A stretch of DNA of 64,000 bases, from the IMG/VR virus record IMGVR_UViG_3300036805_000137, positions 1 through 64,000 of that record; one strand, 5' to 3'. Shown here piece after piece: positions 1 to 64,000 of the stretch. Below the pieces are notes generated by a model, which made no database searches, was not told the origin of the DNA, and was given only the letters and a program-made list of their open reading frames with translations. Each line of letters starts with the position of its first letter. Within the stretch, counting starts at the first letter, position 1. The DNA is from a virus (taxonomy: Duplodnaviria; Caudoviricetes). The position numbers and the translations under genes were made by a program.

Positions 1-642
1 GCCGGTCCACCTGCTACCGGCGCGGGGGATAGTTCGGCAGCACCACCACCCACATCCGGCGCGCCGATGCCCGCACCCGGGATGACGCCGGCAGACATGA
101 TCCCCGGCAGTGGCGGTGGGGCCAACATCCCCGGCCAGTTCGGTGCAGCCGGGCCTATCGCACCCGGGCCGGATGTAGGCACCGATGCCAATACCCCGGC
201 CGGTACCAATCAGACCGTGGGCGGCGCGGTAATGGGTGCAGTGGATGGGGCTGTCGGCTCATTCGATCATCCCGGCACCGGATTTAACAGCGAGGCATGG
301 ACCGGTCAGGCCACACCGAATGAGGGTGTCTGGGATAACATGGGTCCGGGGATCCAATCGCACGGTGCGGTACTCAGTGCACAAGCCAAAGATTTGGCCC
401 AAGGTGGTCAGGGGATACTCAACCGCGCATATCAGGGTGACGATTTCGCAGGTTATCGTGATGATACGGGTGGACCCATCACCTATGCTAATGCCGATGA
501 TGCGGCTTTCGTTGCACAGACTATGCAGTCACTGGGTTCTGATCCCAGTGGCAAATTCACCACACAAGACGCGGTTGACGCTGCCGACAGTGACGATACT
601 CATTCGGATCCCTCAGGTATTTGGTCTAGTCCAGTAGCATAA
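1..642 (+). CDS. Pro/Gly/Ala-rich hypothetical protein, 5' end outside window
   Basis: Frame of ORF 67..642 is open back to base 1; low-complexity PAG-rich sequence; lies just before the tape measure gene. Confidence 0.7.
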   Translation, partial: AGPPATGAGDSSAAPPPTSGAPMPAPGMTPADMIPGSGGGANIPGQFGAAGPIAPGPDVGTDANTPAGTNQTVGGAVMGAVDGAVGSFDHPGTGFNSEAWTGQATPNEGVWDNMGPGIQSHGAVLSAQAKDLAQGGQGILNRAYQGDDFAGYRDDTGGPITYANADDAAFVAQTMQSLGSDPSGKFTTQDAVDAADSDDTHSDPSGIWSSPVA

Positions 643-660
643 CGGGGTAGAGGTGACTAC

Positions 661-1815
661 GTGGGCTCGCCGTCCCGCTCCATAATCATCAACTTTAAGG
701 GCTCCATAGGCGGGCTGGTCGGAACCACTCGCAAAGCAGTAACCGAGATATCCCGCGTGGGCAACGCTGGTGTCAAAATCGGTAAGGATCTGTCACAGGC
801 ATTACTGCACGGTAACGTGAAGCCAATTATTGGTGATGTGGTCGGCGGGTTGGCCTCGATGGCTCGCATGGTGTTTATCATGCCTGGTCTGTTATTGGCA
901 CTCGTCAACCCAATGAACATCGCCAGTATGGCGACAATGAATTTCTCGAATGCCATCAGCGCGTCCAGTCCACAAGCATTTGTTGCCGCTACCCGAAACA
1001 TGGCGCCGGCAATGCGCGATGCGGTGATGGCCACCAGATTATTGTCGCCAGAGATCAAAAACTTGTACGGCATTATTCAGCAAGGTTTCTGGGCTGGCGC
1101 AGCGGATGACATCAACAACCTAGCTAAGGTCTATTTCCCGGTGCTGGGCGCGGGCATGGGTGGTATCAGCACGATACTGGGCACACTACGCCATGATCTT
1201 GTGGAATTCCTCACAGAGCCTCAAGTAGTCAGCACCATCAGTTCATGGTTTACCGCATTTGCCAAATGGGGCACATCCATGGAGCCGGTAGTCAAGGCTC
1301 TCATGCCCGACATGATTACGCTGATGTCTGACTTTGCAGCGATTATGACCAACTTTGTTCTGCCGCTGGTCACCCGGCTTATCGGTTTGTTCACCACCGT
1401 GATGGGATTTATCACCCCGATCCTTACCGGTATCAGCTCCATATCGGGGATTGCGAGTGGCATCACCGGGGGAGGATCCGGCAGCACGGGTGCCTCTACG
1501 GGGGGTAGTGGGATTGGCGGGTTTCTCAGCGGTCTGGTATCAGGCGTGGGCTCATTTTTCTCTGGTTTGTTCGGCCGGGCAGCGGGTGGCCCGGTACTCG
1601 CGGGGCAATCCTATCTCGTGGGCGAGCGTGGGCCAGAAGTGCTGACCATGGGCGGCAGTAGCGGATTTATCAGCCCGAATATCCACACTGGCCATACCAG
1701 CGTCACGGTCAAGATTGGTGACAGTGAGCTGCGCGATATTGTCTCCCACGAGATCGATCGGTACGCGGCGGGTGTGGCCATGACAGCGCGCATGGGTGGG
1801 GGGTCATTCGCGTGA
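661..1815 (+). CDS. Tape measure protein (short, 384 aa)
   Basis: Ala/Gly/Ile-rich helical composition; C-terminal GRAAGGPVLAGQSYLVGERGPEVL motif typical of tape measure C-termini; precedes the minor tail genes. Confidence 0.8.
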   Translation: MGSPSRSIIINFKGSIGGLVGTTRKAVTEISRVGNAGVKIGKDLSQALLHGNVKPIIGDVVGGLASMARMVFIMPGLLLALVNPMNIASMATMNFSNAISASSPQAFVAATRNMAPAMRDAVMATRLLSPEIKNLYGIIQQGFWAGAADDINNLAKVYFPVLGAGMGGISTILGTLRHDLVEFLTEPQVVSTISSWFTAFAKWGTSMEPVVKALMPDMITLMSDFAAIMTNFVLPLVTRLIGLFTTVMGFITPILTGISSISGIASGITGGGSGSTGASTGGSGIGGFLSGLVSGVGSFFSGLFGRAAGGPVLAGQSYLVGERGPEVLTMGGSSGFISPNIHTGHTSVTVKIGDSELRDIVSHEIDRYAAGVAMTARMGGGSFA

Positions 1816-3227
1816 CTATCAGCGTCACCGCCACCTATGATGACGCGCGGGGCCGGGTGCTCATCGCTGCTACCAACCTCCCGACCATCGCCACCACAGC
1901 ATTGTTCGAGTGGTCTAACGACAATGTGCACTGGCGATCAGTCCGGGGCAGCTCCGCAGTAGCGGTAGCGAGCAACGCAGCCAGCTGCTTTGACTATGAG
2001 TACAGCCCGGGGATCCTGAACTACTACCGGTGCGCCGCGGTGAGCTCGGCCGCGCCCAGCTTTGTTGCTGCCGGCACCGCAGCGACCGCCAACAACGCCA
2101 GCGTGACCCCGGGCCTGCCGGCGGGCTGGCAAGAGGGCGACCTGTTGCTCATCCTGGCCAGCATCCGCAACAGCGGCACGGGCAGCGTGGTGGCACCCAC
2201 GGGCTACACGCCACTGCTGGCAGTCGATAACTGGGCGCTGTTCGGTAAGCGCGCGGCGGTGGCTGAGTCGGCTCCTACGGTCACCCTCGCGGGCGGTGCG
2301 GCGGGTGCAGACGTGCTCTCCCAGATGGCAGCCCTGCGCAACACCGAGCTCATCCCCGCCACCACGGCCTATCAGCTCAATCCCAGCGGTGCCAATATCA
2401 CCTACCCGGGCGTGGCGGCATTCCAGTCCAGCTGGGATGTGATCCTGTACCTGGGATGGCGCCAGTCCAGCTGGACAGTGCCTAACGTCGCCACACTCAG
2501 CGGAGCTACCGAGATCGGCGAGGTCGCCAGCACAGCGGGCAGCGGTGCCGGGCAGGTCTGGGATTACCAAGTGCAGACCACACCAACACCAGTTACCGGC
2601 GGAGCATTCACCGTGACCGGCGGCAGCGCAGCCATCAGCTACGGCGCGGTAGTCGCGCTGGCCAATGCGGCTTACGTCCTGCGCACCACGGCCACCGTGA
2701 CCCCCGTGCAATCACAGGTCTGGCTCAAAGTAGTTACTGCGCCCTATCTCAATCGCACCGTGACCTTGATTGACTGGGATGAGCTCAACCGCAGTAGCCG
2801 GGCCATCACCTACAGCGTGATCGGCAAGCGTGATGCGAGTGCAGTTACGGATATGGCGTCACCGCGCACCGTCAATATCAATCTGTGGACAACGGGGGAT
2901 GCCGAGACAGCCGCGCTGGATCTGTTGCTCTCACTAGGCAATATCATGTTGCTCTCAGTTCCCCCGAACTGTGCGCTCAAGAGCATGTATGCATCACTGG
3001 GCAATTACAAATACACCCGACCTGCGCACATAAGCCACAACAACAACTACACGATACCGCTCACTGAGGTCACCATGCCGGATGTCTCGCTAGGGGGCAA
3101 TAGTGTGACGTGGGCAACCTTGATCACTAACTATGCCACATGGCAAGATGTGATCAATGCCAATGCTACGTGGGCGGCAGTTCTCGCGCTGACCGGCACG
3201 CCAGCGGATGCATTGGTAGGCCACTAG
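1812..3227 (+). CDS. Minor tail protein (distal-tail-like with inserted beta-rich domain)
   Basis: GTGA overlap with the tape measure stop; position; Thr/Ala/Gly-rich central insertion. Confidence 0.7.
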   Translation: MTISVTATYDDARGRVLIAATNLPTIATTALFEWSNDNVHWRSVRGSSAVAVASNAASCFDYEYSPGILNYYRCAAVSSAAPSFVAAGTAATANNASVTPGLPAGWQEGDLLLILASIRNSGTGSVVAPTGYTPLLAVDNWALFGKRAAVAESAPTVTLAGGAAGADVLSQMAALRNTELIPATTAYQLNPSGANITYPGVAAFQSSWDVILYLGWRQSSWTVPNVATLSGATEIGEVASTAGSGAGQVWDYQVQTTPTPVTGGAFTVTGGSAAISYGAVVALANAAYVLRTTATVTPVQSQVWLKVVTAPYLNRTVTLIDWDELNRSSRAITYSVIGKRDASAVTDMASPRTVNINLWTTGDAETAALDLLLSLGNIMLLSVPPNCALKSMYASLGNYKYTRPAHISHNNNYTIPLTEVTMPDVSLGGNSVTWATLITNYATWQDVINANATWAAVLALTGTPADALVGH

Positions 3228-4435
3228 TGCGCAGCGTATCCAGCCGTTTCCTGGCTGCAGTGAAAGGACCGCACAAAGTAGCATCTCGCGCGGTGCTCGT
3301 GGATGCCGCACCGCAGTTCGGACTGAATCCAACGGGCACCGAGATCCCGATTATCAGCGGCTCGATCACCACACAGTCATTGTCTGATGTGAAATCCACG
3401 CTCTCGCTCACCGTGCCTGGCGACTACTACACCGCGCTGAAACCCTATGGTACTGAATTGTTCATTGAGCGTGGCGTAGAATTTTCCAATGGTGACCGGG
3501 AAATGGTGGGCCTGGGTTACTACCGTATCGAGCAGATTACTCAAGATGAGGCACCTTTTGGGCCGGTGAGCATCCAAGGGCTTGACCGCATATCGCAACT
3601 GCAGCAAAACAAATTGGCATTTCCCTTACCGCTCAATAATGCGGACAGTCATCGCAGCGTGTTCCATCGGTTGTTTAACGGTATCTCGATCCCGCAGCAA
3701 GCCACCTACCCCGGACTCTCGCCGGCCGGATTTGCGGCGTATCCTAACGCGCGGATACCCATCAGCTGGACTAGTTACAACCCGGACACTACCACCATCA
3801 TTGGTGATCAGATTGTCGAGGATGACGCCTACGGATATCTACGAGATCTGATCAAGATATACAACGCCAGCATGATGCGATTCACCTACACTGGCGAATT
3901 GTTGGTGTACTCGATTGCTATTGATGCCAGCTACCCCGTGTACACGCTGACTGGTGGAGCCGGCGGCCAGATCATCAAGGCTAACCGGGTAACGAAACGC
4001 ACGGACGTCTCAAATTCAGTCACCGCATACGGAAGTGACCCGACCAGCATAACTGACTTTATCATCACTCAGAATGATGACCCGGCATCAGCGCTGGCTT
4101 TCAACAAAACCACCTACCCGGCATTCGGGCCGGCACCCACGTACTATTCCTCACCATTGCTGCAGACTAACGCCGATGTGGAGCTCGCAGGCGAGACACT
4201 ACTACGTCGATTTCGGATGCTGCCAGAAACCAATACGCTCACGGTCATCCCCAACGCGGCACTAGAGACCAATGATCCCATTGACGTGATCTACCGTCCG
4301 GGTATGGATCCGGTCCGCTGCATCATTGACTCAATGGTGATGCCGCTGACCGCATCAACCGGCGGCACCATTACCACACGGATCCCAACCGCTACCGAGG
4401 GGTACGGGCTGGGTCTGGGATTCCTGGGGCCATAA
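3227..4435 (+). CDS. Minor tail / baseplate hub-like protein (DUF5047-like)
   Basis: GTG at 3227 overlaps the upstream TAG (start trimmed from ORF 3140); VSSRFLAAV...ELFIERGVEF...GYYRI pattern typical of actinophage minor tail proteins. Confidence 0.7.
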   Translation: MRSVSSRFLAAVKGPHKVASRAVLVDAAPQFGLNPTGTEIPIISGSITTQSLSDVKSTLSLTVPGDYYTALKPYGTELFIERGVEFSNGDREMVGLGYYRIEQITQDEAPFGPVSIQGLDRISQLQQNKLAFPLPLNNADSHRSVFHRLFNGISIPQQATYPGLSPAGFAAYPNARIPISWTSYNPDTTTIIGDQIVEDDAYGYLRDLIKIYNASMMRFTYTGELLVYSIAIDASYPVYTLTGGAGGQIIKANRVTKRTDVSNSVTAYGSDPTSITDFIITQNDDPASALAFNKTTYPAFGPAPTYYSSPLLQTNADVELAGETLLRRFRMLPETNTLTVIPNAALETNDPIDVIYRPGMDPVRCIIDSMVMPLTASTGGTITTRIPTATEGYGLGLGFLGP

Positions 4436-5676
4436 TGACGTCCCCCAATGCATTTGGTCTGTCACGGTTATTCATCGCGCCGTACAATATCCCACAAGTT
4501 CCTACGCTGACCCAAGACTGGGCTGGCGGAATAATGACACAGTGGGATTCGATATCTCACACCAATACGGTTGTGGTAGGCCCGGTAACCTACCGCAATC
4601 TTCCCTCAGTCAGTCCTCTGGGATTAACCGAGGGTACCGTCCTATTGGCGAAAGTCCCGGGCGGTTACATTATTCTCGGGATGCTCGCTGTTGCGGGAGC
4701 CGTGGCGTTTCTCGATCCGATACGCCATCGCCGGGTGGCATCCGACATACCCTTGACCGGCATCACGTTAGCTGATGCTGGCAACCTGAACTTTCTAGTC
4801 AAAGATAATACTGAATATGCCGTAGATGGTGCTCTCTACTACAATTCCACAACATCACAAGACATCAAATTTGCGTGGAATGGGCCACCGAACATGGCAT
4901 GTAAATGGTCAATGTTCGGTCTGTCGAATGCAACACTAAATGAGATTCTTACAGATGTTGTGACAGCCTACGGAGATACTACTACACAAACTCTGCAGGG
5001 CTTGGGTGCGTTGGCCACCTGCCGTCCCTCTGGATGGTTTAAGACTACGGACACCCCCGGGCTGTTGCAGCTCCGCGTAGCCCTGGCTACAGCCGGCACA
5101 GCGGGCACCCTCAACCAAGGCTCGTGGCTGCGCATCAGCGAGCTGGTTGCCGGCGCGGGGGTCGCAGATACTTACACCAAGATCTACACGGCCACGGGCT
5201 CGCGCAGCTATGACCACAATGGCACATATATCGGCAGCCCTGATGGTGACAACAATATGTACTTTGGGTCCTTTAGCGGTCGGTCATTTGGCAGTGAGCG
5301 GCATATGTGGACCTTTAACGCCGCACAGATGCGCACCGACCTCACGGGCGCCACCATTTTGTCTGCGCAGATGTTTTTGTACTGCTTCCGCTGTGACAGC
5401 TCAGCTGGTGACTATAACTGGTTTTGGAGCCCGACCTCTACGATTCAGACCACATTCCCTACCAACGGTGTAGGCGGTGCTGATGTCCAGGGCGCATGGG
5501 GCACGATACCGGGCTGGGGAAGCATTGACATCGCTAGCCAAATGACTTACATAGTCAACAGCAATGCCAATAGTGTCTTAGGCGGCCCGGCCGGATTTAG
5601 TGACGCATCCACTGGTTTCCGCGGATTTGGCACCGCCAGTTACCAGCCGTACATACAGCTCACGTATGCCAAGTAA
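4435..5676 (+). CDS. Minor tail protein
   Basis: TAATG coupling; multi-domain beta-rich protein in the tail module; C-terminal ILSAQMFLY...YIQLTY pattern. Confidence 0.65.
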   Translation: MTSPNAFGLSRLFIAPYNIPQVPTLTQDWAGGIMTQWDSISHTNTVVVGPVTYRNLPSVSPLGLTEGTVLLAKVPGGYIILGMLAVAGAVAFLDPIRHRRVASDIPLTGITLADAGNLNFLVKDNTEYAVDGALYYNSTTSQDIKFAWNGPPNMACKWSMFGLSNATLNEILTDVVTAYGDTTTQTLQGLGALATCRPSGWFKTTDTPGLLQLRVALATAGTAGTLNQGSWLRISELVAGAGVADTYTKIYTATGSRSYDHNGTYIGSPDGDNNMYFGSFSGRSFGSERHMWTFNAAQMRTDLTGATILSAQMFLYCFRCDSSAGDYNWFWSPTSTIQTTFPTNGVGGADVQGAWGTIPGWGSIDIASQMTYIVNSNANSVLGGPAGFSDASTGFRGFGTASYQPYIQLTYAK

Positions 5677-5693
5677 TCGGAGGTTATAGGCCA

Positions 5694-6206
5694 GTGGGTA
5701 ATACCTCCAAATTTGGGCTACCGTTCCCCAACTTAGGCGACATCCCTAGCGGTCCCGCGGGGGTGCAGAGCCTGGCGCAGTCCATCGATGCACTAGGTGT
5801 TATAGGCGGCAAGCGCCGGGTGGCCCCGGGCTCGGCCACATCCACCATCGAGGCCACAGTCATTGACACCCAGACACTCGCGCTGGTTGGCACCAGTGCG
5901 TTTAAGCTCGAATACTTCCTGGCGTTCACCGCCAGCGTGGCCGGCAATGACGCGACCATGCGAATACGCACAACCAGCGTGGCCGGCACCATCATCGGGG
6001 AGACCGTAGCGCTGGGAGTCTACGTCACACCGAACATCAGTTACGGATACTTACAGGTGATCTATAAAACAACCGCGCCAGAACTGCAGTATTTCGCCGG
6101 TACTATCGTGCACCTGGGTACCGGTACCGGCACGATCACACCGGTCATGCCGACCAGCCTCATTGTGACCAATATGGGTCCGAGCACCATCATTGGGGAC
6201 TTCTAA
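5694..6206 (+). CDS. Minor tail protein
   Basis: GGAGG RBS; N-terminal TSKFGLPFP...VQSLAQSID motif common in actinophage tail fibre N-termini. Confidence 0.65.
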   Translation: MGNTSKFGLPFPNLGDIPSGPAGVQSLAQSIDALGVIGGKRRVAPGSATSTIEATVIDTQTLALVGTSAFKLEYFLAFTASVAGNDATMRIRTTSVAGTIIGETVALGVYVTPNISYGYLQVIYKTTAPELQYFAGTIVHLGTGTGTITPVMPTSLIVTNMGPSTIIGDF

Positions 6207-6649
6207 TGACTGCGCCGCACGCTGCCGCGGGTGTGATCCGCCAGGGTGAGGACTGCTGGATAGAGGCCCTGAACATCCGCAACGTGCGCACGGGTGATCT
6301 TATTGATGTCACCAGCTGGAAAGTACACGCAGTCGCCAGGGCCTGGTACGCGCGCATCCCACTCGGCCGGCGGGTCTGGCAGTACCGCATGCAAAACCCC
6401 GTGATGTCCGAATGGTCAACGGCACCGACCGGCACGCAAGGCGTCATCGTCGCCGGCATCGGGAATGACAATGATGACCCCTATCGCATCCGCATCCATG
6501 TGACGCCAGCGCAGACTGACAATTGGCGCGCGCCCATGGCGTTGATCCAGGCAAAGATGTGGAATCCGGTAACCAATGACACCGCCCGCGTTGTGGATGA
6601 GATCTATGAGATAGCTTTTGACGCGCTACCGGACAGTTTGACGTTTTAA
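6206..6649 (+). CDS. Hypothetical protein, tail module
   Basis: TAATG coupling with the upstream gene, 147 aa. Confidence 0.6.
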   Translation: MTAPHAAAGVIRQGEDCWIEALNIRNVRTGDLIDVTSWKVHAVARAWYARIPLGRRVWQYRMQNPVMSEWSTAPTGTQGVIVAGIGNDNDDPYRIRIHVTPAQTDNWRAPMALIQAKMWNPVTNDTARVVDEIYEIAFDALPDSLTF

Positions 6650-6838
6650 CCAGTTAACTATCTCGTACCACAATTGGCGGGCTAACCATCCTAGCCTGCC
6701 GTGTACTTCACGACTGATCAATTCGCAACGCCGGCCGCACTGAGGACACTCCCGTATTTCACCGATAGCACCCTCGCGAGCAAACGTAATAGTGCACTCG
6801 CATTCTGTCATGACTTAGTGTAGCAGGAGGTCTGCGCA

Positions 6839-7483
6839 GTGCCTTTCAACACAACTACCAAGAATGCCGCGTGCACCGGTATCACCGGTAACATCACCTT
6901 CGCGGGTGCACACACGCTCGTGGATCCCGGCCTCGGCACCACGGCCAATGCTGGCGAGGCGTCCGGCGGCTCGTACGCGCGCCAGGCAGCGGCTTGGGCC
7001 ACTGTCACAGGCGGCACACAGGCCAACTCAGGCGCGCTGACCATCCCGGTACCCGCGGGCACCTACGGTTTCATCACGTTCTGGAATGCCGCGACCCTCA
7101 ACACGGGCACGCAGTACATGGGCTACAGCCCGATGGGCGGTGCGGCGGCTATCAAGGGATACGCCACGGTTGATCCCACGCTGGCTAACAACCAGTTCTT
7201 TGCCCCCGGCCACACACTAGCCAACACCAACACACTGTTTGTCTATCCCGAATTCGGTACCACGCTTACCGCGCCATTAGCATCCGGCACATTGTACTAC
7301 GTTATCAACTCAGCCACTAACACATTCCAGCTCTCCACTACATCCGGCGGCAGTGCAGTTGCATTGACTACGCTTAACGCTGGCCTGTTCTACTGGCAGC
7401 GCATTGTGTCTGAGGTTTTCAACGCAGCGGGAAACATCACCGTAGCAATTGGTGCTCTTGTGGTTGACGCCACGTCCGTCTAG
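6839..7483 (+). CDS. Putative virion structural protein
   Basis: AGGAGG RBS before GTG; Thr/Ala/Gly-rich beta protein. Confidence 0.65.
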   Translation: MPFNTTTKNAACTGITGNITFAGAHTLVDPGLGTTANAGEASGGSYARQAAAWATVTGGTQANSGALTIPVPAGTYGFITFWNAATLNTGTQYMGYSPMGGAAAIKGYATVDPTLANNQFFAPGHTLANTNTLFVYPEFGTTLTAPLASGTLYYVINSATNTFQLSTTSGGSAVALTTLNAGLFYWQRIVSEVFNAAGNITVAIGALVVDATSV

Positions 7484-7497
7484 GAGATGGTATTTAC

Positions 7498-8034
7498 ATG
7501 GCACTGACGCTTGCCCAAGGCGCGCAACTAGTCGCAGATGCATCATTTATCAGTCGTATTCGCGCGGTGATGGTCCGGGTGGCTGTCACTATTGAGCTGG
7601 AAGCCCAAGGCGGCCAGACCTCTGCGGTATGGGCCAAACGCCGCGGGCTGGCCGTGCAGATATTAACTAGTCCTGATGCGGTGGTAGGCCGGTTCGCTGC
7701 GCTGGTGGCTTCAGATCCGGCGGGATCACTGAACTGGTTTAATCCTATTCTCATCACGTCGTCAACTGCAGTTAATCCCTCCGTGATCACGACACCAGCA
7801 CATGGTTACGCCAGCGGTGATGTGGTGGAAATCCTGAACCACACAATTAACACCAATGCAAACGGTACCTGGGTAGTGACGGTGATCGGTACAACAACAT
7901 TCTCGATACCACAGCCTGGCAACGGCACCGGGGGTGCCACCGGAACAGTGCAGAAAATGGAAACAGACACCAACATATTTAATACAGTGAACAATTCATG
8001 GAATGCCATGGCCGGTATCGCGACAGGAGAATGA
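7498..8034 (+). CDS. Putative virion structural protein with small beta-barrel insert
   Basis: GGAG RBS; ITTPAHGYASGDVV...NGTWVVTVIGTTTFSI segment resembles a recurrent phage tail beta-barrel. Confidence 0.6.
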   Translation: MALTLAQGAQLVADASFISRIRAVMVRVAVTIELEAQGGQTSAVWAKRRGLAVQILTSPDAVVGRFAALVASDPAGSLNWFNPILITSSTAVNPSVITTPAHGYASGDVVEILNHTINTNANGTWVVTVIGTTTFSIPQPGNGTGGATGTVQKMETDTNIFNTVNNSWNAMAGIATGE

Positions 8035-8255
8035 TGGTCAAGCCCAAGTTTACGCCGTTTCCTGTTCCGATCAAATCTACGGACATGCCGCTCGTGCAAC
8101 ACGCGGGTGCAGACTATATTTGTACTGGTTGCAGTGAGCACATACCCTCAGGAGTCCATATCCACGAAATAATCGATAACGGTATGGTAATTGGGTTACG
8201 GATGATCGCAGGTGCTGACGGTCCTGTAGTGCATGCATGCGGAGAGGCCAGCTAA
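8031..8255 (+). CDS. Small hypothetical protein with CxxC
   Basis: ATGA overlap (start trimmed from 7998); YICTGCSEH and a C-terminal HAC. Confidence 0.55.
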   Translation: MMVKPKFTPFPVPIKSTDMPLVQHAGADYICTGCSEHIPSGVHIHEIIDNGMVIGLRMIAGADGPVVHACGEAS

Positions 8256-8704
8256 TGGCTATCCAGTATGTTATCGCTACCGGCTCCGCAACAATGGTTG
8301 CCGCTACTGCGAAAACGCTTATTGAGATTCCGAGTGCGGCAACCATGCCATTTGTAGTCTACGCTATGGAGATCACCAGCGCGGCTACTGCCGCGGGCAC
8401 TCTGGTTATCGAGTGGGGTACTTACACAGTCACCGGCACGGGTACCACAGTCACACCGCAGAAAGCTGGAACAGATCAAAGTGTCGCTGCAGTTCTCGGA
8501 ACTGTGAAGATATTAGATACTGTTGAGCCGACAAGTTTTTCTGTCGGTACCCTTCCGAACTATGTAATACCGCTGCCCGGTATGTATTCGGTTATTTGGC
8601 CATTTGGTCGTGAATTGTACCAACCGATTTCCGTGCTGCGCGCTATGCGGGCCACCTCCTCTATTGCAGCACCCGTGCGCATTAATCTTTATATCGAGCA
8701 GTGA
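8255..8704 (+). CDS. Putative virion protein
   Basis: TAATG coupling (start trimmed from 8237); beta-rich composition. Confidence 0.6.
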   Translation: MAIQYVIATGSATMVAATAKTLIEIPSAATMPFVVYAMEITSAATAAGTLVIEWGTYTVTGTGTTVTPQKAGTDQSVAAVLGTVKILDTVEPTSFSVGTLPNYVIPLPGMYSVIWPFGRELYQPISVLRAMRATSSIAAPVRINLYIEQ

Positions 8705-8705
8705 T

Positions 8706-9470
8706 ATGACTGTCCTAAACAACAATTTCAATGGGGGTCCGGCCGGGACAACGCTGACAACAGCGAATACCGGGCAGCTGGGCGATAACGCATTTAACTC
8801 AATCACTACTGCCGCAAGCGCTACCATCATTTTCGCGGATGCGGGAGTGAACGCGCTCAATCGTCCGACCGCACAGTATGTGATGGAGCTAGCCACCACC
8901 GGCACCTCAGGCCAGTCAGTAGCTGCATCATGGAGTACATCCATGGGAGCCCAGGCGCAGATCTGGACTAGGTTTTACGTATATTTTTCGTCTATCGGTC
9001 CGTCTACCAATGACCGTATCATATTCTCGGCATTCAGCAGCATTACCATGGAGATGTCCGTACTACTCCAGACGGCCACCACACCGAATTGTCTTTATGT
9101 CAAAGACAAAGCAGGAGTAGCCGTGTATGGTGGTACCTCTTTCGTAGCGGGTGTGTGGAATCGCATAGAGATGAATGTTAACTTTACCGCCGGGTCAACG
9201 TCTTTGTTTGTTTATGCGGATCCTGATGCCGATGGTCTTGATTATTCTGACAGCATTACACAAACAGGTGCTAACTATGGTGGGGCTACCTGCAATCTGT
9301 TCCCCCTGGGCTTGGCGGTTGGCTATTCAGAGGTGACCCCGCCAACATACTTCTCCAACTGGCAGCTCAACAACACCGGATTTCCCGGACCGGCACCATT
9401 TCGTCAGGGCCTGGGATCTCCCATGGGCAACCTCCCCAACCCCGTAGCCATACATTCCGATGTGAACTAA
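8706..9470 (+). CDS. Putative virion protein, jelly-roll/lectin-like beta sandwich
   Basis: ATG one base after the upstream TGA (trimmed from 8604); WTRFYVYF...GVWNRIEM pattern like concanavalin/lyase-type folds. Confidence 0.55.
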   Translation: MTVLNNNFNGGPAGTTLTTANTGQLGDNAFNSITTAASATIIFADAGVNALNRPTAQYVMELATTGTSGQSVAASWSTSMGAQAQIWTRFYVYFSSIGPSTNDRIIFSAFSSITMEMSVLLQTATTPNCLYVKDKAGVAVYGGTSFVAGVWNRIEMNVNFTAGSTSLFVYADPDADGLDYSDSITQTGANYGGATCNLFPLGLAVGYSEVTPPTYFSNWQLNNTGFPGPAPFRQGLGSPMGNLPNPVAIHSDVN

Positions 9471-9473
9471 CCC

Positions 9474-12407
9474 ATGGGCCGGGTCGGCGGTCTCCCCAAC
9501 AGAATACAGTTTAACTACACGCCGTTCTGGCGAACTGTTCCGCAACTGTTTATTGGTGTCAATGAGGATCCCTCAACGCCAGCTGCGGTCTCACGCACGG
9601 GCAACGGCGCGTTGGCCAGCGGATCATTCACACCGCCGGCTGGATCTATTATTATGGTGTTCGGGTGTGGTGGGTGGGCCACCGCACTACCGCAGACACT
9701 GGCCATCACTGACTCTGTGGGGCTCACCTGGCACTTGCTTACCATGGTGTCGGGAACCAACACCAGCAACAATGGCGGGGTTGTCGCGATCTGGTGGGCC
9801 TACACAGCGACCTCGCCCGGTGCCATGACAACGACACTGACGCCATCTGCTACCGGCGGTGGTGTTCTTAATGCTACCCGGGTTTTCTCGGGCGCCAACC
9901 CTGATCAGTCAGCTGCCACGGTCGTAACAAAGAATAACTCAGTTACCTCAGACACCGCCGGCACTGTCAGTATTACCACAACCCAAGCCGGATCACTGGT
10001 TTATGGCGTGAGTGACGATGCGACCACATCAGCAACCTATGCACTCAACGGTAATACCGCCAACATACTGGCTGTGCCGGATAGCACCGACAATGTCAGC
10101 ATGCAGGCTTGGAAGGCAATAAGCAAAACAGTAACGCCAGGTGCTGTGACCTTGGGTGGCACATGGAGTGCCAACGCATTTTATGTCATAGCAGCTGTAG
10201 AGATCCTACCCGCAGTCGCAGCGGTGCCCACCGCCGTTGAGAGCGGACTCAGTGTACTAGGTGTAGTTCCTTATGCTGCGCCAGTACAGGCAACTGTTGC
10301 TAAGATCGTAAATCCGCTGGGTGCCGTCAGTAGTGTACTGCCGCATAAATCCGTAAACAGTCTCGGCAGGATGCCGGTAGGTATCTCTGCGACAGTCGCG
10401 ACCGCTCGTGATGACCATCCTACGGGGGCAGTATCCGCGTTGGGTATTGTGCCCCGCACTGCTACGCGCAAAGTGGCCCCGCAATTAGCACTGGCACTCA
10501 TCGGGACAATTCCCCGGGTTACTCACGCCCGGGGCAGCGGTCTGGGTGTCGTCACCAACCCCGCGACCTATGCATCAGGGTTCACCACAAGCACGACACC
10601 AAAAACATTGTCAATCACCGTGACTGCTGGCGATGTCCTGATCATCACCCAAGTCAGCGGCGACCCAAATAACCAAGTATGGGCTACACCAACCGGCGGT
10701 GGTCTCACCTACACTCCGCTGCAATCACAATCCCCCAACGGGCAGCTGCAGGTATGGTCAGCAACTGCGGGAACATCACAGACTTTCACGATGACCGCGG
10801 CAGTTACAGCTAACCCGTTCAATACCCAGTGGGGATTTTTTGTCTACCAGTTCACTGGAGTGAGCGCGGTCGGTGCCAGTGCTACCGCGATGAACAACAG
10901 CGTGGCCCCTTCGATCGGCTTGACTACTACAGTCAGCCATTCCGCTATTTTTATGGTTGACATTGACGCGAATGTGTCAACGTCCGCGGCTACCTACCTC
11001 ACCGGTCCCGGGACATTTACCGAGCTCACCCATGTCAGCACGGTAGGTGGTGGCGCATTCACCGTCTGGGGCGGCTGGTACCCCGACTCAGGCACCGCTG
11101 GCGCGAAAACCGCCGGCATGTCCGCACCTACGCAGACCTACGGCATTATCGTTGTTGAGCTCCAACCTGGCCTGGGTGGCGATAACCGTGCGCAAATCGG
11201 CCGGGTAGCGTTGGGCGCAGTCGGCCTGGCCAGCGCTAAGAAAAACGCTCCGCAAACAGCTCGCGGGGTGATTGGGCTATCGGCTTACCGCAGTATCCAA
11301 ACCCAAGCAGAGAGCGGCCGGGCACTGCTGGGTGTCACCGCGCTGGTCACCCCGATCAAAAACGCCATCGTCACCGTGCGCGCCGCGGTGGGCCTCGCGA
11401 GCCGGGTCACCGAAACCAAGACGGTTGCCACCCGCGCCGCGGGCACGGTAGGGGCAGTTGGCCGGGCAACGGAGTCGCGCACCGCTGCGGTGGTGGCCAC
11501 TGCATCCGCTGGCATTCTCGCCCGGGTAGCCGGGCTGGCACGTACTACCCCGGTCATCGCTGTCGCCTACGGCGGTGTCACAGCCCGGGCCATAGTCGCC
11601 AAGGCAGCACCGACCACCTTGCGCACCGCGGCCGGCGTGACCTTGCTGAGCACCCCGCGCAAGGTCGCCATCGTGACCGACTCCGCACCTATCGGGTTGG
11701 TGGCGCTGCGCTCTAGCGCGCCATCAGCTATCGAGAGCGGGCGCGGGGTCATCGGCCTGACCGTGACGGTGCTCACCGTCAAACGATCCCCGGTGTCGGT
11801 AGCGGCATCGGTTAGCGTGCTGGGCACTGCCAGAGCGGCCAAATTCAGTGCCCAGCACGCCCTTAGCCTGATAGGCGTCGCTGCCACCGCCCGACCCGTC
11901 AAGCTGGCCGTAGTGGCTGCCTACAGCTCGCTGGGAGCCATCGGCCGGGTGCTTGATGCCAAGTCAGCACCGACCACGCTGCGTCCTGCAGTGGGCATGG
12001 TAGCCCTGAGCAATCCACGCAAGACGGTCAGCGTGGCGACCAGCGCGTTTGCCGGGGTTGCCGCATTGGCCACGGTGCGCAAAACCGTCACCCTGACTGC
12101 CCGGGCCACGGCGGGATTCGCAGCCGGGGTGACGCCGGCCAAGGCGGTTGCGGTGCGTGGGGTTGCGGTGCTCGGCATTGCCGGCACTCGTACTTTCGTC
12201 CTGCCAGGCTGGCCACCGCGCCCCATGGCTATCGCATTGACCCGCGTCATGGCGGCCGGGGTTGTCTACCTGACCACATCGAGCACCACCGCGCAGACAG
12301 AGCTCACCACCACCGCGGCCGCCGGCATTACTGAGCTCACCGAACCGGCGCACGCCGATACCGAGGTGACCCGGCCAACCACAACTGATACGGAGATCAC
12401 CCACTAG
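9474..12407 (+). CDS. Long fibre-like virion protein with 20-aa periodic repeats and two beta domains
   Basis: 977 aa; two related Thr/Ser/Gly-rich domains plus K...G periodicity of 20 residues. Confidence 0.7.
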   Translation: MGRVGGLPNRIQFNYTPFWRTVPQLFIGVNEDPSTPAAVSRTGNGALASGSFTPPAGSIIMVFGCGGWATALPQTLAITDSVGLTWHLLTMVSGTNTSNNGGVVAIWWAYTATSPGAMTTTLTPSATGGGVLNATRVFSGANPDQSAATVVTKNNSVTSDTAGTVSITTTQAGSLVYGVSDDATTSATYALNGNTANILAVPDSTDNVSMQAWKAISKTVTPGAVTLGGTWSANAFYVIAAVEILPAVAAVPTAVESGLSVLGVVPYAAPVQATVAKIVNPLGAVSSVLPHKSVNSLGRMPVGISATVATARDDHPTGAVSALGIVPRTATRKVAPQLALALIGTIPRVTHARGSGLGVVTNPATYASGFTTSTTPKTLSITVTAGDVLIITQVSGDPNNQVWATPTGGGLTYTPLQSQSPNGQLQVWSATAGTSQTFTMTAAVTANPFNTQWGFFVYQFTGVSAVGASATAMNNSVAPSIGLTTTVSHSAIFMVDIDANVSTSAATYLTGPGTFTELTHVSTVGGGAFTVWGGWYPDSGTAGAKTAGMSAPTQTYGIIVVELQPGLGGDNRAQIGRVALGAVGLASAKKNAPQTARGVIGLSAYRSIQTQAESGRALLGVTALVTPIKNAIVTVRAAVGLASRVTETKTVATRAAGTVGAVGRATESRTAAVVATASAGILARVAGLARTTPVIAVAYGGVTARAIVAKAAPTTLRTAAGVTLLSTPRKVAIVTDSAPIGLVALRSSAPSAIESGRGVIGLTVTVLTVKRSPVSVAASVSVLGTARAAKFSAQHALSLIGVAATARPVKLAVVAAYSSLGAIGRVLDAKSAPTTLRPAVGMVALSNPRKTVSVATSAFAGVAALATVRKTVTLTARATAGFAAGVTPAKAVAVRGVAVLGIAGTRTFVLPGWPPRPMAIALTRVMAAGVVYLTTSSTTAQTELTTTAAAGITELTEPAHADTEVTRPTTTDTEITH

Positions 12408-12422
12408 AGCAGGAAGGCCGCC

Positions 12423-12845
12423 ATGCTCATTTATCTCATGCATGCGCTCATGGCACTAACCCCGCCACCGAATCCACCACCAGACCCCGGCATGACTTCT
12501 AGCTGGGTGTGCCCGTGGTTGTGCTCCCCGGATGGGCCATCAACCCCCTTCGCTACACCATTGCTCACACTGGCTGACAGTATTCGTGTAATTTGTTTTT
12601 TACTCGGATTGATCACTATATCAAAAATGCCCGCTGCGATAGCGCATGCCAAGACGAGATATCACCGTATGCGTTTTTACGCGCTGGCTGCATTTATCTT
12701 GGTAGCGGTCACCACAGAGGCGGTGCACATGGGTGACACCCCGTCATACCGACTGGCACTCAATGCTTTGGGATGCGTGGCAGCCGTTTACGGAATGTCG
12801 AAATACTATGATGGTGATGAGGTTGCTAGGACGGCATCCAGGTGA
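12423..12845 (+). CDS. Membrane protein, lysis region
   Basis: About three hydrophobic segments; AGGAAGG RBS. Confidence 0.6.
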   Translation: MLIYLMHALMALTPPPNPPPDPGMTSSWVCPWLCSPDGPSTPFATPLLTLADSIRVICFLLGLITISKMPAAIAHAKTRYHRMRFYALAAFILVAVTTEAVHMGDTPSYRLALNALGCVAAVYGMSKYYDGDEVARTASR

Positions 12846-13069
12846 TCCCCAAATCCATGTCCAATGTTATTGTTGTGCTCATCTCAATTGTCTGGGTAGC
12901 CAACTTTTTTGCCCAATTCATAGTTGCCAACTATCATCCTGATCCTTCCATCAACGGCGTGTTCGGCGCCGTGGTAGGTGGTGCACTCGCTTTGACCCGC
13001 AAGGCTGACTCAGCCAAACCACCAGAGAAAACGCCCGTAAAATCTGACAACTCAGCACAGGGAGGCTGA
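12842..13069 (+). CDS. Small two-TM membrane protein (holin-like)
   Basis: GTGA overlap; two hydrophobic helices and a charged C-terminus. Confidence 0.55.
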   Translation: MIPKSMSNVIVVLISIVWVANFFAQFIVANYHPDPSINGVFGAVVGGALALTRKADSAKPPEKTPVKSDNSAQGG

Positions 13070-13075
13070 TCAATT

Positions 13076-13510
13076 ATGGGTGCGGGCTCAGGATTGTTTA
13101 TCAATTTCGCCTGGGCAGTGGGCGGTATCATCGCTGGCTATATCGGCGGGATGGTGCTCAATAAGCCGGACGGCCAGCACATCCGCACCATTGGTGGGTT
13201 AGTCATCCTTGTTATTGTGGCGCTGGGTGCCGTACTCAACTACGAAAATTCGGTTTCACTGGAAGAATCAGTAGTATGCCAGCGTGATTTCAACGAGACT
13301 TATCGCAGCGCACTGCAGGCACAATTAGACGCAGCACATCAAGAGGCACAGGCACAACGGGTATTTATTTCTGCGTTTCGCAGTGGAGATATTATGCCGA
13401 CAGTACGTGATCAAGTTTATATCACGTACTTACAGAAACTCGATGATACCGACAAACTACGTAATTCACATCCGATACCAGTCGGCAACCCGTGTGGTGA
13501 TGGTCCCTGA
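13076..13510 (+). CDS. Membrane protein, lysis region
   Basis: Two N-terminal TM segments followed by a helical CQRDFN domain; GGAGG RBS. Confidence 0.6.
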   Translation: MGAGSGLFINFAWAVGGIIAGYIGGMVLNKPDGQHIRTIGGLVILVIVALGAVLNYENSVSLEESVVCQRDFNETYRSALQAQLDAAHQEAQAQRVFISAFRSGDIMPTVRDQVYITYLQKLDDTDKLRNSHPIPVGNPCGDGP

Positions 13511-13575
13511 CTTCTACTTTCTTGTGCACATTCCAATGAATCACCCAACCTCATCACCGCAGAATGGAGAGCCCG

Positions 13576-14244
13576 ATGGCTTCCGAGCAAGACGTCATTA
13601 TCCAAATCAATGACATTACCAACCGCGTGAGTACCACCATTACCACTATGGCCGGCGATACTCGCAGTGTGGCTGACAAACTGGCCGCATTGCAGGGCGC
13701 TATCACCAGCGGTAATCAGGCAGCGGTATCAGCTGCTATGGACAACATCGCGCCAGAGCTCGGCAAGATGTCAGCGATGGCCGACCAGCTCGACACCATC
13801 AAGACTGCGCTGCACACCCTGGCCAGCGATCCCAACAACCCTGCAGAGGTCGGTGTGCCGTTGTCCGCGCTGGGCAGTGGTGGGGATGTCGAAGCAGCAC
13901 CGCCGGCCGCTACCGGTGATGCGAGTACTGCAGGTGGTGGGGATACCGGCACTACACCAGCACCGGCCGGCGATACGAGCTCAAGCGGCGGCACCCCCGC
14001 GCAAGGCAGCGCAGCCGGCGATGCGGCGCCAGCACCCGTCAGCGGCAGTGACGCACCGACTGATACCGGCGCACCGGCCGCGCCTGATCTGACCGGCCCG
14101 ACCAACACCGCGGTAGGCGGGGCGGCCGATGTGCCCACCACGCAAGCGGCCGGCATGCCCTCTGGCGAGATCCCGGCTACCGATACCGCGCCCGGCACTA
14201 CCGGCCCGACCGTGGGCTCACCCGACACCGCGCCAGGCGCATAG
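13576..14244 (+). CDS. Coiled-coil protein with long Pro/Ala/Gly/Thr disordered tail
   Basis: GGAG RBS before ATG 13576; N-terminal heptad-like helices. Confidence 0.65.
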   Translation: MASEQDVIIQINDITNRVSTTITTMAGDTRSVADKLAALQGAITSGNQAAVSAAMDNIAPELGKMSAMADQLDTIKTALHTLASDPNNPAEVGVPLSALGSGGDVEAAPPAATGDASTAGGGDTGTTPAPAGDTSSSGGTPAQGSAAGDAAPAPVSGSDAPTDTGAPAAPDLTGPTNTAVGGAADVPTTQAAGMPSGEIPATDTAPGTTGPTVGSPDTAPGA

Positions 14245-14261
14245 GGTAGGAGGGATATCAA

Positions 14262-15272
14262 TTGCCTGTTCAGTGGGCTGATGTTAGCTACTTCCAGCCT
14301 ATCGTCACTGATGAATACCCGCATCCGGTGCTGGCTATCCGGGCCAATGACGGTACCTATGAAGATCCCGCATTCGAGCACAACTACGAATGGGCTAAGG
14401 AAGCACTGACAGCCGGCCGGCTCGATATCATCATTGTCTATTGTGTGTACCGGCCGAACTGGGAACAGACCGCCAATACGTGCATGGGCATGGTTGGTCA
14501 GCCTATTGACCAGCTGGTGGTGATGATCGATGTGGAATCGTGGGGCGGCCAAATCGAGGGCAACCACTCCGCCAACATCAACAACATGCACAAGAAACTG
14601 TCGGACTGGCTGGGCAACCCGCGCCGTGTTATCGGTTACGGGAATAAGGGAGATCTTGATGCGCTGTGGCCGAGTAAGCCGCCAGGTGTGGCCTTGGTGG
14701 TGGCATCTTATGGCGGTACGACACCGACTTATCCGGGAATGGTGGCGCACCAGTACGGCGACAACATCGCGTGCAGTCCATTCGGTCCGTGTGACGCCAA
14801 CCGTGCCGACCAGCACACGGTGCAGACTCTGCTGACCACCTTTGGTATTCGTTCACGCACTAGGGAGGTTCTACACGACATGGAAAGATTGCCGGCTACT
14901 GACCGGCCGTCCGATCCCAACTCAGACCCGCGTACCTGGCCTCAGCGCAATTACACAGTCTATTTCGATGCAGCCGGCGGCTGGGAGGGTGACTGCGCTA
15001 TCGCATTCGGCTGCCAGGACTGGGGCGGCCGGACTGCAGACACCAACCGGGCTTACCTCGGTATCGCCAGCTGGAAAATGCCGGGCGGTAATTTCGAGCC
15101 GGTCCATGAGGGCGATGCCACACCGTATACCAGTGGTGGTGGCCGGGCAGTAGCCGCGCACGGTCCGGTGAGTGTTCTCGGGCCATGGGTCGCTCCGCAC
15201 GGCGCCGTTGGCATCACATTTAATTATGCGGCGCCGGGTGAGGGTTGTGTTCCGGTTGGTCGATCGGCATAG
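14262..15272 (+). CDS. Endolysin, GH25-like muramidase domain plus C-terminal domain
   Basis: WADVSYFQ...IRANDG...MIDVESWGG motifs like GH25-type actinophage lysins; TTG start with GGAGG RBS; position before a holin-like gene. Confidence 0.75.
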   Translation: MPVQWADVSYFQPIVTDEYPHPVLAIRANDGTYEDPAFEHNYEWAKEALTAGRLDIIIVYCVYRPNWEQTANTCMGMVGQPIDQLVVMIDVESWGGQIEGNHSANINNMHKKLSDWLGNPRRVIGYGNKGDLDALWPSKPPGVALVVASYGGTTPTYPGMVAHQYGDNIACSPFGPCDANRADQHTVQTLLTTFGIRSRTREVLHDMERLPATDRPSDPNSDPRTWPQRNYTVYFDAAGGWEGDCAIAFGCQDWGGRTADTNRAYLGIASWKMPGGNFEPVHEGDATPYTSGGGRAVAAHGPVSVLGPWVAPHGAVGITFNYAAPGEGCVPVGRSA

Positions 15273-15284
15273 GGAGTATCCACA

Positions 15285-15617
15285 GTGTCTATCTTCGACA
15301 AGATGAAAGATGAATTACCCACAGAAACAGGAGGCATCGAGACAATGACCAGTGCTAATGGTTCCACTCGCCCAGAGCCGTTGCTTGAGCTGTCCCGGCT
15401 GATCGGCCCGGTTATTGGGCTGGCTACCGTTGCGGTCGGCGTGGCTACCAACCTGGGTGCGGTGAGCTCGAAAACCGGCGGTTTCCTGAACAAAGGTCTC
15501 AGTTCGGCCGATATTCTGATGAGTGCTATCGGCCCGGTACTGGGTGGCATCGGCGCAATGGGTGCCGCGCACGTAGTGGCCACTCAGGGACGTAAAGTGG
15601 TTTCGCCCATTGAGTAG
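15285..15617 (+). CDS. Holin-like membrane protein
   Basis: Two hydrophobic segments, immediately after the endolysin. Confidence 0.6.
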   Translation: MSIFDKMKDELPTETGGIETMTSANGSTRPEPLLELSRLIGPVIGLATVAVGVATNLGAVSSKTGGFLNKGLSSADILMSAIGPVLGGIGAMGAAHVVATQGRKVVSPIE

Positions 15618-15633
15618 GTCTCTGGGCTGATAC

Positions 15634-15654
15634 CCCTGGCACGCACTGCCAGGG
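15634..15654 (+). terminator. Hairpin after the lysis cassette
   Basis: CCCTGGCA-cgcac-TGCCAGGG 8-bp perfect stem; no U tract. Confidence 0.4.
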
Positions 15655-15665
15655 TCACGGGGTAG

Positions 15666-15900
15666 GTGTGTGGTGCACCGGCCGGTCGGTATTCCGGGAG
15701 TGATCTGCGCGGGGATGGCGCACGACCGGCCGGTGCGGGGGAGCTGCCCTGCTCACAGTCCGATCCTGGCGGGGTGTCGCGCATCGTGAGTAGGGATGCC
15801 AGGGCCGGGCTGCCGCGCCACTTGGGAGGGGTGCCAAGAGGCGAGCGCGAGCGTAGCAGTCCGATCTTCACCATGCACGCGCAATCGCATCCCCGCACAC
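15666..15900 (+). ncRNA. Candidate structured RNA of unknown class
   Basis: 14-bp perfect stem 15675-15688/15723-15736; 10-bp stem 15747-15756/15786-15795; bulged stem 15816-15843; loop 15709-15717 complementary to 15888-15896; strand assumed from context. Confidence 0.5.
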
Positions 15901-15947
15901 GGACAGTCGTTACCCGGGGCAGGGAGTAATCCACCAACTGAGGGAGT

Positions 15948-16601
15948 GTGCTCACCCACATGCAACGTCTTGCCAGCTCAGGCCTGATCGCAGCGGTGGC
16001 TACCGGCTGCCTGCTCACTGCTACACCCAGTGCCACTGCTGCACCACCGTGCGCTGATGGCTATTTCCTGCCCGCATCAAGCCTGTTTTGCGTTCCCGAC
16101 CCTACGGCCATTGCGCCACAAGCTGCCCCTGCACCAGCACCACCTGCAGCGCCGGCACCCGCACCGCGGCGCACAATCCTCGATCGGTTACTCGGCCGCA
16201 ATCGACCCGCGCCGGCAGCACCTGTCCCCGCAGCGCCGGCACCCCCGCCAGCTACCGCCACGCCACCGCCACCTACCCCTCCTGCCCAGACACCACCACA
16301 AACCGGCCCGAACCAAGCCGGCGGCAACTCAACCAGCGGAGGCGACGCGGGGGTACTCGGCCCATTGGGGCCAGTGGTCTCCCCCGGCACCGGTAGTGGC
16401 CCGGACTCGGGTGCCAACGGCATTGGTCTGGTGCCTGGCGGCTCGCACTGCTCACCGGGTGCGGTGATAGCCGTGTTGGGCGACGTGTACACGTGTCCTG
16501 TGACAGCCGGCCCGTTGCAAACGCAAACCGCCATCATTCCGGGCCAGCCGCCTGCAGCGGGACAGAGCATTGTGGAGTACCACCTGCCCGTTACCGGCTA
16601 G
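15948..16601 (+). CDS. Secreted Pro-rich protein
   Basis: Signal-peptide-like N-terminus (LIAAVATGCLLTATPSATA-APP); Pro-rich linker; paired Cys at both ends. Confidence 0.65.
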   Translation: MLTHMQRLASSGLIAAVATGCLLTATPSATAAPPCADGYFLPASSLFCVPDPTAIAPQAAPAPAPPAAPAPAPRRTILDRLLGRNRPAPAAPVPAAPAPPPATATPPPPTPPAQTPPQTGPNQAGGNSTSGGDAGVLGPLGPVVSPGTGSGPDSGANGIGLVPGGSHCSPGAVIAVLGDVYTCPVTAGPLQTQTAIIPGQPPAAGQSIVEYHLPVTG

Positions 16602-16605
16602 ATGC

Positions 16606-17070
16606 ATGCCGCTGTTGTGTCCGGTGAACAGGCGCCAGCGCTCGATCTGGCTGACCATCCATCTGCTGGGCATGGTCGGCTGGATCGGTGTGGTGGCCGG
16701 CGCGCTGGCACTGGATCTGGGCTTGCTCGCCTGGCCCGTGGATGCGGCCGCAATCGCCTCGATCAACCAGCTACTCGCAGTCCTGACGTGCTGGGTGCTA
16801 GAGCCGTGCGTCGCGGCCACGGCCATCAGCGGGTTTGTGCTGGCGCAGATCTACCGCACCGAGTGGCCATCCTGGCTGCGGTGGAAAATGGTGCTGGTGG
16901 CCACGGTGGCGGCAGTAGGCGCCGTGCTGTTGGCATCGGGTGCCACTGAACGCATCTACACGGCACCAGCCCGTTTAGCCGGTGTTTTGCTACTGTGCAG
17001 CGTGCTGGCGCTATCAGTGATCCGGCCGGACGGACGTAAACCGTCACGGCATCGCAGACACAACAGCTAG
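16606..17070 (+). CDS. Four-TM membrane protein (DUF2269-like)
   Basis: WLTIHLLGMVGWIG...WLRWKMVL pattern; four hydrophobic segments; start trimmed from 16570. Confidence 0.6.
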   Translation: MPLLCPVNRRQRSIWLTIHLLGMVGWIGVVAGALALDLGLLAWPVDAAAIASINQLLAVLTCWVLEPCVAATAISGFVLAQIYRTEWPSWLRWKMVLVATVAAVGAVLLASGATERIYTAPARLAGVLLLCSVLALSVIRPDGRKPSRHRRHNS

Positions 17071-17078
17071 GGCACTTT

Positions 17079-18428
17079 GTGAATGATCAACTAGCGCTTA
17101 TCGGGGATGACACCCGCGTCCCGCTGGTCACCGGCAAATACTTGCGGTACCTCAATTTCGACTATGCCGCTGGTACCCCGTGCCTGGCCGCGGTCTGGAT
17201 CGCAGTGCAGAAGTTGCTGCCCTGGTATTCCAGCGTGCACCGCGGCGCCGGCTATAAGTCGCAGGTCTGCACGGAGCTCTACGAAAAAGCCCGGGTGCAT
17301 GTCCGCAACTTCGCAGGCGCGGCGCCGGACACCTGCGTGATCTTCACGCGCAACACCACGGATGCGCTTAACCTGCTCGCCCACTCGCTGCCGGCCGGCG
17401 CCCGGGTGGTCTCCTGGGCCAGCGACCATCACGCGCCACTGCTGAGCATGCAGCGTGCACACCATCACGTGCTGCCCATCCCTGCGCACCCGGCCGATGC
17501 GCTAGCCGACCTCGCCCACGTGCTGCGCCACTACCAAGTGGACTTGGTCGCCATCACCGCGGCCAGCAACGTAACCGGCGAGATCTGGCCCTACCGCGAG
17601 ATTGCTGCGATGTGCCGCGCGGTGGGTACCAAGACGGTGCTTGATGCTGCCCAGATGGCCCCGCACCGGCAGCTTGACATGGAGCAATGGGGCATTGATT
17701 TCGTGGCGTTTTCCGGCGGCAAGCTCTACGCACCATTCGGCTGCGGGGCGCTGGTCGGCTATGCCATGTGGCTGGAGACCGGCGCGCCGATGCTCCGCGG
17801 TGGCGGGGCAGTTGATTACGTGCACCTCGATGAGGTTTTCTGGACGTCGCTGCCCGACCGCCAGGAGGCCGGCTCACCCAACCTCATTGGTGCAGTGGCC
17901 CTGGGTGAGGCCTGCCGGATCCTCACCCACGCCGGCATGGCCCGGCTAGAGGTCACAGAGACGCAGCTGCACCGCCGGCTAGAAGCTCGCCTAGCCAAGG
18001 TGGACGGGTTGACCCTGCACCGAATGTGGCCGGCGGGTGAGGTCTCTCGGCTGGGTGTGTCGTGCTGGACAGCGCAGCAAGTGGGCTATGCCAAGTTCGC
18101 TACCGTGCTGTCAGCTGAGTGGGCGGCCGGCGTGCGCCACGGCTGTCTGTGTGCCCATCCACTGGTGACCAAACTGCTGGGCATCGATGACATCACCGCC
18201 CGCACCTTGGGAGCTGCCAAGGCGGCAGGCGACCAGCGATTGCCGGGTGTAGTGCGTGGGTCGATTGGCCTGGGCACCACAGGTGAGGATGTTGACGCGC
18301 TGGTCGCTGCAGTCGAGGCGATTTGCGCGGGCGAGATCGAGTGGACTTACGAGCTGAGCGCGGATCACACCCAGTGCCGGCCCGACCCTGACCCCCGGAC
18401 TGCCATGGCGGCCGGTGTCCCTCTCTAG
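17079..18428 (+). CDS. PLP-dependent class V aminotransferase, cysteine desulfurase (SufS/CsdA)-like
   Basis: SVHRGAG, IFTRNTTDALN, DAAQ, FSGGKLYAPFG (PLP Lys), EAGSPN and RHGCLCAHP (catalytic Cys) motifs. Confidence 0.9.
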   Translation: MNDQLALIGDDTRVPLVTGKYLRYLNFDYAAGTPCLAAVWIAVQKLLPWYSSVHRGAGYKSQVCTELYEKARVHVRNFAGAAPDTCVIFTRNTTDALNLLAHSLPAGARVVSWASDHHAPLLSMQRAHHHVLPIPAHPADALADLAHVLRHYQVDLVAITAASNVTGEIWPYREIAAMCRAVGTKTVLDAAQMAPHRQLDMEQWGIDFVAFSGGKLYAPFGCGALVGYAMWLETGAPMLRGGGAVDYVHLDEVFWTSLPDRQEAGSPNLIGAVALGEACRILTHAGMARLEVTETQLHRRLEARLAKVDGLTLHRMWPAGEVSRLGVSCWTAQQVGYAKFATVLSAEWAAGVRHGCLCAHPLVTKLLGIDDITARTLGAAKAAGDQRLPGVVRGSIGLGTTGEDVDALVAAVEAICAGEIEWTYELSADHTQCRPDPDPRTAMAAGVPL

Positions 18429-18611
18429 CGCGCCGCATCACCGCGGCGTGGCCAGATACCTCCCCAACGGGTGCATTACGCTGCGCCTCTTACCTGCTAC
18501 TAACCCTGCCGATACCGTCCGGGTGTGCCCGATCGTGCTGCAGCGCAAAACCCCCGGCGTCGCCGTAGCGGTACCGGTCCCCCGTGCGCATTGGTGATCA
18601 CCTGGGCACTG

Positions 18612-18773
18612 ATGTCTGATCCCGCGCTGCGCAGTGCAATGGAATTTGCGGTTGCACGTGCAGACAGTGCGCGGCAGCGTTCCCGCCAAGGCCGGCGCCG
18701 GATGGCACTAGCCCTGAGCTGCCTGACCCTGGTAGCGGTATGCACCCGTGCGGTGCTCTGGCTCGTGCTGTAA
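18612..18773 (+). CDS. Small membrane protein
   Basis: C-terminal hydrophobic helix; start trimmed from ORF 18525. Confidence 0.4.
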   Translation: MSDPALRSAMEFAVARADSARQRSRQGRRRMALALSCLTLVAVCTRAVLWLVL

Positions 18774-18832
18774 GCTCAACCCCGCCACGGTGAGGCACCG
18801 CGCAAGTTCTCACTCTGGTGGTTTCTCTCAAT

Positions 18833-18887
18833 CCAAAATGGCCCCCTATCTCTCCTGTGTGCGGGAGTGGATAGGGGGCCATTTTGG
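18833..18887. terminator. Bidirectional terminator-like hairpin
   Basis: Perfect 18-bp inverted repeat CCAAAATGGCCCCCTATC / GATAGGGGGCCATTTTGG between convergent gene blocks. Confidence 0.75.
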
Positions 18888-18898
18888 CGTGCACGGAC

Positions 18899-19132
18899 TC
18901 AGACGCGTGCGCCTCCAAACATGATCTCGGGCAGATCAGCGTAGGCAATCGCGCTGGCCTCGATGCTTTCGGGAGCCAGTTCATCGGTTGCGGTCTGGTA
19001 GCGGTAGCGGCCTATGGAGATGGCTACCTCTGAACTCTCGGCATCGATGATCCACGCATGGGCCGGGTGGTCGGCATGGCTGCACACCACCAGAAAGGGC
19101 GAGGGCGTGGTCGAAGCGGTGGCGCTAGTCAT
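18899..19132 (-). CDS. Hypothetical protein
   Basis: AAGGAG RBS upstream; 77 aa. Confidence 0.6.
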   Translation of the reverse strand: MTSATASTTPSPFLVVCSHADHPAHAWIIDAESSEVAISIGRYRYQTATDELAPESIEASAIAYADLPEIMFGGARV

Positions 19133-19182
19133 TGCTTTGTCTCCTTGACGTGGCGAGTCGTGAGGGGGGTTTAGTAGTTAAA

Positions 19183-19386
19183 CTACAGCGAAACGGGGTA
19201 GTAAACCGCGATTGTCTCTTTGACGCGTCGGACCTTGTGGCCGGTTTCGGCTACGTGTGCCTTGCACTTCGCTACGGTGGTGTCTTTGCTGTAGTCCAGC
19301 TCCCATGAGCATCCCTCCTGCTGGCACTCGGCGTAGGGCTGCATAGTCACCTCAGTGTAGGACACTGTGTACTTGGTCGCTACCAT
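19183..19386 (-). CDS. Small Cys/His (zinc-finger-like) hypothetical protein
   Basis: GGAG RBS; C-x4-C...C-x2-H-x4-H; start trimmed from 19497. Confidence 0.55.
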   Translation of the reverse strand: MVATKYTVSYTEVTMQPYAECQQEGCSWELDYSKDTTVAKCKAHVAETGHKVRRVKETIAVYYPVSL

Positions 19387-19390
19387 TGTT

Positions 19391-19702
19391 CTACTCTCCT
19401 GTTCCGGGTAGGTAGATGTCAATGATGGATTGTAGCCATTCGGGCTTGGTGTCGGGCGGATACCAGCAATGACTGCCCCGGACGGCCGAAAGAACACCGC
19501 CGGTTTTTAGTTTAGGCCCGTACACCTCCACACGTACCAATTGCCAGGATTGGTTGCTGGGCTTGCCGTAGAGCAGGATGATGCCCTCCGGCAGAAACCG
19601 ACCAGATGCACCCTGCACTGGTAAAGTTTCCGCATCAACCAGAGTCATGGCGAGCCGGCGCTCATCGTAGATGGATATCGGATATGCAGTCACGGCGGTC
19701 AT
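19391..19702 (-). CDS. Hypothetical protein, paralog of the adjacent gene
   Basis: Shares F-x-P...I-x-Y-x-KP...G-x-KLK...P(E/D)WL with 19714..20049. Confidence 0.6.
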   Translation of the reverse strand: MTAVTAYPISIYDERRLAMTLVDAETLPVQGASGRFLPEGIILLYGKPSNQSWQLVRVEVYGPKLKTGGVLSAVRGSHCWYPPDTKPEWLQSIIDIYLPGTGE

Positions 19703-19713
19703 GCTGACTTCCC

Positions 19714-20049
19714 TTACTGGTAGAGCTCAGGTGCATAGTCTGGGTGGTAGTCATTGATCAGCGCATTTAGCCAATCAGGGTTGTCCCCTGCATAGGCATC
19801 ACAGGTCCACCTAGCGCGATGAACGCCGGGTGTGCCATCTTTTTTCAATTTGTATCCCGCTACCTGAGCACTTCCGCAATGCCAGTGCTGCTTATCCGGC
19901 GGTTTCCGGTAGATGATAATGACGCGGTCTGGTTGAAACTCACCACTGAGGTATGGCACGGCCATTGGCGCTATGTCTGTGATGTTAATATGCACAACGT
20001 GTTCGCTGTAGATCTTGGCCTGACCAATGCAGGCGGTCTGCTCACTCAT
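19714..20049 (-). CDS. Hypothetical protein, paralog of the adjacent gene
   Basis: Same shared motifs; start trimmed from 20106. Confidence 0.6.
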   Translation of the reverse strand: MSEQTACIGQAKIYSEHVVHINITDIAPMAVPYLSGEFQPDRVIIIYRKPPDKQHWHCGSAQVAGYKLKKDGTPGVHRARWTCDAYAGDNPDWLNALINDYHPDYAPELYQ

Positions 20050-20119
20050 ACTGCTCTCACTTTCTGGGTTGGGAGGGGATGCCCCGGTGAGATGGCGAGC
20101 TCTCACCGGGGCGGATCAA

Positions 20120-20800
20120 TCAGAGCTCAGGGACCATTTCAGTACCAGCAGGGCACCGCGGCGCACCTACAGCAATCCACTTGTGCGTGGTGCGCACCGT
20201 GTAACCGCAGCACGGGCACTCACACTTGACGTGACGGTTGCTCTGGCGCGGGGGGCCGGTGTGGACGCGCCCGCCACCTGTGTAGGCCGGATCTTTCGTG
20301 GTCACCCGGGCCGGGACATCCACCCGCAGCGCGCCGTGAGGGTACTCGCCCAGTGCGGCAGCCACGGTGATCAGGTCGGCTTGCAGCTCGATGCTGGCTG
20401 GCGTTTGGGTCATCGGTCCGTTAAAGCCCAGCCGGGTGGCGATCTCGGCAAAGCGCTTGGTGTGGCCGTCCATAATGCCCTCATCGGAATCTAGGGCACT
20501 GTGGATGAGCTCGTGGCCTAGCGTGCGTAGCACCTCCATGGTGTCGTCAATTTCCGGGGAGATAAAGATGTGGTTGACACCATCGGCGCTCTGGATCCGT
20601 GACCAGCACTGGCCAAGTAATTTGGCATTCTCGCGCTTGGCGCCGTAGCCGAATCCCACGCTCACGTGGAAGCGGGCCGGGATGGGGAAACCGACCTGCT
20701 CGAACCGAGAGCGGAAGTAAGTCTCAATGGCCTGCTCTAGCCAGCGCTCGCGGGTGGGGCTGAGGTCCGTTTCGGTGTTGTTGTTGGCTGCGCTGGTCAT
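20120..20800 (-). CDS. SprT-like zinc metalloprotease-fold protein
   Basis: LGHELIH (HExxH), downstream GH..RF, C-terminal CPCC...C zinc ribbon; start trimmed to MTSAANN. Confidence 0.7.
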   Translation of the reverse strand: MTSAANNNTETDLSPTRERWLEQAIETYFRSRFEQVGFPIPARFHVSVGFGYGAKRENAKLLGQCWSRIQSADGVNHIFISPEIDDTMEVLRTLGHELIHSALDSDEGIMDGHTKRFAEIATRLGFNGPMTQTPASIELQADLITVAAALGEYPHGALRVDVPARVTTKDPAYTGGGRVHTGPPRQSNRHVKCECPCCGYTVRTTHKWIAVGAPRCPAGTEMVPEL

Positions 20801-20855
20801 CTGACTGACCTTTCTGGGCGGGCGTGCCTGGCGGTTTCTGCCAGGTTTTCTCTTG

Positions 20856-20897
20856 CCTGACAAACACCACGTTACTAGGTCCATGCGAGGTATGCAA
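20856..20897 (-). promoter_or_regulatory. SigA-like promoter
   Basis: TTGCAT-17bp-TAACGT followed by TGTCAGG. Confidence 0.55.
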
Positions 20898-20961
20898 GGG
20901 TGTACACGAGATCTCATCATGATTTTTTAGGGGAGCTCTGAGCAGGCACAACCGCCTTGGC

Positions 20962-21177
20962 GTGACCTTGGCAGCGGATTGTTGCGCGGTTGCCGTAGGC
21001 TCTGGGCTCGTGATGAGACGCCTGATTGGCCTGGCCGGCTGCATCGCTGCGGTGAGCGCGGCAGCTCTGATCGGCTACGCGATACCCACTACGGCACCGC
21101 AAGATCCCTGCACAGAATTCACGTGCGGTGGCCTGGCCCCGGTGCATACACTGCCACTGCCCGACCGTGGCCTCTGA
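20962..21177 (+). CDS. Small membrane/secreted protein
   Basis: Hydrophobic N-terminal helix; GGGAG RBS. Confidence 0.45.
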   Translation: MTLAADCCAVAVGSGLVMRRLIGLAGCIAAVSAAALIGYAIPTTAPQDPCTEFTCGGLAPVHTLPLPDRGL

Positions 21178-21394
21178 GCGGCAGCTGAGCTGTTGCATCG
21201 AGCGCCGGTACTGCAGGTGGTGTGAATACCGGCGCAGTAGCGCCTACGTGCTGCCCAGTGCTGATGTGCTGTGGTTCTGCCGATGCCCGGGTCACTCCTG
21301 GCGCTACACCCCGCCAGCAGGCCTGCAAGACGGCATCCTCACCGCAACCGAGAAAGCGCTAGTCATCCGAGCTCGCGCGGCTGTTCGAGGATGA
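21167..21394 (+). CDS. Small Cys-rich hypothetical protein
   Basis: CC, CxxC and CxC motifs; GTG overlapping the upstream gene. Confidence 0.4.
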   Translation: MASERQLSCCIERRYCRWCEYRRSSAYVLPSADVLWFCRCPGHSWRYTPPAGLQDGILTATEKALVIRARAAVRG

Positions 21395-21614
21395 GGAAAA
21401 CGGAGCAACGCGTGTACACGAGCTCGATCTAAGATCCCGCTAAGCCAACGCTAAGATCATTATCAGACGGGTTGCCCGCACTCAGAGCAGGCCCGGTACA
21501 CCCCGCCAGACAACAGCTTTTGCCGGTCAATGATGTTGGCCTGGCAACACGGGCTGCCGGCCGTTTCCGGTGCTTGCCGGCCGGACACGCGTAGATGCGA
21601 TGGTCGCCGCAAAC

Positions 21615-21872
21615 TCATGACGCAGACTCCTCAGTAGTAGCGGCCGGCACGATAGCCGGTGAGGGCACGGTTCCCGGCCAGTTGGCCATGGCGCGCTGGT
21701 GCTCGGTTGCTGCCATCTCGGCAAGGTAGCGCCGGCCATCGAACTCAGGGCTCTCCCAGTCCGGGCAGTCATCGCAACGCACCGCGTGGAAATCGCCTGA
21801 TGCGCTGGCGATGATGTACGTCTGGTGCACCGGCTCACGAACAGCCTTAGGCACTACAGTCGGCTCACTCAT
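21615..21872 (-). CDS. Hypothetical protein with CxxC
   Basis: GAGGA RBS; RCDDCPDW motif. Confidence 0.55.
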   Translation of the reverse strand: MSEPTVVPKAVREPVHQTYIIASASGDFHAVRCDDCPDWESPEFDGRRYLAEMAATEHQRAMANWPGTVPSPAIVPAATTEESAS

Positions 21873-21989
21873 CGTTGCCCGGATCCTCCTCAAAATAGAA
21901 ACACATGCAGTTCTCTACGGTGCATTCTCCATCGGCATCATGTTCGTCAAACACATCACCGCACACGCATGTCGTATCCCCGGAAATGT

Positions 21990-22352
21990 TCACGCTGACT
22001 CCTCTTTGTGTGAGCGGCCGGCGCGCTTGCCGATGTGCTGCATGGTGGTGTACCGCCGCTCACCGGTCAGGCCCTTGCGCCAGTTGCGGCCGGGCAGGCT
22101 GGCCTTCCACTCTCGGATCTCGCGCTCACGGGAGGGCTCCCAGCCACGGATCATCACGTCGCTGTTGGCAGTGGGGATCACTACGTCTGGTGCTGGGAAT
22201 GTGGGCAGCTCACCGTGCTCCGCTCCCCAAATCCAGCGATTGACTGTCACCGGACTGACGCCGAACAGACCAGCGATGTGCGCCACACCCATTAGCCGGC
22301 GGGTGCGGCTGGTGTGCTCGGTACCATTATCTATTGGTGCTGCGTCGGTCAC
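21990..22352 (-). CDS. Helix-turn-helix DNA-binding protein
   Basis: LMGVAHIAGLFGVSPVTVNRW HTH; GGAGG RBS before GTG 22352. Confidence 0.75.
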   Translation of the reverse strand: MTDAAPIDNGTEHTSRTRRLMGVAHIAGLFGVSPVTVNRWIWGAEHGELPTFPAPDVVIPTANSDVMIRGWEPSREREIREWKASLPGRNWRKGLTGERRYTTMQHIGKRAGRSHKEESA

Positions 22353-22449
22353 GCTACTACCTCCACTATTGCGATCGTATAAGTAACGTAGATGAGCAAC
22401 AACACCAAACAGTACCGTGCGCAGTGCATCGCGCTGATCCGGCCTAGCA

Positions 22450-22743
22450 TCAGGTATCCCCCCGTTGGGCAAACCGCGCCACCCGCGGGCGCATGTGGTG
22501 GGATTCTAGCTGCCTGGCTAGAGCCTTGAGCCGGGCACGCTGGTTGCGCACGTCCGCACGGTCAACTCGGCTCTCAAATTTGTAGAGGGCCTTGCCCAGC
22601 ACGTTGTACGCAGCCATCACCGCGGCGTGTAGTTCCTCGCACAGCTCAACTGGTGCCGGCTGAGCACCCAGCATCGCCCGCGTGGCTGCCGCAATGACCA
22701 TGCGCGCCCGCGTCTCACTGTCCATGCTGTCGTCAGCCGCCAT
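22450..22743 (-). CDS. Hypothetical helical protein
   Basis: GGGAG RBS, 97 aa. Confidence 0.55.
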   Translation of the reverse strand: MAADDSMDSETRARMVIAAATRAMLGAQPAPVELCEELHAAVMAAYNVLGKALYKFESRVDRADVRNQRARLKALARQLESHHMRPRVARFAQRGDT

Positions 22744-23220
22744 TACTACTCTCCCGTCTTGCTCGTGTGCATGCGGATCACGTTAGTCACTCGCGGTTCC
22801 GCCAGCTGTGCAATTTCCAGTAATTCGGATAATGTCGCGTGATCCCGGACAAACTCTACCAACAGATCACGCAATCCCTGAGTCTCACTGTCTAGCTCAT
22901 CCACTCCTACTGCCCTCCCGTTTCGTCTTCACCGTCTTTGCCGTGGCCTGGGCAGCACGTGATGCACATTCGGCAGCGTGCACACCAACCAGCGATGCGA
23001 TCTAAGCAAGTATCACACCGGGGGCAAGCGCCTGGGCAGCACGGGCCGGGATGATGCCGTGCGGCTTGGATCAATGCCGGGTACGGGCCGGCGCGCAGAC
23101 ATCGGGGATTGTGGTGGATAGCTGCCGGCGGTACCCGGTGCCAGCAATCCTGAGCTCGGCACCGCGGCCACTCATTCGGCCGGCCGGACTTCCCCCCTTC
23201 CTTCCCCTGACGGTGCACCA

Positions 23221-23655
23221 TCACGGCACCCGGCGCAGATCTTTGGCATACTCCCAACTGCGTAGCGAGCGCCACTGGACGAACACTTTAAGCCCTAGAT
23301 GCGAGCCCGCTCCGTGGATATGTGCACCACGCTCTCTGTCTGCATCGGTCGGCTCGATCACCTGACCCGTATGCAGCGGACCCATCTGTCGAGCAACCAG
23401 CGTGCCGTAGGGGAAATCCTGAGACTGTTCGGCATCACTACACTCTGTTTCGTTGGGCTCATTAGCGCGCACCCAAGCGTGTACACGCTCAGCCTCTGCC
23501 CATACTTCCATGTAACGGGCACCCGGTGTTTCCTGCACGTACACCGCAACAGCCTCAATGTCCCGCCAGGGGATCTCCGTTCGCTCTTGGTGACTCATCC
23601 TAAACATCCTCAGCATCTCTTGACCTAGACCAGTTGGTCTCAGCCGGCGGATCAT
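23221..23655 (-). CDS. Hypothetical protein
   Basis: 144-aa ORF in the minus-strand block; GGAG RBS; start uncertain. Confidence 0.5.
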   Translation of the reverse strand: MIRRLRPTGLGQEMLRMFRMSHQERTEIPWRDIEAVAVYVQETPGARYMEVWAEAERVHAWVRANEPNETECSDAEQSQDFPYGTLVARQMGPLHTGQVIEPTDADRERGAHIHGAGSHLGLKVFVQWRSLRSWEYAKDLRRVP

Positions 23656-24037
23656 CAGTGCTGTTAGTTACTCCGTCACTAGCAATCCAGTCGGAAGCAT
23701 CACGATTTAGTTCTCGACTTTCAGCCAATCGATCAAAGATTCTCATCCTCTACTCTCCAAACCTTTGTGCTGGGTGGTGACGCCCGGTGCGCTATTCTGT
23801 CAAATGACGCACCGGGCATCTGCCGGGCTTACTCCTGCAGCAACTGGTCAAGCTCGACACCGGCTGCCTGCTCAACTTCCTCTGTGGTTGCACCCGAATC
23901 TTTCAGCTCAACCAGCCGCTCATATGCTGCGGTCCACGTACCCCCATGTCTTCACCTCCCCTTACCACTCGATGAGTTCACCGTCATATCCATCATCTTT
24001 CTTATCAGGATCAACCACTGTGTTTCACCTCCCCTCG

Positions 24038-24283
24038 CTAGGCACTGTTGCGGTGCCCGGTACGGACATTATGGCGGCTGGGAGATCCGTCTGGGTGGCC
24101 TCCCCAAATCCCGGCATCCTGGCCGGACGTGAGAGCCCACTCCAGACATGCCTGGCGCACCGGGCACCGCCGGCACACTGTCTTAGCTTCAGCGATCTGA
24201 GCAAGTGCTGGGCCAGAGGTACCGGCCGGGAAAAACAGCTCAGGATCCTCTGTCCGGCATTCTGCCTTGTGGCGCCAATCCAT
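24038..24283 (-). CDS. whiB: WhiB family transcription factor (WhiB1-like), atypical C-terminus
   Basis: W...A.C...DPELFFP...AK.VC..CPV...CL.WAL...GIWGG; all four Fe-S Cys present; GGAGG RBS. Confidence 0.93.
   Translation of the reverse strand: MDWRHKAECRTEDPELFFPAGTSGPALAQIAEAKTVCRRCPVRQACLEWALTSGQDAGIWGGHPDGSPSRHNVRTGHRNSA
24076..24100. repeat. Left copy of a 25-bp perfect inverted repeat
   Basis: GGCTGGGAGATCCGTCTGGGTGGCC is the exact reverse complement of 26554-26578. Confidence 0.9.
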
Positions 24284-24331
24284 GATCAGTACCTCCTTCC
24301 CTTTCTGCTCAGCTGAGGGGTGTCTCTTTGG

Positions 24332-24973
24332 TCAGCTGTTGCGGTTTGTCCGTCGTACGCGGTGCTCATGCAGCCACCCGCGGAGCCGATACCAAACCTT
24401 GCGACTCAATGACATATGAGAGTAGTTGATCTCCCAGAGCGCAGTGCTTACTTCCTCAACTGCGTCAACCAGCCGCTCCATCCGGTGATGAGTCTCAAAG
24501 GTCTGCTCAATGTCATGATCAGTTTTCAGGCTCATCACCTGGCGGATCCCGATAAGCTCGAAAATCAAAGCGTGGTCGGTGCACCGTAGGTTGCCGTCTG
24601 AACATTCGGTTATCCCGCGCTCATTACAGCCGTACTGAGTGGCGCTGTCGTCACTCCAGCCTTCCTGACAGCGATAGACACCGGCTGGCTGAGGCTGGCT
24701 CCAATCGATGGACTGAAACGATGCCAGCTCCGATACCAGCGGCTCCGACCAAACAGCACCACATTCCGGGCAGTCGTAATCCCGTCCGGGGGTAGCCTCT
24801 GTGCCTGCCATGAACTGCCGGTACTTGGCCTCACTGTCTACCATCGAATCAGCCATGCAGACCGGACACACCCGCGGGGTGCGCGTGGGTTCTGACAGCT
24901 GCGAGACGGCACTATTCCTGATCCGCTCTTGGATCCACTCGGGTAGCTCTGACCAAACATATTTTTCTGACAC
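24332..24973 (-). CDS. Hypothetical protein with CxxC pairs
   Basis: CPVC, CPEC and further Cys/His; AGGAG RBS before GTG 24973. Confidence 0.6.
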   Translation of the reverse strand: MSEKYVWSELPEWIQERIRNSAVSQLSEPTRTPRVCPVCMADSMVDSEAKYRQFMAGTEATPGRDYDCPECGAVWSEPLVSELASFQSIDWSQPQPAGVYRCQEGWSDDSATQYGCNERGITECSDGNLRCTDHALIFELIGIRQVMSLKTDHDIEQTFETHHRMERLVDAVEEVSTALWEINYSHMSLSRKVWYRLRGWLHEHRVRRTNRNS

Positions 24974-25014
24974 AGTGATCTCCTGTAACTGAGGCGAGTC
25001 TGATGATCGGATGG

Positions 25015-25188
25015 TTAACCGGTGTGGACTGGGCGCACCCGGCCGCACACGCGCTCTGGCATGTAATAGGGGTCGGTCTCCCACGTGACCAGCGCGATAT
25101 CAAGCAACCGCTCAATGGCCTGCTCGTGCGTATGGCCGGTAGCCGCTTGATACACCGCCACTCGGGCGGCCAGATCGTTACTGAGCAT
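25015..25188 (-). CDS. Small hypothetical protein (57 aa, below track cutoff)
   Basis: CAGGAG RBS, ATG 25188, MLSNDLAARVAVYQ... Confidence 0.45.
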   Translation of the reverse strand: MLSNDLAARVAVYQAATGHTHEQAIERLLDIALVTWETDPYYMPERVCGRVRPVHTG

Positions 25189-25209
25189 GGTGCCCTCCTG
25201 GCAGTTTGT

Positions 25210-25446
25210 CTAGCTGATGGGGGTATGCAGAGGTCGGTGTGAGTAGCGGGTCCATGCGCCATTGCCTACAGCCAGCGCCATGTGGTGAGTAACCAACCAC
25301 TGCAGGATGATGCGAGCCTCGTTAGTGCTGATGTTGGCCTTGCGTGCCAGTGCTGATGGTGTCCAGCTTGTCTCAGGTGTGGTATCCAAGATATTGCCGA
25401 TGACATCGGACAGCTCATACTGCGTGTCTGTCAGTTCCTCGCTCAT
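25210..25446 (-). CDS. Small winged-HTH-like protein
   Basis: WTPSALARKANISTNEARIILQWL; GGAGG RBS. Confidence 0.6.
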   Translation of the reverse strand: MSEELTDTQYELSDVIGNILDTTPETSWTPSALARKANISTNEARIILQWLVTHHMALAVGNGAWTRYSHRPLHTPIS

Positions 25447-25476
25447 CGGATGCCTCCCGGCTGGAATCATTGCTTG

Positions 25477-25518
25477 CCTGACACTGCTTACGCTACCGGC
25501 CGGCTCATACCATGTCAA
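25477..25518 (-). promoter_or_regulatory. SigA-like promoter
   Basis: TTGACA-17bp-TAGCGT followed by GTGTCAGG. Confidence 0.7.
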
Positions 25519-25554
25519 GAGATTTTGTAGGGTATGAGCTGGCCGGCGACCCTT

Positions 25555-26112
25555 TCAGCTGATGAGGTACTGGTCAGGGTTGATAACCTGCACCCGGTCA
25601 AGATCAATGTATCGGCGCTGGTTTTCTCCGGCTACCTCGACTACAGCGACCTTGGCGCCGTGGCGGTATTTGCTGGCCTCGATGCTACGGATGATGCCCA
25701 CTACGCCGGCATTCTTGCCGCGGGTGGTCAGCGAGCGGACCTCTTTACCGATAGCGGGCTCGCTGGACTTGATGCGCGCGAGCTTTACATCGGCAGCTGC
25801 CCGTTGGCGCGCGAGGTATTCTTGAGCCTTGGCCATGGTGTCAGCATCCGCATCTACCTTAGCGCCATTGTGGTAAGTCCAACCGCGAGTACTGGCATAC
25901 TCAATCTCGCGGACGCTCTGGCTCTGCTCATCCCAAACCAGCGCGTAAAAATCTGAGTCATCGTGCCAGTTATGCTCACCTGTGTAGATGACGCATCCCG
26001 TCCAGCTCTCGATGAGGTTGGGGCAGGGCTGGTAACTGTTGGCGACCTCGCTGGTGCACAGTTTGTTGCCGCTGTAGGTGCCTCCGCAGATGTGGATAGC
26101 CACTGCGCTCAT
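25555..26112 (-). CDS. Hypothetical protein with SH3-like C-terminus
   Basis: CAGGAG RBS; start trimmed from 26172. Confidence 0.6.
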   Translation of the reverse strand: MSAVAIHICGGTYSGNKLCTSEVANSYQPCPNLIESWTGCVIYTGEHNWHDDSDFYALVWDEQSQSVREIEYASTRGWTYHNGAKVDADADTMAKAQEYLARQRAAADVKLARIKSSEPAIGKEVRSLTTRGKNAGVVGIIRSIEASKYRHGAKVAVVEVAGENQRRYIDLDRVQVINPDQYLIS

Positions 26113-26140
26113 CTCCTGCTGGTCTGGGTGGTGTTGTCGT

Positions 26141-26182
26141 CCTGACACCACTGACATTACCGACCGGCTCATACCATGTCAA
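26141..26182 (-). promoter_or_regulatory. SigA-like promoter
   Basis: TTGACA-17bp-TAATGT followed by GTGTCAGG; near-identical to 25477-25518. Confidence 0.7.
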
Positions 26183-26203
26183 GGGTTTTTGCGTGGTGTG
26201 TTG

Positions 26204-26617
26204 CTATGCCCAGAGCACCGCGTAGTCCTGCTCAACACAGAACCGTGCCAGCGTCTCCAGCAGTTCGAGTTTTTCTTGCAGGTAACCCTCCCGGCGCGGG
26301 CCATGCCACACCGCGGCGCCACCACCACCAACCAGCATTGCCAGGGTCGGTGACAATTCCTCTGGTGTCATCTGGTAGGCAGGCATAGCCTCATCGCGGG
26401 GAGCTATTGCCAGCGCGAGCAAGACACACCCTAGAAAGTCGCCGGCAGGTGCATAGCCCACGCAGCCCTCCTCATCATCAAGAGGCAATCCCAGCACACC
26501 CAGCAGGCGAACTGCATTGGTGTTGGCAAGGTTGACCTCATGATGCCGGGCGTGGCCACCCAGACGGATCTCCCAGCCCTCAGCGGTGGCCTGGCCGGGG
26601 TAAAAGGTGACACACAT
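26204..26617 (-). CDS. Hypothetical protein
   Basis: GGGAGG RBS before ATG 26617; downstream of a promoter. Confidence 0.6.
   Translation of the reverse strand: MCVTFYPGQATAEGWEIRLGGHARHHEVNLANTNAVRLLGVLGLPLDDEEGCVGYAPAGDFLGCVLLALAIAPRDEAMPAYQMTPEELSPTLAMLVGGGGAAVWHGPRREGYLQEKLELLETLARFCVEQDYAVLWA
26554..26578. repeat. Right copy of the 25-bp perfect inverted repeat
   Basis: GGCCACCCAGACGGATCTCCCAGCC. Confidence 0.9.
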
Positions 26618-26651
26618 TGCGGGGCCTCCCCTGGTTGGTGTGTTACGAGCT

Positions 26652-26680
26652 ACGCTACCGGCCAGCCCGTACCATGTCAA
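26652..26680 (-). promoter_or_regulatory. SigA-like promoter
   Basis: TTGACA-17bp-TAGCGT. Confidence 0.7.
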
Positions 26681-26768
26681 GACATCTTGTGAGGTGAGGG
26701 CAAAGAAAATCCGGCCCGGGCATCGAGCACCCTGCAGCCGGATCTTCCTGCCACCCACTTAGACCACG

Positions 26769-27284
26769 TCACACGCCTGCTGGCTCAGGAATGGTGGCCT
26801 TGGTAGAGGTGGCCTTAGGTGCGGTGGCCTGCCCGTTGGTATCGGGGGCCGGCGCCTCCTGCACCGGGGATGCTGTGAGCAGTGCCTGCAGTGCCTGTAC
26901 TCCAGCGTCGCCGCCAAGGTTGTACGCATCGAGCACACCCAGAGGAATGCGTCCGCGGTCGCTCACAGGGTAGCCGTGGTTAGTGGCCCAAGCCCGGATT
27001 GCCGCATTCTGCTCACGGTCTGCCCGGGTAACCGCGCGGGCTGGCGCGGCGCCGCTGGCCGTCACCGTCCTGGGTCGCCCAACGCCACGAGCCGGGGCAC
27101 TAGTGGCCTTGCGGGCAGCTTCCACATACGGCGCCAGCGCGGTGCTGAGGCCACCAAAGTTGGTGTCCGTCAGATCGATCTCATACGTGGTGCCGTCCAG
27201 CTCGATGCTGTGCGTGGTCACGGGCGCGGCATCAGAGTGCTCAGTCTGGTCGAGGTCATCAAACCGTACAGTCTTGGTACCCAT
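26769..27284 (-). CDS. lsr2: Lsr2-like nucleoid-associated protein
   Basis: DDLD...LDGTTYEIDL...ALAPYVEAARK dimerisation domain; AIRAWA..HGYPVSDRGRIP AT-hook-like DNA-binding domain. Confidence 0.93.
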   Translation of the reverse strand: MGTKTVRFDDLDQTEHSDAAPVTTHSIELDGTTYEIDLTDTNFGGLSTALAPYVEAARKATSAPARGVGRPRTVTASGAAPARAVTRADREQNAAIRAWATNHGYPVSDRGRIPLGVLDAYNLGGDAGVQALQALLTASPVQEAPAPDTNGQATAPKATSTKATIPEPAGV

Positions 27285-27558
27285 AGATGGTTCCTCCTGC
27301 TATCGGATGGTCTGTTTTCACCGCGGGATGTTTGTGCGCGGCGCGCGCCCGCGACTATGGACCCGCTGATGGTTGTTTGTCAAATTGCTTGTGTACACGG
27401 TTGCGCTGGGCTGACTAGACTCAAGCGCGTCTGTCTGTGTGGATACGTTGCCTGACATCTCCGGTGTCCCTGGCAGACCGGCACGCGGTATTGGGTTGGT
27501 ACCGTCTGCCCGGCAGGCCTCGCACTTCCCCCCACAGTGAGCGCGAGGCCTGCCCCTA

Positions 27559-28002
27559 TTACTGGCCCTCGCTGCCGATGGCACTGTAAGACTCCACTGC
27601 GTGCGCGTACTTGTGCACGGTGGCCTTGGGCTTGCGCAGCTGGTGGGCTACCCACATCCACCGGTCAGACTCTGGTTGATCTCCCCGGTGCGCGTAATCA
27701 TTGAACATCAAGTGCAAGATCAGCGACCGCCAGAGCGGAATGTTGGCCAGCCACTCATCAATAACCGCCATGGCTGCCTTGCAGTCGGTTTGGTGCACGC
27801 CGGTCACCCGGTCACCCAGCACGGTAGCCAGCGCGTCTGCCGCGGTGATGCCCTCTGCGTATATCTGGTCAGCCTCGATGGTGTTAGCCGGCAGTGTGTC
27901 GTCAGTGATCGATGCCGGCGATGCCGGCGCGGGCGGCTGGGCAGCCGGTGTGGCAGGTCGGTAGGGCACCGGGCTGGCCGGTCGCCGTGGCGTAGGAGGC
28001 AT
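27559..28002 (-). CDS. Putative regulator with C-terminal HTH, divergent from the translocase
   Basis: WMWVAHQLRKPKATVHKY helix-turn-helix-like segment; GGAG RBS. Confidence 0.5.
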   Translation of the reverse strand: MPPTPRRPASPVPYRPATPAAQPPAPASPASITDDTLPANTIEADQIYAEGITAADALATVLGDRVTGVHQTDCKAAMAVIDEWLANIPLWRSLILHLMFNDYAHRGDQPESDRWMWVAHQLRKPKATVHKYAHAVESYSAIGSEGQ

Positions 28003-28098
28003 GTCGGTCTCCGCTCGTGATTTACAGTCTGGATTCACAGACGTGAATCATGGCTATAGACTACCGAGACACGTGCCCCCGACCCAACCGGATATGCC

Positions 28099-30126
28099 AT
28101 GACGCTCCGCAATGATCACTCATCCGAGTCATCCCGTGAGCTCGTGCCGATGCACGCGGCGCGGCAGTCGGGCGCAGCGGAGCCCTACATCCCTGGGTGG
28201 CTGCGCAAGGCTGAGGCACACACGTTGATCCTCGACAAGCACCGGCTCTGGGCAAGCATCCAATATGCAGTGGATCCCTGGTACAGGATCCCTAAGGCGA
28301 TCATCTACTGGGCTGGCCGGGGGATTTTCGGTGCGCTGGGCGAGATCCGCTACGTGTGGTCCGGCGGGCTGCGGGTCATCGATGGGCTTTACGCGTGGTC
28401 GATTGCGATCAACCACGAAAGAGCCGCCGCGGTGGCCGTGGGGACGACGCATGCCTACCGGGGTGCTGAACGTCACGTCAATGTGCGGTCCCGGCGTGGT
28501 GCGGTGCTCTGGGCAGCCCTGGGGGCGGTGTCCATTCTGGGCTTGTGGTTGGGGATCTACTACCCGTCCTACGGCGCGCTCGCCGGCATCGGGCTGGCCG
28601 CGCTGCTCGATGTGATCGGTCGCCAGGGGAAGCCCAAATCTGAGGCACCCCCGCACACCCCGGTACCGCTGAAAAATGGCATGCCCACCTCTGCTCTCAA
28701 GCGCGAGATAAAAATCTTCCTAGAGGAGGAAGGGCTAGACAATGCCATCACCGTAGCCACGGTGCGGTTTGCTCCGCAGCGCCACGCCTACTACATCGAT
28801 CTAGTCACCGCAATAGCGATCAAGCCTGAGCTGTTGCGCGCTCTCGAGAAACGCATCTACGCGCCAGACCGCGCCATCAGGATAGTGATTGATCCCGAAA
28901 ACGCAGCGCTGCAGACACTGGTGGTCTCTACAGGCAACCCGCTGGCGAATGTGCCGGAAGCTCCGTGGATCCCGGCAGGCACGGTGTCTGGTTGGGATCC
29001 GCTTGATCTGGGGCTGTCTATCGATCCCAGCTGCCCCTATGAGCTCGTGCTGGTGATGCGCAATGTTCTGTTGGTCAGCCGTACTCGTGGCGGGAAGTCC
29101 GTAACTCTGTCTACTGTCATTGACAGATTGTCGGCTACCAGTGATGTGGTTACCTGCGCAGGGGCATTGATCAAATCTTCAATTTTTGATGCCTGGCGTT
29201 CGGTAATCTACAAAAAAGCCGAGAATGTGAACCAACTGACTGAGTTGCTGGAATGGTTGATCGGGCAGATTCAGCAGCGTGACCGGATGCTCAAAGATAT
29301 CAACTCAGATGATGATCCCAGCAACGATGTTGACAAATGGAATCCCACACTGGGGCCAGCCATCGTGTGCGTCCTCGATGAATTCCCGTGGATCGCGAAA
29401 TATGATGGAACCAAAGTTCACCAAGACAGCAAGCCAAATCTGCTAGATATGGTCGAGACCATTATGCGGACCGGATCCGGGTTGGGGGTGTCACTGGTAT
29501 TGGCCTGCCAGGCATCCGGTAATGAGGATTGGGGATCATCGGTTATCTACAAGCAAGCCAACGTCAAAATTATCGGTCCGTGCACAGAGCGGGATACCGT
29601 AGATCTGCTCGGTAAAGACAAACGTGATCAGGGTTATGCACCACACCTACTGCAACCAGCGGATGAGCACAATATCAATGATGCCGGCATGGCGATTGTT
29701 GATGGCCCTGGTTTCGGTTCCGACTTTGTGCGCAGCTACTGGCCGTTCAAGGTTAAGGCGAGGGCGATCCGCCGGGAAGCTGAATGGGCACAGCAAGGTA
29801 ACCGCCCAATGCTGCCGATTGAGTCTCATACTGCCCCGGTAGGTTACATAGATGCCGAGGAAGTGCCGCCGGCTCTTACCGCGGTGGAAATGGCATTACG
29901 CCATTATGGTGCCTCTATCCTATCCAGCGCGCTGGTTGTGAAGTACGCCAATGAGCAAGGGGATAAGTGGACGCAGGTCTCGCTGGCAACAGCACTATCT
30001 AAAGAGTCTCCCACAGTGGTTGTGAAAGCTCACAGCGGTCGCTGCCAGGTCAATAAGAAACCGTTGCAGTGCTATCACCGGGAAGACGTTGCCGCGGCTA
30101 TCAAAGCACTGGAGAGCTCGCCGTGA
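28099..30126 (+). CDS. FtsK/SpoIIIE-family DNA translocase (TraB-like)
   Basis: N-terminal TM pair; Walker A SRTRGGKS; Walker B VCVLDEF; GVSLVLACQ motif; C-terminal small domain. Confidence 0.8.
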   Translation: MTLRNDHSSESSRELVPMHAARQSGAAEPYIPGWLRKAEAHTLILDKHRLWASIQYAVDPWYRIPKAIIYWAGRGIFGALGEIRYVWSGGLRVIDGLYAWSIAINHERAAAVAVGTTHAYRGAERHVNVRSRRGAVLWAALGAVSILGLWLGIYYPSYGALAGIGLAALLDVIGRQGKPKSEAPPHTPVPLKNGMPTSALKREIKIFLEEEGLDNAITVATVRFAPQRHAYYIDLVTAIAIKPELLRALEKRIYAPDRAIRIVIDPENAALQTLVVSTGNPLANVPEAPWIPAGTVSGWDPLDLGLSIDPSCPYELVLVMRNVLLVSRTRGGKSVTLSTVIDRLSATSDVVTCAGALIKSSIFDAWRSVIYKKAENVNQLTELLEWLIGQIQQRDRMLKDINSDDDPSNDVDKWNPTLGPAIVCVLDEFPWIAKYDGTKVHQDSKPNLLDMVETIMRTGSGLGVSLVLACQASGNEDWGSSVIYKQANVKIIGPCTERDTVDLLGKDKRDQGYAPHLLQPADEHNINDAGMAIVDGPGFGSDFVRSYWPFKVKARAIRREAEWAQQGNRPMLPIESHTAPVGYIDAEEVPPALTAVEMALRHYGASILSSALVVKYANEQGDKWTQVSLATALSKESPTVVVKAHSGRCQVNKKPLQCYHREDVAAAIKALESSP

Positions 30127-30614
30127 GCCTGTTACTCACGGGTATCCGTGACCAGCTGATATTAGACACACTTGACCCGTATTGGTTCTGGGATCGGGTA
30201 GATGTCAGATCACCTGATGAGTGCTGGCCTTGGCTCATGGGATGCAGTGGTGATGGCTACGGAACCTTTCGACTACCAAATATACACTGCATACTACGTG
30301 CGCACCGTGTGGCACTTTTGTTAAAAATACAGCATCCGCTTAACGAGCTGCATGCACTGCATCATTGTGATAATCCGCCATGTTGCAATCCTCTGTGTCT
30401 TTGGTCGGGTACGAATAAAGATAACGTAGAAGATTGTATCGCAAAAGGCCGGCAGGGCAATCATACTCTGCGATTCACTGGTGCCCAGCAGGCAGGCATC
30501 AGACGTAGTTATGCCTATGGCCTAATCAGTATGAGAGGATTAGCAAAACGCCATAAAGTAAGTACGAGAACCATTCAGGACATTATTCATAGGACGGGTG
30601 GCTATGCCGGTTAG
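30123..30614 (+). CDS. HNH endonuclease
   Basis: ECWPW...GYG...RAHRVA...HHCDNPPCCNP.CL..GT..DN; GTGA overlap. Confidence 0.85.
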   Translation: MSLLLTGIRDQLILDTLDPYWFWDRVDVRSPDECWPWLMGCSGDGYGTFRLPNIHCILRAHRVALLLKIQHPLNELHALHHCDNPPCCNPLCLWSGTNKDNVEDCIAKGRQGNHTLRFTGAQQAGIRRSYAYGLISMRGLAKRHKVSTRTIQDIIHRTGGYAG

Positions 30615-30629
30615 AGCACGCTACGTACC

Positions 30630-30752
30630 TGTAGTGCCTGTAGTGGCCTGTCCCGTTTTCGCAGGTCAGAGCTTGATCATGTGTAGTGCCTGCGTAGCAT
30701 TTGATCATGATTGTAACGGGCAAGGGTCCTACACAGTTGATCTTTGTAGTGG
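30630..30752 (+). repeat. Direct repeats TGTAGTG(C/G) downstream of the translocase
   Basis: Copies at 30630, 30639, 30682, 30745 (and 31219); TTGATC also repeated three times. Confidence 0.55.
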
Positions 30753-30804
30753 GGCACACTGGCCCTTGCACACTGCGGACCCGCAAGGGGTTGGGTGATC
30801 GAGG

Positions 30805-31152
30805 ATGACTATCTTGCTGATGTTCGTGCTGGTGATCATTGCGGCACTGTCGCTGACCTGGCACATGGCGTTCGTGGCACACGTCGTGCTGCTTGCGCCG
30901 GCCGCCGTAGTGGTGTGGTGGGTGGACGTGACCCGGCGCCCGATCGTGCCCTGTAAGCACTGCGACAAAGGCCGTAGCTGGGATGGGAGGGGCGAGCACT
31001 TCGGTGAGTTCTGCCCTGGCGCTCTGCTCGGCATCGGCAGTTGCGGAGGCACGGGCAAGAAGATGCGTTGGGAGGCCCGGCTGATCTCGATCTTGGGTGG
31101 AGCTCGCGCGCTGCGCAACCTGCCTGAGAACATGCGAGGCGATGATGTCTGA
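30805..31152 (+). CDS. Membrane protein with DnaJ-like Cys motifs
   Basis: Two TM segments, then PCKHCDKG...CPG...CGGTGKK. Confidence 0.65.
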   Translation: MTILLMFVLVIIAALSLTWHMAFVAHVVLLAPAAVVVWWVDVTRRPIVPCKHCDKGRSWDGRGEHFGEFCPGALLGIGSCGGTGKKMRWEARLISILGGARALRNLPENMRGDDV

Positions 31153-31171
31153 CATTACCTCATCATACCCC

Positions 31172-31201
31172 TTGACATGGTGTGGTTGGCAAGGGTACTG
31201 T
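31172..31201 (+). promoter_or_regulatory. SigA-like promoter
   Basis: TTGACA-18bp-TACTGT. Confidence 0.6.
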
Positions 31202-31304
31202 TTGAGGTGTTGGAAGGGTGTAGTGCCCCTGGCAGGTAAGGGGGGTCAGATCACCGCCAACGCCTATGCGGTAGCCGCCAGCGGTTCGAGCGGGAGCGAC
31301 AGTC

Positions 31305-31565
31305 ATGCACAAGATCATCAAAGCCGCCCACAAATCGATCACCACGCGGCGTGCGATGCCCCAAATGTGGTTCGAGGCCAACATGGTTGCCAACATCGCA
31401 GTCCCGTTTTCTGTGTGGACTCAGAATTGGTACATGACGTTGCTCGCGATGATCCTGCAGCTGATCTGCGTCATGTGGTATCTGCTTGGTTACCGGCCAG
31501 TCCGCAAGCCAGCTCGCCGCACCGCAACCGCTGCCCCGCGAGCTCGCAAGACCAAGACTACCTGA
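31305..31565 (+). CDS. Small membrane protein
   Basis: Hydrophobic core, basic C-terminus, GGGAG RBS. Confidence 0.5.
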   Translation: MHKIIKAAHKSITTRRAMPQMWFEANMVANIAVPFSVWTQNWYMTLLAMILQLICVMWYLLGYRPVRKPARRTATAAPRARKTKTT

Positions 31566-31589
31566 CCGATAATTACCTCGCAAGTAGTC

Positions 31590-31631
31590 TTGACGTGGTG
31601 TACACGAACCGCTATCGTCATTCATGTCAGG
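31590..31631 (+). promoter_or_regulatory. SigA-like promoter
   Basis: TTGACG-17bp-TATCGT followed by ATGTCAGG. Confidence 0.65.
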
Positions 31632-31860
31632 CAATGAGCAGCCAGCTTGGGAAGGATCCGAGACAATGACCGCCGCTGAGATGACCAAAAACATCGGCAA
31701 AATCGGAGCTGTGCTCTTTCGCGGTGAGTGCTCCGTGTTCATGCGGATCGTAGATGCCAAGGTCAGTTACGGCACTCTCCGCTACGAGATCGAGCCGATG
31801 GCGGGCACCGGCCGGGTATGGATCGATGCCACCTCCATTGCCATCGCGCAGGAGAACTGA
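31624..31860 (+). CDS. Small SH3-like hypothetical protein
   Basis: VDAKVSYGTLRYEI...GRVWI; start may be ATG 31666. Confidence 0.6.
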   Translation: MSGNEQPAWEGSETMTAAEMTKNIGKIGAVLFRGECSVFMRIVDAKVSYGTLRYEIEPMAGTGRVWIDATSIAIAQEN

Positions 31861-31866
31861 TCTGTC

Positions 31867-33057
31867 ATGGCCGCCAGCACTCGCCAGCTGCGATCATACC
31901 AACAGAATGCCATCACCCATATCCAAGCCGAGTGGGCCAGCGGGATTGTTCGGACCGCGATTGTTCATCCCACAGGTGCCGGTAAAAACGACACGACCGC
32001 CAAGCTCTGCGTGGATGAGGTAGACAGCGGTGGGCGCGTGCTGTTCCTCGCCCATCGGGTAGAACTGCTGGATCAGATCATCACGCGCATCAGCCACTAC
32101 TCATCGCTGCCAGTTGGGCGGATTCAGGGAAACCGCAGCGATACCGACCACTCAATCGTGGTGGCCTCCGTCCAGACTTTGTGCCGGCCGAAACGTCGAG
32201 CCGCGCTCAACTGGCAGCCCACGCTGGTCATCATTGATGAGTGCCAACACAGCATGACTGACTCATACCTGGACATCGCGCAATGGGCTGGTTGTTTTGA
32301 CGGCCGGCGCACCAGACTGCTTGGCGTCACCGCCACTCTCAGCCGCACTGACGGACAATCTTTCGATGGTCTGTTCCAGTCGGTTGCTGATGTGATCTCC
32401 TATGACTGGGCATTCCGCCAGAAGTTGCTAGTGCAGCCCGTTGTCAGGCGCGTCACTCTCAACCGATTCTGGGATCGATTCAGCTTCCGCCGCATTTCCG
32501 CGGAGCAACTATTGCAGCGCAATGCTCAACGGGCCGCGGAAGGATGGGTGCGCAAGGCGCAGAATCGGATCACCATCGCCTACGCGCAGACTATTGCGGA
32601 GGCTCATCACCTCACCGCCGCATTTGAGAGCCTCCACGTTCCAGTTGCTTTGGTCATAGGGACGACACCATACGAGGACCGCAAACTCATCTACAAGCAG
32701 CTGGCCGCCGGCGAGATCAGAGTAATGGTCAACGTCAATGTGGCTACCGAGGGATTCGATTGCCCACAGGTGAGTTGCATTCTCCTGGCCCGCGCCACAC
32801 AATCAGCGGGACTATTCACTCAAATGATTGGGAGGGGTTTACGACCTTGCATTGATCCGGCAACACAGCAACCATGGACTGATCCCACTACCGGAAAGGC
32901 AAAAACCAATTGCCTCATACTCGATACGGTCGGCGCAACTTGGCAATTTGACCTAGCAACTCTCATTGATATCAACCCGCGCAATGTGCGAAAGGAAAAA
33001 CTCAGCATATTACAGAAAATCCAACCACGTAATCTGCTTTGGTTAGTAAAGTCATGA
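31867..33057 (+). CDS. SF2 DEAD/DEAH-box helicase
   Basis: LRSYQ, PTGAGKN, IIDECQH, GVTAT, TEGFD, QMIGRGLR motifs. Confidence 0.88.
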   Translation: MAASTRQLRSYQQNAITHIQAEWASGIVRTAIVHPTGAGKNDTTAKLCVDEVDSGGRVLFLAHRVELLDQIITRISHYSSLPVGRIQGNRSDTDHSIVVASVQTLCRPKRRAALNWQPTLVIIDECQHSMTDSYLDIAQWAGCFDGRRTRLLGVTATLSRTDGQSFDGLFQSVADVISYDWAFRQKLLVQPVVRRVTLNRFWDRFSFRRISAEQLLQRNAQRAAEGWVRKAQNRITIAYAQTIAEAHHLTAAFESLHVPVALVIGTTPYEDRKLIYKQLAAGEIRVMVNVNVATEGFDCPQVSCILLARATQSAGLFTQMIGRGLRPCIDPATQQPWTDPTTGKAKTNCLILDTVGATWQFDLATLIDINPRNVRKEKLSILQKIQPRNLLWLVKS

Positions 33058-33251
33058 AACGCGCAGTGTCCTACCTCATTGTTCTTATTCTACTTGCAAT
33101 TTCATTGGTTCAGTGCGGCGCACAATACTACTGTTATCATGATCATCCTGTGATTGCCGCATTGGGTGGATGTTCCTCATCAGGATCAAGCTATAACTCA
33201 TCTCACCGACACACCACGATACATCACACAAAGAGCTCTAGGAGCCGTTAA
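33054..33251 (+). CDS. Small membrane protein
   Basis: N-terminal TM helix; His/Ser-rich tail. Confidence 0.45.
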   Translation: MKRAVSYLIVLILLAISLVQCGAQYYCYHDHPVIAALGGCSSSGSSYNSSHRHTTIHHTKSSRSR

Positions 33252-33253
33252 TC

Positions 33254-33496
33254 ATGACTCGCATGCAGATCACTCACACACTCACATATGAGATCGAGGT
33301 AGAGGAGTACATCAAGGCCGCCATCAAAGAGGATGAACTAGCACCAGACGAAATCACATTGCCGGATGATTTGGATGTCATCGCCCATGATATCCCACTA
33401 ACAGAGGAGGAAGCACTGATTAACCGTTGGGCTCGGCATTGCGTGAAGATCACTGATGATGTCATTGTGTGGCACACAACCGAGGGAGAGAGCTGA
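33254..33496 (+). CDS. Acidic hypothetical protein
   Basis: AGGAG RBS, 80 aa. Confidence 0.55.
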   Translation: MTRMQITHTLTYEIEVEEYIKAAIKEDELAPDEITLPDDLDVIAHDIPLTEEEALINRWARHCVKITDDVIVWHTTEGES

Positions 33497-33505
33497 CCGA
33501 TATGT

Positions 33506-33868
33506 ATGACACAACTGCAGCCGGCTATGCGCGTCATCGCGCAAGGAAAGCAATGGCATACGGAGATACCACCCGAGTCAATGCCTGGCTCGCTGAGTCG
33601 TGGCGGTTATGGGATGGCCGATCAAATCTACGCGTTGATCCTACCGGTCTCACCTACTGCACAAATGAGTACCCACATCATCTGTCCTATCTCCGATCAA
33701 TACTACTTCAATCAGGAAGCGGAGATAGATGCCCTCATAGCCAAAGCTGAGGCTCTGGTCGCAGAGTCAGATTACATATTCGGTTTAGAGCTGCGCTTAA
33801 CTATGCGTGAGGCTTTAGAGCTGGCGCAGGCGCAAAACGTAGAGATATGTGAGGAGTCGCAGCGATGA
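33506..33868 (+). CDS. Hypothetical protein
   Basis: 120-aa ORF in a coupled gene run. Confidence 0.45.
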   Translation: MTQLQPAMRVIAQGKQWHTEIPPESMPGSLSRGGYGMADQIYALILPVSPTAQMSTHIICPISDQYYFNQEAEIDALIAKAEALVAESDYIFGLELRLTMREALELAQAQNVEICEESQR

Positions 33869-34062
33869 ATACGCGCAAGGTCACTACACGGAGCGGGGCC
33901 AATCTCACTGCCGCATGGTGGGATGAGATCGAGGGTATGGATGCAGATGTGGATTTACGCAATGTGCGCGGCATGACTCGAACACTGCGCCGCGGTTTGG
34001 TCGCAGCCCGAGATGACATCCGTACATCACGAGGCAACAAAAGGTACACCCGCCATGGTTGA
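33865..34062 (+). CDS. Small hypothetical protein
   Basis: ATGA overlap, GAGGAG RBS. Confidence 0.5.
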   Translation: MNTRKVTTRSGANLTAAWWDEIEGMDADVDLRNVRGMTRTLRRGLVAARDDIRTSRGNKRYTRHG

Positions 34063-34169
34063 AACACTGATATGGGTTGCGGCCCTCTGCGGATTTGTAG
34101 TCGGGGCAGTGGTATCTGTCAGTATCTTGATGTTTGTTTACGGGCTCTACTACCCGGGGAGGTCAGGAC

Positions 34170-34373
34170 GTGACAAAAATTAGCAATGGTGCTTTCTGGG
34201 TTACTACCATTAGCCTTGGCATCATTGTAGGTTGCGTGCAATGCATTACCCATAACCTGACACACCGGCCCATTGCAATGACGGCAGCCATGATTGCCAG
34301 CTGCATAGTTTTCATCATTGGCAATCTGTGGTTTCGGTACATCATGTTTGGCCCGAAAGAACGGAGGAAGTAA
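34170..34373 (+). CDS. Small two-TM membrane protein
   Basis: GGAGG RBS before GTG 34170. Confidence 0.5.
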   Translation: MTKISNGAFWVTTISLGIIVGCVQCITHNLTHRPIAMTAAMIASCIVFIIGNLWFRYIMFGPKERRK

Positions 34374-34837
34374 TGCCCGGGGGACCGCGATTCAGTGGAC
34401 AACAACAATCATCGCATCCGATACGCAGTACCGTGTGGGGCATTCTCATCCTTTTAGCAATAATTCATTTCCTCCCCGATGGTGGCGCCGGATACCAATC
34501 AAACACGCACTCATTGGGTAGTACAATTCAGGAGGGAGACGCACAAGGGTCATTGCCACCTGAATTACGCAGCAATCCCGGTGAAGTAAAGACATGGACG
34601 GTGAAAGCCCACCGCGGATATAACCCATCATTCGGATGCTGGACGTTACAACTCGATAGAATCACTGGCCCGCATGATGAAACCACCAGTGACTACTGCG
34701 CGAAAGACAAAGGTGATTACGACTCACATCCTGACGGCAGCCAATACGCAACGAAAGGGAGCGGGCTCGACAATCTAACCGGCCCGCATGATGGCAATAG
34801 CACACCCGATGACAGCCCAGTCACAAACAACACGTAA
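34373..34837 (+). CDS. Membrane-anchored/secreted hypothetical protein
   Basis: TAATG coupling; single TM segment then a polar domain. Confidence 0.5.
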   Translation: MPGGPRFSGQQQSSHPIRSTVWGILILLAIIHFLPDGGAGYQSNTHSLGSTIQEGDAQGSLPPELRSNPGEVKTWTVKAHRGYNPSFGCWTLQLDRITGPHDETTSDYCAKDKGDYDSHPDGSQYATKGSGLDNLTGPHDGNSTPDDSPVTNNT

Positions 34838-34850
34838 GGATTGATAGGCA

Positions 34851-35144
34851 ATGTTTGGTAAGAAAAACAGCGGCTGGGAGACTGAATTCGACCGACGTCT
34901 CGCTAATCCAAATGTCAAAAAGGACGTGATGAAAGGGGGATGGCGCGGGAGGGAAACCCGTGTAGAAGATGACAATGGTGTTATGCGCCGGCGCAATGGT
35001 GCCGTTTGCTGCGGTTGCGGACACGGCACTCACGACAACGCTAAAGACACAAGCAGAGTTGATTTAGACCAACCAGACTACACACCATCACATCATGACA
35101 CCCCTGATGACGATGGCCCAAAGATGTTTCTGGGTATCTTCTAA
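34851..35144 (+). CDS. Hypothetical protein
   Basis: AAGGA RBS; CCGCGHG motif. Confidence 0.5.
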   Translation: MFGKKNSGWETEFDRRLANPNVKKDVMKGGWRGRETRVEDDNGVMRRRNGAVCCGCGHGTHDNAKDTSRVDLDQPDYTPSHHDTPDDDGPKMFLGIF

Positions 35145-35166
35145 TCGAGGAAGGATTGACAGAAAA

Positions 35167-35682
35167 ATGAGCGATCAGGATAAGCGCAGAGAGCGACCAC
35201 CTACTACAGCTGATCCCATCATCATTGATACTGATGGCCATATTCTCGATGCAGCAACACCATTGGCCCATCCGCCGGCTGTCATCAGCCAACCTACACA
35301 AGAAACCACTAGGGAGCTCGTACCACCCGCGCCCGAGTTGGAAATAGTCCACACCACCTCGGTGCCGGCACGGATCAAAGATGCCGTTGTTGACGGCGAG
35401 GCGGTAATCATTATCGGTGCTGTGGTCGTGACAGGTGTAGGGATTGCAACGCTCGTGACTTTCATTCAGTGGGTGCAGGGCGCGATACAGACACTTGTGA
35501 ATGGGCTGCACTTTGTCGAGACTCATAGTGCAGTCATCATTGGTGACTGCGTATTAGCATTGCTGGCCGTGCTTGCGGTGCTTTACGTTCTGCAGGGTGG
35601 CGGTAAGGATGCCGGCACTGTTGTGGTGAAAGGATGTCCGCGAGGTCCAACACCCGGGGCTATCAAGATCCGTAGGCGATGA
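35167..35682 (+). CDS. Membrane protein
   Basis: GAGGAAGG RBS; Pro-rich N-terminus and two TM segments. Confidence 0.55.
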   Translation: MSDQDKRRERPPTTADPIIIDTDGHILDAATPLAHPPAVISQPTQETTRELVPPAPELEIVHTTSVPARIKDAVVDGEAVIIIGAVVVTGVGIATLVTFIQWVQGAIQTLVNGLHFVETHSAVIIGDCVLALLAVLAVLYVLQGGGKDAGTVVVKGCPRGPTPGAIKIRRR

Positions 35683-36356
35683 TTATGGAACGTATCCATG
35701 ATACTCAAATTTTAGCCTATGTTGATCCTGATTGGTTTTGGTCACAAGTTAAACAAAATGCACCTCATGAATGTTGGCCTTGGCTAGGAAGTACTAATGA
35801 GCAAGGTTATGGACGCGTAGCAGTCGGCCAACAACAACGAGCCCGGGCTCATCGAGTTGCATATCTGTTTGGTACTGGATTACTGCTCAATGAACTAAAT
35901 GCATTACATACTTGCGATAATCCTCCTTGCTGCAACTACCAAACTCATTTATTTCCAGGTACTCAATTGGATAACATAGCTGATATGGTAGCGAAAGGCA
36001 GAGAAGCTATCGGACCAACCAGACTTACAGCCAAAGAAGTGACTGAAATCAAACAACGATATGGTAATGGTGAGAGCGCTAGAATATTGGCTGAACTTTA
36101 TAATGTGCGGCCGCAACAAATAAGAAGAATTGCAAATGGTACCAGACGACGGCGGCATACAACACCCCTAATCACACCTGCATGGAAAACCCAAGGCTTT
36201 TACGGTCCACACACTAAAATCACACCTGCACAAGTAACCGAAATCATTACTCGTTATCAGCAAGAAAACATCACACAAAGAGCATTGGCAACTGAATACG
36301 GTCTAGTGCAAAGCTACATTAGCCGTATTGTCACAAACAAAGCACGAGGTAACTAA
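35679..36356 (+). CDS. HNH endonuclease with tandem C-terminal HTH domains
   Basis: ECWPW...GYG...RAHRVA...HTCDNPPCCN..HL..GT..DN; two HTH-like segments. Confidence 0.85.
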   Translation: MIMERIHDTQILAYVDPDWFWSQVKQNAPHECWPWLGSTNEQGYGRVAVGQQQRARAHRVAYLFGTGLLLNELNALHTCDNPPCCNYQTHLFPGTQLDNIADMVAKGREAIGPTRLTAKEVTEIKQRYGNGESARILAELYNVRPQQIRRIANGTRRRRHTTPLITPAWKTQGFYGPHTKITPAQVTEIITRYQQENITQRALATEYGLVQSYISRIVTNKARGN

Positions 36357-36358
36357 TC

Positions 36359-37369
36359 ATGATGATGGCAGCTGGTCACTCATTCAGTGGGTGGTGTGCT
36401 GGGCTGATGGTTATCAATGCACTGTCACTGTTTGCTGACCTTCCTGCACTCGCCACGCTACTGCTCACACTCGGCACCGCATTGGCGTGGGCCGGCGCGG
36501 CTATCATCGCTGATTGGGATCACCCTAACTCAACCATCACTACCGCATTCGGCCCGCTTAGCCATCTCGTGCATGAAGGTGTCATCGAGCTCCACTACAC
36601 GGTAGCGGCTCTCACTGCAGACGGAGGTGACCGCAAGCCGCCAGGTCCGCACCGCGGTATCACGCACTGGTGGCCGGCTCCGTTAGTCACTGGTGGGCTC
36701 GTGGCGTTCGGTTGTTATTGGAGCAAGTGGGTTATTTTCGGCGTTCTCCTAGTGCTTTACACGGGCGCCATCCGGGGCATCACCGTCCCGGACTATGTGG
36801 TGCAACAGAACCACACCGTCCGTCATCGTTGGACAATGAAAACCGCGCACGGCATCATTGACCTGATTCCGTTTATGGCGGTGCTCAAGCGCGCCCGCAA
36901 GCATGTCATTCGCACTTACACAATTCATTTCACCTACTGGTGGAAAATACATATTCCGGTAGGCAAGATCGGCGTTATCGCGGTAGCCGCAGATTTCGCT
37001 CTCATTGCCATCCGTTATCCTTACGTTGTGGAGCACGGGCCTTGGGTCGGTGTCATTGTCTGCCTGGGGATGTATTTGCATATCCTAGGTGACGCACCAA
37101 CAGAGATGGGTATCCCTGGCCGGAAGCTCAATCGATTCTGGCGGTTGCCCAAGTGGCTGGCATTCCGGGCCGGCGGTCCATTCGAGATCTTAGTATTGTG
37201 GGTGCCCATGGTGGCATTGGGTGTCTATCTCATTCCGGGTATCCGCCCGCACGCTGAGGTGATGATGGTGCAGAGCTACATTGTGTGGGGATTGTGCATT
37301 CTCGCCGGGCTGGCTATTATTATCGAGATCGGCACCCGCTACGCGCGTAGAAAGGCTTGGATAGCGTGA
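36359..37369 (+). CDS. Membrane-bound metal-dependent hydrolase (YdjM/LexA-binding-like)
   Basis: GHSFSG, DWDHP, HRGITHW, HILGD motifs among many TM segments. Confidence 0.75.
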   Translation: MMMAAGHSFSGWCAGLMVINALSLFADLPALATLLLTLGTALAWAGAAIIADWDHPNSTITTAFGPLSHLVHEGVIELHYTVAALTADGGDRKPPGPHRGITHWWPAPLVTGGLVAFGCYWSKWVIFGVLLVLYTGAIRGITVPDYVVQQNHTVRHRWTMKTAHGIIDLIPFMAVLKRARKHVIRTYTIHFTYWWKIHIPVGKIGVIAVAADFALIAIRYPYVVEHGPWVGVIVCLGMYLHILGDAPTEMGIPGRKLNRFWRLPKWLAFRAGGPFEILVLWVPMVALGVYLIPGIRPHAEVMMVQSYIVWGLCILAGLAIIIEIGTRYARRKAWIA

Positions 37370-37498
37370 AGCCACCCGATAGGCCAGTTAACGCAGTCAC
37401 CTCTGTGATTATTCTATTCCTCCTGATGGTTGCTGCCAATATCACCGGCATACTACTGCTCAAACTACTAGGCATCCTCTAAAGAAAGGCTCCCCATT

Positions 37499-37918
37499 AT
37501 GTCATGCGCGGAAGATTGGAGCTCAATGCCTAAAGTGCAGCTGCGCTCATTCGGTTATCTGCATGGTGACCCGGCCATACCGGCACACATCACAATAGAC
37601 ACACGCAAGCTACTCTACGATCCACACACAGATGCCATGCTGCGTGAACTCACCGGTATGGATAAGATCATACGCGATAAAGTGATAGCATGCTCAGGCG
37701 CAGCCGGTCTCATCACCAACATGACCCGGCTGATACAGTCATTTGTACTGCAGCATGATGCACACGGTATTTTGGTACGCGTGGACATCGGTTGCAGCGG
37801 CGGCCGGCACCGTTCCGTTGTGCTGGTGCAAGAGATCGCAGAGCAATTGATCGCAGCTGGTATCGATACTCAGATCATGCATCGTGATGTGCGCCGGCCA
37901 GTGGTGTATAGACAATGA
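37499..37918 (+). CDS. RapZ C-terminal-domain-like protein
   Basis: SFGYLHG, D.R..L.DP, IGCSGGRHRSV, HRD motifs; start may be 37526. Confidence 0.8.
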   Translation: MSCAEDWSSMPKVQLRSFGYLHGDPAIPAHITIDTRKLLYDPHTDAMLRELTGMDKIIRDKVIACSGAAGLITNMTRLIQSFVLQHDAHGILVRVDIGCSGGRHRSVVLVQEIAEQLIAAGIDTQIMHRDVRRPVVYRQ

Positions 37919-38227
37919 CTCCCGAACAGTGGTGGAATGGCGCGCTGGAAGCAATCGCGCAGATTGCGGAAGCTGTGTTTGCGATGGGCTGGTGGGCTGT
38001 GGTGCTGAGCGCTATCATTGTCTCGGTTGGTTGGTCATTGACTTTTAACTACGATCACTACAGGGACAGAAGATGAATCATAATCTCACTATTTATGGAC
38101 ATGGTAACGGCACTGACCTCAGGGCAACCAAAGACCTACCCGTCATGTGCAACAAATGCTTTGCGTTGGTACCCATGGATTACGCAGCCAAGCATCTGCG
38201 TTGGCATATTGAGACAGAGGGCAGAAA

Positions 38228-38800
38228 ATGAAATTACGACTCGCAACGATTGTAGCGTGCGTTGCGCTGACCGCCGCGTGTACACCACATCCTGCATCTG
38301 GGCAGCTGCAGCAATCCATCATGTCCCCTGTAGCAATCCCGGCTGCAGCCACCTGCCACGAGACAAACGGCAGAGCGGATGCCCACTGTTCGCCTGGGCT
38401 GTTCGCACATAGCCCTGAGGTGACCGCAGACGCGCCGCGATACAAGCACACGCTCTGCCAGCCCAATGGAGTCAAACCGCGCTGGATAGCATCACGCCGG
38501 CCCCCTACGAGCGTCACAGACAAATGGAAGCGTGAGGTGATGGCGGCCTACGGGATGAGTGGCCAGCCTCTGAGCTCTGTCGAGGGTGACCACATCGGCA
38601 CACTGCAGCTCGATGGTGATCCCGGCTACACCCGAGGCCCGACCGGGCTGCCGATGAACTTCTACCCCGAATTGTGGGATGGCCCGGCCGGCGCACACGC
38701 CAAAGATCATGAGGAGGATTCGCTGCACAGTAAGGTATGCTCTGGTGCGCTCACGCTGGATCAGGCACAGCGCCAGCTCATCGCGGATTGGGTAAGGTGA
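38228..38800 (+). CDS. Putative lipoprotein with His-Me/HNH-like nuclease fold
   Basis: Lipobox-like LTAAC; EGDHIGTLQLDG...NFYPE...AHAKD.EE..LH..VCSG...L.QAQ...DW. Confidence 0.55.
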   Translation: MKLRLATIVACVALTAACTPHPASGQLQQSIMSPVAIPAAATCHETNGRADAHCSPGLFAHSPEVTADAPRYKHTLCQPNGVKPRWIASRRPPTSVTDKWKREVMAAYGMSGQPLSSVEGDHIGTLQLDGDPGYTRGPTGLPMNFYPELWDGPAGAHAKDHEEDSLHSKVCSGALTLDQAQRQLIADWVR

Positions 38801-38910
38801 TGATGTTTATTCCCTTGGCTGATCTATGCTGGTCAATTGATCGTAGCAACTTTTGTGGGTATCATTCACTCACGACTACCGCACTGCAGTACTCACAATC
38901 GAGGTCAACA

Positions 38911-39201
38911 ATGGCGACAACTGATAAGACACCAACCATTCGTGAAAACCGGCGAGAATACCGGATAGCTCGCCAGATAGAAGCTGCAGAGAGACTGAAG
39001 ATACTAGCTGATCTCGTATACAGCACCGATGGACGCGGGCAGCCGCTGCGCAGAGTGGTTGCACTGCTAGACGGCACGGATAACAGCCCCTTGCCTGATG
39101 AGACAGCATTCGCGCTCAATCTCGTGGTGGACCTGATCCTCAATGACCAACCAAACCAGCGCTCTACTCCTACACCACCTGCAGACGGGACACCGGAATG
39201 A
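38911..39201 (+). CDS. Hypothetical protein
   Basis: GAGGT RBS before ATG 38911. Confidence 0.55.
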   Translation: MATTDKTPTIRENRREYRIARQIEAAERLKILADLVYSTDGRGQPLRRVVALLDGTDNSPLPDETAFALNLVVDLILNDQPNQRSTPTPPADGTPE

Positions 39202-39527
39202 CCAGCAATTCCACTGATGACATCAGCGATGGCTATCACACATTCGGTGAGCTCTACGAACACCGCACCGCGCTACTGGCCGCTCTGATGCACTGCGCAC
39301 CCGAACGTGCGTGGATGTCCCGGCTGCATCATGACGGTACAGCTTACGAGGGGTTCTTTATCGCGGGGATGGAGCTGCCGGCAGGCCAGATCACCTATCA
39401 CGTGCGCGATGTGTGGTGGGCTGCCTACCAACTCACCGGGGCTAACGTCTGCGACCGTGCGCCTATCTGGGATGAGCATGACCCCGCACACGTTATTGCG
39501 AGGTTGCGCTTGTGGGCGATCAGCTAA
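39198..39527 (+). CDS. Conserved phage protein (SDGYHTF...WD.H family)
   Basis: SDGYHTFGELYEHR...GQITYH...APIWDEH. Confidence 0.65.
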   Translation: MTSNSTDDISDGYHTFGELYEHRTALLAALMHCAPERAWMSRLHHDGTAYEGFFIAGMELPAGQITYHVRDVWWAAYQLTGANVCDRAPIWDEHDPAHVIARLRLWAIS

Positions 39528-39707
39528 AGAATTCAGCCATCACAGTCCAGCTATCAAGTATGCGTTGCCGCCAGCTGCGCCGGGCGACCGGTGCGCGGCG
39601 GGTACGGCGTTGGCTGGGTGGTTTGGCTCTCGTACGAGCTCGTGTGGCGGTCACGCGGGGGATCTCCTAGCCGTTGCCTGGCATGCGGTGCTGGTAGTCT
39701 AACTGTT

Positions 39708-40301
39708 GTGCTGGCAAACCTCACACCAACGCAGCTAGCGGTACTAAACCTCTACCGAAGCAACCAAAGCGCTAAACAAATTGGCACTGCGCTGGGTTTC
39801 AGTCGCCAGCGCGCGGATGAGATTATCGAGGCACTGCGCCGCAAAGTGCTGACTACCGACCCGTCTGAGTGGGCCACCACACGTGAGCTGCATCCGCCAG
39901 AGTCCCGGGCACAGCCGTGGCCACCGCCGGCTAGGCGAGCTCGCCAGGGTGAGTTTGTGATGCGCGCGGTGGTCCTGCCGCGCGAGGACGGGACGGATCT
40001 GCCCTACGTCCCTGACGAGTGCTCGATCACGTGGACATGGTACGGCGTGGCATCACGCCGGCTGGGTTGGTCCTGGGCAGCGTCGCGCAGCCGTCCATGG
40101 TCGATAGAGGACACCCTGACCACTTACGCGGACTGGCACACGTGGATGGACGCAGCGCAGCGGGCGCCCTACATCATGCCCCCTGAACGCATCGTATTGC
40201 CTGAGCTGGGTACGGAAGCTTGCTATGACCCGGGCGAGCTCACCCGCACACTAGCCTGGGTGATCGGTGTTGAGGGCCTGATCTATCCTTCCGGGGGTTA
40301 A
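39708..40301 (+). CDS. N-terminal HTH (LuxR/sigma region 4-like) protein
   Basis: LTPTQLAVLNL...SAKQIGTALGFSRQRADEII; start trimmed to GTG 39708. Confidence 0.6.
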   Translation: MLANLTPTQLAVLNLYRSNQSAKQIGTALGFSRQRADEIIEALRRKVLTTDPSEWATTRELHPPESRAQPWPPPARRARQGEFVMRAVVLPREDGTDLPYVPDECSITWTWYGVASRRLGWSWAASRSRPWSIEDTLTTYADWHTWMDAAQRAPYIMPPERIVLPELGTEACYDPGELTRTLAWVIGVEGLIYPSGG

Positions 40302-40305
40302 TTGA

Positions 40306-40902
40306 GTGTCCCGCACTATCCGCTACCGGGTACAAGAGGATGACCTTGCATCAAACATCTACCGGTGCCTGGGGAAATCCAAACAAAAACCGCGGGTGCT
40401 CGCCAGTGCGCGCTTGCTGTGGTTATGCGAATTAGCGGTGATGCCCGCGCTGCCAGGAGTGTCTTTAGGCGTCAAATTCGACATGGAGCATGACGCGCCA
40501 GCGGTGCGGGGATCCTGGGTGACCGCGAGCGCAAAATGCACTATACAAAAAGGACGCTACTGGGAATGGGATGTGATTGTTTGCGATGCTTACGGGAAAA
40601 TCGCAAAGTGCACGCTGGGATTTATCGCTGATGTTGATACTGAGGACTACACCGCACGCCGGGTCACTCCTAAACTTGCTGCCCGCAGTAGCCGGGCCTC
40701 CTGCTGGCTGTGCGCGCTTAATGCGCTCTCCCTGGTTTCATTCCTGGCTATTCCTCTGCAGGTAGCCTACCTATGGCATGGCCGGGCTGCGATGCTGGCC
40801 ACGGAGATAGCTTTCGCAGTGGGATGGCTCATTTGGCGCAAGGGTCTGCTGGCAGCGATTTGTGATCGAGTCACAATCCGGCGGAGTGGTAAAAAGCACT
40901 GA
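40306..40902 (+). CDS. Hot-dog-fold thioesterase (FlK-like) with C-terminal TM hairpin
   Basis: VLAS...CELA...SLGVKFDMEHDAPAV.G..VTASA...WDVIV.D pattern. Confidence 0.6.
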   Translation: MSRTIRYRVQEDDLASNIYRCLGKSKQKPRVLASARLLWLCELAVMPALPGVSLGVKFDMEHDAPAVRGSWVTASAKCTIQKGRYWEWDVIVCDAYGKIAKCTLGFIADVDTEDYTARRVTPKLAARSSRASCWLCALNALSLVSFLAIPLQVAYLWHGRAAMLATEIAFAVGWLIWRKGLLAAICDRVTIRRSGKKH

Positions 40903-40916
40903 CTGAGGTGAGGCGA

Positions 40917-40973
40917 TCCCCCTGCCACGCGCTGGCTAGTCCTGGGCTCCAGCCGCGCCGGGTGGCAGGGGGA
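40917..40973 (+). terminator. Long GC-rich hairpin
   Basis: TCCCCCTGCCAC / GTGGCAGGGGGA 12-bp stem, followed closely by TTTTT. Confidence 0.55.
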
Positions 40974-41294
40974 CCACCATTTTTGTCAGACTCGCCACGA
41001 GGATCTGACAGCTACACAAGCGGCCACCCGCATGCCAGCACGCACAGCTTACCTCTACTGGCCAGTAGCGCGTCAACGGCATGCTGAGCAAGGGCGTGTA
41101 CACCTACTCATGTGGATCAACTTACTGACCGCTAACCTATGGCTTACCTGCGAAGACTTGACACGTCGCCCGTTCGTGCGGTACATAACGTGGTCTCTTG
41201 CCCGGGACAGCTCGCAAGGGGTACGCTAAGGCCTCTGTGCGCCACGCACACCCGCGGACTCGCCACCGCTGACAGACCTACAGGAGAGTGGTAT

Positions 41295-41801
41295 ATGGCC
41301 ACGCCCGGATCCAGCATGCCCAACCAAGCCGAGGTCGATCAAATTCTGCGTGAGCTCGGTGTTCCGATACTTTCCCGGCCACCGGCTCTACCGCCCGATG
41401 CCAGCCCGGAAGATCCTGCCGTCATCGCATCAGCATCCCAGTTGCGCAAGGCTGAAAAAGACGGCAAGCCAGTCACCCAGTTCATCGCTACCCCCGGCGA
41501 CCGGCTAGAGCAGTTGTATGATGAGTATGCGCAGCTCAAGCCGCAACTCGATGCGCTGCAGGCTCGTGTGGAGGAATTGAAAGATTCTGTTAAGGCCACC
41601 CTGCATCACCTCGATCCCAGAGCAACAAAAGTGCAACTATTCCGGCTAGGCCGGTCCGATGGCCTCACGCTCGCAGCTGAGGAAAAAACCTATGTCAACA
41701 GCGATGTGCTCAAAGCACAGTTCCCCGCGGCTTACGCGGCTGCCGTGTATAAGAAACCGCAGTGGGGATTGCGCTGGGTCGGCTCTAGGTCTAGAGGGTA
41801 G
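41295..41801 (+). CDS. Coiled-coil protein of the recombination module
   Basis: AGGAG RBS; LEQLYDEYAQLK...LKDSVK coiled coil. Confidence 0.6.
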   Translation: MATPGSSMPNQAEVDQILRELGVPILSRPPALPPDASPEDPAVIASASQLRKAEKDGKPVTQFIATPGDRLEQLYDEYAQLKPQLDALQARVEELKDSVKATLHHLDPRATKVQLFRLGRSDGLTLAAEEKTYVNSDVLKAQFPAAYAAAVYKKPQWGLRWVGSRSRG

Positions 41802-41803
41802 GG

Positions 41804-42043
41804 ATGATGAAACGTGCAGCAATCGGCACAGCTGTGTGTGTCGGTGTCATCTTCCTATCATTAGTGACCGGAATCATCCGGGTAGGTATGTGGACTGGTC
41901 CGGGGGGGTTCACAGACGGCAAAGATCATCAAGTTGTTGAGATCACCATGCTCAATGAGATTGGTTATTCATTCGGTAATCCGCATACCGGCTGGTTTCG
42001 TCCTATGCAGTCAAATCTTGAACTAGGGGGGAGAGGGTTTTGA
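41804..42043 (+). CDS. Small membrane protein
   Basis: N-terminal TM helix. Confidence 0.5.
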   Translation: MMKRAAIGTAVCVGVIFLSLVTGIIRVGMWTGPGGFTDGKDHQVVEITMLNEIGYSFGNPHTGWFRPMQSNLELGGRGF

Positions 42044-42261
42044 CCGTCCACGAACTGATACAGCTTCTAGACAGGATGCCACAAGAGATCGAAGTTTATT
42101 TCATGGACAGTGACCGCGACTGGGTACCTCTGCGGGATAGCGATATTCGCAAAGGGTTCTTTGCCAAGGTGGGTACGGATTCAGCCCGCGGGTGCAGCTT
42201 CTTTGTGGTTGATGAAGATGACGATAAAGATCCGCCCAATGGAATCAGCATCGGTACGTAA
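42040..42261 (+). CDS. Small hypothetical protein
   Basis: MTVHELIQLLDRMPQEIEV, a common phage small-protein start; TTGA overlap. Confidence 0.55.
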   Translation: MTVHELIQLLDRMPQEIEVYFMDSDRDWVPLRDSDIRKGFFAKVGTDSARGCSFFVVDEDDDKDPPNGISIGT

Positions 42262-42287
42262 ATGGCATACGATCGGGGATAGGAATT

Positions 42288-42974
42288 ATGGCAAAACGGG
42301 GTAGATGGCCAATGCTCATCATTGAGCACTACAATGGTGAGATAACTGAGATCAGTGTGCAACACGGCTGGGAGCGCAACAGCTGGGAATTGATTGTCAA
42401 TGCCGATGACGACTCTAGCCGTACTGTGTTCCCGATTGCAGGGAACGTCAAGAGCTACACCGTTGTCAAGCGCAGCCGCCAAGCAATCCTAGACGAACGT
42501 GTCCGCGACCTCGCACATGATGTGCGCAACCGGACCTGCAAACACGGCAGCAAGCTGTCAGCGTGTGCAACCTGCGTGCTCGATGATAAAGACTTTCGAG
42601 ACTACAGCCAAAGCTGCAAGCACGGTGCACCCCTGCTGAGTGAATGGTGTAGCGCTTGCGCTTATGAGCTGCGTAAAGCAGATGCCCAAAGCCGATTCAG
42701 ACCAACCATACTCACTGAACTACGCAACATCATGCACAGTGGCACTATCACTGGTCACGGCGGTTTGTCGGATCCACCACCCGACCCCGTATGTCCACAC
42801 GTGCCTCCTGGTTATCCAGCATGCAGACACTGCACCCCCAAATTTGATTGCATTCATGGCAGCCCACCATGCGCGAGTTGCGAGGACATGACGTGTACCC
42901 ATGGCGGCCACCCGGCTACCTGCGTGTTCTGTGCAGAATCCGCGAAAAATCCGACTGTCAGACCCCCGCGGTAG
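42288..42974 (+). CDS. Cys/His-repeat (C-x-H...CxxC) protein
   Basis: Five C-x-H-x(3-8)-CxxC units. Confidence 0.6.
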   Translation: MAKRGRWPMLIIEHYNGEITEISVQHGWERNSWELIVNADDDSSRTVFPIAGNVKSYTVVKRSRQAILDERVRDLAHDVRNRTCKHGSKLSACATCVLDDKDFRDYSQSCKHGAPLLSEWCSACAYELRKADAQSRFRPTILTELRNIMHSGTITGHGGLSDPPPDPVCPHVPPGYPACRHCTPKFDCIHGSPPCASCEDMTCTHGGHPATCVFCAESAKNPTVRPPR

Positions 42975-42983
42975 CGTGCTGGC

Positions 42984-43820
42984 ATGGCCACACTCAAGCC
43001 TCCTGCACCCGCAGACTTCATGGCGCGGGCGCCTAAGCCGTTCAGCGGCAACACTGCCTGGGCCGAGAGCTACGCACTGGCGCTACGCCGGGTGGTAGTC
43101 GATTACGCCAACCACTCGCCACGGACCTTGCAGAAAGAACTTGGACCTAGCGAGATCGGTACCCCGTGTGACCGGCAGGTGGTGGGCAAGCTAGCCGACA
43201 TCGAGCGGACCAACCACATCGTTGACCCGTGGGCCAGCATCGTGGGCACCGCGCTGCATGCCTGGTTTGCCCAAGCATTCGACTGGGATAACCGCTATCA
43301 CAACTATGTGCGCTGGCTTACGGAATTCCGCGTGCATCCACACCCTGACCACCCGGGTACCGGCGATTTGTACGACTTCACAGAGGAGGCAGTAGTAGAC
43401 CACAAAAACTTGGGTGAAACCCCGATGAAACACTTGCGCAACCATGGGCCGGTGCGGCGATATTTCGTACAGAAACTGGCCTACGCGCGGGGTTTCCGGC
43501 TGATGGGCCTGCCAGTCCGGCGCACTGTACTCGTGGCATGGCCTCGCACCAAATCAAGCCTCGCTACCACCTATGTCTATGAGCACACCCTCACGCCTGC
43601 AGATGATGTGTTGCTCGATGATGTATTCACATGGATGCAGGTGCGCAAAGCACTGGCTACCGCGGTGCGCGATGGTGTGCTCTCACTCAATGACATCACG
43701 CCTACCCCTTCGGATGAGGAGTGTTATTTTTGCCCATTCTATCGCGCTGATGTACTGACCGATCCCAATGCCACCGGATGTGCTGGGCATCATCTCATCG
43801 CCGGCCGGATGAAAAAATGA
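42984..43820 (+). CDS. Cas4-like PD-(D/E)XK exonuclease
   Basis: GPSEIGTPC, GTALH, GTGDLYD, VVDHK, Y motif, C-terminal CYFCPF...C (1+3 Cys). Confidence 0.8.
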   Translation: MATLKPPAPADFMARAPKPFSGNTAWAESYALALRRVVVDYANHSPRTLQKELGPSEIGTPCDRQVVGKLADIERTNHIVDPWASIVGTALHAWFAQAFDWDNRYHNYVRWLTEFRVHPHPDHPGTGDLYDFTEEAVVDHKNLGETPMKHLRNHGPVRRYFVQKLAYARGFRLMGLPVRRTVLVAWPRTKSSLATTYVYEHTLTPADDVLLDDVFTWMQVRKALATAVRDGVLSLNDITPTPSDEECYFCPFYRADVLTDPNATGCAGHHLIAGRMKK

Positions 43821-44047
43821 GAGCCAGAATCATGCCAGAATTTAACTATGGATCTGCTTATGAGCAACTTGTCCAGCATGCACTAGACAATCCCATGCCT
43901 GATGATTTACACAAGCATCTGGGAGATTTGTTGGAAGCTGTGACTATGAATCGCGGATTAGACCACGGTGAGGCAATGAGCGTAATCGAAATTGCCTATC
44001 CCTTGATACGTGACTACTTGGCTTCTGTTGCAGATGAAGGGAGGTGA
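43817..44047 (+). CDS. Small hypothetical protein
   Basis: ATGA overlap. Confidence 0.5.
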   Translation: MRARIMPEFNYGSAYEQLVQHALDNPMPDDLHKHLGDLLEAVTMNRGLDHGEAMSVIEIAYPLIRDYLASVADEGR

Positions 44048-44127
44048 ACAAATAAAACACTGAATACACTAGCATAATACCCCCATACTAACCCAGACTC
44101 GCACACACAGATGGAAAGGCATAACAC

Positions 44128-45360
44128 ATGACTACTTCTACCGTTGCCCCTCCCGGCCCCCCGCCGGTTGAGGGAGCGCAGTGGAATGGTGAGCGGTGGT
44201 TTACCTACAATGCAGCTACCAACGCCTGGGATGTGGTACCCGAGGCACCGACCACTCCACCGTTACCGGCCGCTGCCAGCAATGGGGACGGGACAGACAA
44301 GCCCAAGCCGCAAATGGTGATGGGCACACTCACCGACTATTTCGACCAGCAAGCCGCACAAGGCGGTTCCGGTAAGACATGGAAATTCCACCAGAAACCG
44401 GTAGGAACTTCCTACCGCGGGATTGTCGCCACTGACATTGACGTCCGGGTGGTCGCTCAGACTGACAGTGAGGGCAAAGTCATTGAGCAGAACGGGCAGA
44501 AAAAATACCAACTGCTCGTGCCCATGTTGGTGATGCCTGAGGGTGAATACACCGATGGGCATGCTACCGCAGTGTTTAAGGCCGGTGATGGCCGTGACAA
44601 GCTCAATGCGGCTATGGCCGCGGTAGGTGCTCCGTTGACCACTGATGAGGCCTCTGGCCGCGCTGGATATGTTCCGCAGCCCGGTGCATTTATCCAAATG
44701 ACCAAGGTGGCAGAACAGCAAGGCAAAACTGCAAAAGGTGAGGGTTTCACCAAGTACATCTATGAGGTGCACTACCGCAACCCGGATGATCCGAACATCG
44801 CGGCGATCCGGGCTGAGATCGAGGGCGCGGTTGCCGCTGTCGAGGATGCCCCACCACCGCCCGAGATGAGATATGACCCAACTACCCGTCAGTGGGTGAT
44901 GGTGGCGCCCGCAGCGGCCGGGCCAGCCACACCAGCGGTCACGGCACCCCCGGTGCCCGCAGCGACCAACTCAGCACCAGCCACACCGGCTCCGCCAGCT
45001 ACCGCGCCAGCACCTGCATCAGTACCTCCAGCAACCACACCACTGCCACCGCCGGCAGCGACACCACCCGCAGTGCCACCTACAGCGCCAGCAAGCCCGG
45101 TAGTGCCGCCACCTAGTGCACCACCGGCCGCGCAGTCGGCAGCGGCTGTCCAGGCGGCTGCAGCTCACGTAGCTACGGCAGACGGCTCGCCAGCGGCTGT
45201 CAATGGAGCTGTTCCGGCCGCGGCACCGCCGGCTCCGCAGATCACCCGTGAGCAGTGGGCGCAGATGCAGCCCGCCGTGCGCGCGGTGGTGGCTGAGAAA
45301 ACCGGGGTAGCCATCCCCGATGATCTCAACCCGGCTCACGCATCGTTTGCCGGCAACTAG
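44128..45360 (+). CDS. Putative ssDNA-binding protein with Pro/Ala-rich tail
   Basis: GAAAGG RBS; OB-like core next to the exonuclease; long PA-rich C-terminal region. Confidence 0.5.
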   Translation: MTTSTVAPPGPPPVEGAQWNGERWFTYNAATNAWDVVPEAPTTPPLPAAASNGDGTDKPKPQMVMGTLTDYFDQQAAQGGSGKTWKFHQKPVGTSYRGIVATDIDVRVVAQTDSEGKVIEQNGQKKYQLLVPMLVMPEGEYTDGHATAVFKAGDGRDKLNAAMAAVGAPLTTDEASGRAGYVPQPGAFIQMTKVAEQQGKTAKGEGFTKYIYEVHYRNPDDPNIAAIRAEIEGAVAAVEDAPPPPEMRYDPTTRQWVMVAPAAAGPATPAVTAPPVPAATNSAPATPAPPATAPAPASVPPATTPLPPPAATPPAVPPTAPASPVVPPPSAPPAAQSAAAVQAAAAHVATADGSPAAVNGAVPAAAPPAPQITREQWAQMQPAVRAVVAEKTGVAIPDDLNPAHASFAGN

Positions 45361-45383
45361 GCAACTAGCCGAGACATCCACTT

Positions 45384-45431
45384 GCCGGGGGGTCAGCGTG
45401 TACACGTCCTGGTGTCAGTTGACCCCCCGGC
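45384..45431 (+). terminator. Hairpin after the SSB-like gene
   Basis: GCCGGGGGGTCA / TGACCCCCCGGC 12-bp perfect stem. Confidence 0.55.
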
Positions 45432-45616
45432 CCCTACCCAAACCACAAACAAAGGACAATGACATGCCGAAAAAGCCCACCAAAGTAGAGCGAGTAAAAC
45501 GAGCTGCGGATAAGGTAGATCGCAGTGTAGACAAGGTACTCAAAGTTACTGATTGGTTTGGCAGAAAATAGAATATCAGCAGATCAACATCACTTCACCT
45601 AAAGGACTCGCCACCC

Positions 45617-45946
45617 ATGCCCGAAAACACCGATGAGACCACACTCTTTGTGCCTATGCGCCGGTACTTCCGTCCGAACGGTCACAGCGAGATGGGTCAC
45701 CTCATAATCCCAGACGCGCGGACCCCTGATCGATTGTCACGTCTGGAGTGGATCTCACACGAAAAAATCGAATTCACTATGGAAGCATTCCCTAACATGG
45801 TCAACATCTGTATGGATGACGGCTCATTCGATTACAAATACGAGGTTGTGCCGCATCCTGATGTCAACACCAAGGTATTGGAGCTGATCGACAACTTCAA
45901 TTTACAGGACTACCGCAACACTGCCACCCTGCAGGCCAGCGACTAG
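45617..45946 (+). CDS. Hypothetical protein
   Basis: AAAGGA RBS, 109 aa. Confidence 0.6.
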   Translation: MPENTDETTLFVPMRRYFRPNGHSEMGHLIIPDARTPDRLSRLEWISHEKIEFTMEAFPNMVNICMDDGSFDYKYEVVPHPDVNTKVLELIDNFNLQDYRNTATLQASD

Positions 45947-45956
45947 GCCCGCACGA

Positions 45957-47849
45957 ATGCCACTCGACTGGGTACCCGCGGATGCACCACCACTGCCACC
46001 CGCGCTGCCCCGGCCATCTTTCAACCGGGCTGGATTTCGACCAGCACCGCTGCCCGGTATCAGTTTCGGACTGGCAAGCCGTAATCCGCGAGTGCAGCCG
46101 GCCACTGTGTTTGGTGAGCTCACGGCGGATGGTCGCAGCATCGTGCTGGTAGTCAGTGGTGATCCGTGGTCGTGTGAGAAAGCATTTGATGAGCTGGCCG
46201 AGTTCACCGCTAAGATCAAGCCGGCAGAAGATGGCCTGACTCTGACCACGCCACTGACTTGGCCGACCATCATTCAGCTGTCGTGTGCGTTCGGCTCGAA
46301 CTGGTCGGCAGGCAACCGGCTGCAGACGTGGTTTTTCGGGGAGCTCGCGCGGCGCACCCAGTGGATTGACAAGCCGCTGCGCTACCAACTGCCGGCGGGC
46401 CTAGAGCTGCGTCCGTGGCAGCCGCTGGCGGTGCGCCAGGTGGCTCATATGGGCTGCCTGCTGGAAGATGCCCCGCGGCTGGGCAAAACCATCAGCGCGA
46501 TTGTGGGCCTCGCTGAGCGGGCCTGCTGGCCGGTCTATGGGGACGTCACGCCGTGCGTGGTGGTGTGCCCGGCATCCGTGGTCACCGCGTGGGTGCGAGC
46601 TTTCGAGCTCTGGGCTCCGCACTGGCGCGTCATTGCCTGGCGCGGCGGCAACAAAGATCAGCGCCGCGAGTGGGTCGGTGCCTATGACGTCTATGTGGCC
46701 AGCTATGCCGTTGCGCGTCGCGATGCCAAGGCCGGGGCCAACCTGGGTGACTCGCCGCTGGCCCGGATCAAAGCACCTACAGTGATCGCGGATGAGTATC
46801 ACTGGCTAGGCAATCCTGATGCTCAGCAAACCCGGGCAACGCAGCGGCTGGCCCGCCAGGCCCGCATCTTTATCCCACTGTCGGGCACGCCTTTCAATCA
46901 CAACATTTCCAATATGCAGCCCACTTTGGAGGTGTTCGAGCCGCCGGCATTCCCGGCCAGAGAGCGCATTGTCACACGGTGGTGCACGCAAAAGTCACTG
47001 GATTACGGCACCAAAATCACTGGTATCAACCCGCTGCGTGAGGCTGAGATGCGCACGTGTTTTCTGGGCCGGCAGTTGCGGCGGGCTCGCGAGGACGTGG
47101 CGGAATGGCTGAGCAGTAAAACCTACAGCACGCGCATGGTACCAATCCCGCAGCCATATCTCAAGATGTACAGGGATATGGAAAACCGGATGATCGCAGA
47201 GTTGGATAACGGTGATGAGGTCACCGTGATGTCCACTATCACCAAAATCCAGCGGCTGCAACAGTTATCCGCATCGGCTTGTGATCTGTCGGTTACCTAC
47301 ACACAGGATGAGGAGACCGGTGATGACATCGAGCACCAGCACCTGACACCTCGGCTGCCCAGCTGGAAAGTAGACGCCATGATCGATGTGCTGGCTGAGC
47401 TGGAATGGCCGGCTATCGCCTTCGGCATCTCCAAGCCGCTGATGCTCATCGCGGGGCAGGAGGCAACGCGCCAAGGCGCCCGCGTGGGCTATGTGGTGGG
47501 CGGCCAGACCACCCGGATCCGTGATGCCGATGTGGACGCGTTCCAAGCCGGCAAACTCGATCTGCTCTGCGTAGTCGTGCAGGCAGGCGGTACGGGCCTC
47601 ACCCTCAATGCGGCCGGCACAGAGATCTTCTTACAGCGCCCGTACTCGTTTGTGGATTCCACTCAGGCAGAGGATCGAGGCGTGGGTGAGCGGTATCCCA
47701 CGCTCGACATTGTTGATCTCGTGGCGGAAAACAGTGTCGATAACCGCATCCGCGAAATACTCCATGGAAAGGCCGCACAGCTGTCACAGTACCTAGCAGA
47801 TCCTCGCATTGTCCGTGAGTTGTTTGGGGGAAAGGTGAAAGCAGCATGA
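45957..47849 (+). CDS. SNF2-like helicase
   Basis: LRPWQ, LEDAPRLGKT, VVCPAS, IADEYH, LSGTP, AGGTGLTL, QAEDR. Confidence 0.85.
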   Translation: MPLDWVPADAPPLPPALPRPSFNRAGFRPAPLPGISFGLASRNPRVQPATVFGELTADGRSIVLVVSGDPWSCEKAFDELAEFTAKIKPAEDGLTLTTPLTWPTIIQLSCAFGSNWSAGNRLQTWFFGELARRTQWIDKPLRYQLPAGLELRPWQPLAVRQVAHMGCLLEDAPRLGKTISAIVGLAERACWPVYGDVTPCVVVCPASVVTAWVRAFELWAPHWRVIAWRGGNKDQRREWVGAYDVYVASYAVARRDAKAGANLGDSPLARIKAPTVIADEYHWLGNPDAQQTRATQRLARQARIFIPLSGTPFNHNISNMQPTLEVFEPPAFPARERIVTRWCTQKSLDYGTKITGINPLREAEMRTCFLGRQLRRAREDVAEWLSSKTYSTRMVPIPQPYLKMYRDMENRMIAELDNGDEVTVMSTITKIQRLQQLSASACDLSVTYTQDEETGDDIEHQHLTPRLPSWKVDAMIDVLAELEWPAIAFGISKPLMLIAGQEATRQGARVGYVVGGQTTRIRDADVDAFQAGKLDLLCVVVQAGGTGLTLNAAGTEIFLQRPYSFVDSTQAEDRGVGERYPTLDIVDLVAENSVDNRIREILHGKAAQLSQYLADPRIVRELFGGKVKAA

Positions 47850-48367
47850 GAACTATTCTCCTAACGGACTCTGACGTAATTCTACTTGATGACTCTGACT
47901 ATAATCTAGCAAAGAGATACAATTGGTGGGCTTTGCGCACTACAAATGGAAAGAAAATAAAATATGCTGCATCCGATGTATTCACACGAGGTGAGCGCTG
48001 CACATTATTGCTACATCGAGTATTATTGCAACCGCGAGCAGATCAATACATAGATCACATAAACCACAATGGTTTAGATGATCAAAGACACAATCTCCGT
48101 GTTTGCACAATGTCTCAAAATCAAGGTAACCGAAGGAAGCAATCCAACAACACATCCGGTTATAAAGGTGTGCACTGGCATACCCAAAGACAAAAATGGT
48201 GCGCAAGCATCAAAATTAATTACCGATCACACTCACTGGGATTATGGTCTGACCCTTGGAGAGCTGCCCAAGCATATAACAGAGCAGCCTTGGAAGCATG
48301 GGGCGAATTCGCATTGATCAACGTGGAACTAGCGGAGGAAAGGTCAAAGCAGCATGAGGCTATTTAA
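47846..48367 (+). CDS. HNH endonuclease with AP2 domain
   Basis: LHRVLL...IDHINHNGLDDQRHNLR...QN..N; SGYKGV.W...KW.A.I...LG...AAQAYNRAA. Confidence 0.88.
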   Translation: MRTILLTDSDVILLDDSDYNLAKRYNWWALRTTNGKKIKYAASDVFTRGERCTLLLHRVLLQPRADQYIDHINHNGLDDQRHNLRVCTMSQNQGNRRKQSNNTSGYKGVHWHTQRQKWCASIKINYRSHSLGLWSDPWRAAQAYNRAALEAWGEFALINVELAEERSKQHEAI

Positions 48368-48686
48368 CAAATTCCTGGTAAGACGCCGGGACGGATCCGT
48401 ACCGAGCTGGCCATGGTTCGTGATCGGTGCGGCCGACCCCGCGGCGCCACATGCATTACGCGCCTACGCAGAAGCTGCCCAGTATCAGTACGGGATGGAT
48501 CCAGAGTACTGCGGGCAAATCCGCAAACTTGCGGAGCGTTTCGAGGAATGGCAAGCGGAGAACTTCACAGGAGATCCTGATGCCGGGCCTCACCGGAAAG
48601 ACAATGACAGTATCTGTGCGATGATTCCCGAGTATGCGACCGAACTACCGCCCGAGTACAACCGGAGACAGACACAGAACACGTAG
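48354..48686 (+). CDS. Conserved hypothetical phage protein
   Basis: FLVRRRDG...FVIGAADPAAPHALRAYA. Confidence 0.6.
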   Translation: MRLFNKFLVRRRDGSVPSWPWFVIGAADPAAPHALRAYAEAAQYQYGMDPEYCGQIRKLAERFEEWQAENFTGDPDAGPHRKDNDSICAMIPEYATELPPEYNRRQTQNT

Positions 48687-48874
48687 GAATCAACTACAGC
48701 ACCGATCGGGGTAGGGAATCATGACCGCTGCAGCCGCACCAATCAGCACCGTTGTTGGTGACACCGCACAATCCACCATGGAGGTACAGGCTGTCATTCT
48801 CCATTTAGCTCACCGGCCCCTGAACTGCCGGTGCTCCGTCTGCCAGATGTTCCTAGACCAAAGGACTCGCCACT

Positions 48875-49579
48875 GTGACCACCTCATCTGATGCCCATTT
48901 CCGCTGGGAACCATACCCGGAACCGCCACCGCTGCCACTGCCGCAATCCGCTCTGAGGCCCCCGACCAGAGCATGGGAATACAACCCATTCCTGCCACTT
49001 ATCCACGTGCCCAGTGACACCAATAACCTGCCTGCAATACCGGAACCCCCGTTGCCGCCACCGCCGTTGTACACCCTTCACATTCCCTATCCCGAACCAC
49101 CTGCATACACGTGGGATTCAGAAAAAATGCAGTGGGTGGCAACTCATCCCCTGCCACTACCTGAGCTCACGCCACGAAAGGCAGCGGTGCTCAATCGGCC
49201 TGGCCGGGCGCCGTACAGTCTCCATGATGCTGATCCCATATGGGATGCGACTGTCAATGATGCGGAAGTGTGCCCCGTGGATGAGGCTAACATCCTCACC
49301 TCTGAGGTGGCGGGTAAGCCGGGCATGCACAAGGTGGCGCTTGATATCGATTTGCCGGCCAAGTTGTTGCCGTCCAGCACTCCCGGCCATTGGCATCTCT
49401 ACATTGACTGTGATGTGCCCTGGGAGGTCTACACCAAGCTCTTGGACACGCTGGTCGAGGCCGGGGTTATCGAAGTGGGTTACGCCAGGGCTAGCAAGCT
49501 CCGTGGCTATACCTCTGTGCGCCCTCCGTGGATGCCCAAGACTGAGGACGAACGGGCTAACGGAGGTATCAGCAGGTGA
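48875..49579 (+). CDS. Pro-rich protein with C-terminal DxD/SxxxGH domain
   Basis: AAAGGA RBS; VALDIDL and SSTPGHWHLY. Confidence 0.55.
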   Translation: MTTSSDAHFRWEPYPEPPPLPLPQSALRPPTRAWEYNPFLPLIHVPSDTNNLPAIPEPPLPPPPLYTLHIPYPEPPAYTWDSEKMQWVATHPLPLPELTPRKAAVLNRPGRAPYSLHDADPIWDATVNDAEVCPVDEANILTSEVAGKPGMHKVALDIDLPAKLLPSSTPGHWHLYIDCDVPWEVYTKLLDTLVEAGVIEVGYARASKLRGYTSVRPPWMPKTEDERANGGISR

Positions 49580-49770
49580 TGACCACTGCCACTGAAAAAA
49601 GCGGATGGAGCTGGCCGCTGACCGCGCGCAAGGCACATTACTTCACCGCGGGACAATCATTGTGCGGCGGCTGGACACCGACCGGCACAATCAGCAAAGA
49701 GCGCGTTGCTGGGCCTACCTGCTGTTCAGTTTGCGAGCAACAATTACGCGAGTTGGGAGGCATCAAGTGA
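49576..49770 (+). CDS. Small Cys/His zinc-binding hypothetical protein
   Basis: KAHYF...SLCG...CCSVC; GTGA overlap. Confidence 0.55.
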   Translation: MMTTATEKSGWSWPLTARKAHYFTAGQSLCGGWTPTGTISKERVAGPTCCSVCEQQLRELGGIK

Positions 49771-50276
49771 CCATCTCGGTTGAGGATATCGTAGTGATAG
49801 GAGTCGACCCTGGCCCGCGCCCTGGCATTGTCGGTTTGCGCTACTCACCGCAACGGGTGCGGACCGCGGCGCCGGCCATTATTCAGTGCACACTCAACGT
49901 CGCGCTAGCATGTATCCAGGCCATTATCCCGGCAGATGTCAAGCGCATCTATTTGTCCTATGAGCCTTTCGTGATAGGTGCACGATCGGCCAAGGTGAGC
50001 ACGCCGGCTGCCAGCGCTGCTACCGCGCGGTTCTGTGGAGCTCTGCAGACGCTGGCCTACAGCGACAACCGCATCGTGCTGCGCCACCACCAAGCGTCCG
50101 CGGTCAAGCCCTGGGGCATGGAGGAACGCCTAGAGCGCGCCGGGCTGCACATGCTGGTCAAGGGCATGACTCACGCCCGTGACGGGGCCAAGCAGGCGCT
50201 GTACTGCGCCACCCACGATGCCGGCGTGCCTGATCCATTGAGCAAGCGGCACAAGCTAGCGGAGGTGGCCCCGTGA
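49767..50276 (+). CDS. RuvC-like Holliday junction resolvase
   Basis: VVIGVDPG, YEPF, VK.W, HARDGAKQAL; GGGAGG RBS. Confidence 0.75.
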   Translation: MTISVEDIVVIGVDPGPRPGIVGLRYSPQRVRTAAPAIIQCTLNVALACIQAIIPADVKRIYLSYEPFVIGARSAKVSTPAASAATARFCGALQTLAYSDNRIVLRHHQASAVKPWGMEERLERAGLHMLVKGMTHARDGAKQALYCATHDAGVPDPLSKRHKLAEVAP

Positions 50277-50743
50277 TGCCGCTGTGCGGGGGTATGGGTG
50301 CTGAGCATCCCCGACCAGCCAGCCCGCAGCGAGCGATGAGCCCGGCACATCTCGTGGCGTATTTCCACCAGTGGGCCTATGACGAACATTTCGGGGAAGG
50401 CACCGGGGATTGCAGTCTGCGCATCAATTTGCACAACAGCGAGCATGCCGAGCTCATCGAGGCACTAGAGTCTGATGCCCCGGGAGGTACCGGTGTGGTC
50501 GATTGGTTGACCGCAGTAGCGCACGAGCTGGCCGATGTGGTGTGGGTGGCCTATGGCACGGCGCACAGTCTAGGTATCCCGCTGGATCAGGTGCTACGGG
50601 CATTGTACCGATCACTGCTCACGCGCACCAATGCTGATGGCAGTCCCGCGCTGCGTGAGGACAACAAAGTCACCAAGGGTGTCAACTACCGTCCACCCAC
50701 AGAAGATATCCGAGCAATCATAGAAAGGGCCACACAATCATGA
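50273..50743 (+). CDS. MazG-like / PRA-PH-like nucleotide pyrophosphohydrolase
   Basis: INLHNSEHAEL, HELADVVWVAYG, REDNKVTKG.NY.PP. Confidence 0.75.
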   Translation: MMPLCGGMGAEHPRPASPQRAMSPAHLVAYFHQWAYDEHFGEGTGDCSLRINLHNSEHAELIEALESDAPGGTGVVDWLTAVAHELADVVWVAYGTAHSLGIPLDQVLRALYRSLLTRTNADGSPALREDNKVTKGVNYRPPTEDIRAIIERATQS

Positions 50744-51141
50744 GCTATTTCACCGCCACCCAGCAAGACATCTCAGAGGCTGTCAAAAAAGCCATTGAGA
50801 GCACGCGAGGTCACTACCTGGCTGATCTGACTATAGAAGCGTATGAGGTGGCCGTCTCGAAAGGATGGGAGGAAGACGCACACACCCGCACCTTTGGTGA
50901 TGAGGTTGCGCTGATTCACACAGAGGCCAGCGAGGCATTCGAGGCATACCGCAAACGAGGATTCGAGGCATGGGAAGGGAAAGACGGCAAGCCTGAGGGT
51001 GTCGGGTCAGAATTCGCGGACGTGTTTATCCGACTCCTGCACTACTGCTACGTGCACGGCATCGATCTGCAAGCCGAATACGACCGAAAGACAGCGTACA
51101 ACCGCACCCGTGAGTACCGGCATGGGGGCAAAAGACTATGA
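50740..51141 (+). CDS. MazG-like NTP pyrophosphohydrolase
   Basis: ALIHTEASEAFEAYRK, SEFADVFIRLL, K.AYN.TR.YRHGGK. Confidence 0.85.
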   Translation: MSYFTATQQDISEAVKKAIESTRGHYLADLTIEAYEVAVSKGWEEDAHTRTFGDEVALIHTEASEAFEAYRKRGFEAWEGKDGKPEGVGSEFADVFIRLLHYCYVHGIDLQAEYDRKTAYNRTREYRHGGKRL

Positions 51142-51785
51142 CGTGCATCAGCTCTTGGGAAGCATTCCCTGATCGGGATCAACTACCGGACTATCCATTG
51201 ACAGAAGACGAACGCGTAGCCCTATCCAATCAAACCCAAGACGCAACCAATGCGGAGCACAGTATGACTCCCGAAACCACTAACCCAAACGCCATCTACT
51301 ACCTCGCTGGCCCGATGGCGGGATACCCTGATCACAATCACCCGGCATTCCATAAGGCTGCCGCTACGTTGCGGGCATGCGGTCACGTTGTGGTCAATCC
51401 AGCTGAGTACGGCAATCTCATCATGCTGGGTTGGCAAGGCGCGATGAAACGTGACCTGCACGCAATGTTGTGGTGTGACGCGCTGGTGATGCTGCCAGGC
51501 TGGGAAAAATCCAGAGGTGCCCGGCTGGAAACCCGTACAGCCTGGGATCTCGAAATGCCCATCTACTCACTCGATGTCATGCTCTGCGACTGCATCCGGC
51601 CGCATGTGGGCGCGATGGTGTGGCACACCGAATCCTGCCTGGCGCGGCGCGTACCGATCAGCACCATTCCCGCTGATGACCTGACCACCGTGGCGATGTA
51701 CGCGCGGACCTATGCCGATGGCGAGCCGCACGCTGCCGCCGGCCGGGTGCTGCAGGGTCTGGGCAAATTGGTGTCACCGCTATGA
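51138..51785 (+). CDS. DUF4406 (nucleoside deoxyribosyltransferase-like) protein
   Basis: YYLAGPMAG, NHPAF, VVNPAE, CDALVMLPGWEKSRGARLE. Confidence 0.8.
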   Translation: MTCISSWEAFPDRDQLPDYPLTEDERVALSNQTQDATNAEHSMTPETTNPNAIYYLAGPMAGYPDHNHPAFHKAAATLRACGHVVVNPAEYGNLIMLGWQGAMKRDLHAMLWCDALVMLPGWEKSRGARLETRTAWDLEMPIYSLDVMLCDCIRPHVGAMVWHTESCLARRVPISTIPADDLTTVAMYARTYADGEPHAAAGRVLQGLGKLVSPL

Positions 51786-52078
51786 GGGCGCGGCTAAGAG
51801 CATTCCTTATGTACGTCGTGTACACGGTGGCCGCGGTGTACTCGTGGGTAGCCGGCCCGGTCAACATCCTATACACCAAGATACGCAAGAGGTGATGAAG
51901 TGGCCATAACAGCATGGATTATGTTAGGGCTACTACTCGGATACCTCTGGGCAGGTATCTAGGAGGTGATGAAGATGGACACGCCTGATGGTTACACAGA
52001 GGGGGAAGCAATCGAATCTGTCGAGCTCGACTGGAATACGATATGTGACGCGAACAAATAACGGTAGGAGGTGACGAA

Positions 52079-52294
52079 ATGGCCTGCATCTTTTTGACCG
52101 ATGACGAAAGCGTTTATGTAGCCGAATGGACCGGATCCTCACAATACAAATTGGTTGTCAATGGCAGTACATGCGGTCTGTTTCGCACCGTGGAAGATGC
52201 TAAGAGCGCATGGCGGGGGTTGCAGTTGACACCACGGCACACCTGGGAAAACGGCGGCCCGGCACAATCGGAATCATGTAGGACCATAATCTAA
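52079..52294 (+). CDS. Small hypothetical protein
   Basis: GGAGG RBS. Confidence 0.45.
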   Translation: MACIFLTDDESVYVAEWTGSSQYKLVVNGSTCGLFRTVEDAKSAWRGLQLTPRHTWENGGPAQSESCRTII

Positions 52295-52331
52295 AGAACT
52301 GGCACGATTCGGCATACACATAACGGGGTAG

Positions 52332-52709
52332 GTGGTTAGAATGCAGTCACACGTGCCAGGACAGGTATACCTTTTGCATTTCACGGTTCCCTACGTGGCA
52401 ATCCAGCATCCAGGCAAAAAATACCAGTGTGCAAAGCATTACCTGGGCTGGTCGAAAGATCTCATCGCCCGGCTGGCTGCGCACAAGAATGGCAATGGCT
52501 CGCGATTGGTGCAGGTAATCAACGATGCTGGTATCGAATGGGAGCTGGCCCGGGTGTGGAATGGTGACCGTTTCCTCGAGAGACAATTAAAGAAACGTGG
52601 TGGACGTAGCCGGATCTGTCCTATCTGCCAGGGCACCGGAATAGCCCTGCAGTGGGAGACATATAACACAACCGCAGCATTACTAACCGGGATAAGTGTG
52701 GGTGCATAA
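52332..52709 (+). CDS. GIY-YIG-like nuclease
   Basis: VYLLHF...HYLGWS..L..RL..H..G.G...E..LK...CPIC. Confidence 0.7.
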   Translation: MVRMQSHVPGQVYLLHFTVPYVAIQHPGKKYQCAKHYLGWSKDLIARLAAHKNGNGSRLVQVINDAGIEWELARVWNGDRFLERQLKKRGGRSRICPICQGTGIALQWETYNTTAALLTGISVGA

Positions 52710-55700
52710 TGGCTTACGGTGGATATGCATCATTCTATGTGATAGCTGGCTGGCGGTGTGTACTGCCGGTGCCGGTCCGGTCGAAGACACCGCCACCTAC
52801 CGGCTACACGGGTGATCACGGTACCGATGTGGTAGCGCCTGAGGTGTTGGCGAAATGGGAGCGAGCTCACGCGGATGACTCGATCGCATTGCGGCTGCCG
52901 GCCGGCGTGATCTGTATCGATATTGATCATTACGATAAGCCCAAGGTGTTGCCCGATGGCACGGTCACCGTAGTGGCCAAGCGGGGCAATGACACCATTG
53001 CCGAATATGAGGCCAAGTGGGGACCGCTGCCGCCCACCTGGGCGAGCACCGCGCGGGGGGATCCCAACACGGGCGCCGGCCCTTCCCGAACGTTGTTTTA
53101 CCGGGTGCCGCCCGGGCGTTATGCCACCACCCTGGGCGACCCGCGCAACGGCGCGGTGGAAATCCTGCAGCGCCACCACCGCTACTGCGTGGTGTGGCCT
53201 TCGATCAACCCGGACGCCAACAATGCGCAGTACTACTGGTACGGGCCTGGGGATCTGGGCGAGCAACGGCCACCGTGGATCGATGAGCTGACGCTACTGC
53301 CCAACGCCTGGGTGATCGGGCTCGCAGAAGGCGCCAGCGCGGCCAGCGCGCCCGCGGCACCCATGGCCGAGGGCGCGGCGCTGCTCGCGGCTCTGCTCGA
53401 TGATGACCGGCCGCCGTGCGCGGACATCACCAACATTGCCCTGACCGCGGCTGATGAGCTTGACCACGCGGCGGCGGGCAGCCGTCATGACATCGCCACC
53501 GGTCGGATCTTCCAGCTGATCCGAGCGGCTGCGTTCGGCCACCCGGGCGCGGGCGAGGTGCTGGCCGACCTGCGCACCCGCTGGGATGCCCTGACCGCGG
53601 GCGAGCACCGGGCCGATGAATTCGAGCGGATGGCCAGCTCCGCGGCGTGCAAGGCAGTAACCGAGGTCAGCGCCACCGGCTGCCCGGTGCCCGTGGCCTA
53701 TGACCCGTGCCTCATGGGTACCGTCGTTGCGCCACCGGTCCCGGGCCGACCTAGCCACACCACCGGCCCCGATGGTGAGCTCGATGACGCCAGTGATGCC
53801 GATGTGCTCGATATCCCCGCGCCGGCACCGCCCATCATCTGGTCTAGGCGAGCGCTGATCGGCACTGGTGCCTTCGACCCCCGCGGGCATCTTGATCAGG
53901 TGCTCGCTGCCCAAGCACTAGAGCGGATCCAACCGGTGCTGCGGTTCGCCACCGATGTGGGCGCGTGGGCGGTCCGTGGCCCGTACTCCTGGGATATGGC
54001 GCCCGGCGATATGGCCGACTGGGCACTGACGGAACTGTTCGACCTGATGCCCCACGGCGACCCGGACTCAGAATCCACTGAGGCACAGGACCGCGCGGCG
54101 CGGCGCAAACGGTTTGGGCAAAACAGCGGGTCAGCGGGGATAGCGAGCAAACTGCGGGCACTGGTGCGGGCCTCTGGCGCATCGAGCACGGTCCGGCTGT
54201 CCGACCTCGATGCCGATCCCGAGATTATGTGGGCCGGGCGGCTGCCGTGGGCGCTGCGCAGCTGCATCGAGCGTCCCGCGCTAGCCAACCTGCCTGCTGA
54301 CACCCCGCACCTGCACTCAGCCGGCGTGGCGCCCTCTGGGCTGGGTATCGAGCACCCTACACCGGCCTGGGATGCGTTCTTGGCCGCGGTGTGGCCGGAT
54401 CCGGCTATCCGACAGTGGGCGCTGCACGTGGTCTCTGTAGCCCTGACCGGCTACTCAGACGCAGTGATGCCCCTGCTCTGGGGGGAGACCGGCCGCGGGA
54501 AGACAGCGTTTACCGCGCTGGTGATGTCCGTGCTGGGCAGCTATGCCATCGCGGCTGATCCCCGGCTGTTGACCAGCGCGGCCGACAACGCGCATGCCTC
54601 GATCATCTACGCGCTGCGGGGGGTCCGGCTGGCCTTCATCGATGAGGGGCCACGGGATGCCAAGTGGGCGGTGTCCAAGCTCAAGCAGCTCACCGGGGGA
54701 GCTCGCCTGACCGGCAACCCGATGCGCGGCAACCCGGTGAACTTCGACCCCTCGCACACCCTGATGCTGACCTGCAACCCTGAGGAGACACCGGGTTTTC
54801 AAGACAAGGCGTTGCGGCGCCGGCTGCGGTTGATCCCGTGCGAGGGCGAGCCTGACGCGGTCGGCCGGGCGCGGGCTGCGATCACCCCGGCGATCTGGCG
54901 GGCAGAGGCACCGGGCGTGCTGGCCAAGCTGATGCACGCCACTGCTCGATGGCTCGATGACCCGGGTGTGGCTGCGCAGTGGAGTGCACCTGAGGCGATC
55001 CGGTTTCGCGCGGAAGACATCGCCAATGAGGAAGATCAGATCAGGCAGTGGATCGATGCCGAGATGGAGCCATGCGATCACGGCACCCGGGTCAGCGACC
55101 TGCTCATCTGGTTTATCGACTGGCTGCGCAAGGTCGCACCCCGGGCCAACCCTCCCAGCGCTACGCTGTTCGGCCGCAAACTGACTGAGCTGGGCTACCT
55201 GGCACTGCACCAGCGGGACGGCAAACACCGCCCATTGCGGCGCCGGCAGACCAACTACGGGCCTGACGTGCCCCCACCAAGCGCGCCTGGGCCGGGCCAA
55301 CCGATCCATGCACCACTGCCACCCATGCCCCCGCTCACAGTGATCCAGTACGACCAGCGCAACGCCGCACCCAGATCAACAGGCCCCTCCGCAGATGCGG
55401 CACCGACTACGGCGCCTGACGGGGGTAGCGCGCGCAGCTCTGACAACCCCGGCGACCTGCCCACACCCCCGACTGAAACGATCATGAGTAGCGGGGCGGT
55501 AGTTCCGCGCGAGCCTACCCCCGTTGCTGAAACGGAGCCGCAAACACGGAATTGTGCACAAGCAAACGAAACCGCATCTGCTGACCCCCGTTCCCCTGGT
55601 AGTGACCGCATCTGCGAAAAATTAGGCCAAACGGATGGTGATGGTGACCTCGCTGCGAGCGCTGAGCTTGATCGCAGACACGAACAGAGCAGCAAACGAT

Positions 55701-58228
55701 CTTCACAAGATCAAACGAGTGAAATGTCCGATTCACCTACTCCGTGTACTAAGCAATCAACTTCACCCGCCGTTCACCCTCCTGTGACCGAAACGAGACC
55801 TGATCTTGTGACGGGTTCAAACCCGTCACACAACCCGTCACAAACCCGTCACAAGATCAACATTCCTCCTACCAGTAGTAATACTCTTATTTTTGATCTA
55901 TGTGACGGGTTGACGGGTTTTTCTAGCTATGGAGCTGTCATAAAAAATGAAGATCAATCTTCCTTAATGATCTCTGGGCAAATATATGGGGATATACCCG
56001 AGGTAACCCGTCACCCGTCACAGTCGATCATTTCAGAGGGGGTGACCTCGCGAAACGACTGTGACGGGTCATTTTCCCAACCAGTCACAGAGCCCGCGGC
56101 CAGCCCGGCGCCGGTCGTGACCTGCGAGCCGCTAGCCCAAATGGATGAGGCCAGCGCTACGGCGCGGCTAGTCGAGCTGCGAGCCCAGCGCACCCAGCTC
56201 AATAGGTTGATCAAGAAAACTAACGGGGCAGATCCCCTGCACGGCGTGTACACGTACACGGTGGGCCAGCTGGCCGGCGAGATCAAGCAAGTCGAGGTGA
56301 TGATCCGAGGCCACCGCGCGGCGACCAAGCGAGCGGCAGCGGTAGCGGAAGCCGGCGGTGATCTCCTAGAGCTCCCAGCGATCAAACTGCGGGGCCAGCC
56401 GGCCCGCTCGTGCTCCGTGGATGAGGCTGCCGCTGCGGTGCGAGCCACCATGGCAGCCCGGGCTGGCCGCGTGACGGCCGATATCGAATCCAACGCCTAC
56501 CCGATCGGGCACCCGGACTACGGCGTGCGCACGCTGCAGCTGGGCGATGCGCTCACCGGCACGGACTGGGATGTCACTGACCCGGTGCAGTTCGCCGTGT
56601 GCACCTTGCTCCTGAGCGAGGCAACCGAGATCGAGGCCTACTCCGCATCAGTCGAGATATCCAACCTGGCCTACATCGGCATGATCGATTACCGCAGCGG
56701 CTGGGCGCGAGCTCGCGATGTAGTGATCCAAGCCCAGTTGAACAACCCAGTGGGCACGCTGAGCTCGGACAGCGGCCTAAAACCGCAAGCGGAGCTGCAC
56801 CTGCCGGATCCGGCCAGCCCGGCAGCCGATGCGCGCCGCGCCGCGCTGTTCAAAGCGGGCGGCTGGATCACTGACACCAAGATCAAAAACGCCGGCGGTA
56901 GTGAGGGTGGCGGCTGGGTAGCCCGCGAGCGCTCTGGTTGGGCCAACGCCGACCCCCGGTACCGCACCAGCATTGACTATGCCGTCTCTGACATCCATGA
57001 CACAGCTGCGCTGGGTGAGGCCCTACCGATGCCGGCGCCAGGCGTCTACGCGCGGGAGGTGGCCGTACAGGCGGCTGTAGGGGCAGTTTCCTACGTGGGC
57101 ATCGCGCTCGATCGCAGCCATATCGAGGCCAAGATCGCAGAGCACTCGCCAATGCGCCGCGCCGCTGCGGAGGAACTGGCCGCGATGGGCATCACCAACC
57201 CGGGCAGCAACGATCAGATAGCCGCGGTGTTGATGGCTCACGGCGCCCGGCTGCCCCGGGGGGAAAAATCAGGCAAGCCCGGCGTAGCAGCGGGTGTGCT
57301 GGAAAAACTACCGCGCAATCAGGGTGAGCAATTTACACCCATTGTGGAAGCGATACTACGATTTCGGCATCATCAGCGGATCCTGTCCACCTACCTGCGA
57401 CCCTATTACCTGCTGTGCACCCATGGGGATGGACGGATGCGCAGCACCGTGTACACGCTGCAGGCTGATACCGGCCGCATGTCCTGTGTCCACGAGAATC
57501 TGACCAACATCCCGCGCATCGGCGGAATTCGAGAATCTTATGTCACTGACCCGGGGGATCTGTTCGTAGATGCTGACCTTTCCGGGGTAGAGGTGGCCGT
57601 ACTCGCCGCGCTATCACAGGATCCGGTATTGCTTGAGCTGGTTGCCTCTGGTCGGAAACTGCACAAAATCATTGCTGAAATGGTCTACGGAGCTGGTTAC
57701 TCAGGCGAGGAATACACCTACGTCAAAAATGGTGTGTTCGCCAAACTCTACGGCGCGGGCATCGCGCGCATTGCCGATACGGTCGGTTGCACTGAGCGGG
57801 AAGCTCAGATGATGGTGGATGCGCTCGATGAGCTAGCCCCGCACACCAAGCGATGGGGTTATGATCTGCGCAATAAGGCCAAGGCAGGCATGCAGCGGGT
57901 GCAATTGTATTCCGGCCGGGTGCTGCACCTGCCGTCCGCGACTCCGCACAAGATAGTGAATTACTATGTCCAAGGTACCGCGCGTGAGCTCTTGGTTGAC
58001 GGGTTGCTGAGATGGCGCCAGACAAAGTGGGGCGACTACGGCATCATTGTGCCCGTGCATGATGAGATCCTGGCCACCGTGCCCGCGGTAGAGGCTGACG
58101 AGGCCATGGCTGCGTTGGGCCAGTGCATGGCCTCAGAGCTCTACGGCGTGCGCATCGGCGCCGAACCCAAGTGGATCAATCCCTCTGACCGCTGGCTGTC
58201 CAATGACCACCCACTAGCGAAAGGCTAA
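52709..58228 (+). CDS. Fused primase-polymerase / SF3 helicase / 3'-5' exonuclease / family A DNA polymerase
   Basis: AEP IDID; Walker A GETGRGKT, Walker B AFIDEG, motif C LMLTCN; Exo DIE and YAVSD; TGRMS..NLTNIP, DLSGVE, K...F...YG, VHDE. Confidence 0.88.
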   Translation: MAYGGYASFYVIAGWRCVLPVPVRSKTPPPTGYTGDHGTDVVAPEVLAKWERAHADDSIALRLPAGVICIDIDHYDKPKVLPDGTVTVVAKRGNDTIAEYEAKWGPLPPTWASTARGDPNTGAGPSRTLFYRVPPGRYATTLGDPRNGAVEILQRHHRYCVVWPSINPDANNAQYYWYGPGDLGEQRPPWIDELTLLPNAWVIGLAEGASAASAPAAPMAEGAALLAALLDDDRPPCADITNIALTAADELDHAAAGSRHDIATGRIFQLIRAAAFGHPGAGEVLADLRTRWDALTAGEHRADEFERMASSAACKAVTEVSATGCPVPVAYDPCLMGTVVAPPVPGRPSHTTGPDGELDDASDADVLDIPAPAPPIIWSRRALIGTGAFDPRGHLDQVLAAQALERIQPVLRFATDVGAWAVRGPYSWDMAPGDMADWALTELFDLMPHGDPDSESTEAQDRAARRKRFGQNSGSAGIASKLRALVRASGASSTVRLSDLDADPEIMWAGRLPWALRSCIERPALANLPADTPHLHSAGVAPSGLGIEHPTPAWDAFLAAVWPDPAIRQWALHVVSVALTGYSDAVMPLLWGETGRGKTAFTALVMSVLGSYAIAADPRLLTSAADNAHASIIYALRGVRLAFIDEGPRDAKWAVSKLKQLTGGARLTGNPMRGNPVNFDPSHTLMLTCNPEETPGFQDKALRRRLRLIPCEGEPDAVGRARAAITPAIWRAEAPGVLAKLMHATARWLDDPGVAAQWSAPEAIRFRAEDIANEEDQIRQWIDAEMEPCDHGTRVSDLLIWFIDWLRKVAPRANPPSATLFGRKLTELGYLALHQRDGKHRPLRRRQTNYGPDVPPPSAPGPGQPIHAPLPPMPPLTVIQYDQRNAAPRSTGPSADAAPTTAPDGGSARSSDNPGDLPTPPTETIMSSGAVVPREPTPVAETEPQTRNCAQANETASADPRSPGSDRICEKLGQTDGDGDLAASAELDRRHEQSSKRSSQDQTSEMSDSPTPCTKQSTSPAVHPPVTETRPDLVTGSNPSHNPSQTRHKINIPPTSSNTLIFDLCDGLTGFSSYGAVIKNEDQSSLMISGQIYGDIPEVTRHPSQSIISEGVTSRNDCDGSFSQPVTEPAASPAPVVTCEPLAQMDEASATARLVELRAQRTQLNRLIKKTNGADPLHGVYTYTVGQLAGEIKQVEVMIRGHRAATKRAAAVAEAGGDLLELPAIKLRGQPARSCSVDEAAAAVRATMAARAGRVTADIESNAYPIGHPDYGVRTLQLGDALTGTDWDVTDPVQFAVCTLLLSEATEIEAYSASVEISNLAYIGMIDYRSGWARARDVVIQAQLNNPVGTLSSDSGLKPQAELHLPDPASPAADARRAALFKAGGWITDTKIKNAGGSEGGGWVARERSGWANADPRYRTSIDYAVSDIHDTAALGEALPMPAPGVYAREVAVQAAVGAVSYVGIALDRSHIEAKIAEHSPMRRAAAEELAAMGITNPGSNDQIAAVLMAHGARLPRGEKSGKPGVAAGVLEKLPRNQGEQFTPIVEAILRFRHHQRILSTYLRPYYLLCTHGDGRMRSTVYTLQADTGRMSCVHENLTNIPRIGGIRESYVTDPGDLFVDADLSGVEVAVLAALSQDPVLLELVASGRKLHKIIAEMVYGAGYSGEEYTYVKNGVFAKLYGAGIARIADTVGCTEREAQMMVDALDELAPHTKRWGYDLRNKAKAGMQRVQLYSGRVLHLPSATPHKIVNYYVQGTARELLVDGLLRWRQTKWGDYGIIVPVHDEILATVPAVEADEAMAALGQCMASELYGVRIGAEPKWINPSDRWLSNDHPLAKG
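55801..56089. repeat. Iteron array and AT-rich core, candidate replication origin inside the replicase gene
   Basis: ACCCGTCACA exact at 55807(-), 55821, 55833, 55844, 55901(-), 56013, 56060(-); 8-mers at 55911(-) and 56006; 1-mismatch copy at 56080; 17-bp IR 55801-55817/55843-55859. Confidence 0.8.
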
Positions 58229-58332
58229 AGTAATGGGCAGACGGCGTGCATGGTATTGTGTTATCTGCGGTAAGAGCTGTACTACTCCCGCTAAACTAGA
58301 AGCGCATTACCGAAAAAAGCACGGGTGTTGAT

Positions 58333-58800
58333 ATGACTGTTACTATCCAGCTGTGTGGTGGCCCGGCAGAGGGTTTTACAGTTGAGCTGCGCGAGCGGCC
58401 GATCCAATGGCGGGTACCTGTAGCGCGCCCTTACCCGCGTTTCTGGGAGCTAGACAATGATCCATCCAGACTACTAGAGCCTTTTGATGTGGTTTTGTAC
58501 TTGGATACTAACATACGCACTCAGGAAGGATACATCTTGTATGCCACGGCCGGGTTATTCGAGCAATTGCGTATGGCAGTACGACATCAGGCACGATTCT
58601 TGGCAGATTTAGTCCGTAGTCCTCCTAATCTAGAACCGGGATTGGAGCCGATCACTGCCGAAGCAGCGCCGTTGCGACCGGGATGGTTAGCTAAGGCAGA
58701 GATGTCCGGCAAGTCGGAATACCCGTTTGATGCGATTAAGCGTGAGGACACTGAGCGGCTGATAGCGCAAATTGATGAGGTGACCGATGCTGGCGCTTAA
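58333..58800 (+). CDS. Hypothetical protein
   Basis: IQLCGGPAEG start typical of small phage proteins. Confidence 0.55.
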   Translation: MTVTIQLCGGPAEGFTVELRERPIQWRVPVARPYPRFWELDNDPSRLLEPFDVVLYLDTNIRTQEGYILYATAGLFEQLRMAVRHQARFLADLVRSPPNLEPGLEPITAEAAPLRPGWLAKAEMSGKSEYPFDAIKREDTERLIAQIDEVTDAGA

Positions 58801-59164
58801 CCAGCTGCAGATACTACTGCTCACAGCATCCAACCAGCTCAAAGAGATCAGGCAATCTGCCGGGCTGTCCGCTACGGCTACGCATGGGGAAGTGCTAGAA
58901 TTGATGCGGCTGTTCCGGGATATGCCCCGCGGCGAGTTAGGAGACAAATCAGTAATGGAACCCACTGCATTGCAATTTGTGTTGGTAGAGCATTTGGCTA
59001 ATTCGGCTATGGGTCAGCTCAATGAGATCCGGCAGGTACTGGGTTTACCAACAGATACCTCGCATGCAGCATTGATGAATACGTTACGTGACATGCTACG
59101 CGGTGAGCAGACCGATGCAGCGGAGACGGTACAGCGCCCGGGAAAGGGTGATCCCCGCCACTGA
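58787..59164 (+). CDS. Helical protein with internal duplication
   Basis: QL(K/N)EIRQ..GL....H......R appears twice. Confidence 0.55.
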   Translation: MLALNQLQILLLTASNQLKEIRQSAGLSATATHGEVLELMRLFRDMPRGELGDKSVMEPTALQFVLVEHLANSAMGQLNEIRQVLGLPTDTSHAALMNTLRDMLRGEQTDAAETVQRPGKGDPRH

Positions 59165-59310
59165 GGGGGGTTTCAATGGCGGGGACCGTTGCGGGGTCTA
59201 AGTCGTGCACCGATCGGGGTAGGTGGTCAACCAGAGCTCGCAACACCGATTGTATCCCAGCTTACCGAGAGCTAACCAGTGCGGGCTAGAACTTTACCGT
59301 CTGTTGTGGG

Positions 59311-60036
59311 TTGATTGGCTACGTGCCTGCTCGATGCTGCATCGCATGTACGCGTCCAGCTGGTGACGGCATGACGTTGTGCCAGTTCTGCGGGGATCGG
59401 CTCGCTGACCACCTGATTGCAGTGCCTGATCTGCATCATGAGCTCGCGCTGACCCATGCCCGCTGGGATGTCCTGAGCGTGTCTGCCGGCCGCGGCGGTG
59501 AGCAGGGCCTGCCGTTCGCGAGCGGAGCGACGGAGGCCAGCACGGAGATGGTGGCTGCGGTGGTGCACTGGGCGCAGCAAGTGGCCCGTGCTAGGGCGAG
59601 TATCTGGGAGATCCCCAACACACTGGTTGAGGTGGCGGGCTGGCTGGCCAATCGGCTGGACTGGTTGCGCGCGCTGGTATCCGCGGGGGATGCCTACAGC
59701 CAAATTGACCGGGCAGTGTGTCGAGCTCGCAGTGTGATAGATCTGCCCCCGCACCGCACCCGTTTTCCGGTAGGTCCGTGCCCGGAAATCATCGAGGCCC
59801 GCTACTGCGCTTTTCAGGTAGTGGCCTACGTCCCGGTACGGGTCGGCATTGAGCCGGCGGTGATGCGCTGCCGCAACCCAGACTGCCGCCGGCACCACGA
59901 GCCGTGGCCTACCGAATCCTGGCGCAGCGCGGGCGAGCGGATCAACCGGCTACGGGAACACCTCAAACGCCGGGCGCTCGTTACCCGCACCAGTGGAGAC
60001 TACAAAGGACGCGGCGCGGCTGTCTGGAGTACCTGA
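59311..60036 (+). CDS. Cys-rich hypothetical protein typical of actinophage late-region regulators
   Basis: N-terminal CxxC/CxxC; C-terminal CP...C...C...C. Confidence 0.6.
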   Translation: MIGYVPARCCIACTRPAGDGMTLCQFCGDRLADHLIAVPDLHHELALTHARWDVLSVSAGRGGEQGLPFASGATEASTEMVAAVVHWAQQVARARASIWEIPNTLVEVAGWLANRLDWLRALVSAGDAYSQIDRAVCRARSVIDLPPHRTRFPVGPCPEIIEARYCAFQVVAYVPVRVGIEPAVMRCRNPDCRRHHEPWPTESWRSAGERINRLREHLKRRALVTRTSGDYKGRGAAVWST

Positions 60037-60184
60037 GCGCACCATCCGATCATGGATAGCTGCCGGCCGGCTCACCGCTGCGCAACGCGGCCGGGCCTGG
60101 CTGGTCGATCCCCTAGAAGTCTCTGAGCTCGCCAGCTTGCGTGGCCCGGATGGTCGGCTGCCGCGCACACGCAGGCGGTGCTGA
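59993..60184 (+). CDS. Small MerR/excisionase-like HTH protein
   Basis: TTKDAARLSGVPERTIRSWIAAGRL. Confidence 0.7.
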   Translation: METTKDAARLSGVPERTIRSWIAAGRLTAAQRGRAWLVDPLEVSELASLRGPDGRLPRTRRRC

Positions 60185-60605
60185 CCCCTTGCTACCGGCG
60201 GGTTACTTGCCGCACTATGGCTTTATCGTGCCAGTGTTGTCCCTGGCGCCATCCCAGATGATCACGTAGTGGGCTGTAGTGCCCCTCTGACCTGCGATGT
60301 AACGGGGTGTAGCACGATGGACCCCCGGCTGATACTGCGTACCCAGACATCGCTGGCCCGCGGGACAACCCAGATGATGATCTTAACTGCGCTGTTGGCG
60401 ACTGCCGCGGTGCTCTTGGTAATGATGCTGGTAGGTGCTCTCTACGTACTCTCGATCTTGATTTCGGGCTGAGATTCACTCGAAAGAGTCAAGGGGTGAG
60501 TGGCCACCTGGCCACATATAAGGCGGATGCGCCACGCCGCTAACCAACGGCTCGCGTCTGGCGATACAACCGGCGACCACCCAAAGATCTAGCGAGGGAG
60601 TCGCT

Positions 60606-60779
60606 ATGCAGGTTTCCGAGATTTTCAGCTCAGGCACCCGGGTCACTGGCCGGGGTGACCACGGTGATCATGACCGTGACCAGCACGGGTACGAGCACCG
60701 CCGGCACCGCGGGCACTGGGAGCGCCAGTGGTGTGGCCCGCGCTACGGCTGGCAGTCGCGGTGGTGCGATGACGACTGA
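60606..60779 (+). CDS. 57-aa His/Arg/Trp-rich peptide (below track cutoff)
   Basis: GAGGGAG RBS; MQVSEIFSSG...HGDHDRDQHGYEHRRHRGHWERQWC...WCDDD. Confidence 0.5.
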   Translation: MQVSEIFSSGTRVTGRGDHGDHDRDQHGYEHRRHRGHWERQWCGPRYGWQSRWCDDD

Positions 60780-60874
60780 CCCTCACGCACGGTAGGTGAC
60801 CAGAGCGTAACCCGCTGCCAAGTTGGATCGTTGACAGCGGGTTACTGCCACCTACCGAGGGGAGCATCGATCTC

Positions 60875-61885
60875 GTGCGCCGCGCATGGCTGGCCGGCTC
60901 GCTGCCGGGTACAACTGCAGAGGAATCAATCGATCTGGCCCTTTCCACTCTGGGGCCTTATCTTTTGTTCCTCCCCTGCCCATTTACCGGGAGACCGAAC
61001 TGGGCGGCTAGTGTTACTGAGGAACTGGCGAAACAAACCGATCTGTTCTCGATTGTACGCCAGGGCACAAACACGGATTACAATGACCTGACCGTGCTCG
61101 CACCTAGAGGCGATTTGAGTAATCTCGATCTAGGTTACTATGATATCTACCGCGCCGAAAGCGAGATAGCACAGCGGTTGATCAAATCCTATGGTGTGGC
61201 GCTGACAACTCAGGTAGGTATTGCCAGTCCGTTTGACCAATCCATGATTACCGTGGGTCCGGGCCGGCATCTGCGACATTACAAATCATTTATTAGAGCC
61301 ACCGTGCGTGACGTCATGAAGATCTATACGCATGATGAAAGCGTGGTGTTCTCGATCGAGGCACCCTACGAGCTCATCGGTGCACTGAAATCCCCTGGCA
61401 TGGCACGCTCACTGGTCATCCGCAAAATGGTTGCCCACGTGGTTGATTTCGTCAAACAGTGCCCGCAAGGTATGCGCATCGGTATTCACCCGTGCTTGGG
61501 CGATCTCAACCACAAGTCCAAGGCGAATCTGTCGCAACTGGCGCCGTTGGTGGATTGGGTCAATGAGCTCTGTGACACCTGGCCGCGGGGGTATACCCTG
61601 GCCTACGTGCATTTGCCGCTGTGTGAGGGCGCCCGGCCGCCAGTTGTTGACCCGGGCTGGTACACCGATCTGAAACGGCTACGCGTGCCAGCGGGTGTGC
61701 GGGTGGTGCTGGGATGCTGCCACGAGCACGTCACTACCAATCAGTTGCGGCCGATTGTAGGGCTAGCTGACAGCCTCCTGGCCCGCACGGTGGACGTGGG
61801 GGCATCATGCGGCCTGGCCCGCGGGCGCTCCATGGATGACGTGTACACGGTGCTGCACCAGCAAGCGGAGCTGTGCCATGGCTGA
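60875..61885 (+). CDS. Cobalamin-independent methionine synthase catalytic-domain-like (MetE/UROD superfamily) protein
   Basis: IGIHPCLGD (HxC), YVHLPL, GASCGL (distal Cys); TQVGIASP. Confidence 0.6.
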   Translation: MRRAWLAGSLPGTTAEESIDLALSTLGPYLLFLPCPFTGRPNWAASVTEELAKQTDLFSIVRQGTNTDYNDLTVLAPRGDLSNLDLGYYDIYRAESEIAQRLIKSYGVALTTQVGIASPFDQSMITVGPGRHLRHYKSFIRATVRDVMKIYTHDESVVFSIEAPYELIGALKSPGMARSLVIRKMVAHVVDFVKQCPQGMRIGIHPCLGDLNHKSKANLSQLAPLVDWVNELCDTWPRGYTLAYVHLPLCEGARPPVVDPGWYTDLKRLRVPAGVRVVLGCCHEHVTTNQLRPIVGLADSLLARTVDVGASCGLARGRSMDDVYTVLHQQAELCHG

Positions 61886-62090
61886 TCATCCTGTAGGAAA
61901 AACAACGCGCCAGGCGCGAATGAGCCCTGATGGTTTCGTGGCCCAACACTTCCCCGAATGCAATTTCAACGATCAGGGCCACTGGATACTCACGTACTGG
62001 ACAGCTGACAGCGGATTGACGGTGCAAGTATTTTCGGACGAACAGGTAGCCGACTGGTTGCCATTATCACTGACGGCAAGGGAAGAGTAA
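61878..62090 (+). CDS. Small hypothetical protein
   Basis: GGAG RBS; coupled to neighbours. Confidence 0.5.
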   Translation: MADHPVGKTTRQARMSPDGFVAQHFPECNFNDQGHWILTYWTADSGLTVQVFSDEQVADWLPLSLTAREE

Positions 62091-62416
62091 TGGCTATGCG
62101 TGTATCGATTGATGGCAGCTTTAACGGCCAGCACACGTTAGCGGACCTCTATGACTTCTTAGCCACCTGTGAGCGCGTGGGAATGCCCCGTGATGCCAAG
62201 CTGTCTGCCAAGACAAAAATTCTTGGTACCGGCCCGCTGAAAACGGTCACCGCGGTTTGGGATACCAGCGCACCCAGCGCAGCGCTGCCGGTACAACCGC
62301 AGTCCAGTGCCAGCGATAAGCCCTACATCCCGGGCCTGGCTGAGGACACGCACCCGACCACACCCATGGTTGCTGTGCCCCCGCCAGTGGGGCCGCCAGA
62401 CACCACCACGGCCTAG
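62090..62416 (+). CDS. Hypothetical protein
   Basis: TAATG coupling; Pro-rich tail. Confidence 0.55.
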   Translation: MAMRVSIDGSFNGQHTLADLYDFLATCERVGMPRDAKLSAKTKILGTGPLKTVTAVWDTSAPSAALPVQPQSSASDKPYIPGLAEDTHPTTPMVAVPPPVGPPDTTTA

Positions 62417-62703
62417 CTGGGGATCCAACGGACCACGAGCTCAGTACCGTTGGCGGTCGCCCAGCTCTCCGCTGCACCCTGACGAACGTAGGTGCGCTTA
62501 GCGTCTGTCACGGGGTAGCGGCCGGTACCCGTCCACGTGAACACGCCCCACAGACCGTGGTCTGTGTAGACCTTGCCTCCGCAGTGGCGGCATTTGCCTG
62601 TTGCTGGGCCTTTGCCATCACCCTTGGTGCACCGTGGCGAGATATCCAGTGAGCAAAAGTGCCGGGTGGCGGTGCGGGTGGCGGCTTGCGCGGCTGCGGT
62701 CAT
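62413..62703 (-). CDS. Small Cys-containing protein, probably leaderless
   Basis: ATG 6 nt after the -10 box of the adjacent promoter; CRHCGG. Confidence 0.6.
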   Translation of the reverse strand: MTAAAQAATRTATRHFCSLDISPRCTKGDGKGPATGKCRHCGGKVYTDHGLWGVFTWTGTGRYPVTDAKRTYVRQGAAESWATANGTELVVRWIPS

Positions 62704-62709
62704 GATCTA

Positions 62710-62738
62710 AGGATATGCCCGCACGCGTACCATGTCAA
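62710..62738 (-). promoter_or_regulatory. SigA-like promoter
   Basis: TTGACA-17bp-TATCCT. Confidence 0.65.
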
Positions 62739-63151
62739 GGCTTTATGTCAGGTATGAGGGGGTGATCTGGGTGCTCGCTATCGGGCGCGTGTTCAGCCCT
62801 ACCGCCGGCCACAAGGGATCCGCTTACCGGCGGGCGCGCGCTGCTTGCCTGGCTGCCGGTGAGGCCGGCGGTACACCCTGCTACGGCTGCCGCCAACCGA
62901 TCAACTACGCGTTGGGCAGGATCGCGCCGCGGCACCGGATGGCCCCGACCGCGCACCACATCACAGAGCTGTGGATGGGCGGTCACCCGCTCGATCCGGC
63001 CAACCTCGCGCCGTGCCACTACGGCTGCAACGCCCGGCTGTCCAATCAGCTGCGCCGCGCCGTGCGCCGCGGTGTCCGGCAGAACACTGCAACTGGCCTA
63101 ACGGGCATTGCCGCTGCACTATCGGACCCGATCACCTCGCGGCAGTGGTGA
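62732..63151 (+). CDS. Packaging-type HNH endonuclease
   Basis: YRRAR...CYGC..PI...TAHH...GG...NL.PCHYGCN; start may be ~62762. Confidence 0.8.
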   Translation: MSRLYVRYEGVIWVLAIGRVFSPTAGHKGSAYRRARAACLAAGEAGGTPCYGCRQPINYALGRIAPRHRMAPTAHHITELWMGGHPLDPANLAPCHYGCNARLSNQLRRAVRRGVRQNTATGLTGIAAALSDPITSRQW

Positions 63152-63174
63152 TCACTCTAAAAAGGCGGTGAGCT

Positions 63175-63480
63175 ATGCCGTACTCGATCAGCCAAGGTGG
63201 CGGCACGTGCGGGGATAGTCAGTGGGCTGTCCTCGCGGAAGGTGGCGCCACGATGGGCTGTCACGCCACCAAGAGTGAGGCTCAACAGCAACTGGCAGCC
63301 CTCTACGCCAATGACGCGGATGAGGCCAGCGGGCAGACCACCGCGGCCGATGAGACCCCGCACGCGCCGCGTGGGCGCATGATGGGCTTGCGCCATGTCG
63401 CTGCAGAGCACACTGACCCGCACATCGCGGTTGCTCCACCGCCGGCCACCCGCGACCACCGCAGCCCGTACCACGGATAG
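63175..63480 (+). CDS. Hypothetical protein typical of head-module entry
   Basis: GCHATKSEAQQQLAALYA motif. Confidence 0.55.
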   Translation: MPYSISQGGGTCGDSQWAVLAEGGATMGCHATKSEAQQQLAALYANDADEASGQTTAADETPHAPRGRMMGLRHVAAEHTDPHIAVAPPPATRDHRSPYHG

Positions 63481-63491
63481 GATCTAAGGCC

Positions 63492-63719
63492 ATGGCATTG
63501 GACATCACCGGACGGCACCCAGCCACCCAGGCAGCATTGCGGAGGCTAGAGCCTAACCCGAAGTTATCGGCTATCCCCCGTGATGTTGCCGATAAATACT
63601 ACACGCTGGGCCTCTGGCTGGTAGAGGTATTGCCTGATGATCCTGACCTCGCGGACGGTTTACGCAAATTGTGGGAATCCAAGAATTGCGCAGTTTATTT
63701 GTCAGTTCGGGGCAGCTGA
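63492..63719 (+). CDS. Conserved small phage protein
   Basis: LPDDPDLADGLRKLWESKNCAV. Confidence 0.6.
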   Translation: MALDITGRHPATQAALRRLEPNPKLSAIPRDVADKYYTLGLWLVEVLPDDPDLADGLRKLWESKNCAVYLSVRGS

Positions 63720-64000
63720 TGGACGACTCATTGCGTCAATGGCAGGTTCTGTACGGTACGGGTGATGGCGGTTTGTGGTATGTGCTGCGCGGGCTCTACG
63801 GGCGCTTGCCGCCAGAGACATTAGAGGGTGCACCGCTGTTGGGTGATATTGCTGATGTCATGCGCAAAGTGCTGGATTTCCGCATGCGTGCTGTTGGTGT
63901 TCGGCGCAGTACGACACCTACCACCACAGCGAATGCTCTTGAGATTGCAGAGCGTGTACACGCTACGATGGCTGATGAGCTCGGTATCACCCCGGACTAC
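63719..64000 (+). CDS. Hypothetical protein running off the window end
   Basis: TGATG coupling; open frame MDDSLRQWQVLYG... to base 64000. Confidence 0.5.
   Translation, partial: MDDSLRQWQVLYGTGDGGLWYVLRGLYGRLPPETLEGAPLLGDIADVMRKVLDFRMRAVGVRRSTTPTTTANALEIAERVHATMADELGITPDY

What the first reader, a model, noticed from the sequence alone, without database searches (positions are those of the whole stretch)
15666..15900. Candidate novel structured RNA with a long-range pseudoknot
Seen: a 14-bp perfect stem enclosing a TGCGC/GCGCA hairpin; GCGGGGATG (15709-15717, spanning that hairpin's loop) is complementary to CATCCCCGC (15888-15896). Also a 10-bp stem with a G-U pair, a bulged 9-bp stem, a 5'/3' closing GTGTG/CACAC, and a repeated CAGTCCGATC (15756, 15857). 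The overlapping ORFs look non-protein-like. It sits between lysis genes and an operon ending in a cysteine-desulfurase-like gene. Inference: a riboswitch-like leader, ribozyme or phage sRNA that I cannot assign to a family.
Basis: partly seen in the sequence, partly recalled or inferred. Interest (0 to 1): 0.7.

Follow-up and report, generated by a model that had tools for sequence, protein, structure and literature searches.

The report
Conserved folded RNA in phage lysis cassette
The gene-free gap between a lysis membrane-protein gene and a lipoprotein gene of this uncultured actinobacterial phage holds a conserved, folded RNA-like element of about 250 bases that matches no described RNA family and most likely controls the gene downstream of it.

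Summary
The window is part of a complete 82-kb metagenomic phage. The finding lies in a 342-nt gap (15618-15959) between a holin-like gene and a proline-rich lipoprotein gene.

About 13 distinct related metagenomic contigs keep a gap of 230-440 nt at this position. No reading frame is conserved in it. It changes more slowly than third codon positions of the flanking genes. Two helices covary:
- P3 has 7 of 16 pairs changed on both sides.

Conserved unpaired boxes accompany them: CGGGGUAGGUG, GGGAG-type loops, AGCNUAGCAG, and CGCAUCC-N13-GUCGUUA. Rfam 15 gives no match.

Not supported:
- The long-range pseudoknot and the GTGTG/CACAC closing stem occur only in the window's closest relatives.
- Most relatives lack the cysteine-desulfurase-like gene.
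- Plus-strand folding energy is no better than shuffled controls.

Best reading is a new intercistronic leader RNA of the lysis cassette that controls the lipoprotein gene. The main rival is 3'-UTR hairpins followed by a promoter-like bipartite box. Strand, transcript ends and mechanism are inferred, not shown.

The parts
15634..15654 (+). 8-bp hairpin (CCCTGGCA / TGCCAGGG) just after the holin-like stop codon. It may be a terminator-like or 5' accessory hairpin. It is present only in the window's own subgroup.
   Evidence: Read from the sequence. L002 keeps it with the outer C-G pair changed to A-U. It is absent where the upstream gene is 4-5 codons longer (L003, L005).
15658..15668 (+). 5' box CGGGGTAGGTG, a ribosome-binding-site-like repeat that resembles the start-associated sequences of Cluster K mycobacteriophages.
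   Evidence: GGGGTAG is invariant in the 8-member alignment A3. Divergent members keep variants of the box. Exact plus-strand copies also lie at 52324 and 59215. Near copies lie 3-8 nt before start codons at 643, 14244, 41796 and 48707.
15675..15736 (+). P1, a 14-bp GC-rich helix (15675-15688 / 15723-15736). Its 34-nt apical region carries a Shine-Dalgarno-like GGGAGTGATC (15696-15705) and the small hairpin 15706-15722. A GTG abuts the helix base (its last G is the first paired base).
   Evidence: 98.7% of cells paired in 11 sequences, 8 of 14 pairs changed on both sides, 0 of 500 shuffles as good; unrelated helix sequences occupy this place in L020, L007/8 and L013.
15737..15755 (+). J1/2-P2, a GGGGGAG box plus a short hairpin (GAGC / GCTC). 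The hairpin is longer in other groups.
   Evidence: P2 is clear in L003/L012 (GGAGU/ACUCC) and L005/6 (8 bp), but weak in the window's subgroup. No both-sided changes were counted.
15756..15812 (+). P3, a 15-position helix (15756-15770 / 15798-15812; 14 pairs, two of them G-U, and one A-C mismatch). It is preceded by the conserved ACAG/GCAG.
   Evidence: 16 alignment pairs, 89% paired, 7 with changes on both sides. RNAalifold recovers it de novo.
15813..15849 (+). P4, CGCC-A-CTTGG / CCAAG-A-GGCG, with the purine loop GAGGGGTG. The conserved box is CCGCGCCAC.
   Evidence: A helix sits at this place in most members. There is limited covariation: L012 inserts a U-A pair, and L006 turns a C-A mismatch into U-A. 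Helix sequences in L013 and L021 are unrelated. The alignment is uncertain.
15850..15859 (+). Conserved single-stranded box AGCGTAGCAG (family pattern RAGYNUAGCAG).
   Evidence: Found in every member by pattern and aligned by the covariance model.
15857..15866 (+). Second copy of CAGTCCGATC. It repeats the 5' strand of P3 and could pair with the P3 3' strand instead.
   Evidence: L009 keeps a similar repeat. L005 has a different repeated word, GCAGCCCAG, at both places. L003/L012 have none (read). This is unexplained.
15886..15912 (+). Bipartite 3' box CGCATCC-N13-GTCGTTA. The spacing is fixed and the spacer is not conserved.
   Evidence: The spacing is 13 nt wherever both half-sites are recognisable; in L013/14, L019 and L021 the first half-site is degenerate (read). 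The exact pattern matches once per locus in 14 of 24 loci (9 distinct members), always inside the element. It is unique in the 82-kb genome.
15921..15962 (+). Conserved AGGGAG (15921-15926), then the ribosome-binding site GAGGGAG (15940-15946) and the ATG (15960) of the lipoprotein gene.
   Evidence: The distance from GTCGTT to the start codon is 42-72 nt in all members.

Best explanation
The gap holds a previously unclassified, conserved structured RNA of about 255 nt in the window (15658-15912). It is about 175-290 nt in most relatives and about 370 nt in expanded ones. It is read on the plus strand as part of the lysis-cassette transcript, and it forms the leader of the proline-rich lipoprotein gene that always follows it.

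Anatomy, from 5' to 3':
- an RBS-like box, CGGGGUAGGUG;
- a start-codon-like (A/G)UG abutting the base of a long GC-rich helix, P1, whose apical loop shows a Shine-Dalgarno-like GGGAG(U)G;
- a short hairpin, P2;
- helix P3;
- helix P4, with a CCAC...GGAGG purine loop;
- the box AGCNUAGCAG;
- a variable hairpin;
- the fixed-spacing box CGCAUCC-N13-GUCGUUA;
- AGGGA, then the real ribosome-binding site.

Proposed mechanism (inferred): it acts in cis. By folding, and by presenting several Shine-Dalgarno-like purine loops and an RBS-like 5' box, it sets how much or when the lipoprotein gene is translated. It could also set where the long late mRNA is processed. Control would come through ribosome or protein binding, or through an unknown ligand.

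Shown: conservation, absence of coding, purifying selection, two covarying helices, and a fixed position next to the downstream start codon.
Inferred: transcription, strand, cis action and mode of control.
For: 1. A gap of 230-440 nt is kept between the holin-like and lipoprotein genes in every related contig found with both flanking genes called: L002, L003, L005-L008, L012-L014, L017, L020, L021. L009-L011 and L019 carry the element too.

2. It is non-coding. No frame is open across members, and close relatives differ by 1- and 2-nt indels.

3. It is under purifying selection. Element identity is 93, 87.5, 85, 92 and 80% in five close pairs. Third-codon-position identity of the flanking genes in the same pairs is 89/80, 70/60, 67/58, 72/76 and 64/58%.

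4. It covaries.
- P1: 14 pairs, 98.7% paired, 8 pairs and 23 cells changed on both sides, 0 of 500 shuffles as high, and at most 50% paired when the partner is slid.
- P3: 16 pairs, 89% paired, 7 changed on both sides.
- RNAalifold recovers P1 and P3 on its own.

5. A full-length covariance model built from 7 sequences finds non-seed members on the plus strand: L020 at E 2e-8, L007 at 5e-6, L019 at 2e-5, L017 at 5e-3, and L008, L013 and L014 at about 1e-2. There P1 is formed by unrelated sequences, for example GGGGAGGGGUCCG/CGGACCCCUCC in L007.

6. The element ends 42-72 nt before the lipoprotein start codon and begins about 6-55 nt after the upstream stop codon. There is no U-tract terminator and no sigma-70-like promoter in the window's gap.

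7. The plus strand is consistently G-rich (G 32-42%, C 24-31%), with the conserved unpaired boxes purine-rich.

8. Rfam 15 gives nothing at gathering scores in the window, and nothing at E up to 1 inside the gap of 7 loci.
Against: - There is no expression data.
- Plus-strand folding energies are mostly no better than shuffles (z +0.9 to -5.8, median about -1). The minus strand scores better.
- P1 changes only between Watson-Crick pairs. In P3, G-U cells (9) and A-C cells (7) are about equal. The pairing pattern therefore does not show which strand folds, or even that RNA rather than DNA folds.
- P2 and P4 have little counted covariation.
- The 3' box has strictly fixed spacing and no consistent pairing. 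That looks more like a protein-recognised bipartite site, such as a promoter, than like RNA structure.
- There are only about 13 distinct sequences in roughly 9 groups, so the covariation counts reflect few independent events.
Confidence: 0.5

Rival explanations
1. Composite control region rather than one RNA. P1-P4 would be 3'-UTR, terminator or stabiliser hairpins that end the late (lysis) transcript. CGCATCC-N13-GTCGTTA would be a DNA promoter, ECF-sigma-like with a CGT-containing -10, that drives the lipoprotein operon. The conserved AGGGA would lie near the transcription start.
For: - The spacing is 13 nt wherever both half-sites are recognisable, the spacer is unconserved, and the two half-sites show no consistent base-pairing.
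- (G/C)TCGTT resembles the CGT-type -10 of ECF promoters (my own knowledge, not tested).
- The box lies 42-72 nt before the start codon.
- P1 is a strong GC hairpin soon after a stop codon. Actinobacterial terminators often lack U-tracts (my own knowledge).
Against: - The box occurs only once in the 82-kb genome and once per related locus, so no regulon is visible.
- The phage encodes no sigma factor.
- The -35 half lacks the AAC typical of ECF promoters.
- A plain terminator does not explain conserved loops, P3, P4, the AGCNUAGCAG box, or identity far above neutral sites over the whole 250 nt.
- P1 is followed by GGGGGAG, not by U residues.
Confidence: 0.22
2. A stand-alone, trans-acting phage non-coding RNA. 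It could be a sponge for a ribosome or an RNA-binding protein through its many GGGAG-type loops. It could also be a regulator that pairs with the CGGGGTAGGTG start-associated boxes of other phage genes through its C-rich CGCAUCC(CC) box.
For: - The element carries four to five GGGAG/GGAGG motifs in loops and junctions.
- The 5' box is a repeated genomic motif that sits in front of start codons.
- The 3' box is partly complementary to it.
- Pope et al. 2011 (PMC3203893) left open whether a phage RNA or protein binds such start-associated sequences.
Against: - No promoter or terminator delimits a separate transcript.
- The element is always physically tied to the lipoprotein start codon.
- Complementarity between the 5' box and the 3' box is not better than shuffled controls (p 0.2-0.95).
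Confidence: 0.13
3. A metabolite riboswitch that controls the operon ending in the cysteine-desulfurase-like gene, sensing SAM, SAH, cysteine or cobalamin.
For: - A long structured leader lies upstream of an operon that, in the window, L002 and L003/L004, contains a class-V aminotransferase.
- It has several conserved unpaired boxes, as aptamers do.
Against: - Most relatives keep the element but lack the aminotransferase gene.
- There is no Rfam riboswitch match even at E up to 1.
- No expression platform (terminator or SD-sequestering helix) is conserved. The pseudoknot is not conserved.
Confidence: 0.05
4. A DNA-level element. The inverted repeats would act as hairpins in single-stranded DNA or as protein-binding palindromes, for example a single-strand initiation signal, a recombination site or a packaging site.
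For: - P1 changes only between Watson-Crick pairs, with no G-U pairs in 150 cells.
- The helices are equally good on both strands, and the minus strand gives better z-scores.
Against: - It lies inside a one-directional gene block, far from the replication genes (28-58 kb in the window). I did not locate the packaging genes.
- No integrase is adjacent in the gene lists of the related loci.
- Asymmetric, strand-specific G-rich conserved boxes and RBS-like motifs point to a transcript.
Confidence: 0.06
5. A small protein gene: the 87-codon GTG frame at 15666-15929, which starts in the RBS-like box.
For: The frame spans the element from the 5' box to just after AGGGAG, and it is preceded by an RBS-like motif.
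Against: - The same frame has 4 stops in L009 and is broken in all other relatives.
- Substitutions in P1 are non-synonymous but compensatory.
- Indels are not multiples of three.
- Only scattered, inconsistent gene calls exist in relatives.
Confidence: 0.02

Closest known systems
Candidate structured RNAs of phage intergenic regions (Fremin et al. 2023, PMC10690425) and large phage-borne RNAs such as GOLLD and ROOL
   Same: It is a conserved, multi-helix, non-coding region in an uncultured phage. It was found by comparative genomics and its function is unknown.
   Different: - No Rfam 15 model, including GOLLD, ROOL, raiA, HEARO and OLE, matches at E up to 1.
- It is smaller, at 175-370 nt.
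- It is tied to a lysis cassette and a start codon rather than to tRNA clusters.
- The main text of the Fremin catalogue does not mention holin, lysis, lipoprotein or Actinobacteria. Membership in its list could not be checked.
Start-associated sequences (SAS, GGGATAGGAGCCC) and extended SAS of Cluster K mycobacteriophages (Pope et al. 2011, PMC3203893)
   Same: - The 5' box CGGGGTAGGTG shares the GGGRTAGG core.
- It is repeated in the genome and lies a few bases before start codons.
- The endolysin's closest cultured relatives are Lysin A proteins of Mycobacterium and Gordonia phages.
   Different: - The sequence differs, with no GCCC tail.
- Here the box is followed by a long helix and 250 nt of conserved non-coding RNA rather than by a gene.
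- The extended-SAS inverted repeats lie upstream of the SAS with 4-13 bp spacers, whereas P1 lies downstream with a 17-36 nt loop.
- Only 3 exact plus-strand copies exist. The looser count is enriched on both strands, so part of it may be compositional.
Riboswitches and other cis-regulatory leaders of Actinobacteria (SAM-IV, cobalamin, ydaO/c-di-AMP)
   Same: It is a long structured leader just upstream of a start codon, with conserved unpaired boxes between covarying helices.
   Different: - No covariance-model match.
- No conserved expression platform.
- The downstream gene is a lipoprotein, not a metabolic gene.
- No ligand is known.
Intercistronic processing or stabiliser hairpins of phage late mRNAs (for example the RNase III sites of T7), and intrinsic terminators
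   Same: A long perfect duplex (P1, 11-20 bp) lies between two cistrons of a one-directional late gene block.
   Different: - It is much larger, with several helices and conserved loops.
- It has no U-tract.
- Cleavage was not tested.

Membership tests
Any Rfam 15 family (riboswitches, ribozymes, GOLLD, ROOL, raiA, 6S, tmRNA and others) | Covariance-model score at or above the family's gathering threshold | tested here: not met
   cmscan of the whole window gave 0 matches. A permissive scan of 7 loci at E up to 1 gave nothing in the gap.
Metabolite riboswitch (generic) | A conserved aptamer with covarying helices, plus a conserved expression platform (a terminator or an SD-sequestering helix) | tested here: inconclusive
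   Covarying helices P1 and P3 are present. No conserved terminator or SD-sequestering helix was found. Ligand binding cannot be tested here.
   Aminotran_5 lies downstream only in the window, L002 and L003/L004. It is absent in L005, L007, L008, L012, L013/14, L017, L020 and L021.
   It is 9 bp in the window and 8 bp in L009. L002 has 6 bp including 2 G-U pairs (p 0.9). All other groups are at chance level.
Intrinsic (Rho-independent) terminator | A GC-rich hairpin with a 3-8 nt loop, followed by a U-tract | tested here: not met
   The scan found no terminator-like site in 15618-15959. The P1 loop is 34 nt and is followed by GGGGGAG. U-less actinobacterial terminators cannot be excluded.
Start-associated sequence (Cluster K mycobacteriophages) | A 13-bp GGGATAGGAGCCC repeat in many copies, in one orientation, 3-7 bp upstream of start codons | tested here: inconclusive
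   The core GGGRTAGG is shared. There are 3 exact plus-strand copies, and several near copies lie 3-8 nt before start codons. The sequence differs, the GCCC part is missing, and the loose-match excess is on both strands. The definition is taken from PMC3203893.
ECF-sigma-type promoter (for the 3' box) | A -35 with AAC and a -10 with CGT at a fixed spacing of about 16-17 nt, recurring upstream of a regulon or an autoregulated sigma gene | tested here: inconclusive
   A CGT-containing second half-site and a fixed spacing are present where both half-sites are recognisable. The first half-site has no AAC. There is a single copy per genome and no phage sigma factor. Host genomes could not be searched. 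The consensus is recalled from my own knowledge.
Protein-coding small gene | An open frame kept across homologues, with indels in multiples of three | tested here: not met

The most novel reading that the evidence does not exclude
This would be a new class of phage regulatory RNA built into the lysis cassette of phages of mycolic-acid actinobacteria. It would be a 200-300-nt ribosome- or ligand-sensing leader. It would begin with a start-associated-sequence-like box, display decoy Shine-Dalgarno loops, and time production of a proline-rich, possibly spanin-like, lipoprotein, and so time lysis. It might also act in trans on the other genes that carry the same box. That would give the enigmatic start-associated sequences of actinophages their first RNA partner.
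Probability: 0.2. Interest if true: 0.8.

Novelty: new variant of a known kind. Interest (0 to 1): 0.62.

Why it matters
- Structured RNAs inside phage lysis cassettes are essentially undescribed. How phages of actinobacteria with a mycolic-acid outer layer time the last steps of lysis is poorly understood.
- This is a conserved RNA wedged between a holin-like gene and a secreted lipoprotein gene. It carries an RBS-like repeat related to the unexplained start-associated sequences of mycobacteriophages.
- It therefore offers a concrete, testable handle on both questions.
- It also adds a covariation-supported family to the pool of unclassified phage RNAs. The covariance model built here can be used to collect more members.

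Tried and rejected
**Searches for close relatives**
- Nucleotide search against cultured phages found nothing.
- IMG/VR scans with the endolysin, the lipoprotein, the aminotransferase, the holin-like profile and an exact DNA word found nothing.
- GTDB genomes have no prophage with the holin-like protein.
- The holin-like protein has no tblastn hit in cultured phages.

**Tools and methods that did not work**
- Drawing relatives is not possible for a virus record.
- MAFFT Q-INS-i is unavailable.

**Ideas tested and dropped**
- tRNA or tmRNA: none.
- A canonical sigma-70 promoter or U-tract terminator in the gap: none.
- The 5' box as a SigF-like or sigma-70 -10 element: by eye I found no conserved -35 at the right distance, and in some relatives the upstream stop codon abuts the box.
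- The 87-codon ORF as a gene: rejected.
- The pseudoknot and the closing stem: rejected as conserved features.
- The 5' box pairing with the 3' box, or with CCGCGCCAC as RNAalifold proposes: both partners are conserved in sequence, so there is no covariation, and the fit is not better than shuffles.
- An anchored search for P4 gave ambiguous alternatives, including a possible pairing of the P3 loop with GCGCGA. I did not pursue it.
- Strand assignment from G-U versus A-C counts: inconclusive.
- This scan's earlier notes hold no look-alike of this sequence.

Full report
**Context.** The window is the first 64 kb of an 82,450-bp IMG/VR virus record with terminal repeats, rated complete. The finding lies in a 342-nt gap, 15618-15959.
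- Upstream are tail genes, an endolysin (14262-15272, PHROG endolysin, E 5e-22) and a 110-residue Gly/Ala-rich membrane protein that I call holin-like (15285-15617).
- Downstream are a proline-rich lipoprotein gene (ATG 15960-16601, signal peptide ending VATGC), a 166-codon ORF and a class-V aminotransferase (17079-18428, Pfam E 1.5e-69).
- The endolysin's catalytic part is about 52% identical to Lysin A of many Mycobacterium and Gordonia phages. The host is therefore probably a member of the mycolic-acid actinobacteria.

**The observation.**
- The 14-bp perfect inverted repeat (15675-15688 / 15723-15736) is one of about five of that quality in 64 kb.
- The window's own plus-strand folding energy is not unusual: z -1.28, with 24 of 200 shuffles as good. 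The minus strand gives z -2.56.
- No Rfam 15 family matches, at gathering scores for the window or at E up to 1 for seven loci.

**Relatives.** Nucleotide and protein-pattern searches of cultured phages, IMG/VR and GTDB genomes found nothing. The large protein database did have homologues of the lipoprotein and of the holin-like protein.
- Their contigs, plus three from a metagenome scan, gave about 13 distinct loci from JGI and Logan metagenomes.
- In every locus with both genes called, the holin-like gene is followed by a gene-free gap of 230-440 nt and then the lipoprotein gene.
- The aminotransferase is present only in the window, L002 and L003/L004. The element therefore goes with the lysis genes and the lipoprotein, not with the desulfurase-like enzyme.

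**Non-coding and under selection.** No frame is open across the members. The window's 87-codon frame has four stops in L009, whose holin-like protein is 93% identical. Close relatives differ by 1- and 2-nt indels.
- The element is nevertheless well conserved. In five close pairs its identity is 93, 87.5, 85, 92 and 80%.
- Third codon positions of the two flanking genes are 89/80, 70/60, 67/58, 72/76 and 64/58% identical in the same pairs.

**Structure.** Two helices are well supported.
- P1, on an 11-sequence MAFFT alignment not fitted to structure, has 14 pairs and 98.7% of cells paired. Eight pairs (23 cells) changed on both sides and none changed on one side only. None of 500 shuffles reached these values, and at most 50% of cells paired when partners were slid.
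- On a 7-sequence full-length alignment, P3 has 16 pairs, 89% paired, with 7 changed on both sides. The whole P1-P4 structure beats all shuffles and all slides.
- RNAalifold recovers P1 and P3 unaided.
- P2 and P4 are visible in each group. P4 shows a U-A insertion in L012 and a C-A to U-A change in L006. P2 and P4 score weakly because the alignment there is unreliable.
- A covariance model of the 5' box plus P1 finds the non-seed L020 at E 0.005.
- A full-length model from seven sequences finds L020 (2e-8), L007 (5e-6), L019 (2e-5), L017 (5e-3) and L008, L013 and L014 (about 1e-2), all on the plus strand.
- In those members P1 is built from unrelated sequences, for example GGGGAGGGGUCCG/CGGACCCCUCC in L007.
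- L007/8 and L013/14 carry an extra 5' hairpin module.

**Conserved unpaired boxes.** From 5' to 3' they are:
- CGGGGUAGGUG at the 5' end;
- an (A/G)UG abutting the base of P1 in most members;
- a Shine-Dalgarno-like GGGAG(U)G in the P1 loop (GGGAGUGAUC in the window, GGUGGUGAUC in L021);
- GGGGAG after P1, and CGCAG before P3;
- CCAC...GGAGG in P4;
- AGCNUAGCAG;
- CGCAUCC-N13-(G/C)UCGUU(A/G), with a spacing of 13 nt wherever both half-sites are recognisable (they are degenerate in L013/14, L019 and L021) and an unconserved spacer;
- AGGGA, then the real ribosome-binding site.

The plus strand is G-rich throughout.

**What did not hold.**
- The 9-bp complementarity between the P1 loop and the 3' box exists only in the window and its near twin L009. 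L002 and all other groups are at chance level.
- The GTGTG/CACAC stem is deleted in L002.
- Plus-strand z-scores across the family range from +0.9 to -5.8, with a median of about -1. They are always better on the minus strand.
- P1 has no G-U pairs at all, and P3 has as many A-C as G-U cells. Pairing therefore does not identify the strand, or even RNA as opposed to DNA.
- I assign the plus strand for three reasons: the one-directional, tightly packed gene context; the asymmetric purine-rich boxes; and the RBS-like motifs.

**The 5' box.**
- CGGGGTAGGTG has exact plus-strand copies at 15658, 52324 and 59215, and one minus-strand copy at 3703.
- Near copies sit 3-8 nt before start codons at 643, 14244, 41796 and 48707.
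- This resembles the start-associated sequences (GGGATAGGAGCCC) of Cluster K mycobacteriophages. Their function is unknown, and their discoverers suggested that a phage RNA or protein might bind them (PMC3203893).
- The looser match count (59 against 24 expected) is spread over both strands, so it may be partly compositional.

**The 3' box.** Fixed spacing without pairing suggests recognition by a protein.
- An ECF-type promoter is a serious rival for this part, because it has a CGT-containing second half-site.
- Against that: the box is unique in the genome and in each locus; the phage has no sigma factor; and the first half-site lacks the usual AAC (my own knowledge).

**Interpretation.** The best-supported reading is a new, conserved structured RNA that serves as the intercistronic leader of the lipoprotein gene within the lysis cassette.
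- It probably governs translation, timing or processing.
- That it is a functional, selected, structured element I hold at about 0.75-0.8.
- The cis-leader mechanism I hold at about 0.5.
- Rivals, in order: 3'-UTR hairpins plus a promoter; a trans-acting RNA; a DNA-level element; a riboswitch for the desulfurase operon; a small protein.

**Novelty.**
- No Rfam family matches.
- The 2023 catalogue of more than ten thousand candidate structured RNAs of viruses and phages (PMC10690425) does not mention such a context in its text. Its sequence lists could not be compared.
- As a kind, an unclassified structured RNA in a phage intergenic region, it is not unprecedented.
- Its place inside a lysis cassette, its start-associated-like box and its decoy Shine-Dalgarno loops are unusual.

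Noticed in passing
window 52324-52334, 59215-59225, 48707, 41796, 14244, 643 (+): The box CGGGGTAGGTG and near variants recur just upstream of start codons of unrelated genes. It resembles the start-associated sequences of Cluster K mycobacteriophages. The copy at 59215 lies in a 146-nt gap with no obvious gene start nearby.
   Followed up: partly
window 15960-16601 and homologues P0002-P0007: A proline-rich lipoprotein is always the first gene after the lysis genes and the RNA element. Its position and make-up recall the outer-membrane spanin lipoproteins of Gram-negative phages, so it might be a lysis accessory for a mycolic-acid outer layer. It has no Pfam or PHROG match.
   Followed up: no
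L007 313-480, L008 3625-3790, L013/L014 3371-3520: The expanded variants carry an extra 5' module: a second P1-like hairpin and, in L013/14, a second 5' box. They also hold internal copies of the xUAGCxG box. This suggests tandem duplication of part of the element.
   Followed up: partly
window 15857-15866 vs 15756-15765; L005 and L009 equivalents: The 5' strand of P3 is repeated just after the AGCNUAGCAG box in two of three sequence groups, with a different word in each group (CAGUCCGAU in one, GCAGCCCAG in the other). This could allow an alternative pairing with the P3 3' strand. The L003/L012 group lacks the repeat.
   Followed up: partly
window 18833-18887: An 18-bp perfect inverted repeat with a 19-nt loop lies where the plus-strand operon (ending 18428) meets minus-strand genes. 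It overlaps the listed minus-strand ORF 18598-18984. It may be a bidirectional terminator.
   Followed up: no
window 55801-55912 and 56013-56069: A cluster of perfect inverted repeats built on AACCCGTCACAA / ACCCGTCACAGTCG lies inside the 1839-codon replication gene. It is unexplained.
   Followed up: no
window 14262-15272: Residues 5-198 of the endolysin are about 52% identical to Lysin A of many Mycobacterium and Gordonia phages. The rest of the protein and the holin-like gene have no cultured-phage relatives. No LysB-like esterase was recognised among the lysis genes scanned.
   Followed up: partly
window 17079-18428: The class-V aminotransferase (cysteine-desulfurase-like) gene is an accessory cargo. 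It is present in only some relatives (window, L002, L003/L004) and absent from most contigs that share the lysis cassette and the RNA element.
   Followed up: partly

What the first reader, a model, noticed from the sequence alone, without database searches (positions are those of the whole stretch)
52709..58228. Whole replisome in one 1839-aa polypeptide: AEP primase + SF3 helicase + exonuclease + PolA
Seen: a single uninterrupted frame with motifs of all four activities in order (AEP ~52.7-53.3 kb, D5-like helicase ~53.9-55.2 kb, exonuclease ~56.5-57.0 kb, PolA ~57.05-58.2 kb). Established: prim-pol/helicase fusions and stand-alone PolA are each common in phages. Inference: the four-activity fusion is uncommon and could be a self-sufficient replicase of biotechnological interest. 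I cannot confirm novelty without a search.
Basis: partly seen in the sequence, partly recalled or inferred. Interest (0 to 1): 0.78.

Follow-up and report, generated by a model that had tools for sequence, protein, structure and literature searches.

The report
One-gene phage replicase with built-in origin
An 82-kb phage of high-GC Gram-positive bacteria encodes primase, helicase, origin-binding domain, proofreading exonuclease and DNA polymerase in one real 1839-residue protein. The DNA coding for its flexible linker appears to be the phage's own replication origin, so the design is compact but a variant of known kinds.

Summary
Window 52709-58228 (+) is one open frame of 1839 codons. It carries an AEP Prim-Pol domain, a D5-type SF3 helicase, a DEDD 3'-5' exonuclease and a family A polymerase.

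The fusion is not an assembly artefact:
- Seven close and more than 50 distant relatives keep the frame open.
- Over 38 loci, 7,400 linker codons hold 0 in-frame stops, against 227 and 317 in the other two frames.

It is not rare. More than 200 protein clusters, at least 45 IMG/VR contigs and 13 Actinomycetota genomes carry it, but none of 50,697 cultured-phage records does. Analogous primase-helicase-polymerase fusions were described in 2016 (phiAsp2 Pas55, phage 1706 gp55).

The linker proved the most informative part:
- All 8 exact copies of the 9-nt iteron core in the 82-kb genome lie in 55808-56069, flanking AT-rich stretches.
- Every relative has such an array at the same place, with lineage-specific iteron variants.
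- A winged-helix domain just upstream is most similar in fold to the phage P4 origin-binding domain.
- Two of its wing residues co-vary with iteron bases (9 of 9 independent pairs).

The linker DNA is therefore most likely the replication origin, read in frame. The scan has noted the same design on other DNA (e1-4822834). I class it as a new variant of a known kind.

The parts
52709..58228 (+). Whole fused replicase gene, 1839 codons plus stop
   Evidence: Single open frame. Homologues of 1550-2150 aa carry the same domain order.
52733..53251 (+). AEP Prim-Pol domain (aa 9-181)
   Evidence: PF09250, E 7e-16, 59 bits against a cut-off of 22.8. Motif I D71/D73, E151 and the following His pair are conserved. 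The motif II His is not evident.
53906..55018 (+). D5_N-like region plus SF3 (D5/P4-type) helicase core (aa ~400-770)
   Evidence: phrog_1156 and phrog_2478. DUF5906 at aa 590-704. D5_N is found on homologues. Walker A G592-T599, Walker B D645/E646 and N690 are invariant. The AF2 model of the core was poor.
55031..55258 (+). Winged-helix domain, putative origin-binding domain (aa ~775-850); wing residues R836 and K839
   Evidence: AF2 pLDDT 78-90. The best of 48,161 PDB chains is 1KA8, the phage P4 origin-binding domain: Z 8.7, rmsd 3.1, 78 residues. RFX DNA-binding domains follow. The wing residues co-vary with iteron bases.
55259..56428 (+). Low-complexity linker (aa 851-1240), open in frame
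   Evidence: 0 stops in frame against 19 and 27 in the other frames. GC3 falls from about 0.8 to about 0.4 at aa 930-1110. No Pfam family matches.
55801..56089 (.). Iteron array, putative replication origin: 10 copies of AACCCGTCACA (0-2 mismatches) in both orientations
   Evidence: All 8 exact 9-mers of the window and of the whole 82-kb genome lie here, against 0.67 expected. The array is conserved in register in relatives of 72-94% identity, while the flanking linker diverges.
55854..55900 (.). AT-rich stretch 1 between iteron groups (GC 0.32)
   Evidence: It is among the lowest-GC 80-nt stretches of the window.
55920..56004 (.). AT-rich stretch 2 between inverted double iterons (GC 0.38), candidate unwinding element
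   Evidence: GATC density peaks here: 9 per 400 nt against a window mean of 2.6.
56441..57028 (+). DEDD 3'-5' exonuclease domain (aa ~1245-1440)
   Evidence: Exo I D1258/E1260, Exo II acidic residue E1315 (D in the 1570-aa clade), Exo III Y1424/D1428. AF2 pLDDT 84. Foldseek hits are ExnV1, the phage G20c Pol I exonuclease, phiVC8 DpoZ and T7 DNA polymerase. PF01612 is found on homologues.
57065..58201 (+). Family A DNA polymerase domain (aa ~1453-1831)
   Evidence: PF00476, E 9e-41. Taq and Klenow matches at E 1e-24 to 1e-19. Motif A D1623, motif B K1673/F1677/Y1681/G1682 and motif C H1784-D1785-E1786 are invariant.

Best explanation
The ORF is a genuine single gene for a modular phage replicase.

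Domain order:
1. AEP primase-polymerase.
2. D5/P4-type SF3 helicase.
3. P4-alpha-like winged-helix origin-binding domain.
4. A disordered linker of about 390 residues.
5. DEDD proofreading exonuclease.
6. Family A polymerase.

The DNA that codes for the middle of the linker (55801-56089) is the phage's replication origin. It holds ten iterons in both orientations around two AT-rich stretches.

Proposed mechanism (inferred):
- The winged helix of the protein binds the iterons encoded a few hundred bases downstream in its own gene.
- The SF3 module assembles there and melts the AT-rich core.
- The AEP domain primes.
- The tethered exo-PolA module extends.

What is shown and what is inferred:
- Shown computationally: the domains, the selected open frame, the conserved iteron array, the fold of the binding domain, and the co-variation between wing residues and iteron bases.
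- Inferred: binding, unwinding, priming activity, and whether the chain stays intact.
For: 1. The fusion is real and selected.
- Seven close relatives (49-94% identity) and 46 of 48 IMG/VR loci have no stop across the junction.
- In 38 loci the linker has 0 in-frame stops in 7,400 codons, against 227 and 317 in the other frames.

2. The catalytic residues of the helicase, exonuclease and polymerase are invariant in 20 relatives. The exonuclease fold is confirmed.

3. Iterons in the window.
- All 8 exact copies of the 9-mer in the window (expected 0.67), and in the whole 82-kb genome, lie in 55808-56069.
- They flank stretches of GC 0.32-0.38 in a gene of GC 0.64.

4. Evolution at the DNA level.
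- In the ori core, substitutions fall equally on the three codon positions (12/21/14; 3 synonymous against 23 non-synonymous).
- In the enzyme modules the split is 18/10/101.
- The core is better conserved than the flanking linker in diverged relatives.

5. Family-wide pattern.
- Every full-length locus examined in Actinomycetota genomes has 6-11 iterons at the same place with the same layout. The iteron sequence differs by lineage.
- In 35 of 48 IMG/VR loci the most clustered 8-mer of the whole locus lies in the linker.

6. The domain just upstream folds as a winged helix. Its best match among 48,161 PDB chains is the phage P4 origin-binding domain (Z 8.7), followed by RFX DNA-binding domains.

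7. Co-variation on a tree built from the exo-PolA part alone.
- The last iteron base changed at least 11 times.
- In 9 of 9 independent pairs, wing residue 3 changed with it (sign test p 0.004).
- Last base C goes with R/K/N/S in 26 of 26 loci, G with E in 8 of 10, and T with M in 3 of 4.
- The central dinucleotide GT goes with K in 22 of 25 loci, and TC or TT with N in 11 of 12.
Against: - There is no experimental evidence for replication from this site, for DNA binding, or for any of the four activities.
- The AEP motif II histidine is not evident, so primase competence is uncertain.
- The AF2 model of the helicase core was poor. The winged-helix match has only a moderate Z (8.7, with the next unrelated fold at 6.5).
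- The winged helix and the iterons lie less than 1 kb apart and are co-inherited. Co-variation could therefore partly reflect linkage, although closely related domains differ by point changes only.
- A natural split form (L041) shows that the covalent link is dispensable.
- GC skew gives no origin signal.
Confidence: 0.78

Rival explanations
1. The ORF is real, but the working enzymes are two chains: primase-helicase-OBD and exo-PolA. They would arise by proteolysis in the disordered linker, by internal initiation, or by initiator bound at the iterons blocking transcription. The fusion would then be a way of expressing the two parts, not a tethered replisome.
For: - The linker is about 390 residues of low complexity with no amino-acid-level constraint in its core.
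- A relative of 61-66% identity (L041/L042, seen in two runs) has a stop after the winged helix, an AT-rich intergenic origin-like region, and a ribosome-binding site with ATG for the polymerase.
- The apicoplast PREX is referred to as a polyprotein (PMC10201439).
- A hexameric SF3 ring of fused chains would carry six polymerases, which is an odd stoichiometry (inference).
Against: - The frame is kept open in 38 of 38 tested loci through 7,400 linker codons. Strong selection of this kind would be needless if the halves were simply made separately.
- No ribosome-binding site with an in-frame start is evident before the exonuclease domain, and there is no internal promoter-like or terminator-like site.
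Confidence: 0.2
2. The iteron array is bound by the protein's winged helix, but it is not the origin. It could be an autoregulatory operator or roadblock inside the gene, a second cis site like P4 crr, or a partition or packaging site.
For: - Iteron-like repeats serve such roles in other replicons (established knowledge).
- P4 alpha binds both ori and crr.
- No functional data exist here.
Against: - The array combines inverted and direct iterons at about one helical turn (11-13 nt) with AT-rich cores. It sits next to the helicase-OBD gene part in every family member, whether a 40-kb prophage-like element or an 82-96-kb phage.
- No other copy of the iteron exists in the genome, so there is no separate origin carrying the same sites.
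Confidence: 0.12
3. The long ORF is an artefact: a sequencing or assembly error hides a stop or frameshift between two ordinary adjacent genes, as found in cultured actinophages.
For: - Cultured Microbacterium, Arthrobacter and Streptomyces phages have primase/helicase and Pol I as adjacent separate genes.
- The window comes from a metagenome assembly.
Against: - Independent assemblies from different samples, and isolate genomes (Micromonospora, Kribbella, Nocardioides, Labedaea), all show the same uninterrupted frame.
- The window's linker has 19 and 27 stops in the other two frames and none in frame.
Confidence: 0.02

Closest known systems
Phage P4 gp-alpha (primase, SF3 helicase, C-terminal origin-binding winged helix)
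   Same: Both have a D5/P4-type SF3 helicase followed by an RFX-like winged helix. The best structural match of the window's domain is 1KA8, the P4 origin-binding domain. In P4 that domain recognises short iterons (established knowledge). Both are initiator, helicase and primase in one chain.
   Different: The P4 primase is of the DnaG/Toprim type, whereas this one is an AEP Prim-Pol. P4 alpha has no polymerase. The P4 ori and crr lie outside the alpha gene. Sequence identity of the winged helix is only 19%.
Actinoplanes phage phiAsp2 Pas55 (primase + SF3 helicase + PolA in one chain; Kazlauskas et al. 2016, PMC4889955)
   Same: One polypeptide with primase, helicase and a C-terminal family A polymerase, in a phage of Actinomycetota. 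This is the same kind of design, already published.
   Different: Only the PolA part is homologous (29% identity over 258 residues). The N-terminus is DUF3854/Toprim-like, not AEP. I found no iteron cluster in its linker.
Lactococcus phage 1706 gp55 and Rhodococcus phage relatives (AEP + SF3 + PolB)
   Same: An AEP primase and an SF3 helicase fused to the replicative polymerase (PMC4889955).
   Different: The polymerase is family B, not family A. Not compared by sequence here.
Apicoplast PREX (Toprim primase, helicase, exonuclease, PolA polyprotein)
   Same: The same four activities in the same order in one translation product (PMC10201439). The PolA domains are recognisably related (5DKU, E 1e-13).
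   Different: Toprim primase and a T7 gp4-like helicase in place of AEP and SF3. It is eukaryotic and organellar. No embedded origin is known.
Lambda O gene with ori-lambda inside it
   Same: The origin (iterons plus an AT-rich region) lies inside the initiator's own gene and is translated in frame (PMC6022878 abstract; the rest is established knowledge).
   Different: O is only an initiator and recruits the host helicase and polymerase. There is no homology.
Separate primase/helicase and DNA Pol I genes of cultured Microbacterium, Arthrobacter and Streptomyces phages
   Same: The same gene order and homologous modules (24-29% identity).
   Different: These are two or more genes, sometimes with small ORFs or an HNH or endonuclease VII gene between them. 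No iteron cluster was seen at the junction in Floof, Sycamore or Tallboi.

Membership tests
AEP Prim-Pol (PF09250) | Profile match above the curated cut-off | tested here: met
   59.4 bits against a cut-off of 22.8, aa 9-181.
AEP Prim-Pol (PF09250) | Catalytic motifs I (DxD), II (sxH) and III (acidic residue) | tested here: inconclusive
   Motif I D71/D73 is conserved. An acidic residue, E151, and a conserved His pair follow. No His is evident at the usual motif II place in any of 20 relatives. No solved relative was found by sequence.
SF3 helicase, D5/P4 type | Walker A, Walker B, motif C Asn and an arginine finger in a D5-like profile | tested here: met
   G592-K598-T599, D645/E646, N690 and R703-R707 are invariant. 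DUF5906 scores 28.0 against 27.6, which is marginal. D5_N is found on homologues. phrog_1156 matches at E 6e-88.
SF3 helicase, D5/P4 type | AAA+-like core fold, hexamer | tested here: inconclusive
   AF2 pLDDT is 30-50 for the core. There is only a weak match to the ASFV PrimPol hexamer (Z 6.5).
P4-alpha/RFX-type winged-helix origin-binding domain | Winged-helix fold C-terminal to the helicase | tested here: met
   pLDDT 78-90. 1KA8 is top of 48,161 chains at Z 8.7, with RFX domains at 8.2 and 8.0 and the next fold at 6.5. The Z score is moderate.
P4-alpha/RFX-type winged-helix origin-binding domain | Sequence-specific binding to origin iterons | not testable with these tools
   Indirect support only: wing residues co-vary with iteron bases in 9 of 9 independent pairs, p 0.004.
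DEDD 3'-5' exonuclease of family A polymerases | Exo I, II and III acidic residues and the DnaQ-like fold | tested here: met
   D1258, E1260, E1315 (D in most relatives), Y1424 and D1428. The fold matches phage PolA exonuclease domains at E 7e-5 to 1e-3. The window's own sequence alone does not reach PF01612, but homologues do.
Family A DNA polymerase (PF00476) | Profile match and motifs A, B and C | tested here: met
   140.5 bits against a cut-off of 34.3. D1623, K1673/Y1681/G1682 and H1784-D1785-E1786 are invariant. Taq and Klenow match.
Iteron-type replication origin | Clustered repeats in excess of chance next to an AT-rich stretch | tested here: met
   8 exact copies in 262 nt against 0.67 expected in 64 kb. 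The AT-rich cores have GC 0.32-0.38.
Iteron-type replication origin | Conservation of the array, and co-evolution with the initiator, across relatives | tested here: met
Iteron-type replication origin | Initiation of replication at the site | not testable with these tools
   Needs ori cloning, 2D gels or marker-frequency analysis.

The most novel reading that the evidence does not exclude
The gene is a complete one-gene replicon. It encodes initiator, helicase, primase and proofreading polymerase, and it also contains the origin they act on. Together with host SSB, ligase and similar factors, this single ORF would make any circular DNA that carries it replicate. Two wing residues of the winged helix (positions 836 and 839) would set which iteron variant is recognised. 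The family would then be a natural set of mutually orthogonal, re-programmable replicons.
Probability: 0.3. Interest if true: 0.85.

Novelty: new variant of a known kind. Interest (0 to 1): 0.6.

Why it matters
If the reading holds, this family is the most compact self-specifying DNA replication module described for bacteria. One gene would supply origin recognition, unwinding, priming, proofreading synthesis and the origin itself.

Practical uses:
- It would be a candidate minimal replicon for Actinomycetota, which are important antibiotic producers with few vectors.
- It would suit in vitro self-replicating DNA systems.
- The simple correspondence between wing residues and iteron bases is a directly testable recognition code for making orthogonal replicons.

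Evolutionary interest: fused and split forms coexist with the origin always at the junction. This shows how an intergenic origin can be absorbed into a reading frame without losing function.

Annotation: hundreds of database entries named only 'DNA polymerase' or 'P4 family primase' could be given a fuller name.

Tried and rejected
- Near-identical DNA search of the ORF against cultured phages gave no match.
- The first viral-contig scan, with the single protein, found nothing. The scan with the alignment worked.
- P0122/L043 looked like a split polymerase. It is only a contig-end truncation, because the frame is open to the contig start and the iterons are present.
- Searches of solved structures by sequence with the AEP region, the exonuclease region and an exonuclease profile found nothing useful. 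The exonuclease domain was confirmed by fold instead.
- Pfam scans of the window's exonuclease region, the region between primase and helicase, the winged helix and the linker, each taken alone, gave no significant family.
- The AF2 model of the helicase core was of low confidence.
- The palindrome CCGCAnnTGCG upstream of the array is not more frequent than chance in the window: 3 found against 1.85 expected.
- No iteron cluster was found at the primase/polymerase junction of the cultured phages Floof, Sycamore and Tallboi, nor in the linker of phiAsp2 Pas55. The method was crude, so absence is not proven.
- GC skew gives no origin signal.
- The scan for internal promoter-like or terminator-like sites inside the ORF found none.
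The table was then derived automatically from the data.
- Literature searches found no paper on this AEP-SF3-PolA family or on its embedded origin. The library is incomplete, so this is not proof of absence.
Full report
**Observation**

The window is the first 64 kb of an 82,450-bp IMG/VR virus record with direct terminal repeats, rated complete. Positions 52709-58228 on the + strand are one open frame of 1839 codons.

- Prim-Pol (PF09250) at aa 9-181.
- DUF5906, the SF3 core, at aa 590-704.
- DNA_pol_A at aa 1486-1810.
- PHROG families: 'DNA primase' over aa 3-832 and 'DNA polymerase' over aa 1242-1821.

The exonuclease does not reach PF01612 with the window's sequence alone. Three lines of evidence support it all the same:
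- Homologues reach PF01612 at the aligned place.
- The Exo I and Exo III residues are invariant, and the Exo II acidic residue is E here and D in most relatives.
- An AlphaFold model (pLDDT 84) matches the exonuclease domains of phage family A polymerases.

The polymerase aligns to Taq and Klenow and keeps motifs A, B and C. The helicase keeps Walker A, Walker B, motif C and the arginine cluster.

One reservation concerns the AEP domain. Motif I (D71, D73) and an acidic residue with a conserved His pair are present, but the usual motif II histidine is not evident in any relative.

**Is the fusion real?**

Yes.
- A protein search returned more than 200 clusters of fused homologues of 1011-3219 residues.
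- Six contigs of a close clade (49-94% identity, 81-96-kb phage-like contigs) have the same uninterrupted gene.
- Thirteen of 14 full-length loci in Actinomycetota genomes and MAGs are uninterrupted. These include Micromonospora, Kribbella, Nocardioides, Labedaea, Jatrophihabitans and a Mycobacterium MAG.
- So are 46 of 48 IMG/VR loci.
- In 38 loci the linker alone has 0 in-frame stops in 7,400 codons, against 227 and 317 in the other two frames. In the window the figures are 0 against 19 and 27.

An assembly error or a chance open frame is excluded.

**Is it rare or new?**

No cultured phage among 50,697 records has it. The nearest cultured phages, of Microbacterium, Arthrobacter and Streptomyces, carry homologous primase/helicase and Pol I as adjacent separate genes at 24-29% identity.

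As a kind, however, it is already described:
- Kazlauskas et al. 2016 report two cases of helicase, primase and polymerase in one polypeptide. These are phage 1706 gp55 (AEP, SF3, PolB) and Actinoplanes phage phiAsp2 Pas55 (SF3, DnaG-type primase, PolA) (PMC4889955).
- Pas55 shares only its PolA part with the window's protein (29% identity) and has a Toprim-like N-terminus. It is an analogue, not a member of the same family.
- Czernecki et al. 2023 list AEP fusions to another PolA subfamily, and the apicoplast PREX polyprotein (PMC10201439).
- I found no paper on the present AEP-SF3-PolA family.
- The scan itself has noted the same design on other DNA (e1-4822834, e1-5700453).

**The linker**

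Between aa 930 and 1110 the third-position GC falls from about 0.8 to about 0.4, and total GC falls to 0.42.

This stretch holds ten copies of an 11-nt repeat, AACCCGTCACA, with 0-2 mismatches and in both orientations:
- One reverse copy followed by three forward copies, spaced 11-13 nt apart.
- Two inverted double copies.
- Two outliers.

These flank stretches of GC 0.32 and 0.38.

All 8 exact copies of the 9-nt core in the window (0.67 expected), and in the whole 82-kb genome, lie in 55808-56069. GATC is densest here in the whole window, partly because it belongs to an extended form of the repeat.

The repeat is read in different codon phases in different copies, so the constraint is on the DNA. 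Substitution patterns agree. Against four relatives, changes in the enzyme modules fall mostly on third positions (for example 18/10/101). In the repeat core they fall equally on all three positions (12/21/14; 3 synonymous against 23 non-synonymous changes). In the more diverged relatives the core is nevertheless better conserved than the flanking linker.

**Family-wide test**

Every full-length locus from bacterial genomes has 6-11 repeats at the same place in the gene, with the same layout and a local GC minimum. The repeat sequence differs by lineage in its central two bases and its last base. In 35 of 48 IMG/VR loci the most clustered 8-mer of the entire locus lies in the linker.

One relative (L041/L042, seen in two runs) is split. 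It has a stop after the winged helix, then an AT-rich intergenic region with its own repeats, then a ribosome-binding site and start for the polymerase. The origin-like element therefore always sits at the helicase-polymerase junction, whether or not it is translated.

**Who binds the repeats?**

The last 75 residues or so before the linker (aa ~775-850) fold with good confidence as a winged helix. Among 48,161 PDB chains the best match is the origin-binding domain of phage P4 alpha (1KA8; Z 8.7, rmsd 3.1, 78 residues). Two RFX DNA-binding domains follow, and the next fold scores 6.5.

I derived the repeat consensus and the eight wing residues automatically for 40 loci, and built a tree from the exo-PolA part only.
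- The last repeat base changed at least 11 times on this tree.
- In 9 of 9 phylogenetically independent pairs, wing residue 3 (R836 in the window) changed with it (sign test p 0.004).
- Last base C goes with R, K, N or S in 26 of 26 loci, G with E in 8 of 10, and T with M in 3 of 4.
- Wing residue 6 (K839) tracks the central dinucleotide. GT goes with K in 22 of 25 loci, TC or TT with N in 11 of 12, and TG with H in 2 of 3. Across five independent pairs this gives p 0.06.
- Both residues lie in the beta-hairpin wing of the model.
- Closely related domains differ at these positions by point changes, which argues against simple module swapping. Physical linkage of domain and repeats remains a caveat.

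**Interpretation**

The gene encodes an initiator-helicase-primase of the P4-alpha/D5 type, joined through a disordered tether to a proofreading family A polymerase. The tether's coding DNA is most probably the origin that the protein's own winged helix recognises. Lambda's origin inside gene O is the classical parallel (PMC6022878).

Binding, unwinding, priming and the integrity of the chain in vivo are all inferred.

The neighbouring genes fit a replication module: an SF2 helicase, an HNH endonuclease, two MazG-like pyrophosphatases and a nucleoside deoxyribosyltransferase-like gene.

**Verdict**

The embedded, co-evolving origin makes it a notable new variant of known kinds. Interest 0.6.

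Noticed in passing
L003:3001-8706 (protein P0004), linker-left region: One close relative (79% identity) carries an Endonuclease_7 (PF02945) domain inserted in frame in the linker, upstream of the iteron array. Other relatives carry HNH_3 (P0074). In L005 a separate endonuclease VII gene follows the replicase.
   Followed up: partly
L041:1891-5685 and L041:11561-13879: The split relative has a LAGLIDADG (intein-like) insertion of about 640 residues in its helicase part. A second LAGLIDADG hit lies in a nearby SF2 helicase gene.
   Followed up: no
L015 and L017 (same 101,680-bp Nocardioides MAG contig, 17149-29972 and 64097-76920): Two identical copies of the fused gene lie about 47 kb apart on one contig. 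This is probably a concatemer, or an assembly of a circular element of about 47 kb.
   Followed up: no
L020:4001-8735 (Actinophytocola sp.): This genomic copy has 4 stops inside the match, although its iteron array is intact. It is probably a decaying prophage copy.
   Followed up: no
L070-L094 (IMG/VR loci): About 15 loci match the query only from residue ~370 onward. They have helicase, exonuclease and PolA without the AEP domain of this family, so a different N-terminal module may be fused there. Several still have linker iterons (for example L070, L074, L090, L091).
   Followed up: no
window 53400-53720 (aa ~230-340): The region between primase and helicase has invariant C237, H260, H278 and C334 in 20 relatives. 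This may be a metal-binding motif. No Pfam family matches it.
   Followed up: no
window 55389-55616: Copies of the palindrome CCGCAnnTGCG lie upstream of the iteron array and recur in relatives (alignment A1). They are not above chance in the window (3 against 1.85 expected).
   Followed up: partly
window 55651-56050; L002:1314-2633; L041:1-491: GATC density is highest in the origin-like region (9 per 400 nt). Relatives encode an N6/N4 DNA methyltransferase just upstream of the replicase, so methylation control of the origin is possible.
   Followed up: no
L024:6845-7348: In one Nocardioides MAG the exonuclease region aligns poorly with the family and shows a classical HN..FD Exo II motif. The exonuclease module may have been replaced.
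   Followed up: no
window 50273-51785: Two MazG-like pyrophosphatases and a nucleoside 2-deoxyribosyltransferase-like gene lie directly upstream of the replicase (PHROG hits). The same set is conserved in relatives L002-L007.
   Followed up: partly

What the first reader, a model, noticed from the sequence alone, without database searches (positions are those of the whole stretch)
55801..56089. Replication-origin-like iteron array translated in frame as the replicase linker
Seen: seven exact ACCCGTCACA copies in both orientations plus partial copies; a 17-bp perfect inverted repeat; and two inverted double-iterons (55901-55918, 56006-56022) flanking an ~87-bp AT-rich core. All lie inside the helicase-polymerase linker without a stop (peptides NPSH, NPSQ, TRHK, CDGLTG, TRHPSQ). 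Established: iterons plus an AT-rich unwinding element define theta origins, and D5/P4-type primase-helicases bind such sites near their own gene. Inference: the fusion arose by read-through across the former intergenic origin, so one stretch now serves as both origin and protein linker.
Basis: partly seen in the sequence, partly recalled or inferred. Interest (0 to 1): 0.85.

Follow-up and report, generated by a model that had tools for sequence, protein, structure and literature searches.

The report
Replication origin inside a replicase gene
A phage's probable replication origin (repeated binding sites around an easily melted AT-rich core) lies inside the gene for its own all-in-one primase-helicase-polymerase and is also translated as the flexible linker of that protein; this is a new variant of arrangements known from phage lambda and staphylococcal islands, and it is shared by a whole family of actinobacterial phages.

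Summary
ACCCGTCAC occurs 8 times, only at 55808-56069, in both orientations. It is the most clustered 9-mer in the 82-kb DTR phage genome. Double iterons face each other across an 87-bp, 37%-GC core. All of this is in frame inside a 1839-aa PrimPol / D5-type SF3 helicase / exonuclease-PolA gene.

Comparison shows a DNA element, not a peptide repeat.
- The word is translated in three frames (TRH, NPS, PVT).
- The reverse copy never sits in the frame that gives TGA.
- 11 of 11 fused relatives first examined, and 33 of 40 in a further survey not seeded by the iteron word, carry such arrays just after the helicase's C-terminal winged-helix-like domain.
- The word differs between lineages.
- Unfused distant relatives have the same module in the intergenic gap right after the helicase stop codon. 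Phage A2 has a rep_origin annotated at that position, and the layout matches SaPI origins.

The best reading is the phage's origin, bound by its own replicase and doubling as linker-coding DNA, as with ori-lambda inside gene O.

The predicted precursor (iterons between separate primase and polA genes) was not found. Function is untested. Earlier notes of this scan report the same arrangement on other genomes.

The parts
52709..58228 (+). Single ORF of 1839 aa: the fused replicase (PrimPol, D5-type SF3 helicase with a C-terminal DNA-binding domain, long linker, 3'-5' exonuclease-like region, family A polymerase)
   Evidence: ORF list and translation. Pfam hits: Prim-Pol aa 9-181, DUF5906 aa 590-704, DNA_pol_A aa 1486-1810. 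More than 200 fused homologues.
52733..53251 (+). Prim-Pol (AEP primase-polymerase) domain, aa 9-181
   Evidence: Pfam PF09250, E 7e-16
54476..54820 (+). SF3 / D5-type helicase NTPase core (DUF5906), aa 590-704
   Evidence: Pfam PF19263. PDB sequence hit to ASFV C962R. Foldseek hits to ASFV PrimPol, mpox E5 and SaPI5 primase-helicase 7ola_A.
55031..55258 (+). Helicase C-terminal domain (aa ~774-850), winged-helix-like; the presumed iteron reader
   Evidence: AlphaFold2 model: this segment has pLDDT 78-88 and beta-alpha-alpha-beta-beta order. It aligns with the C-terminal Pox_D5-type domain of unfused relatives, which stop 3-17 aa after it.
55259..55800 (+). Clade-specific extra linker (~180 aa, rich in P/S/T/A/Q) between the helicase C-terminal domain and the first iteron; GC falls from 0.70 to 0.49 along it
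   Evidence: Poorly conserved among relatives. Replaced by an in-frame HNH-like insert in L021, L022 and P0004. Absent from short-linker relatives. Composition profile.
55801..55859 (.). Left iteron array: one reverse iteron (55807-55817) and three forward iterons (55820-55853, spacing 12 and 11 nt), enclosed by a perfect 17-bp inverted repeat (55801-55817 / 55843-55859)
   Evidence: read as VTG, NPSH, NPSQ, TRH in three frames
55901..55918 (-). Inner left double iteron, reverse orientation (TGTGACGGGT TGACGGGT), followed by TTTTTCTA
   Evidence: The 25-nt stretch TGTGACGGGTTGACGGGTTTTTCTA is identical in several low-GC phage contigs, where it is intergenic.
55919..56005 (.). AT-rich core (87 bp, 36.8% GC), the presumed DNA-unwinding element
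   Evidence: The same kind of spacer (80-104 nt between the first iterons of the two sets) occurs in fused and unfused relatives.
56006..56022 (+). Inner right double iteron, forward orientation (two overlapping copies, 7-nt spacing)
   Evidence: Read as TRHPSQ here, but as NPSPVT or TRQPVT at the same alignment columns in relatives.
56056..56089 (.). Outer right iterons: a reverse copy at 56060-56069 (arm of the 14-bp inverted repeat with 56013-56026) and the forward variant AACCAGTCACA at 56079-56089
56426..57148 (+). 3'-5' exonuclease-like region (aa ~1240-1480), which starts the polymerase half
   Evidence: PF01612 is precomputed for many homologues. This region aligns to the Pol I N-termini of unfused actinophages. 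Not tested directly on P0001.
57164..58138 (+). Family A DNA polymerase domain, aa 1486-1810
   Evidence: Pfam PF00476, E 9e-41

Best explanation
The 55801-56089 stretch is the phage's replication origin, or at minimum the cognate binding array of its replicase, written into DNA that is also translated.

Proposed mechanism:
1. The winged-helix-like C-terminal domain of the D5-type SF3 helicase module reads the ACCCGTCAC iterons.
2. Two oppositely oriented sets of iterons position helicase rings on either side of the 87-bp AT-rich core.
3. The core melts, the PrimPol domain primes, and the covalently attached PolA extends.

The layout matches that of SaPI islands and A2/Sfi21-type phages, where the origin lies directly 3' of the primase-helicase gene. 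Here there is no stop codon, so the origin is read through as a disordered linker that joins the helicase to the polymerase. That is analogous to ori-lambda lying in the middle of gene O.

Shown: the anatomy, DNA-level rather than peptide-level conservation, conservation of the position across the family, and the homologous position in unfused relatives. Inferred: binding, melting and origin activity.
For: 1. Statistics and anatomy: see the observation check.

2. The repeat is a DNA word, not a peptide.
- The forward copy is read in three frames (TRH, NPS, PVT) and the reverse copy in two (VTG, xDG).
- The reverse copy is never in the frame that gives TGA, in 6 loci. In L031 the variant word has no TGA, and that frame is used 3 times.
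- At the same alignment columns, relatives read TRHPSQ, NPSPVT or TRQPVT.

3. In an otherwise unconserved linker, only the iteron-encoded peptides are conserved.

4. Window versus L021: third-codon-position divergence is 0.13-0.46 in the catalytic domains but 0.031 in the origin segment, where there are 2 synonymous and 4 nonsynonymous codon changes.

5. The feature is family-wide.
- All 11 fused loci first examined have a both-orientation 9-mer cluster at the GC minimum of the linker. This includes 2 loci tested blind.
- In a survey not seeded by the iteron word, 33 of 40 fused viral loci (one of them, L043, from the same contig as L006) have 4-13 copies within 350 nt just after the helicase C-terminal domain. 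Control regions gave 1-3, with a single 5.

6. All copies within a lineage share that lineage's variant (ACCCGTCAG, ACCCGGCAC, ATCCGTCAC, ACCCTCCAC, CCCCTGCAC and others). That is the expected pattern if a cognate binding protein co-evolves with its sites.

7. Unfused relatives carry the same module in the intergenic gap right after the helicase stop codon. The Lactobacillus phage A2 record annotates rep_origin at exactly that position.

8. The literature describes the same architecture as functional.
- SaPI origins: 6-12 iterons, about 300 bp, a central AT-rich region, at least 2 iterons on each side pointing in opposite directions, bound by the Rep C-terminal winged helix (PMC9371898; bioRxiv 10.64898/2026.10.17.759575).
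- D5-family members bind origins through a C-terminal winged helix (PMC4889955).
- Ori-lambda lies in the middle of gene O (PMC7466680).

9. The helicase module is of the D5/SaPI5 fold type, and its C-terminal domain is confidently modelled.
Against: - No experiment: binding, melting and origin firing are all inferred.
- GC skew does not single out this site. The cumulative curve rises from about 56 kb, but the global minimum is at 26 kb.
- A lower-GC symmetric element exists at about 68.4 kb of the genome, outside the window, and could be another origin or the packaging site.
- The low silent-site divergence against L021 could partly reflect recent recombination, because divergence is mosaic along the gene.
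- The structure model is weak overall (mean pLDDT 60, TM 0.3-0.4), so the winged-helix assignment rests on the C-terminal segment only.
- Seven of the 40 surveyed fused loci showed no exact 9-mer cluster of 4 or more.
- In this clade the array starts about 550 nt after the helicase C-terminal domain, not directly after it.
Confidence: 0.78

Rival explanations
1. The array is an operator or roadblock for autoregulation, not an origin. The replicase or another DNA-binding protein binds the iterons inside the gene to throttle transcription of the polymerase half.
For: The iterons are inside the transcribed gene, so bound protein would block RNA polymerase. A specific binding partner is implied by the lineage-specific words. 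Iterons commonly have both origin and regulatory roles in plasmids (general knowledge).
Against: The central AT-rich core with inward-facing double iterons is not needed for an operator. The homologous intergenic site in A2 is annotated as rep_origin. The architecture matches functional SaPI origins. No promoter-like site lies nearby. Regulation could also be a secondary effect of origin binding rather than an alternative to it.
Confidence: 0.08
2. The array is a vestigial or secondary origin. The phage now initiates elsewhere, for example at the lower-GC symmetric element near 68.4 kb, and the iterons persist for another reason.
For: The lowest-GC window of the genome is at about 68.48 kb and has its own repeats. 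GC skew is not decisive.
Against: A dead origin would not stay conserved in 33 of 40 surveyed loci with concerted lineage-specific word changes. Nor would it keep silent sites 4-15 times more conserved than the neighbouring catalytic domains.
Confidence: 0.07
3. The array is a partition (centromere-like), packaging (pac) or recombination site rather than an origin.
For: Repeat arrays in both orientations also occur at centromere-like and pac sites. Mosaic breakpoints and an HNH-like insert lie next to it in relatives.
Against: The genome ends are 127-bp direct terminal repeats at position 1 / 82450, far from this site. The constant link is to the helicase C-terminal domain, not to terminase or ParAB genes. 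In some unfused relatives terminase happens to follow, but in most it does not.
Confidence: 0.04
4. The repeats are a protein-level feature: a repeated peptide motif in a disordered linker, with the DNA repetition as a by-product.
For: The peptides NPSH/NPSQ repeat, and the linker is conserved at these points.
Against: The same DNA word gives unrelated peptides in three frames and on both strands. Relatives change the frame but keep the word. The same module is non-coding in unfused relatives. Nonsynonymous changes are at least as frequent as synonymous ones in the segment.
Confidence: 0.01

Closest known systems
SaPI (Staphylococcus aureus pathogenicity island) pri-rep-ori replicons, e.g. SaPI5 PriRep5, SaPI1 Rep1 (PMC9371898; bioRxiv 10.64898/2026.10.17.759575)
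   Same: A self-loading SF3 helicase, sometimes fused to a primase, with a C-terminal winged helix that reads short iterons. The origin spans about 300 bp and lies 3' of the helicase module. It has a central AT-rich region with at least 2 iterons on each side pointing in opposite directions, plus extra inverted iterons in the flanking arrays. Foldseek links the helicase module to 7ola_A.
   Different: Here the origin is inside the open reading frame and is translated. The iteron word is 9-11 nt rather than 5-7 nt. The protein continues into an exonuclease-PolA half. The host range is Actinomycetota phages. Sequence similarity to SaPI Reps is detectable only by fold.
Ori-lambda inside gene O of lambdoid phages (PMC7466680)
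   Same: The iterons plus AT-rich tract lie in the middle of the initiator's own gene and are translated as an interdomain segment. Changing the number of iterons changes the protein length. Transcription of the gene runs through the origin.
   Different: The O protein is an unrelated initiator: an N-terminal DNA-binding domain that recruits host DnaB through P. Lambda iterons are all read in one frame as direct repeats. Here the initiator is a helicase-primase-polymerase fusion and the word is read in three frames and on both strands.
Origins downstream of the primase-helicase gene in A2 / PSA / Sfi21-type Firmicutes phages (phage A2 record NC_004112 rep_origin; Sfi21 PER element, PMC6356513)
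   Same: Homologous D5-type primase-helicase (42-46% identity to the low-GC contigs that share the window's iteron word). The layout of iterons, AT-rich core and inverted iterons starts at the 3' end of the primase gene.
   Different: The site is non-coding there. Iteron words differ (A2 ACGGGAGGAT, PSA GGTGGATAGTT). No polymerase is attached.
Helicase-primase-polymerase single-polypeptide fusions: Pas55 of Actinoplanes phage phiAsp2 (SF3 + DnaG-type + PolA) and gp55 of Lactococcus phage 1706 (SF3 + AEP + PolB) (PMC4889955)
   Same: All three replisome activities are in one chain, with the SF3 helicase in the middle.
   Different: The combination here is AEP (Prim-Pol) + SF3 + PolA, which that paper does not list. 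That paper does not discuss an origin in the linker.
pRN1 ORF904 and phage BIP-1 replication proteins (PMC4234260)
   Same: An AEP primase + SF3 helicase + winged-helix protein that starts replication at a site directly downstream of its own gene.
   Different: Their origin is a roughly 100-nt stem-loop without iterons, it is non-coding, and no polymerase is fused.

Membership tests
SaPI-type iteron origin served by a self-loading D5/SF3 helicase | An SF3 (D5-type) helicase is encoded immediately upstream | tested here: met
   Pfam DUF5906. PDB sequence hit to ASFV C962R. Foldseek hits to ASFV PrimPol, mpox E5 and SaPI5 7ola_A at probability 1.0, with low TM scores.
SaPI-type iteron origin served by a self-loading D5/SF3 helicase | The helicase has a C-terminal winged-helix domain that reads the iterons | tested here: inconclusive
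   The C-terminal segment is modelled at pLDDT 78-88 with beta-alpha-alpha-beta-beta order. It aligns with the Pox_D5-type C-terminus of L016. The whole model is weak and no DNA binding was tested.
SaPI-type iteron origin served by a self-loading D5/SF3 helicase | 6-12 short iterons within about 300 bp | tested here: met
   8 exact and 2 one-mismatch copies in 283 bp. The word is longer (9-11 nt) than in SaPIs.
SaPI-type iteron origin served by a self-loading D5/SF3 helicase | A central AT-rich region with at least 2 iterons on each side pointing in opposite directions | tested here: met
   55901-55918 (-) and 56006-56022 (+) flank an 87-bp core of 36.8% GC.
SaPI-type iteron origin served by a self-loading D5/SF3 helicase | The origin lies in non-coding DNA immediately downstream of the rep ORF | tested here: not met
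   It is inside the ORF and about 550 nt after the helicase C-terminal domain. In short-linker fused relatives it starts 8-107 nt after that domain but is still coding. In unfused relatives it is non-coding.
SaPI-type iteron origin served by a self-loading D5/SF3 helicase | Rep binds and melts the origin, and the fragment supports replication | not testable with these tools
   Needs EMSA or footprinting, a melting assay and a minireplicon.
Intragenic origin of the lambda type (origin within the initiator's own gene) | Iterons plus an AT-rich tract lie within the coding sequence of the initiator and are translated | tested here: met
   the lambda definition is from PMC7466680.
Intragenic origin of the lambda type (origin within the initiator's own gene) | The initiator is an O-type protein that recruits the host helicase through a P-type loader | tested here: not met
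   The protein is a PrimPol-SF3 helicase-PolA fusion and no O or P homologues were seen. So this is the same principle but not the same family.
Helicase-primase-polymerase fusion replicases (PMC4889955) | Primase, replicative helicase and DNA polymerase domains in one uninterrupted polypeptide | tested here: met
   Pfam domains in order on one ORF. More than 200 homologues of 1011-3219 aa were recovered, and nearly all of the 120 listed carry PolA together with DUF5906 and/or Prim-Pol domains. All 4 genomic hits in 301 genomes lie in open frames of 1647-1728 aa.
Helicase-primase-polymerase fusion replicases (PMC4889955) | The domain types match a described case (SF3+DnaG+PolA or SF3+AEP+PolB) | tested here: not met
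   Here the types are AEP + SF3 + PolA; the paper lists only the two other combinations.

The most novel reading that the evidence does not exclude
Placing the origin directly behind the codons for the origin-reading domain, within one reading frame, is an adaptive design and not an accident of gene fusion. With coupled transcription and translation, the nascent primase-helicase would emerge next to its own iterons and load preferentially in cis. Once loaded, it would block further transcription and translation of the polymerase half. Origin firing and replicase dosage would then be tied to each genome copy. A second unexplained point fits here: the same iteron word, and 25 identical nucleotides, occur in low-GC Firmicutes-type phages whose helicase is only about 26% identical. 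This suggests an origin-recognition code that is either extremely conserved or exchanged between phyla.
Probability: 0.2. Interest if true: 0.75.

Novelty: new variant of a known kind. Interest (0 to 1): 0.55.

Why it matters
- Annotation: it gives a concrete, testable origin for a large and mostly uncultured family of Actinomycetota phages and prophage-like elements. A simple rule follows: look for the both-orientation word cluster at the GC minimum just after the helicase C-terminal domain.
- Dual coding: the same 9-nt word must bind a protein as DNA and must also be translatable in whatever frame it lands. This has visible consequences, such as avoidance of the TGA frame and linker peptides that change by frame-shifting rather than by substitution.
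- Tools: the element pairs a one-protein replisome with a compact cognate origin, which is attractive as a minimal orthogonal replication system for high-GC Gram-positive bacteria.
- Continuum: the result links SaPI-type origins, A2/Sfi21-type phage origins and the lambda 'origin inside the initiator gene' principle.

Tried and rejected
The DNA of the closest homologues P0002-P0007 could not be fetched, so their frame changes were inferred from protein sequences and checked on other loci with DNA.
- blastn of the region against isolated phages found nothing. A single-protein search of viral contigs found nothing.
- The metagenome scan gave only two very close relatives, L021 and L022, about 98% identical in the origin. 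These are too close to test frame independence.
- Unfused actinophages with adjacent primase/helicase and Pol I genes have no iterons at the junction.
- GC skew is inconclusive.
- GATC enrichment (8 in 350 nt) is matched elsewhere in the genome and is not shared by relatives, so it was dropped.
- No promoter-like or terminator-like sites were found at 55300-56600, and no conserved internal start for a separate polymerase: the Met at aa 1145 is kept only in the closest relatives.
- A PDB sequence search found only ASFV C962R. The link to SaPI Rep needed a fold comparison, and that comparison has low TM scores.
- I looked for residues in the C-terminal domain that track the iteron word and saw no clear pattern in A3.
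- Sequencing-run coverage and complex prediction were not used. Contigs give no depth information, and complex prediction does not take DNA.
- Literature searches found no description of an origin inside such a linker. The library is limited to open-access papers.


Full report
**What the window is.** The window is the first 64 kb of an 82,450-bp viral record with 127-bp direct terminal repeats, rated complete, at 58.5% GC. Nearly all long ORFs are on the + strand. Tail, FtsK-like, helicase and nucleotide-metabolism genes mark it as a tailed phage. The distant similarities point to Actinomycetota hosts.

**The gene.** ORF 52709-58228 (+) encodes 1839 aa. It carries Prim-Pol (aa 9-181), the D5-type SF3 helicase core DUF5906 (aa 590-704) and DNA_pol_A (aa 1486-1810). 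Between the helicase and the polymerase half lies a linker of about 300 aa. This linker is poorly conserved.

- There are seven exact ACCCGTCACA copies, or eight of the 9-mer ACCCGTCAC, plus two one-mismatch copies, in both orientations, all between 55807 and 56089.
- A perfect 17-bp inverted repeat lies at 55801-55817 / 55843-55859, and a further perfect 14-bp one at 56013-56026 / 56056-56069.
- Two oppositely oriented double iterons (55901-55918 and 56006-56022) flank an 87-bp core of 36.8% GC.
- Chance expects 0.67 copies of the 9-mer in the window.
- The cluster is the strongest of any 9-mer in the whole genome (8 copies, next best 4). Thirty simulated genomes gave maxima of 2-5.
- The site is the second-lowest-GC 100-nt window of the genome.
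- The coding frame has no stop across the linker, while the other two + frames have 14 and 24. A given frame stays open in only 0.15% of shuffles of the origin part.

**It is a DNA element, not a peptide repeat.**
- Within this gene the forward word is read as NPS[HQ] and as TRH, and the reverse word as VTG and CDG.
- Across related loci the forward word is read in all three frames (TRH, NPS, PVT).
- The reverse word is read in only two frames. It is never in the frame that would produce TGA.
- L031 acts as an internal control. Its lineage word lacks TGA, and there the third reverse frame is used three times.
- In the protein alignment of the 10 closest homologues, the only conserved islands in the linker are the iteron-encoded peptides. 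At the same columns different relatives show TRHPSQ, NPSPVT or TRQPVT, and NPSQTRHK versus NPSQPVTK. These are the same DNA read in another frame.
- Between the window and its close relative L021, third-codon-position divergence is 0.13-0.17 in the PrimPol and helicase domains and 0.27-0.46 in the exonuclease and PolA domains. In the origin segment it is only 0.031, and there the third position is no freer than the others (2 synonymous, 4 nonsynonymous codon changes).
- One caveat applies. Divergence along the gene is mosaic, so recent recombination may contribute to that low value.

**It is a family-wide feature.**
- The fusion is not peculiar to this phage. More than 200 homologues of 1011-3219 aa were found, and nearly all of the 120 listed carry PolA together with DUF5906 and/or Prim-Pol domains. 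They include copies in Nocardioides, Micromonospora, Kribbella, Prauserella and Mycobacterium assemblies.
- In 301 genomes of one actinobacterial order, 4 have the helicase, always within an open frame of 1647-1728 aa.
- All 11 fused loci first examined carry a both-orientation word cluster at the GC minimum of the linker. Two of these were tested blind.
- A survey seeded by the protein rather than by the iteron word recovered 80 viral loci. One of them, L043, comes from the same contig as L006. Among the 40 fused loci, 33 have 4-13 copies of one 9-mer within 350 nt. In nearly all, the array starts 8-107 nt after the helicase C-terminal domain. Control regions of the same loci gave 1-3, with a single 5.
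- The word differs by lineage, but all copies within a lineage agree. The commonest is ACCCGTCAC. Others are ACCCGTCAG, ACCCGTCAT, ACCCGGCAC, ATCCGTCAC, ACCCTCCAC, ACCCTGCAC, CCCCTGCAC and ACCCGCCTG. This is the pattern expected when a binding protein co-evolves with its sites.
- The common core is a reverse double iteron, a lower-GC spacer (80-104 nt between the first iterons of the two sets) and a forward double iteron.

**Unfused relatives place the same module in non-coding DNA.**
- A scan of viral contigs for the window's 18-mer found 13 contigs. Twelve of them are low-GC (43-53%) phage contigs. In at least 10 of these a tblastn-confirmed D5-type primase-helicase (24-28% identical to ours) ends a few bases before the module, and the next gene's ribosome-binding site and start codon follow it.
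- Several share 25 identical nucleotides with the window.
- Their primase-helicase is 42-46% identical to those of Listeria phages PSA and B025, Lactobacillus phage A2 and Staphylococcus phage phiSP119-3.
- All three of those examined have iterons, an AT-rich core and inverted iterons directly after the primase gene, each with its own word. The A2 record annotates that site as rep_origin.
- Further unfused relatives in 57-66% GC contigs stop 3-17 aa after the C-terminal domain and have inverted iteron sets at the stop codon.

**Mechanism.** The helicase module belongs to the D5 / ASFV C962R / mpox E5 / SaPI5 PriRep fold group. Its C-terminal ~75 residues are modelled confidently as a beta-alpha-alpha-beta-beta, winged-helix-like unit. 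They align with the Pox_D5-type C-terminus of the unfused proteins.

In SaPIs the equivalent domain reads 6-12 iterons that lie immediately downstream of rep. Those iterons are arranged in opposite directions around a central AT-rich region within about 300 bp, and the helicase loads itself there (PMC9371898; bioRxiv 10.64898/2026.10.17.759575). D5-family members in general bind origins through this domain (PMC4889955).

I therefore infer the following sequence of events. The replicase binds its iterons, and hexamers assemble on both sides of the core. The core melts, PrimPol primes, and the tethered PolA extends. None of these steps was tested.

The principle of an origin translated as part of its initiator is textbook for lambda. 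[quoted passage not shown]

Positional homology supports the idea that a stop codon was lost and translation now runs through a formerly intergenic origin. If so, this happened at the base of a large family and not in this phage. In this clade a further ~180 aa have since been inserted between the helicase C-terminal domain and the iterons. In L021, L022 and P0004 that insert includes an in-frame HNH-like domain.

The specific precursor was not found. Actinophages with separate adjacent primase/helicase and Pol I genes have no iterons at the junction. In unfused relatives with the module, the next gene is a terminase large subunit or a small ORF.

**Rivals.**
- An operator or roadblock role is possible, but more likely as a side effect of origin binding.
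- A vestigial origin is hard to reconcile with the degree of conservation.
- A packaging role is unlikely because the genome termini lie elsewhere.
- A peptide repeat is contradicted by the frame data.
- GC skew does not decide the matter, and a lower-GC element near 68.4 kb remains a possible second site.

**Novelty.** The open literature that I could search describes SF3+DnaG+PolA and SF3+AEP+PolB fusions (PMC4889955). It describes origins 3' of primase-helicase genes (SaPI, A2, Sfi21, pRN1) and ori-lambda inside gene O. It does not describe an origin read through as the helicase-polymerase linker. Earlier unchecked notes of this scan report the same arrangement on several other genomes. The phenomenon is therefore recurrent, and this window is a particularly clear, iteron-rich example. 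I rate it a new variant of a known kind, of moderate interest.

Noticed in passing
L021:4650-5250 and L022 (same sequence); protein P0004: In close relatives the linker DNA just upstream of the origin is replaced by an unrelated in-frame insert with Cys/His motifs. Pfam PF02945 (Endonuclease_7 / HNH-like) is precomputed for P0004. This looks like a homing-endonuclease-type domain living inside the replicase linker next to the origin.
   Followed up: partly
L008-L014, L016-L020 (IMG/VR low-GC contigs) versus window 55901-55925: Phage contigs of 43-53% GC, whose helicase is only about 26% identical, share the window's exact iteron word. Several also share the 25-nt stretch TGTGACGGGTTGACGGGTTTTTCTA. 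Closer relatives of those phages (A2, PSA) use different words. Either the recognition code is deeply conserved or the origin has been exchanged between phyla; this remains unexplained. Many distant words share a CGTCA core.
   Followed up: partly
window 52709-58228 versus L021:1959-7874: Divergence along the replicase gene is strongly mosaic: nucleotide divergence is 6% in the PrimPol-helicase half and 25% in the PolA domain, with the change occurring around the linker and origin. This suggests that the two halves are exchanged by recombination at or near the origin.
   Followed up: partly
G000:C1:68400-68600 and 65860-66300 (beyond the window's end): The lowest-GC 100-nt window of the genome (28% GC) lies at about 68,481 and carries GTGTACACA three times. 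The palindromic word CAGATCTGA occurs 4 times near 65,864. These could be a packaging or terminus site and operators, or a second origin.
   Followed up: no
L028 and L030 (contig CAZDAO010000001.1, 19649-27472 and 66597-74420): Two identical copies of the fused replicase locus lie 47 kb apart on one 101.7-kb MAG contig. This is probably a ~47-kb circular or concatemeric element assembled twice, not a true duplication.
   Followed up: no
L066 (IMGVR_UViG_3300037258_000590): One relative has the fused gene interrupted inside the polymerase half, with a stop at locus position 4487. The PolA similarity continues from 4515 in the stop-to-stop frame that opens at 4428, so this looks like a frameshift. 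It could be a sequencing error, a pseudogene or a natural split, and the break is not at the linker.
   Followed up: no
window 50273-51785: Just upstream of the replicase lie a nucleoside 2-deoxyribosyltransferase-like / MazG-like gene (PHROG 355, 12019) and neighbouring small genes, suggesting that nucleotide-pool editing is coupled to replication.
   Followed up: no
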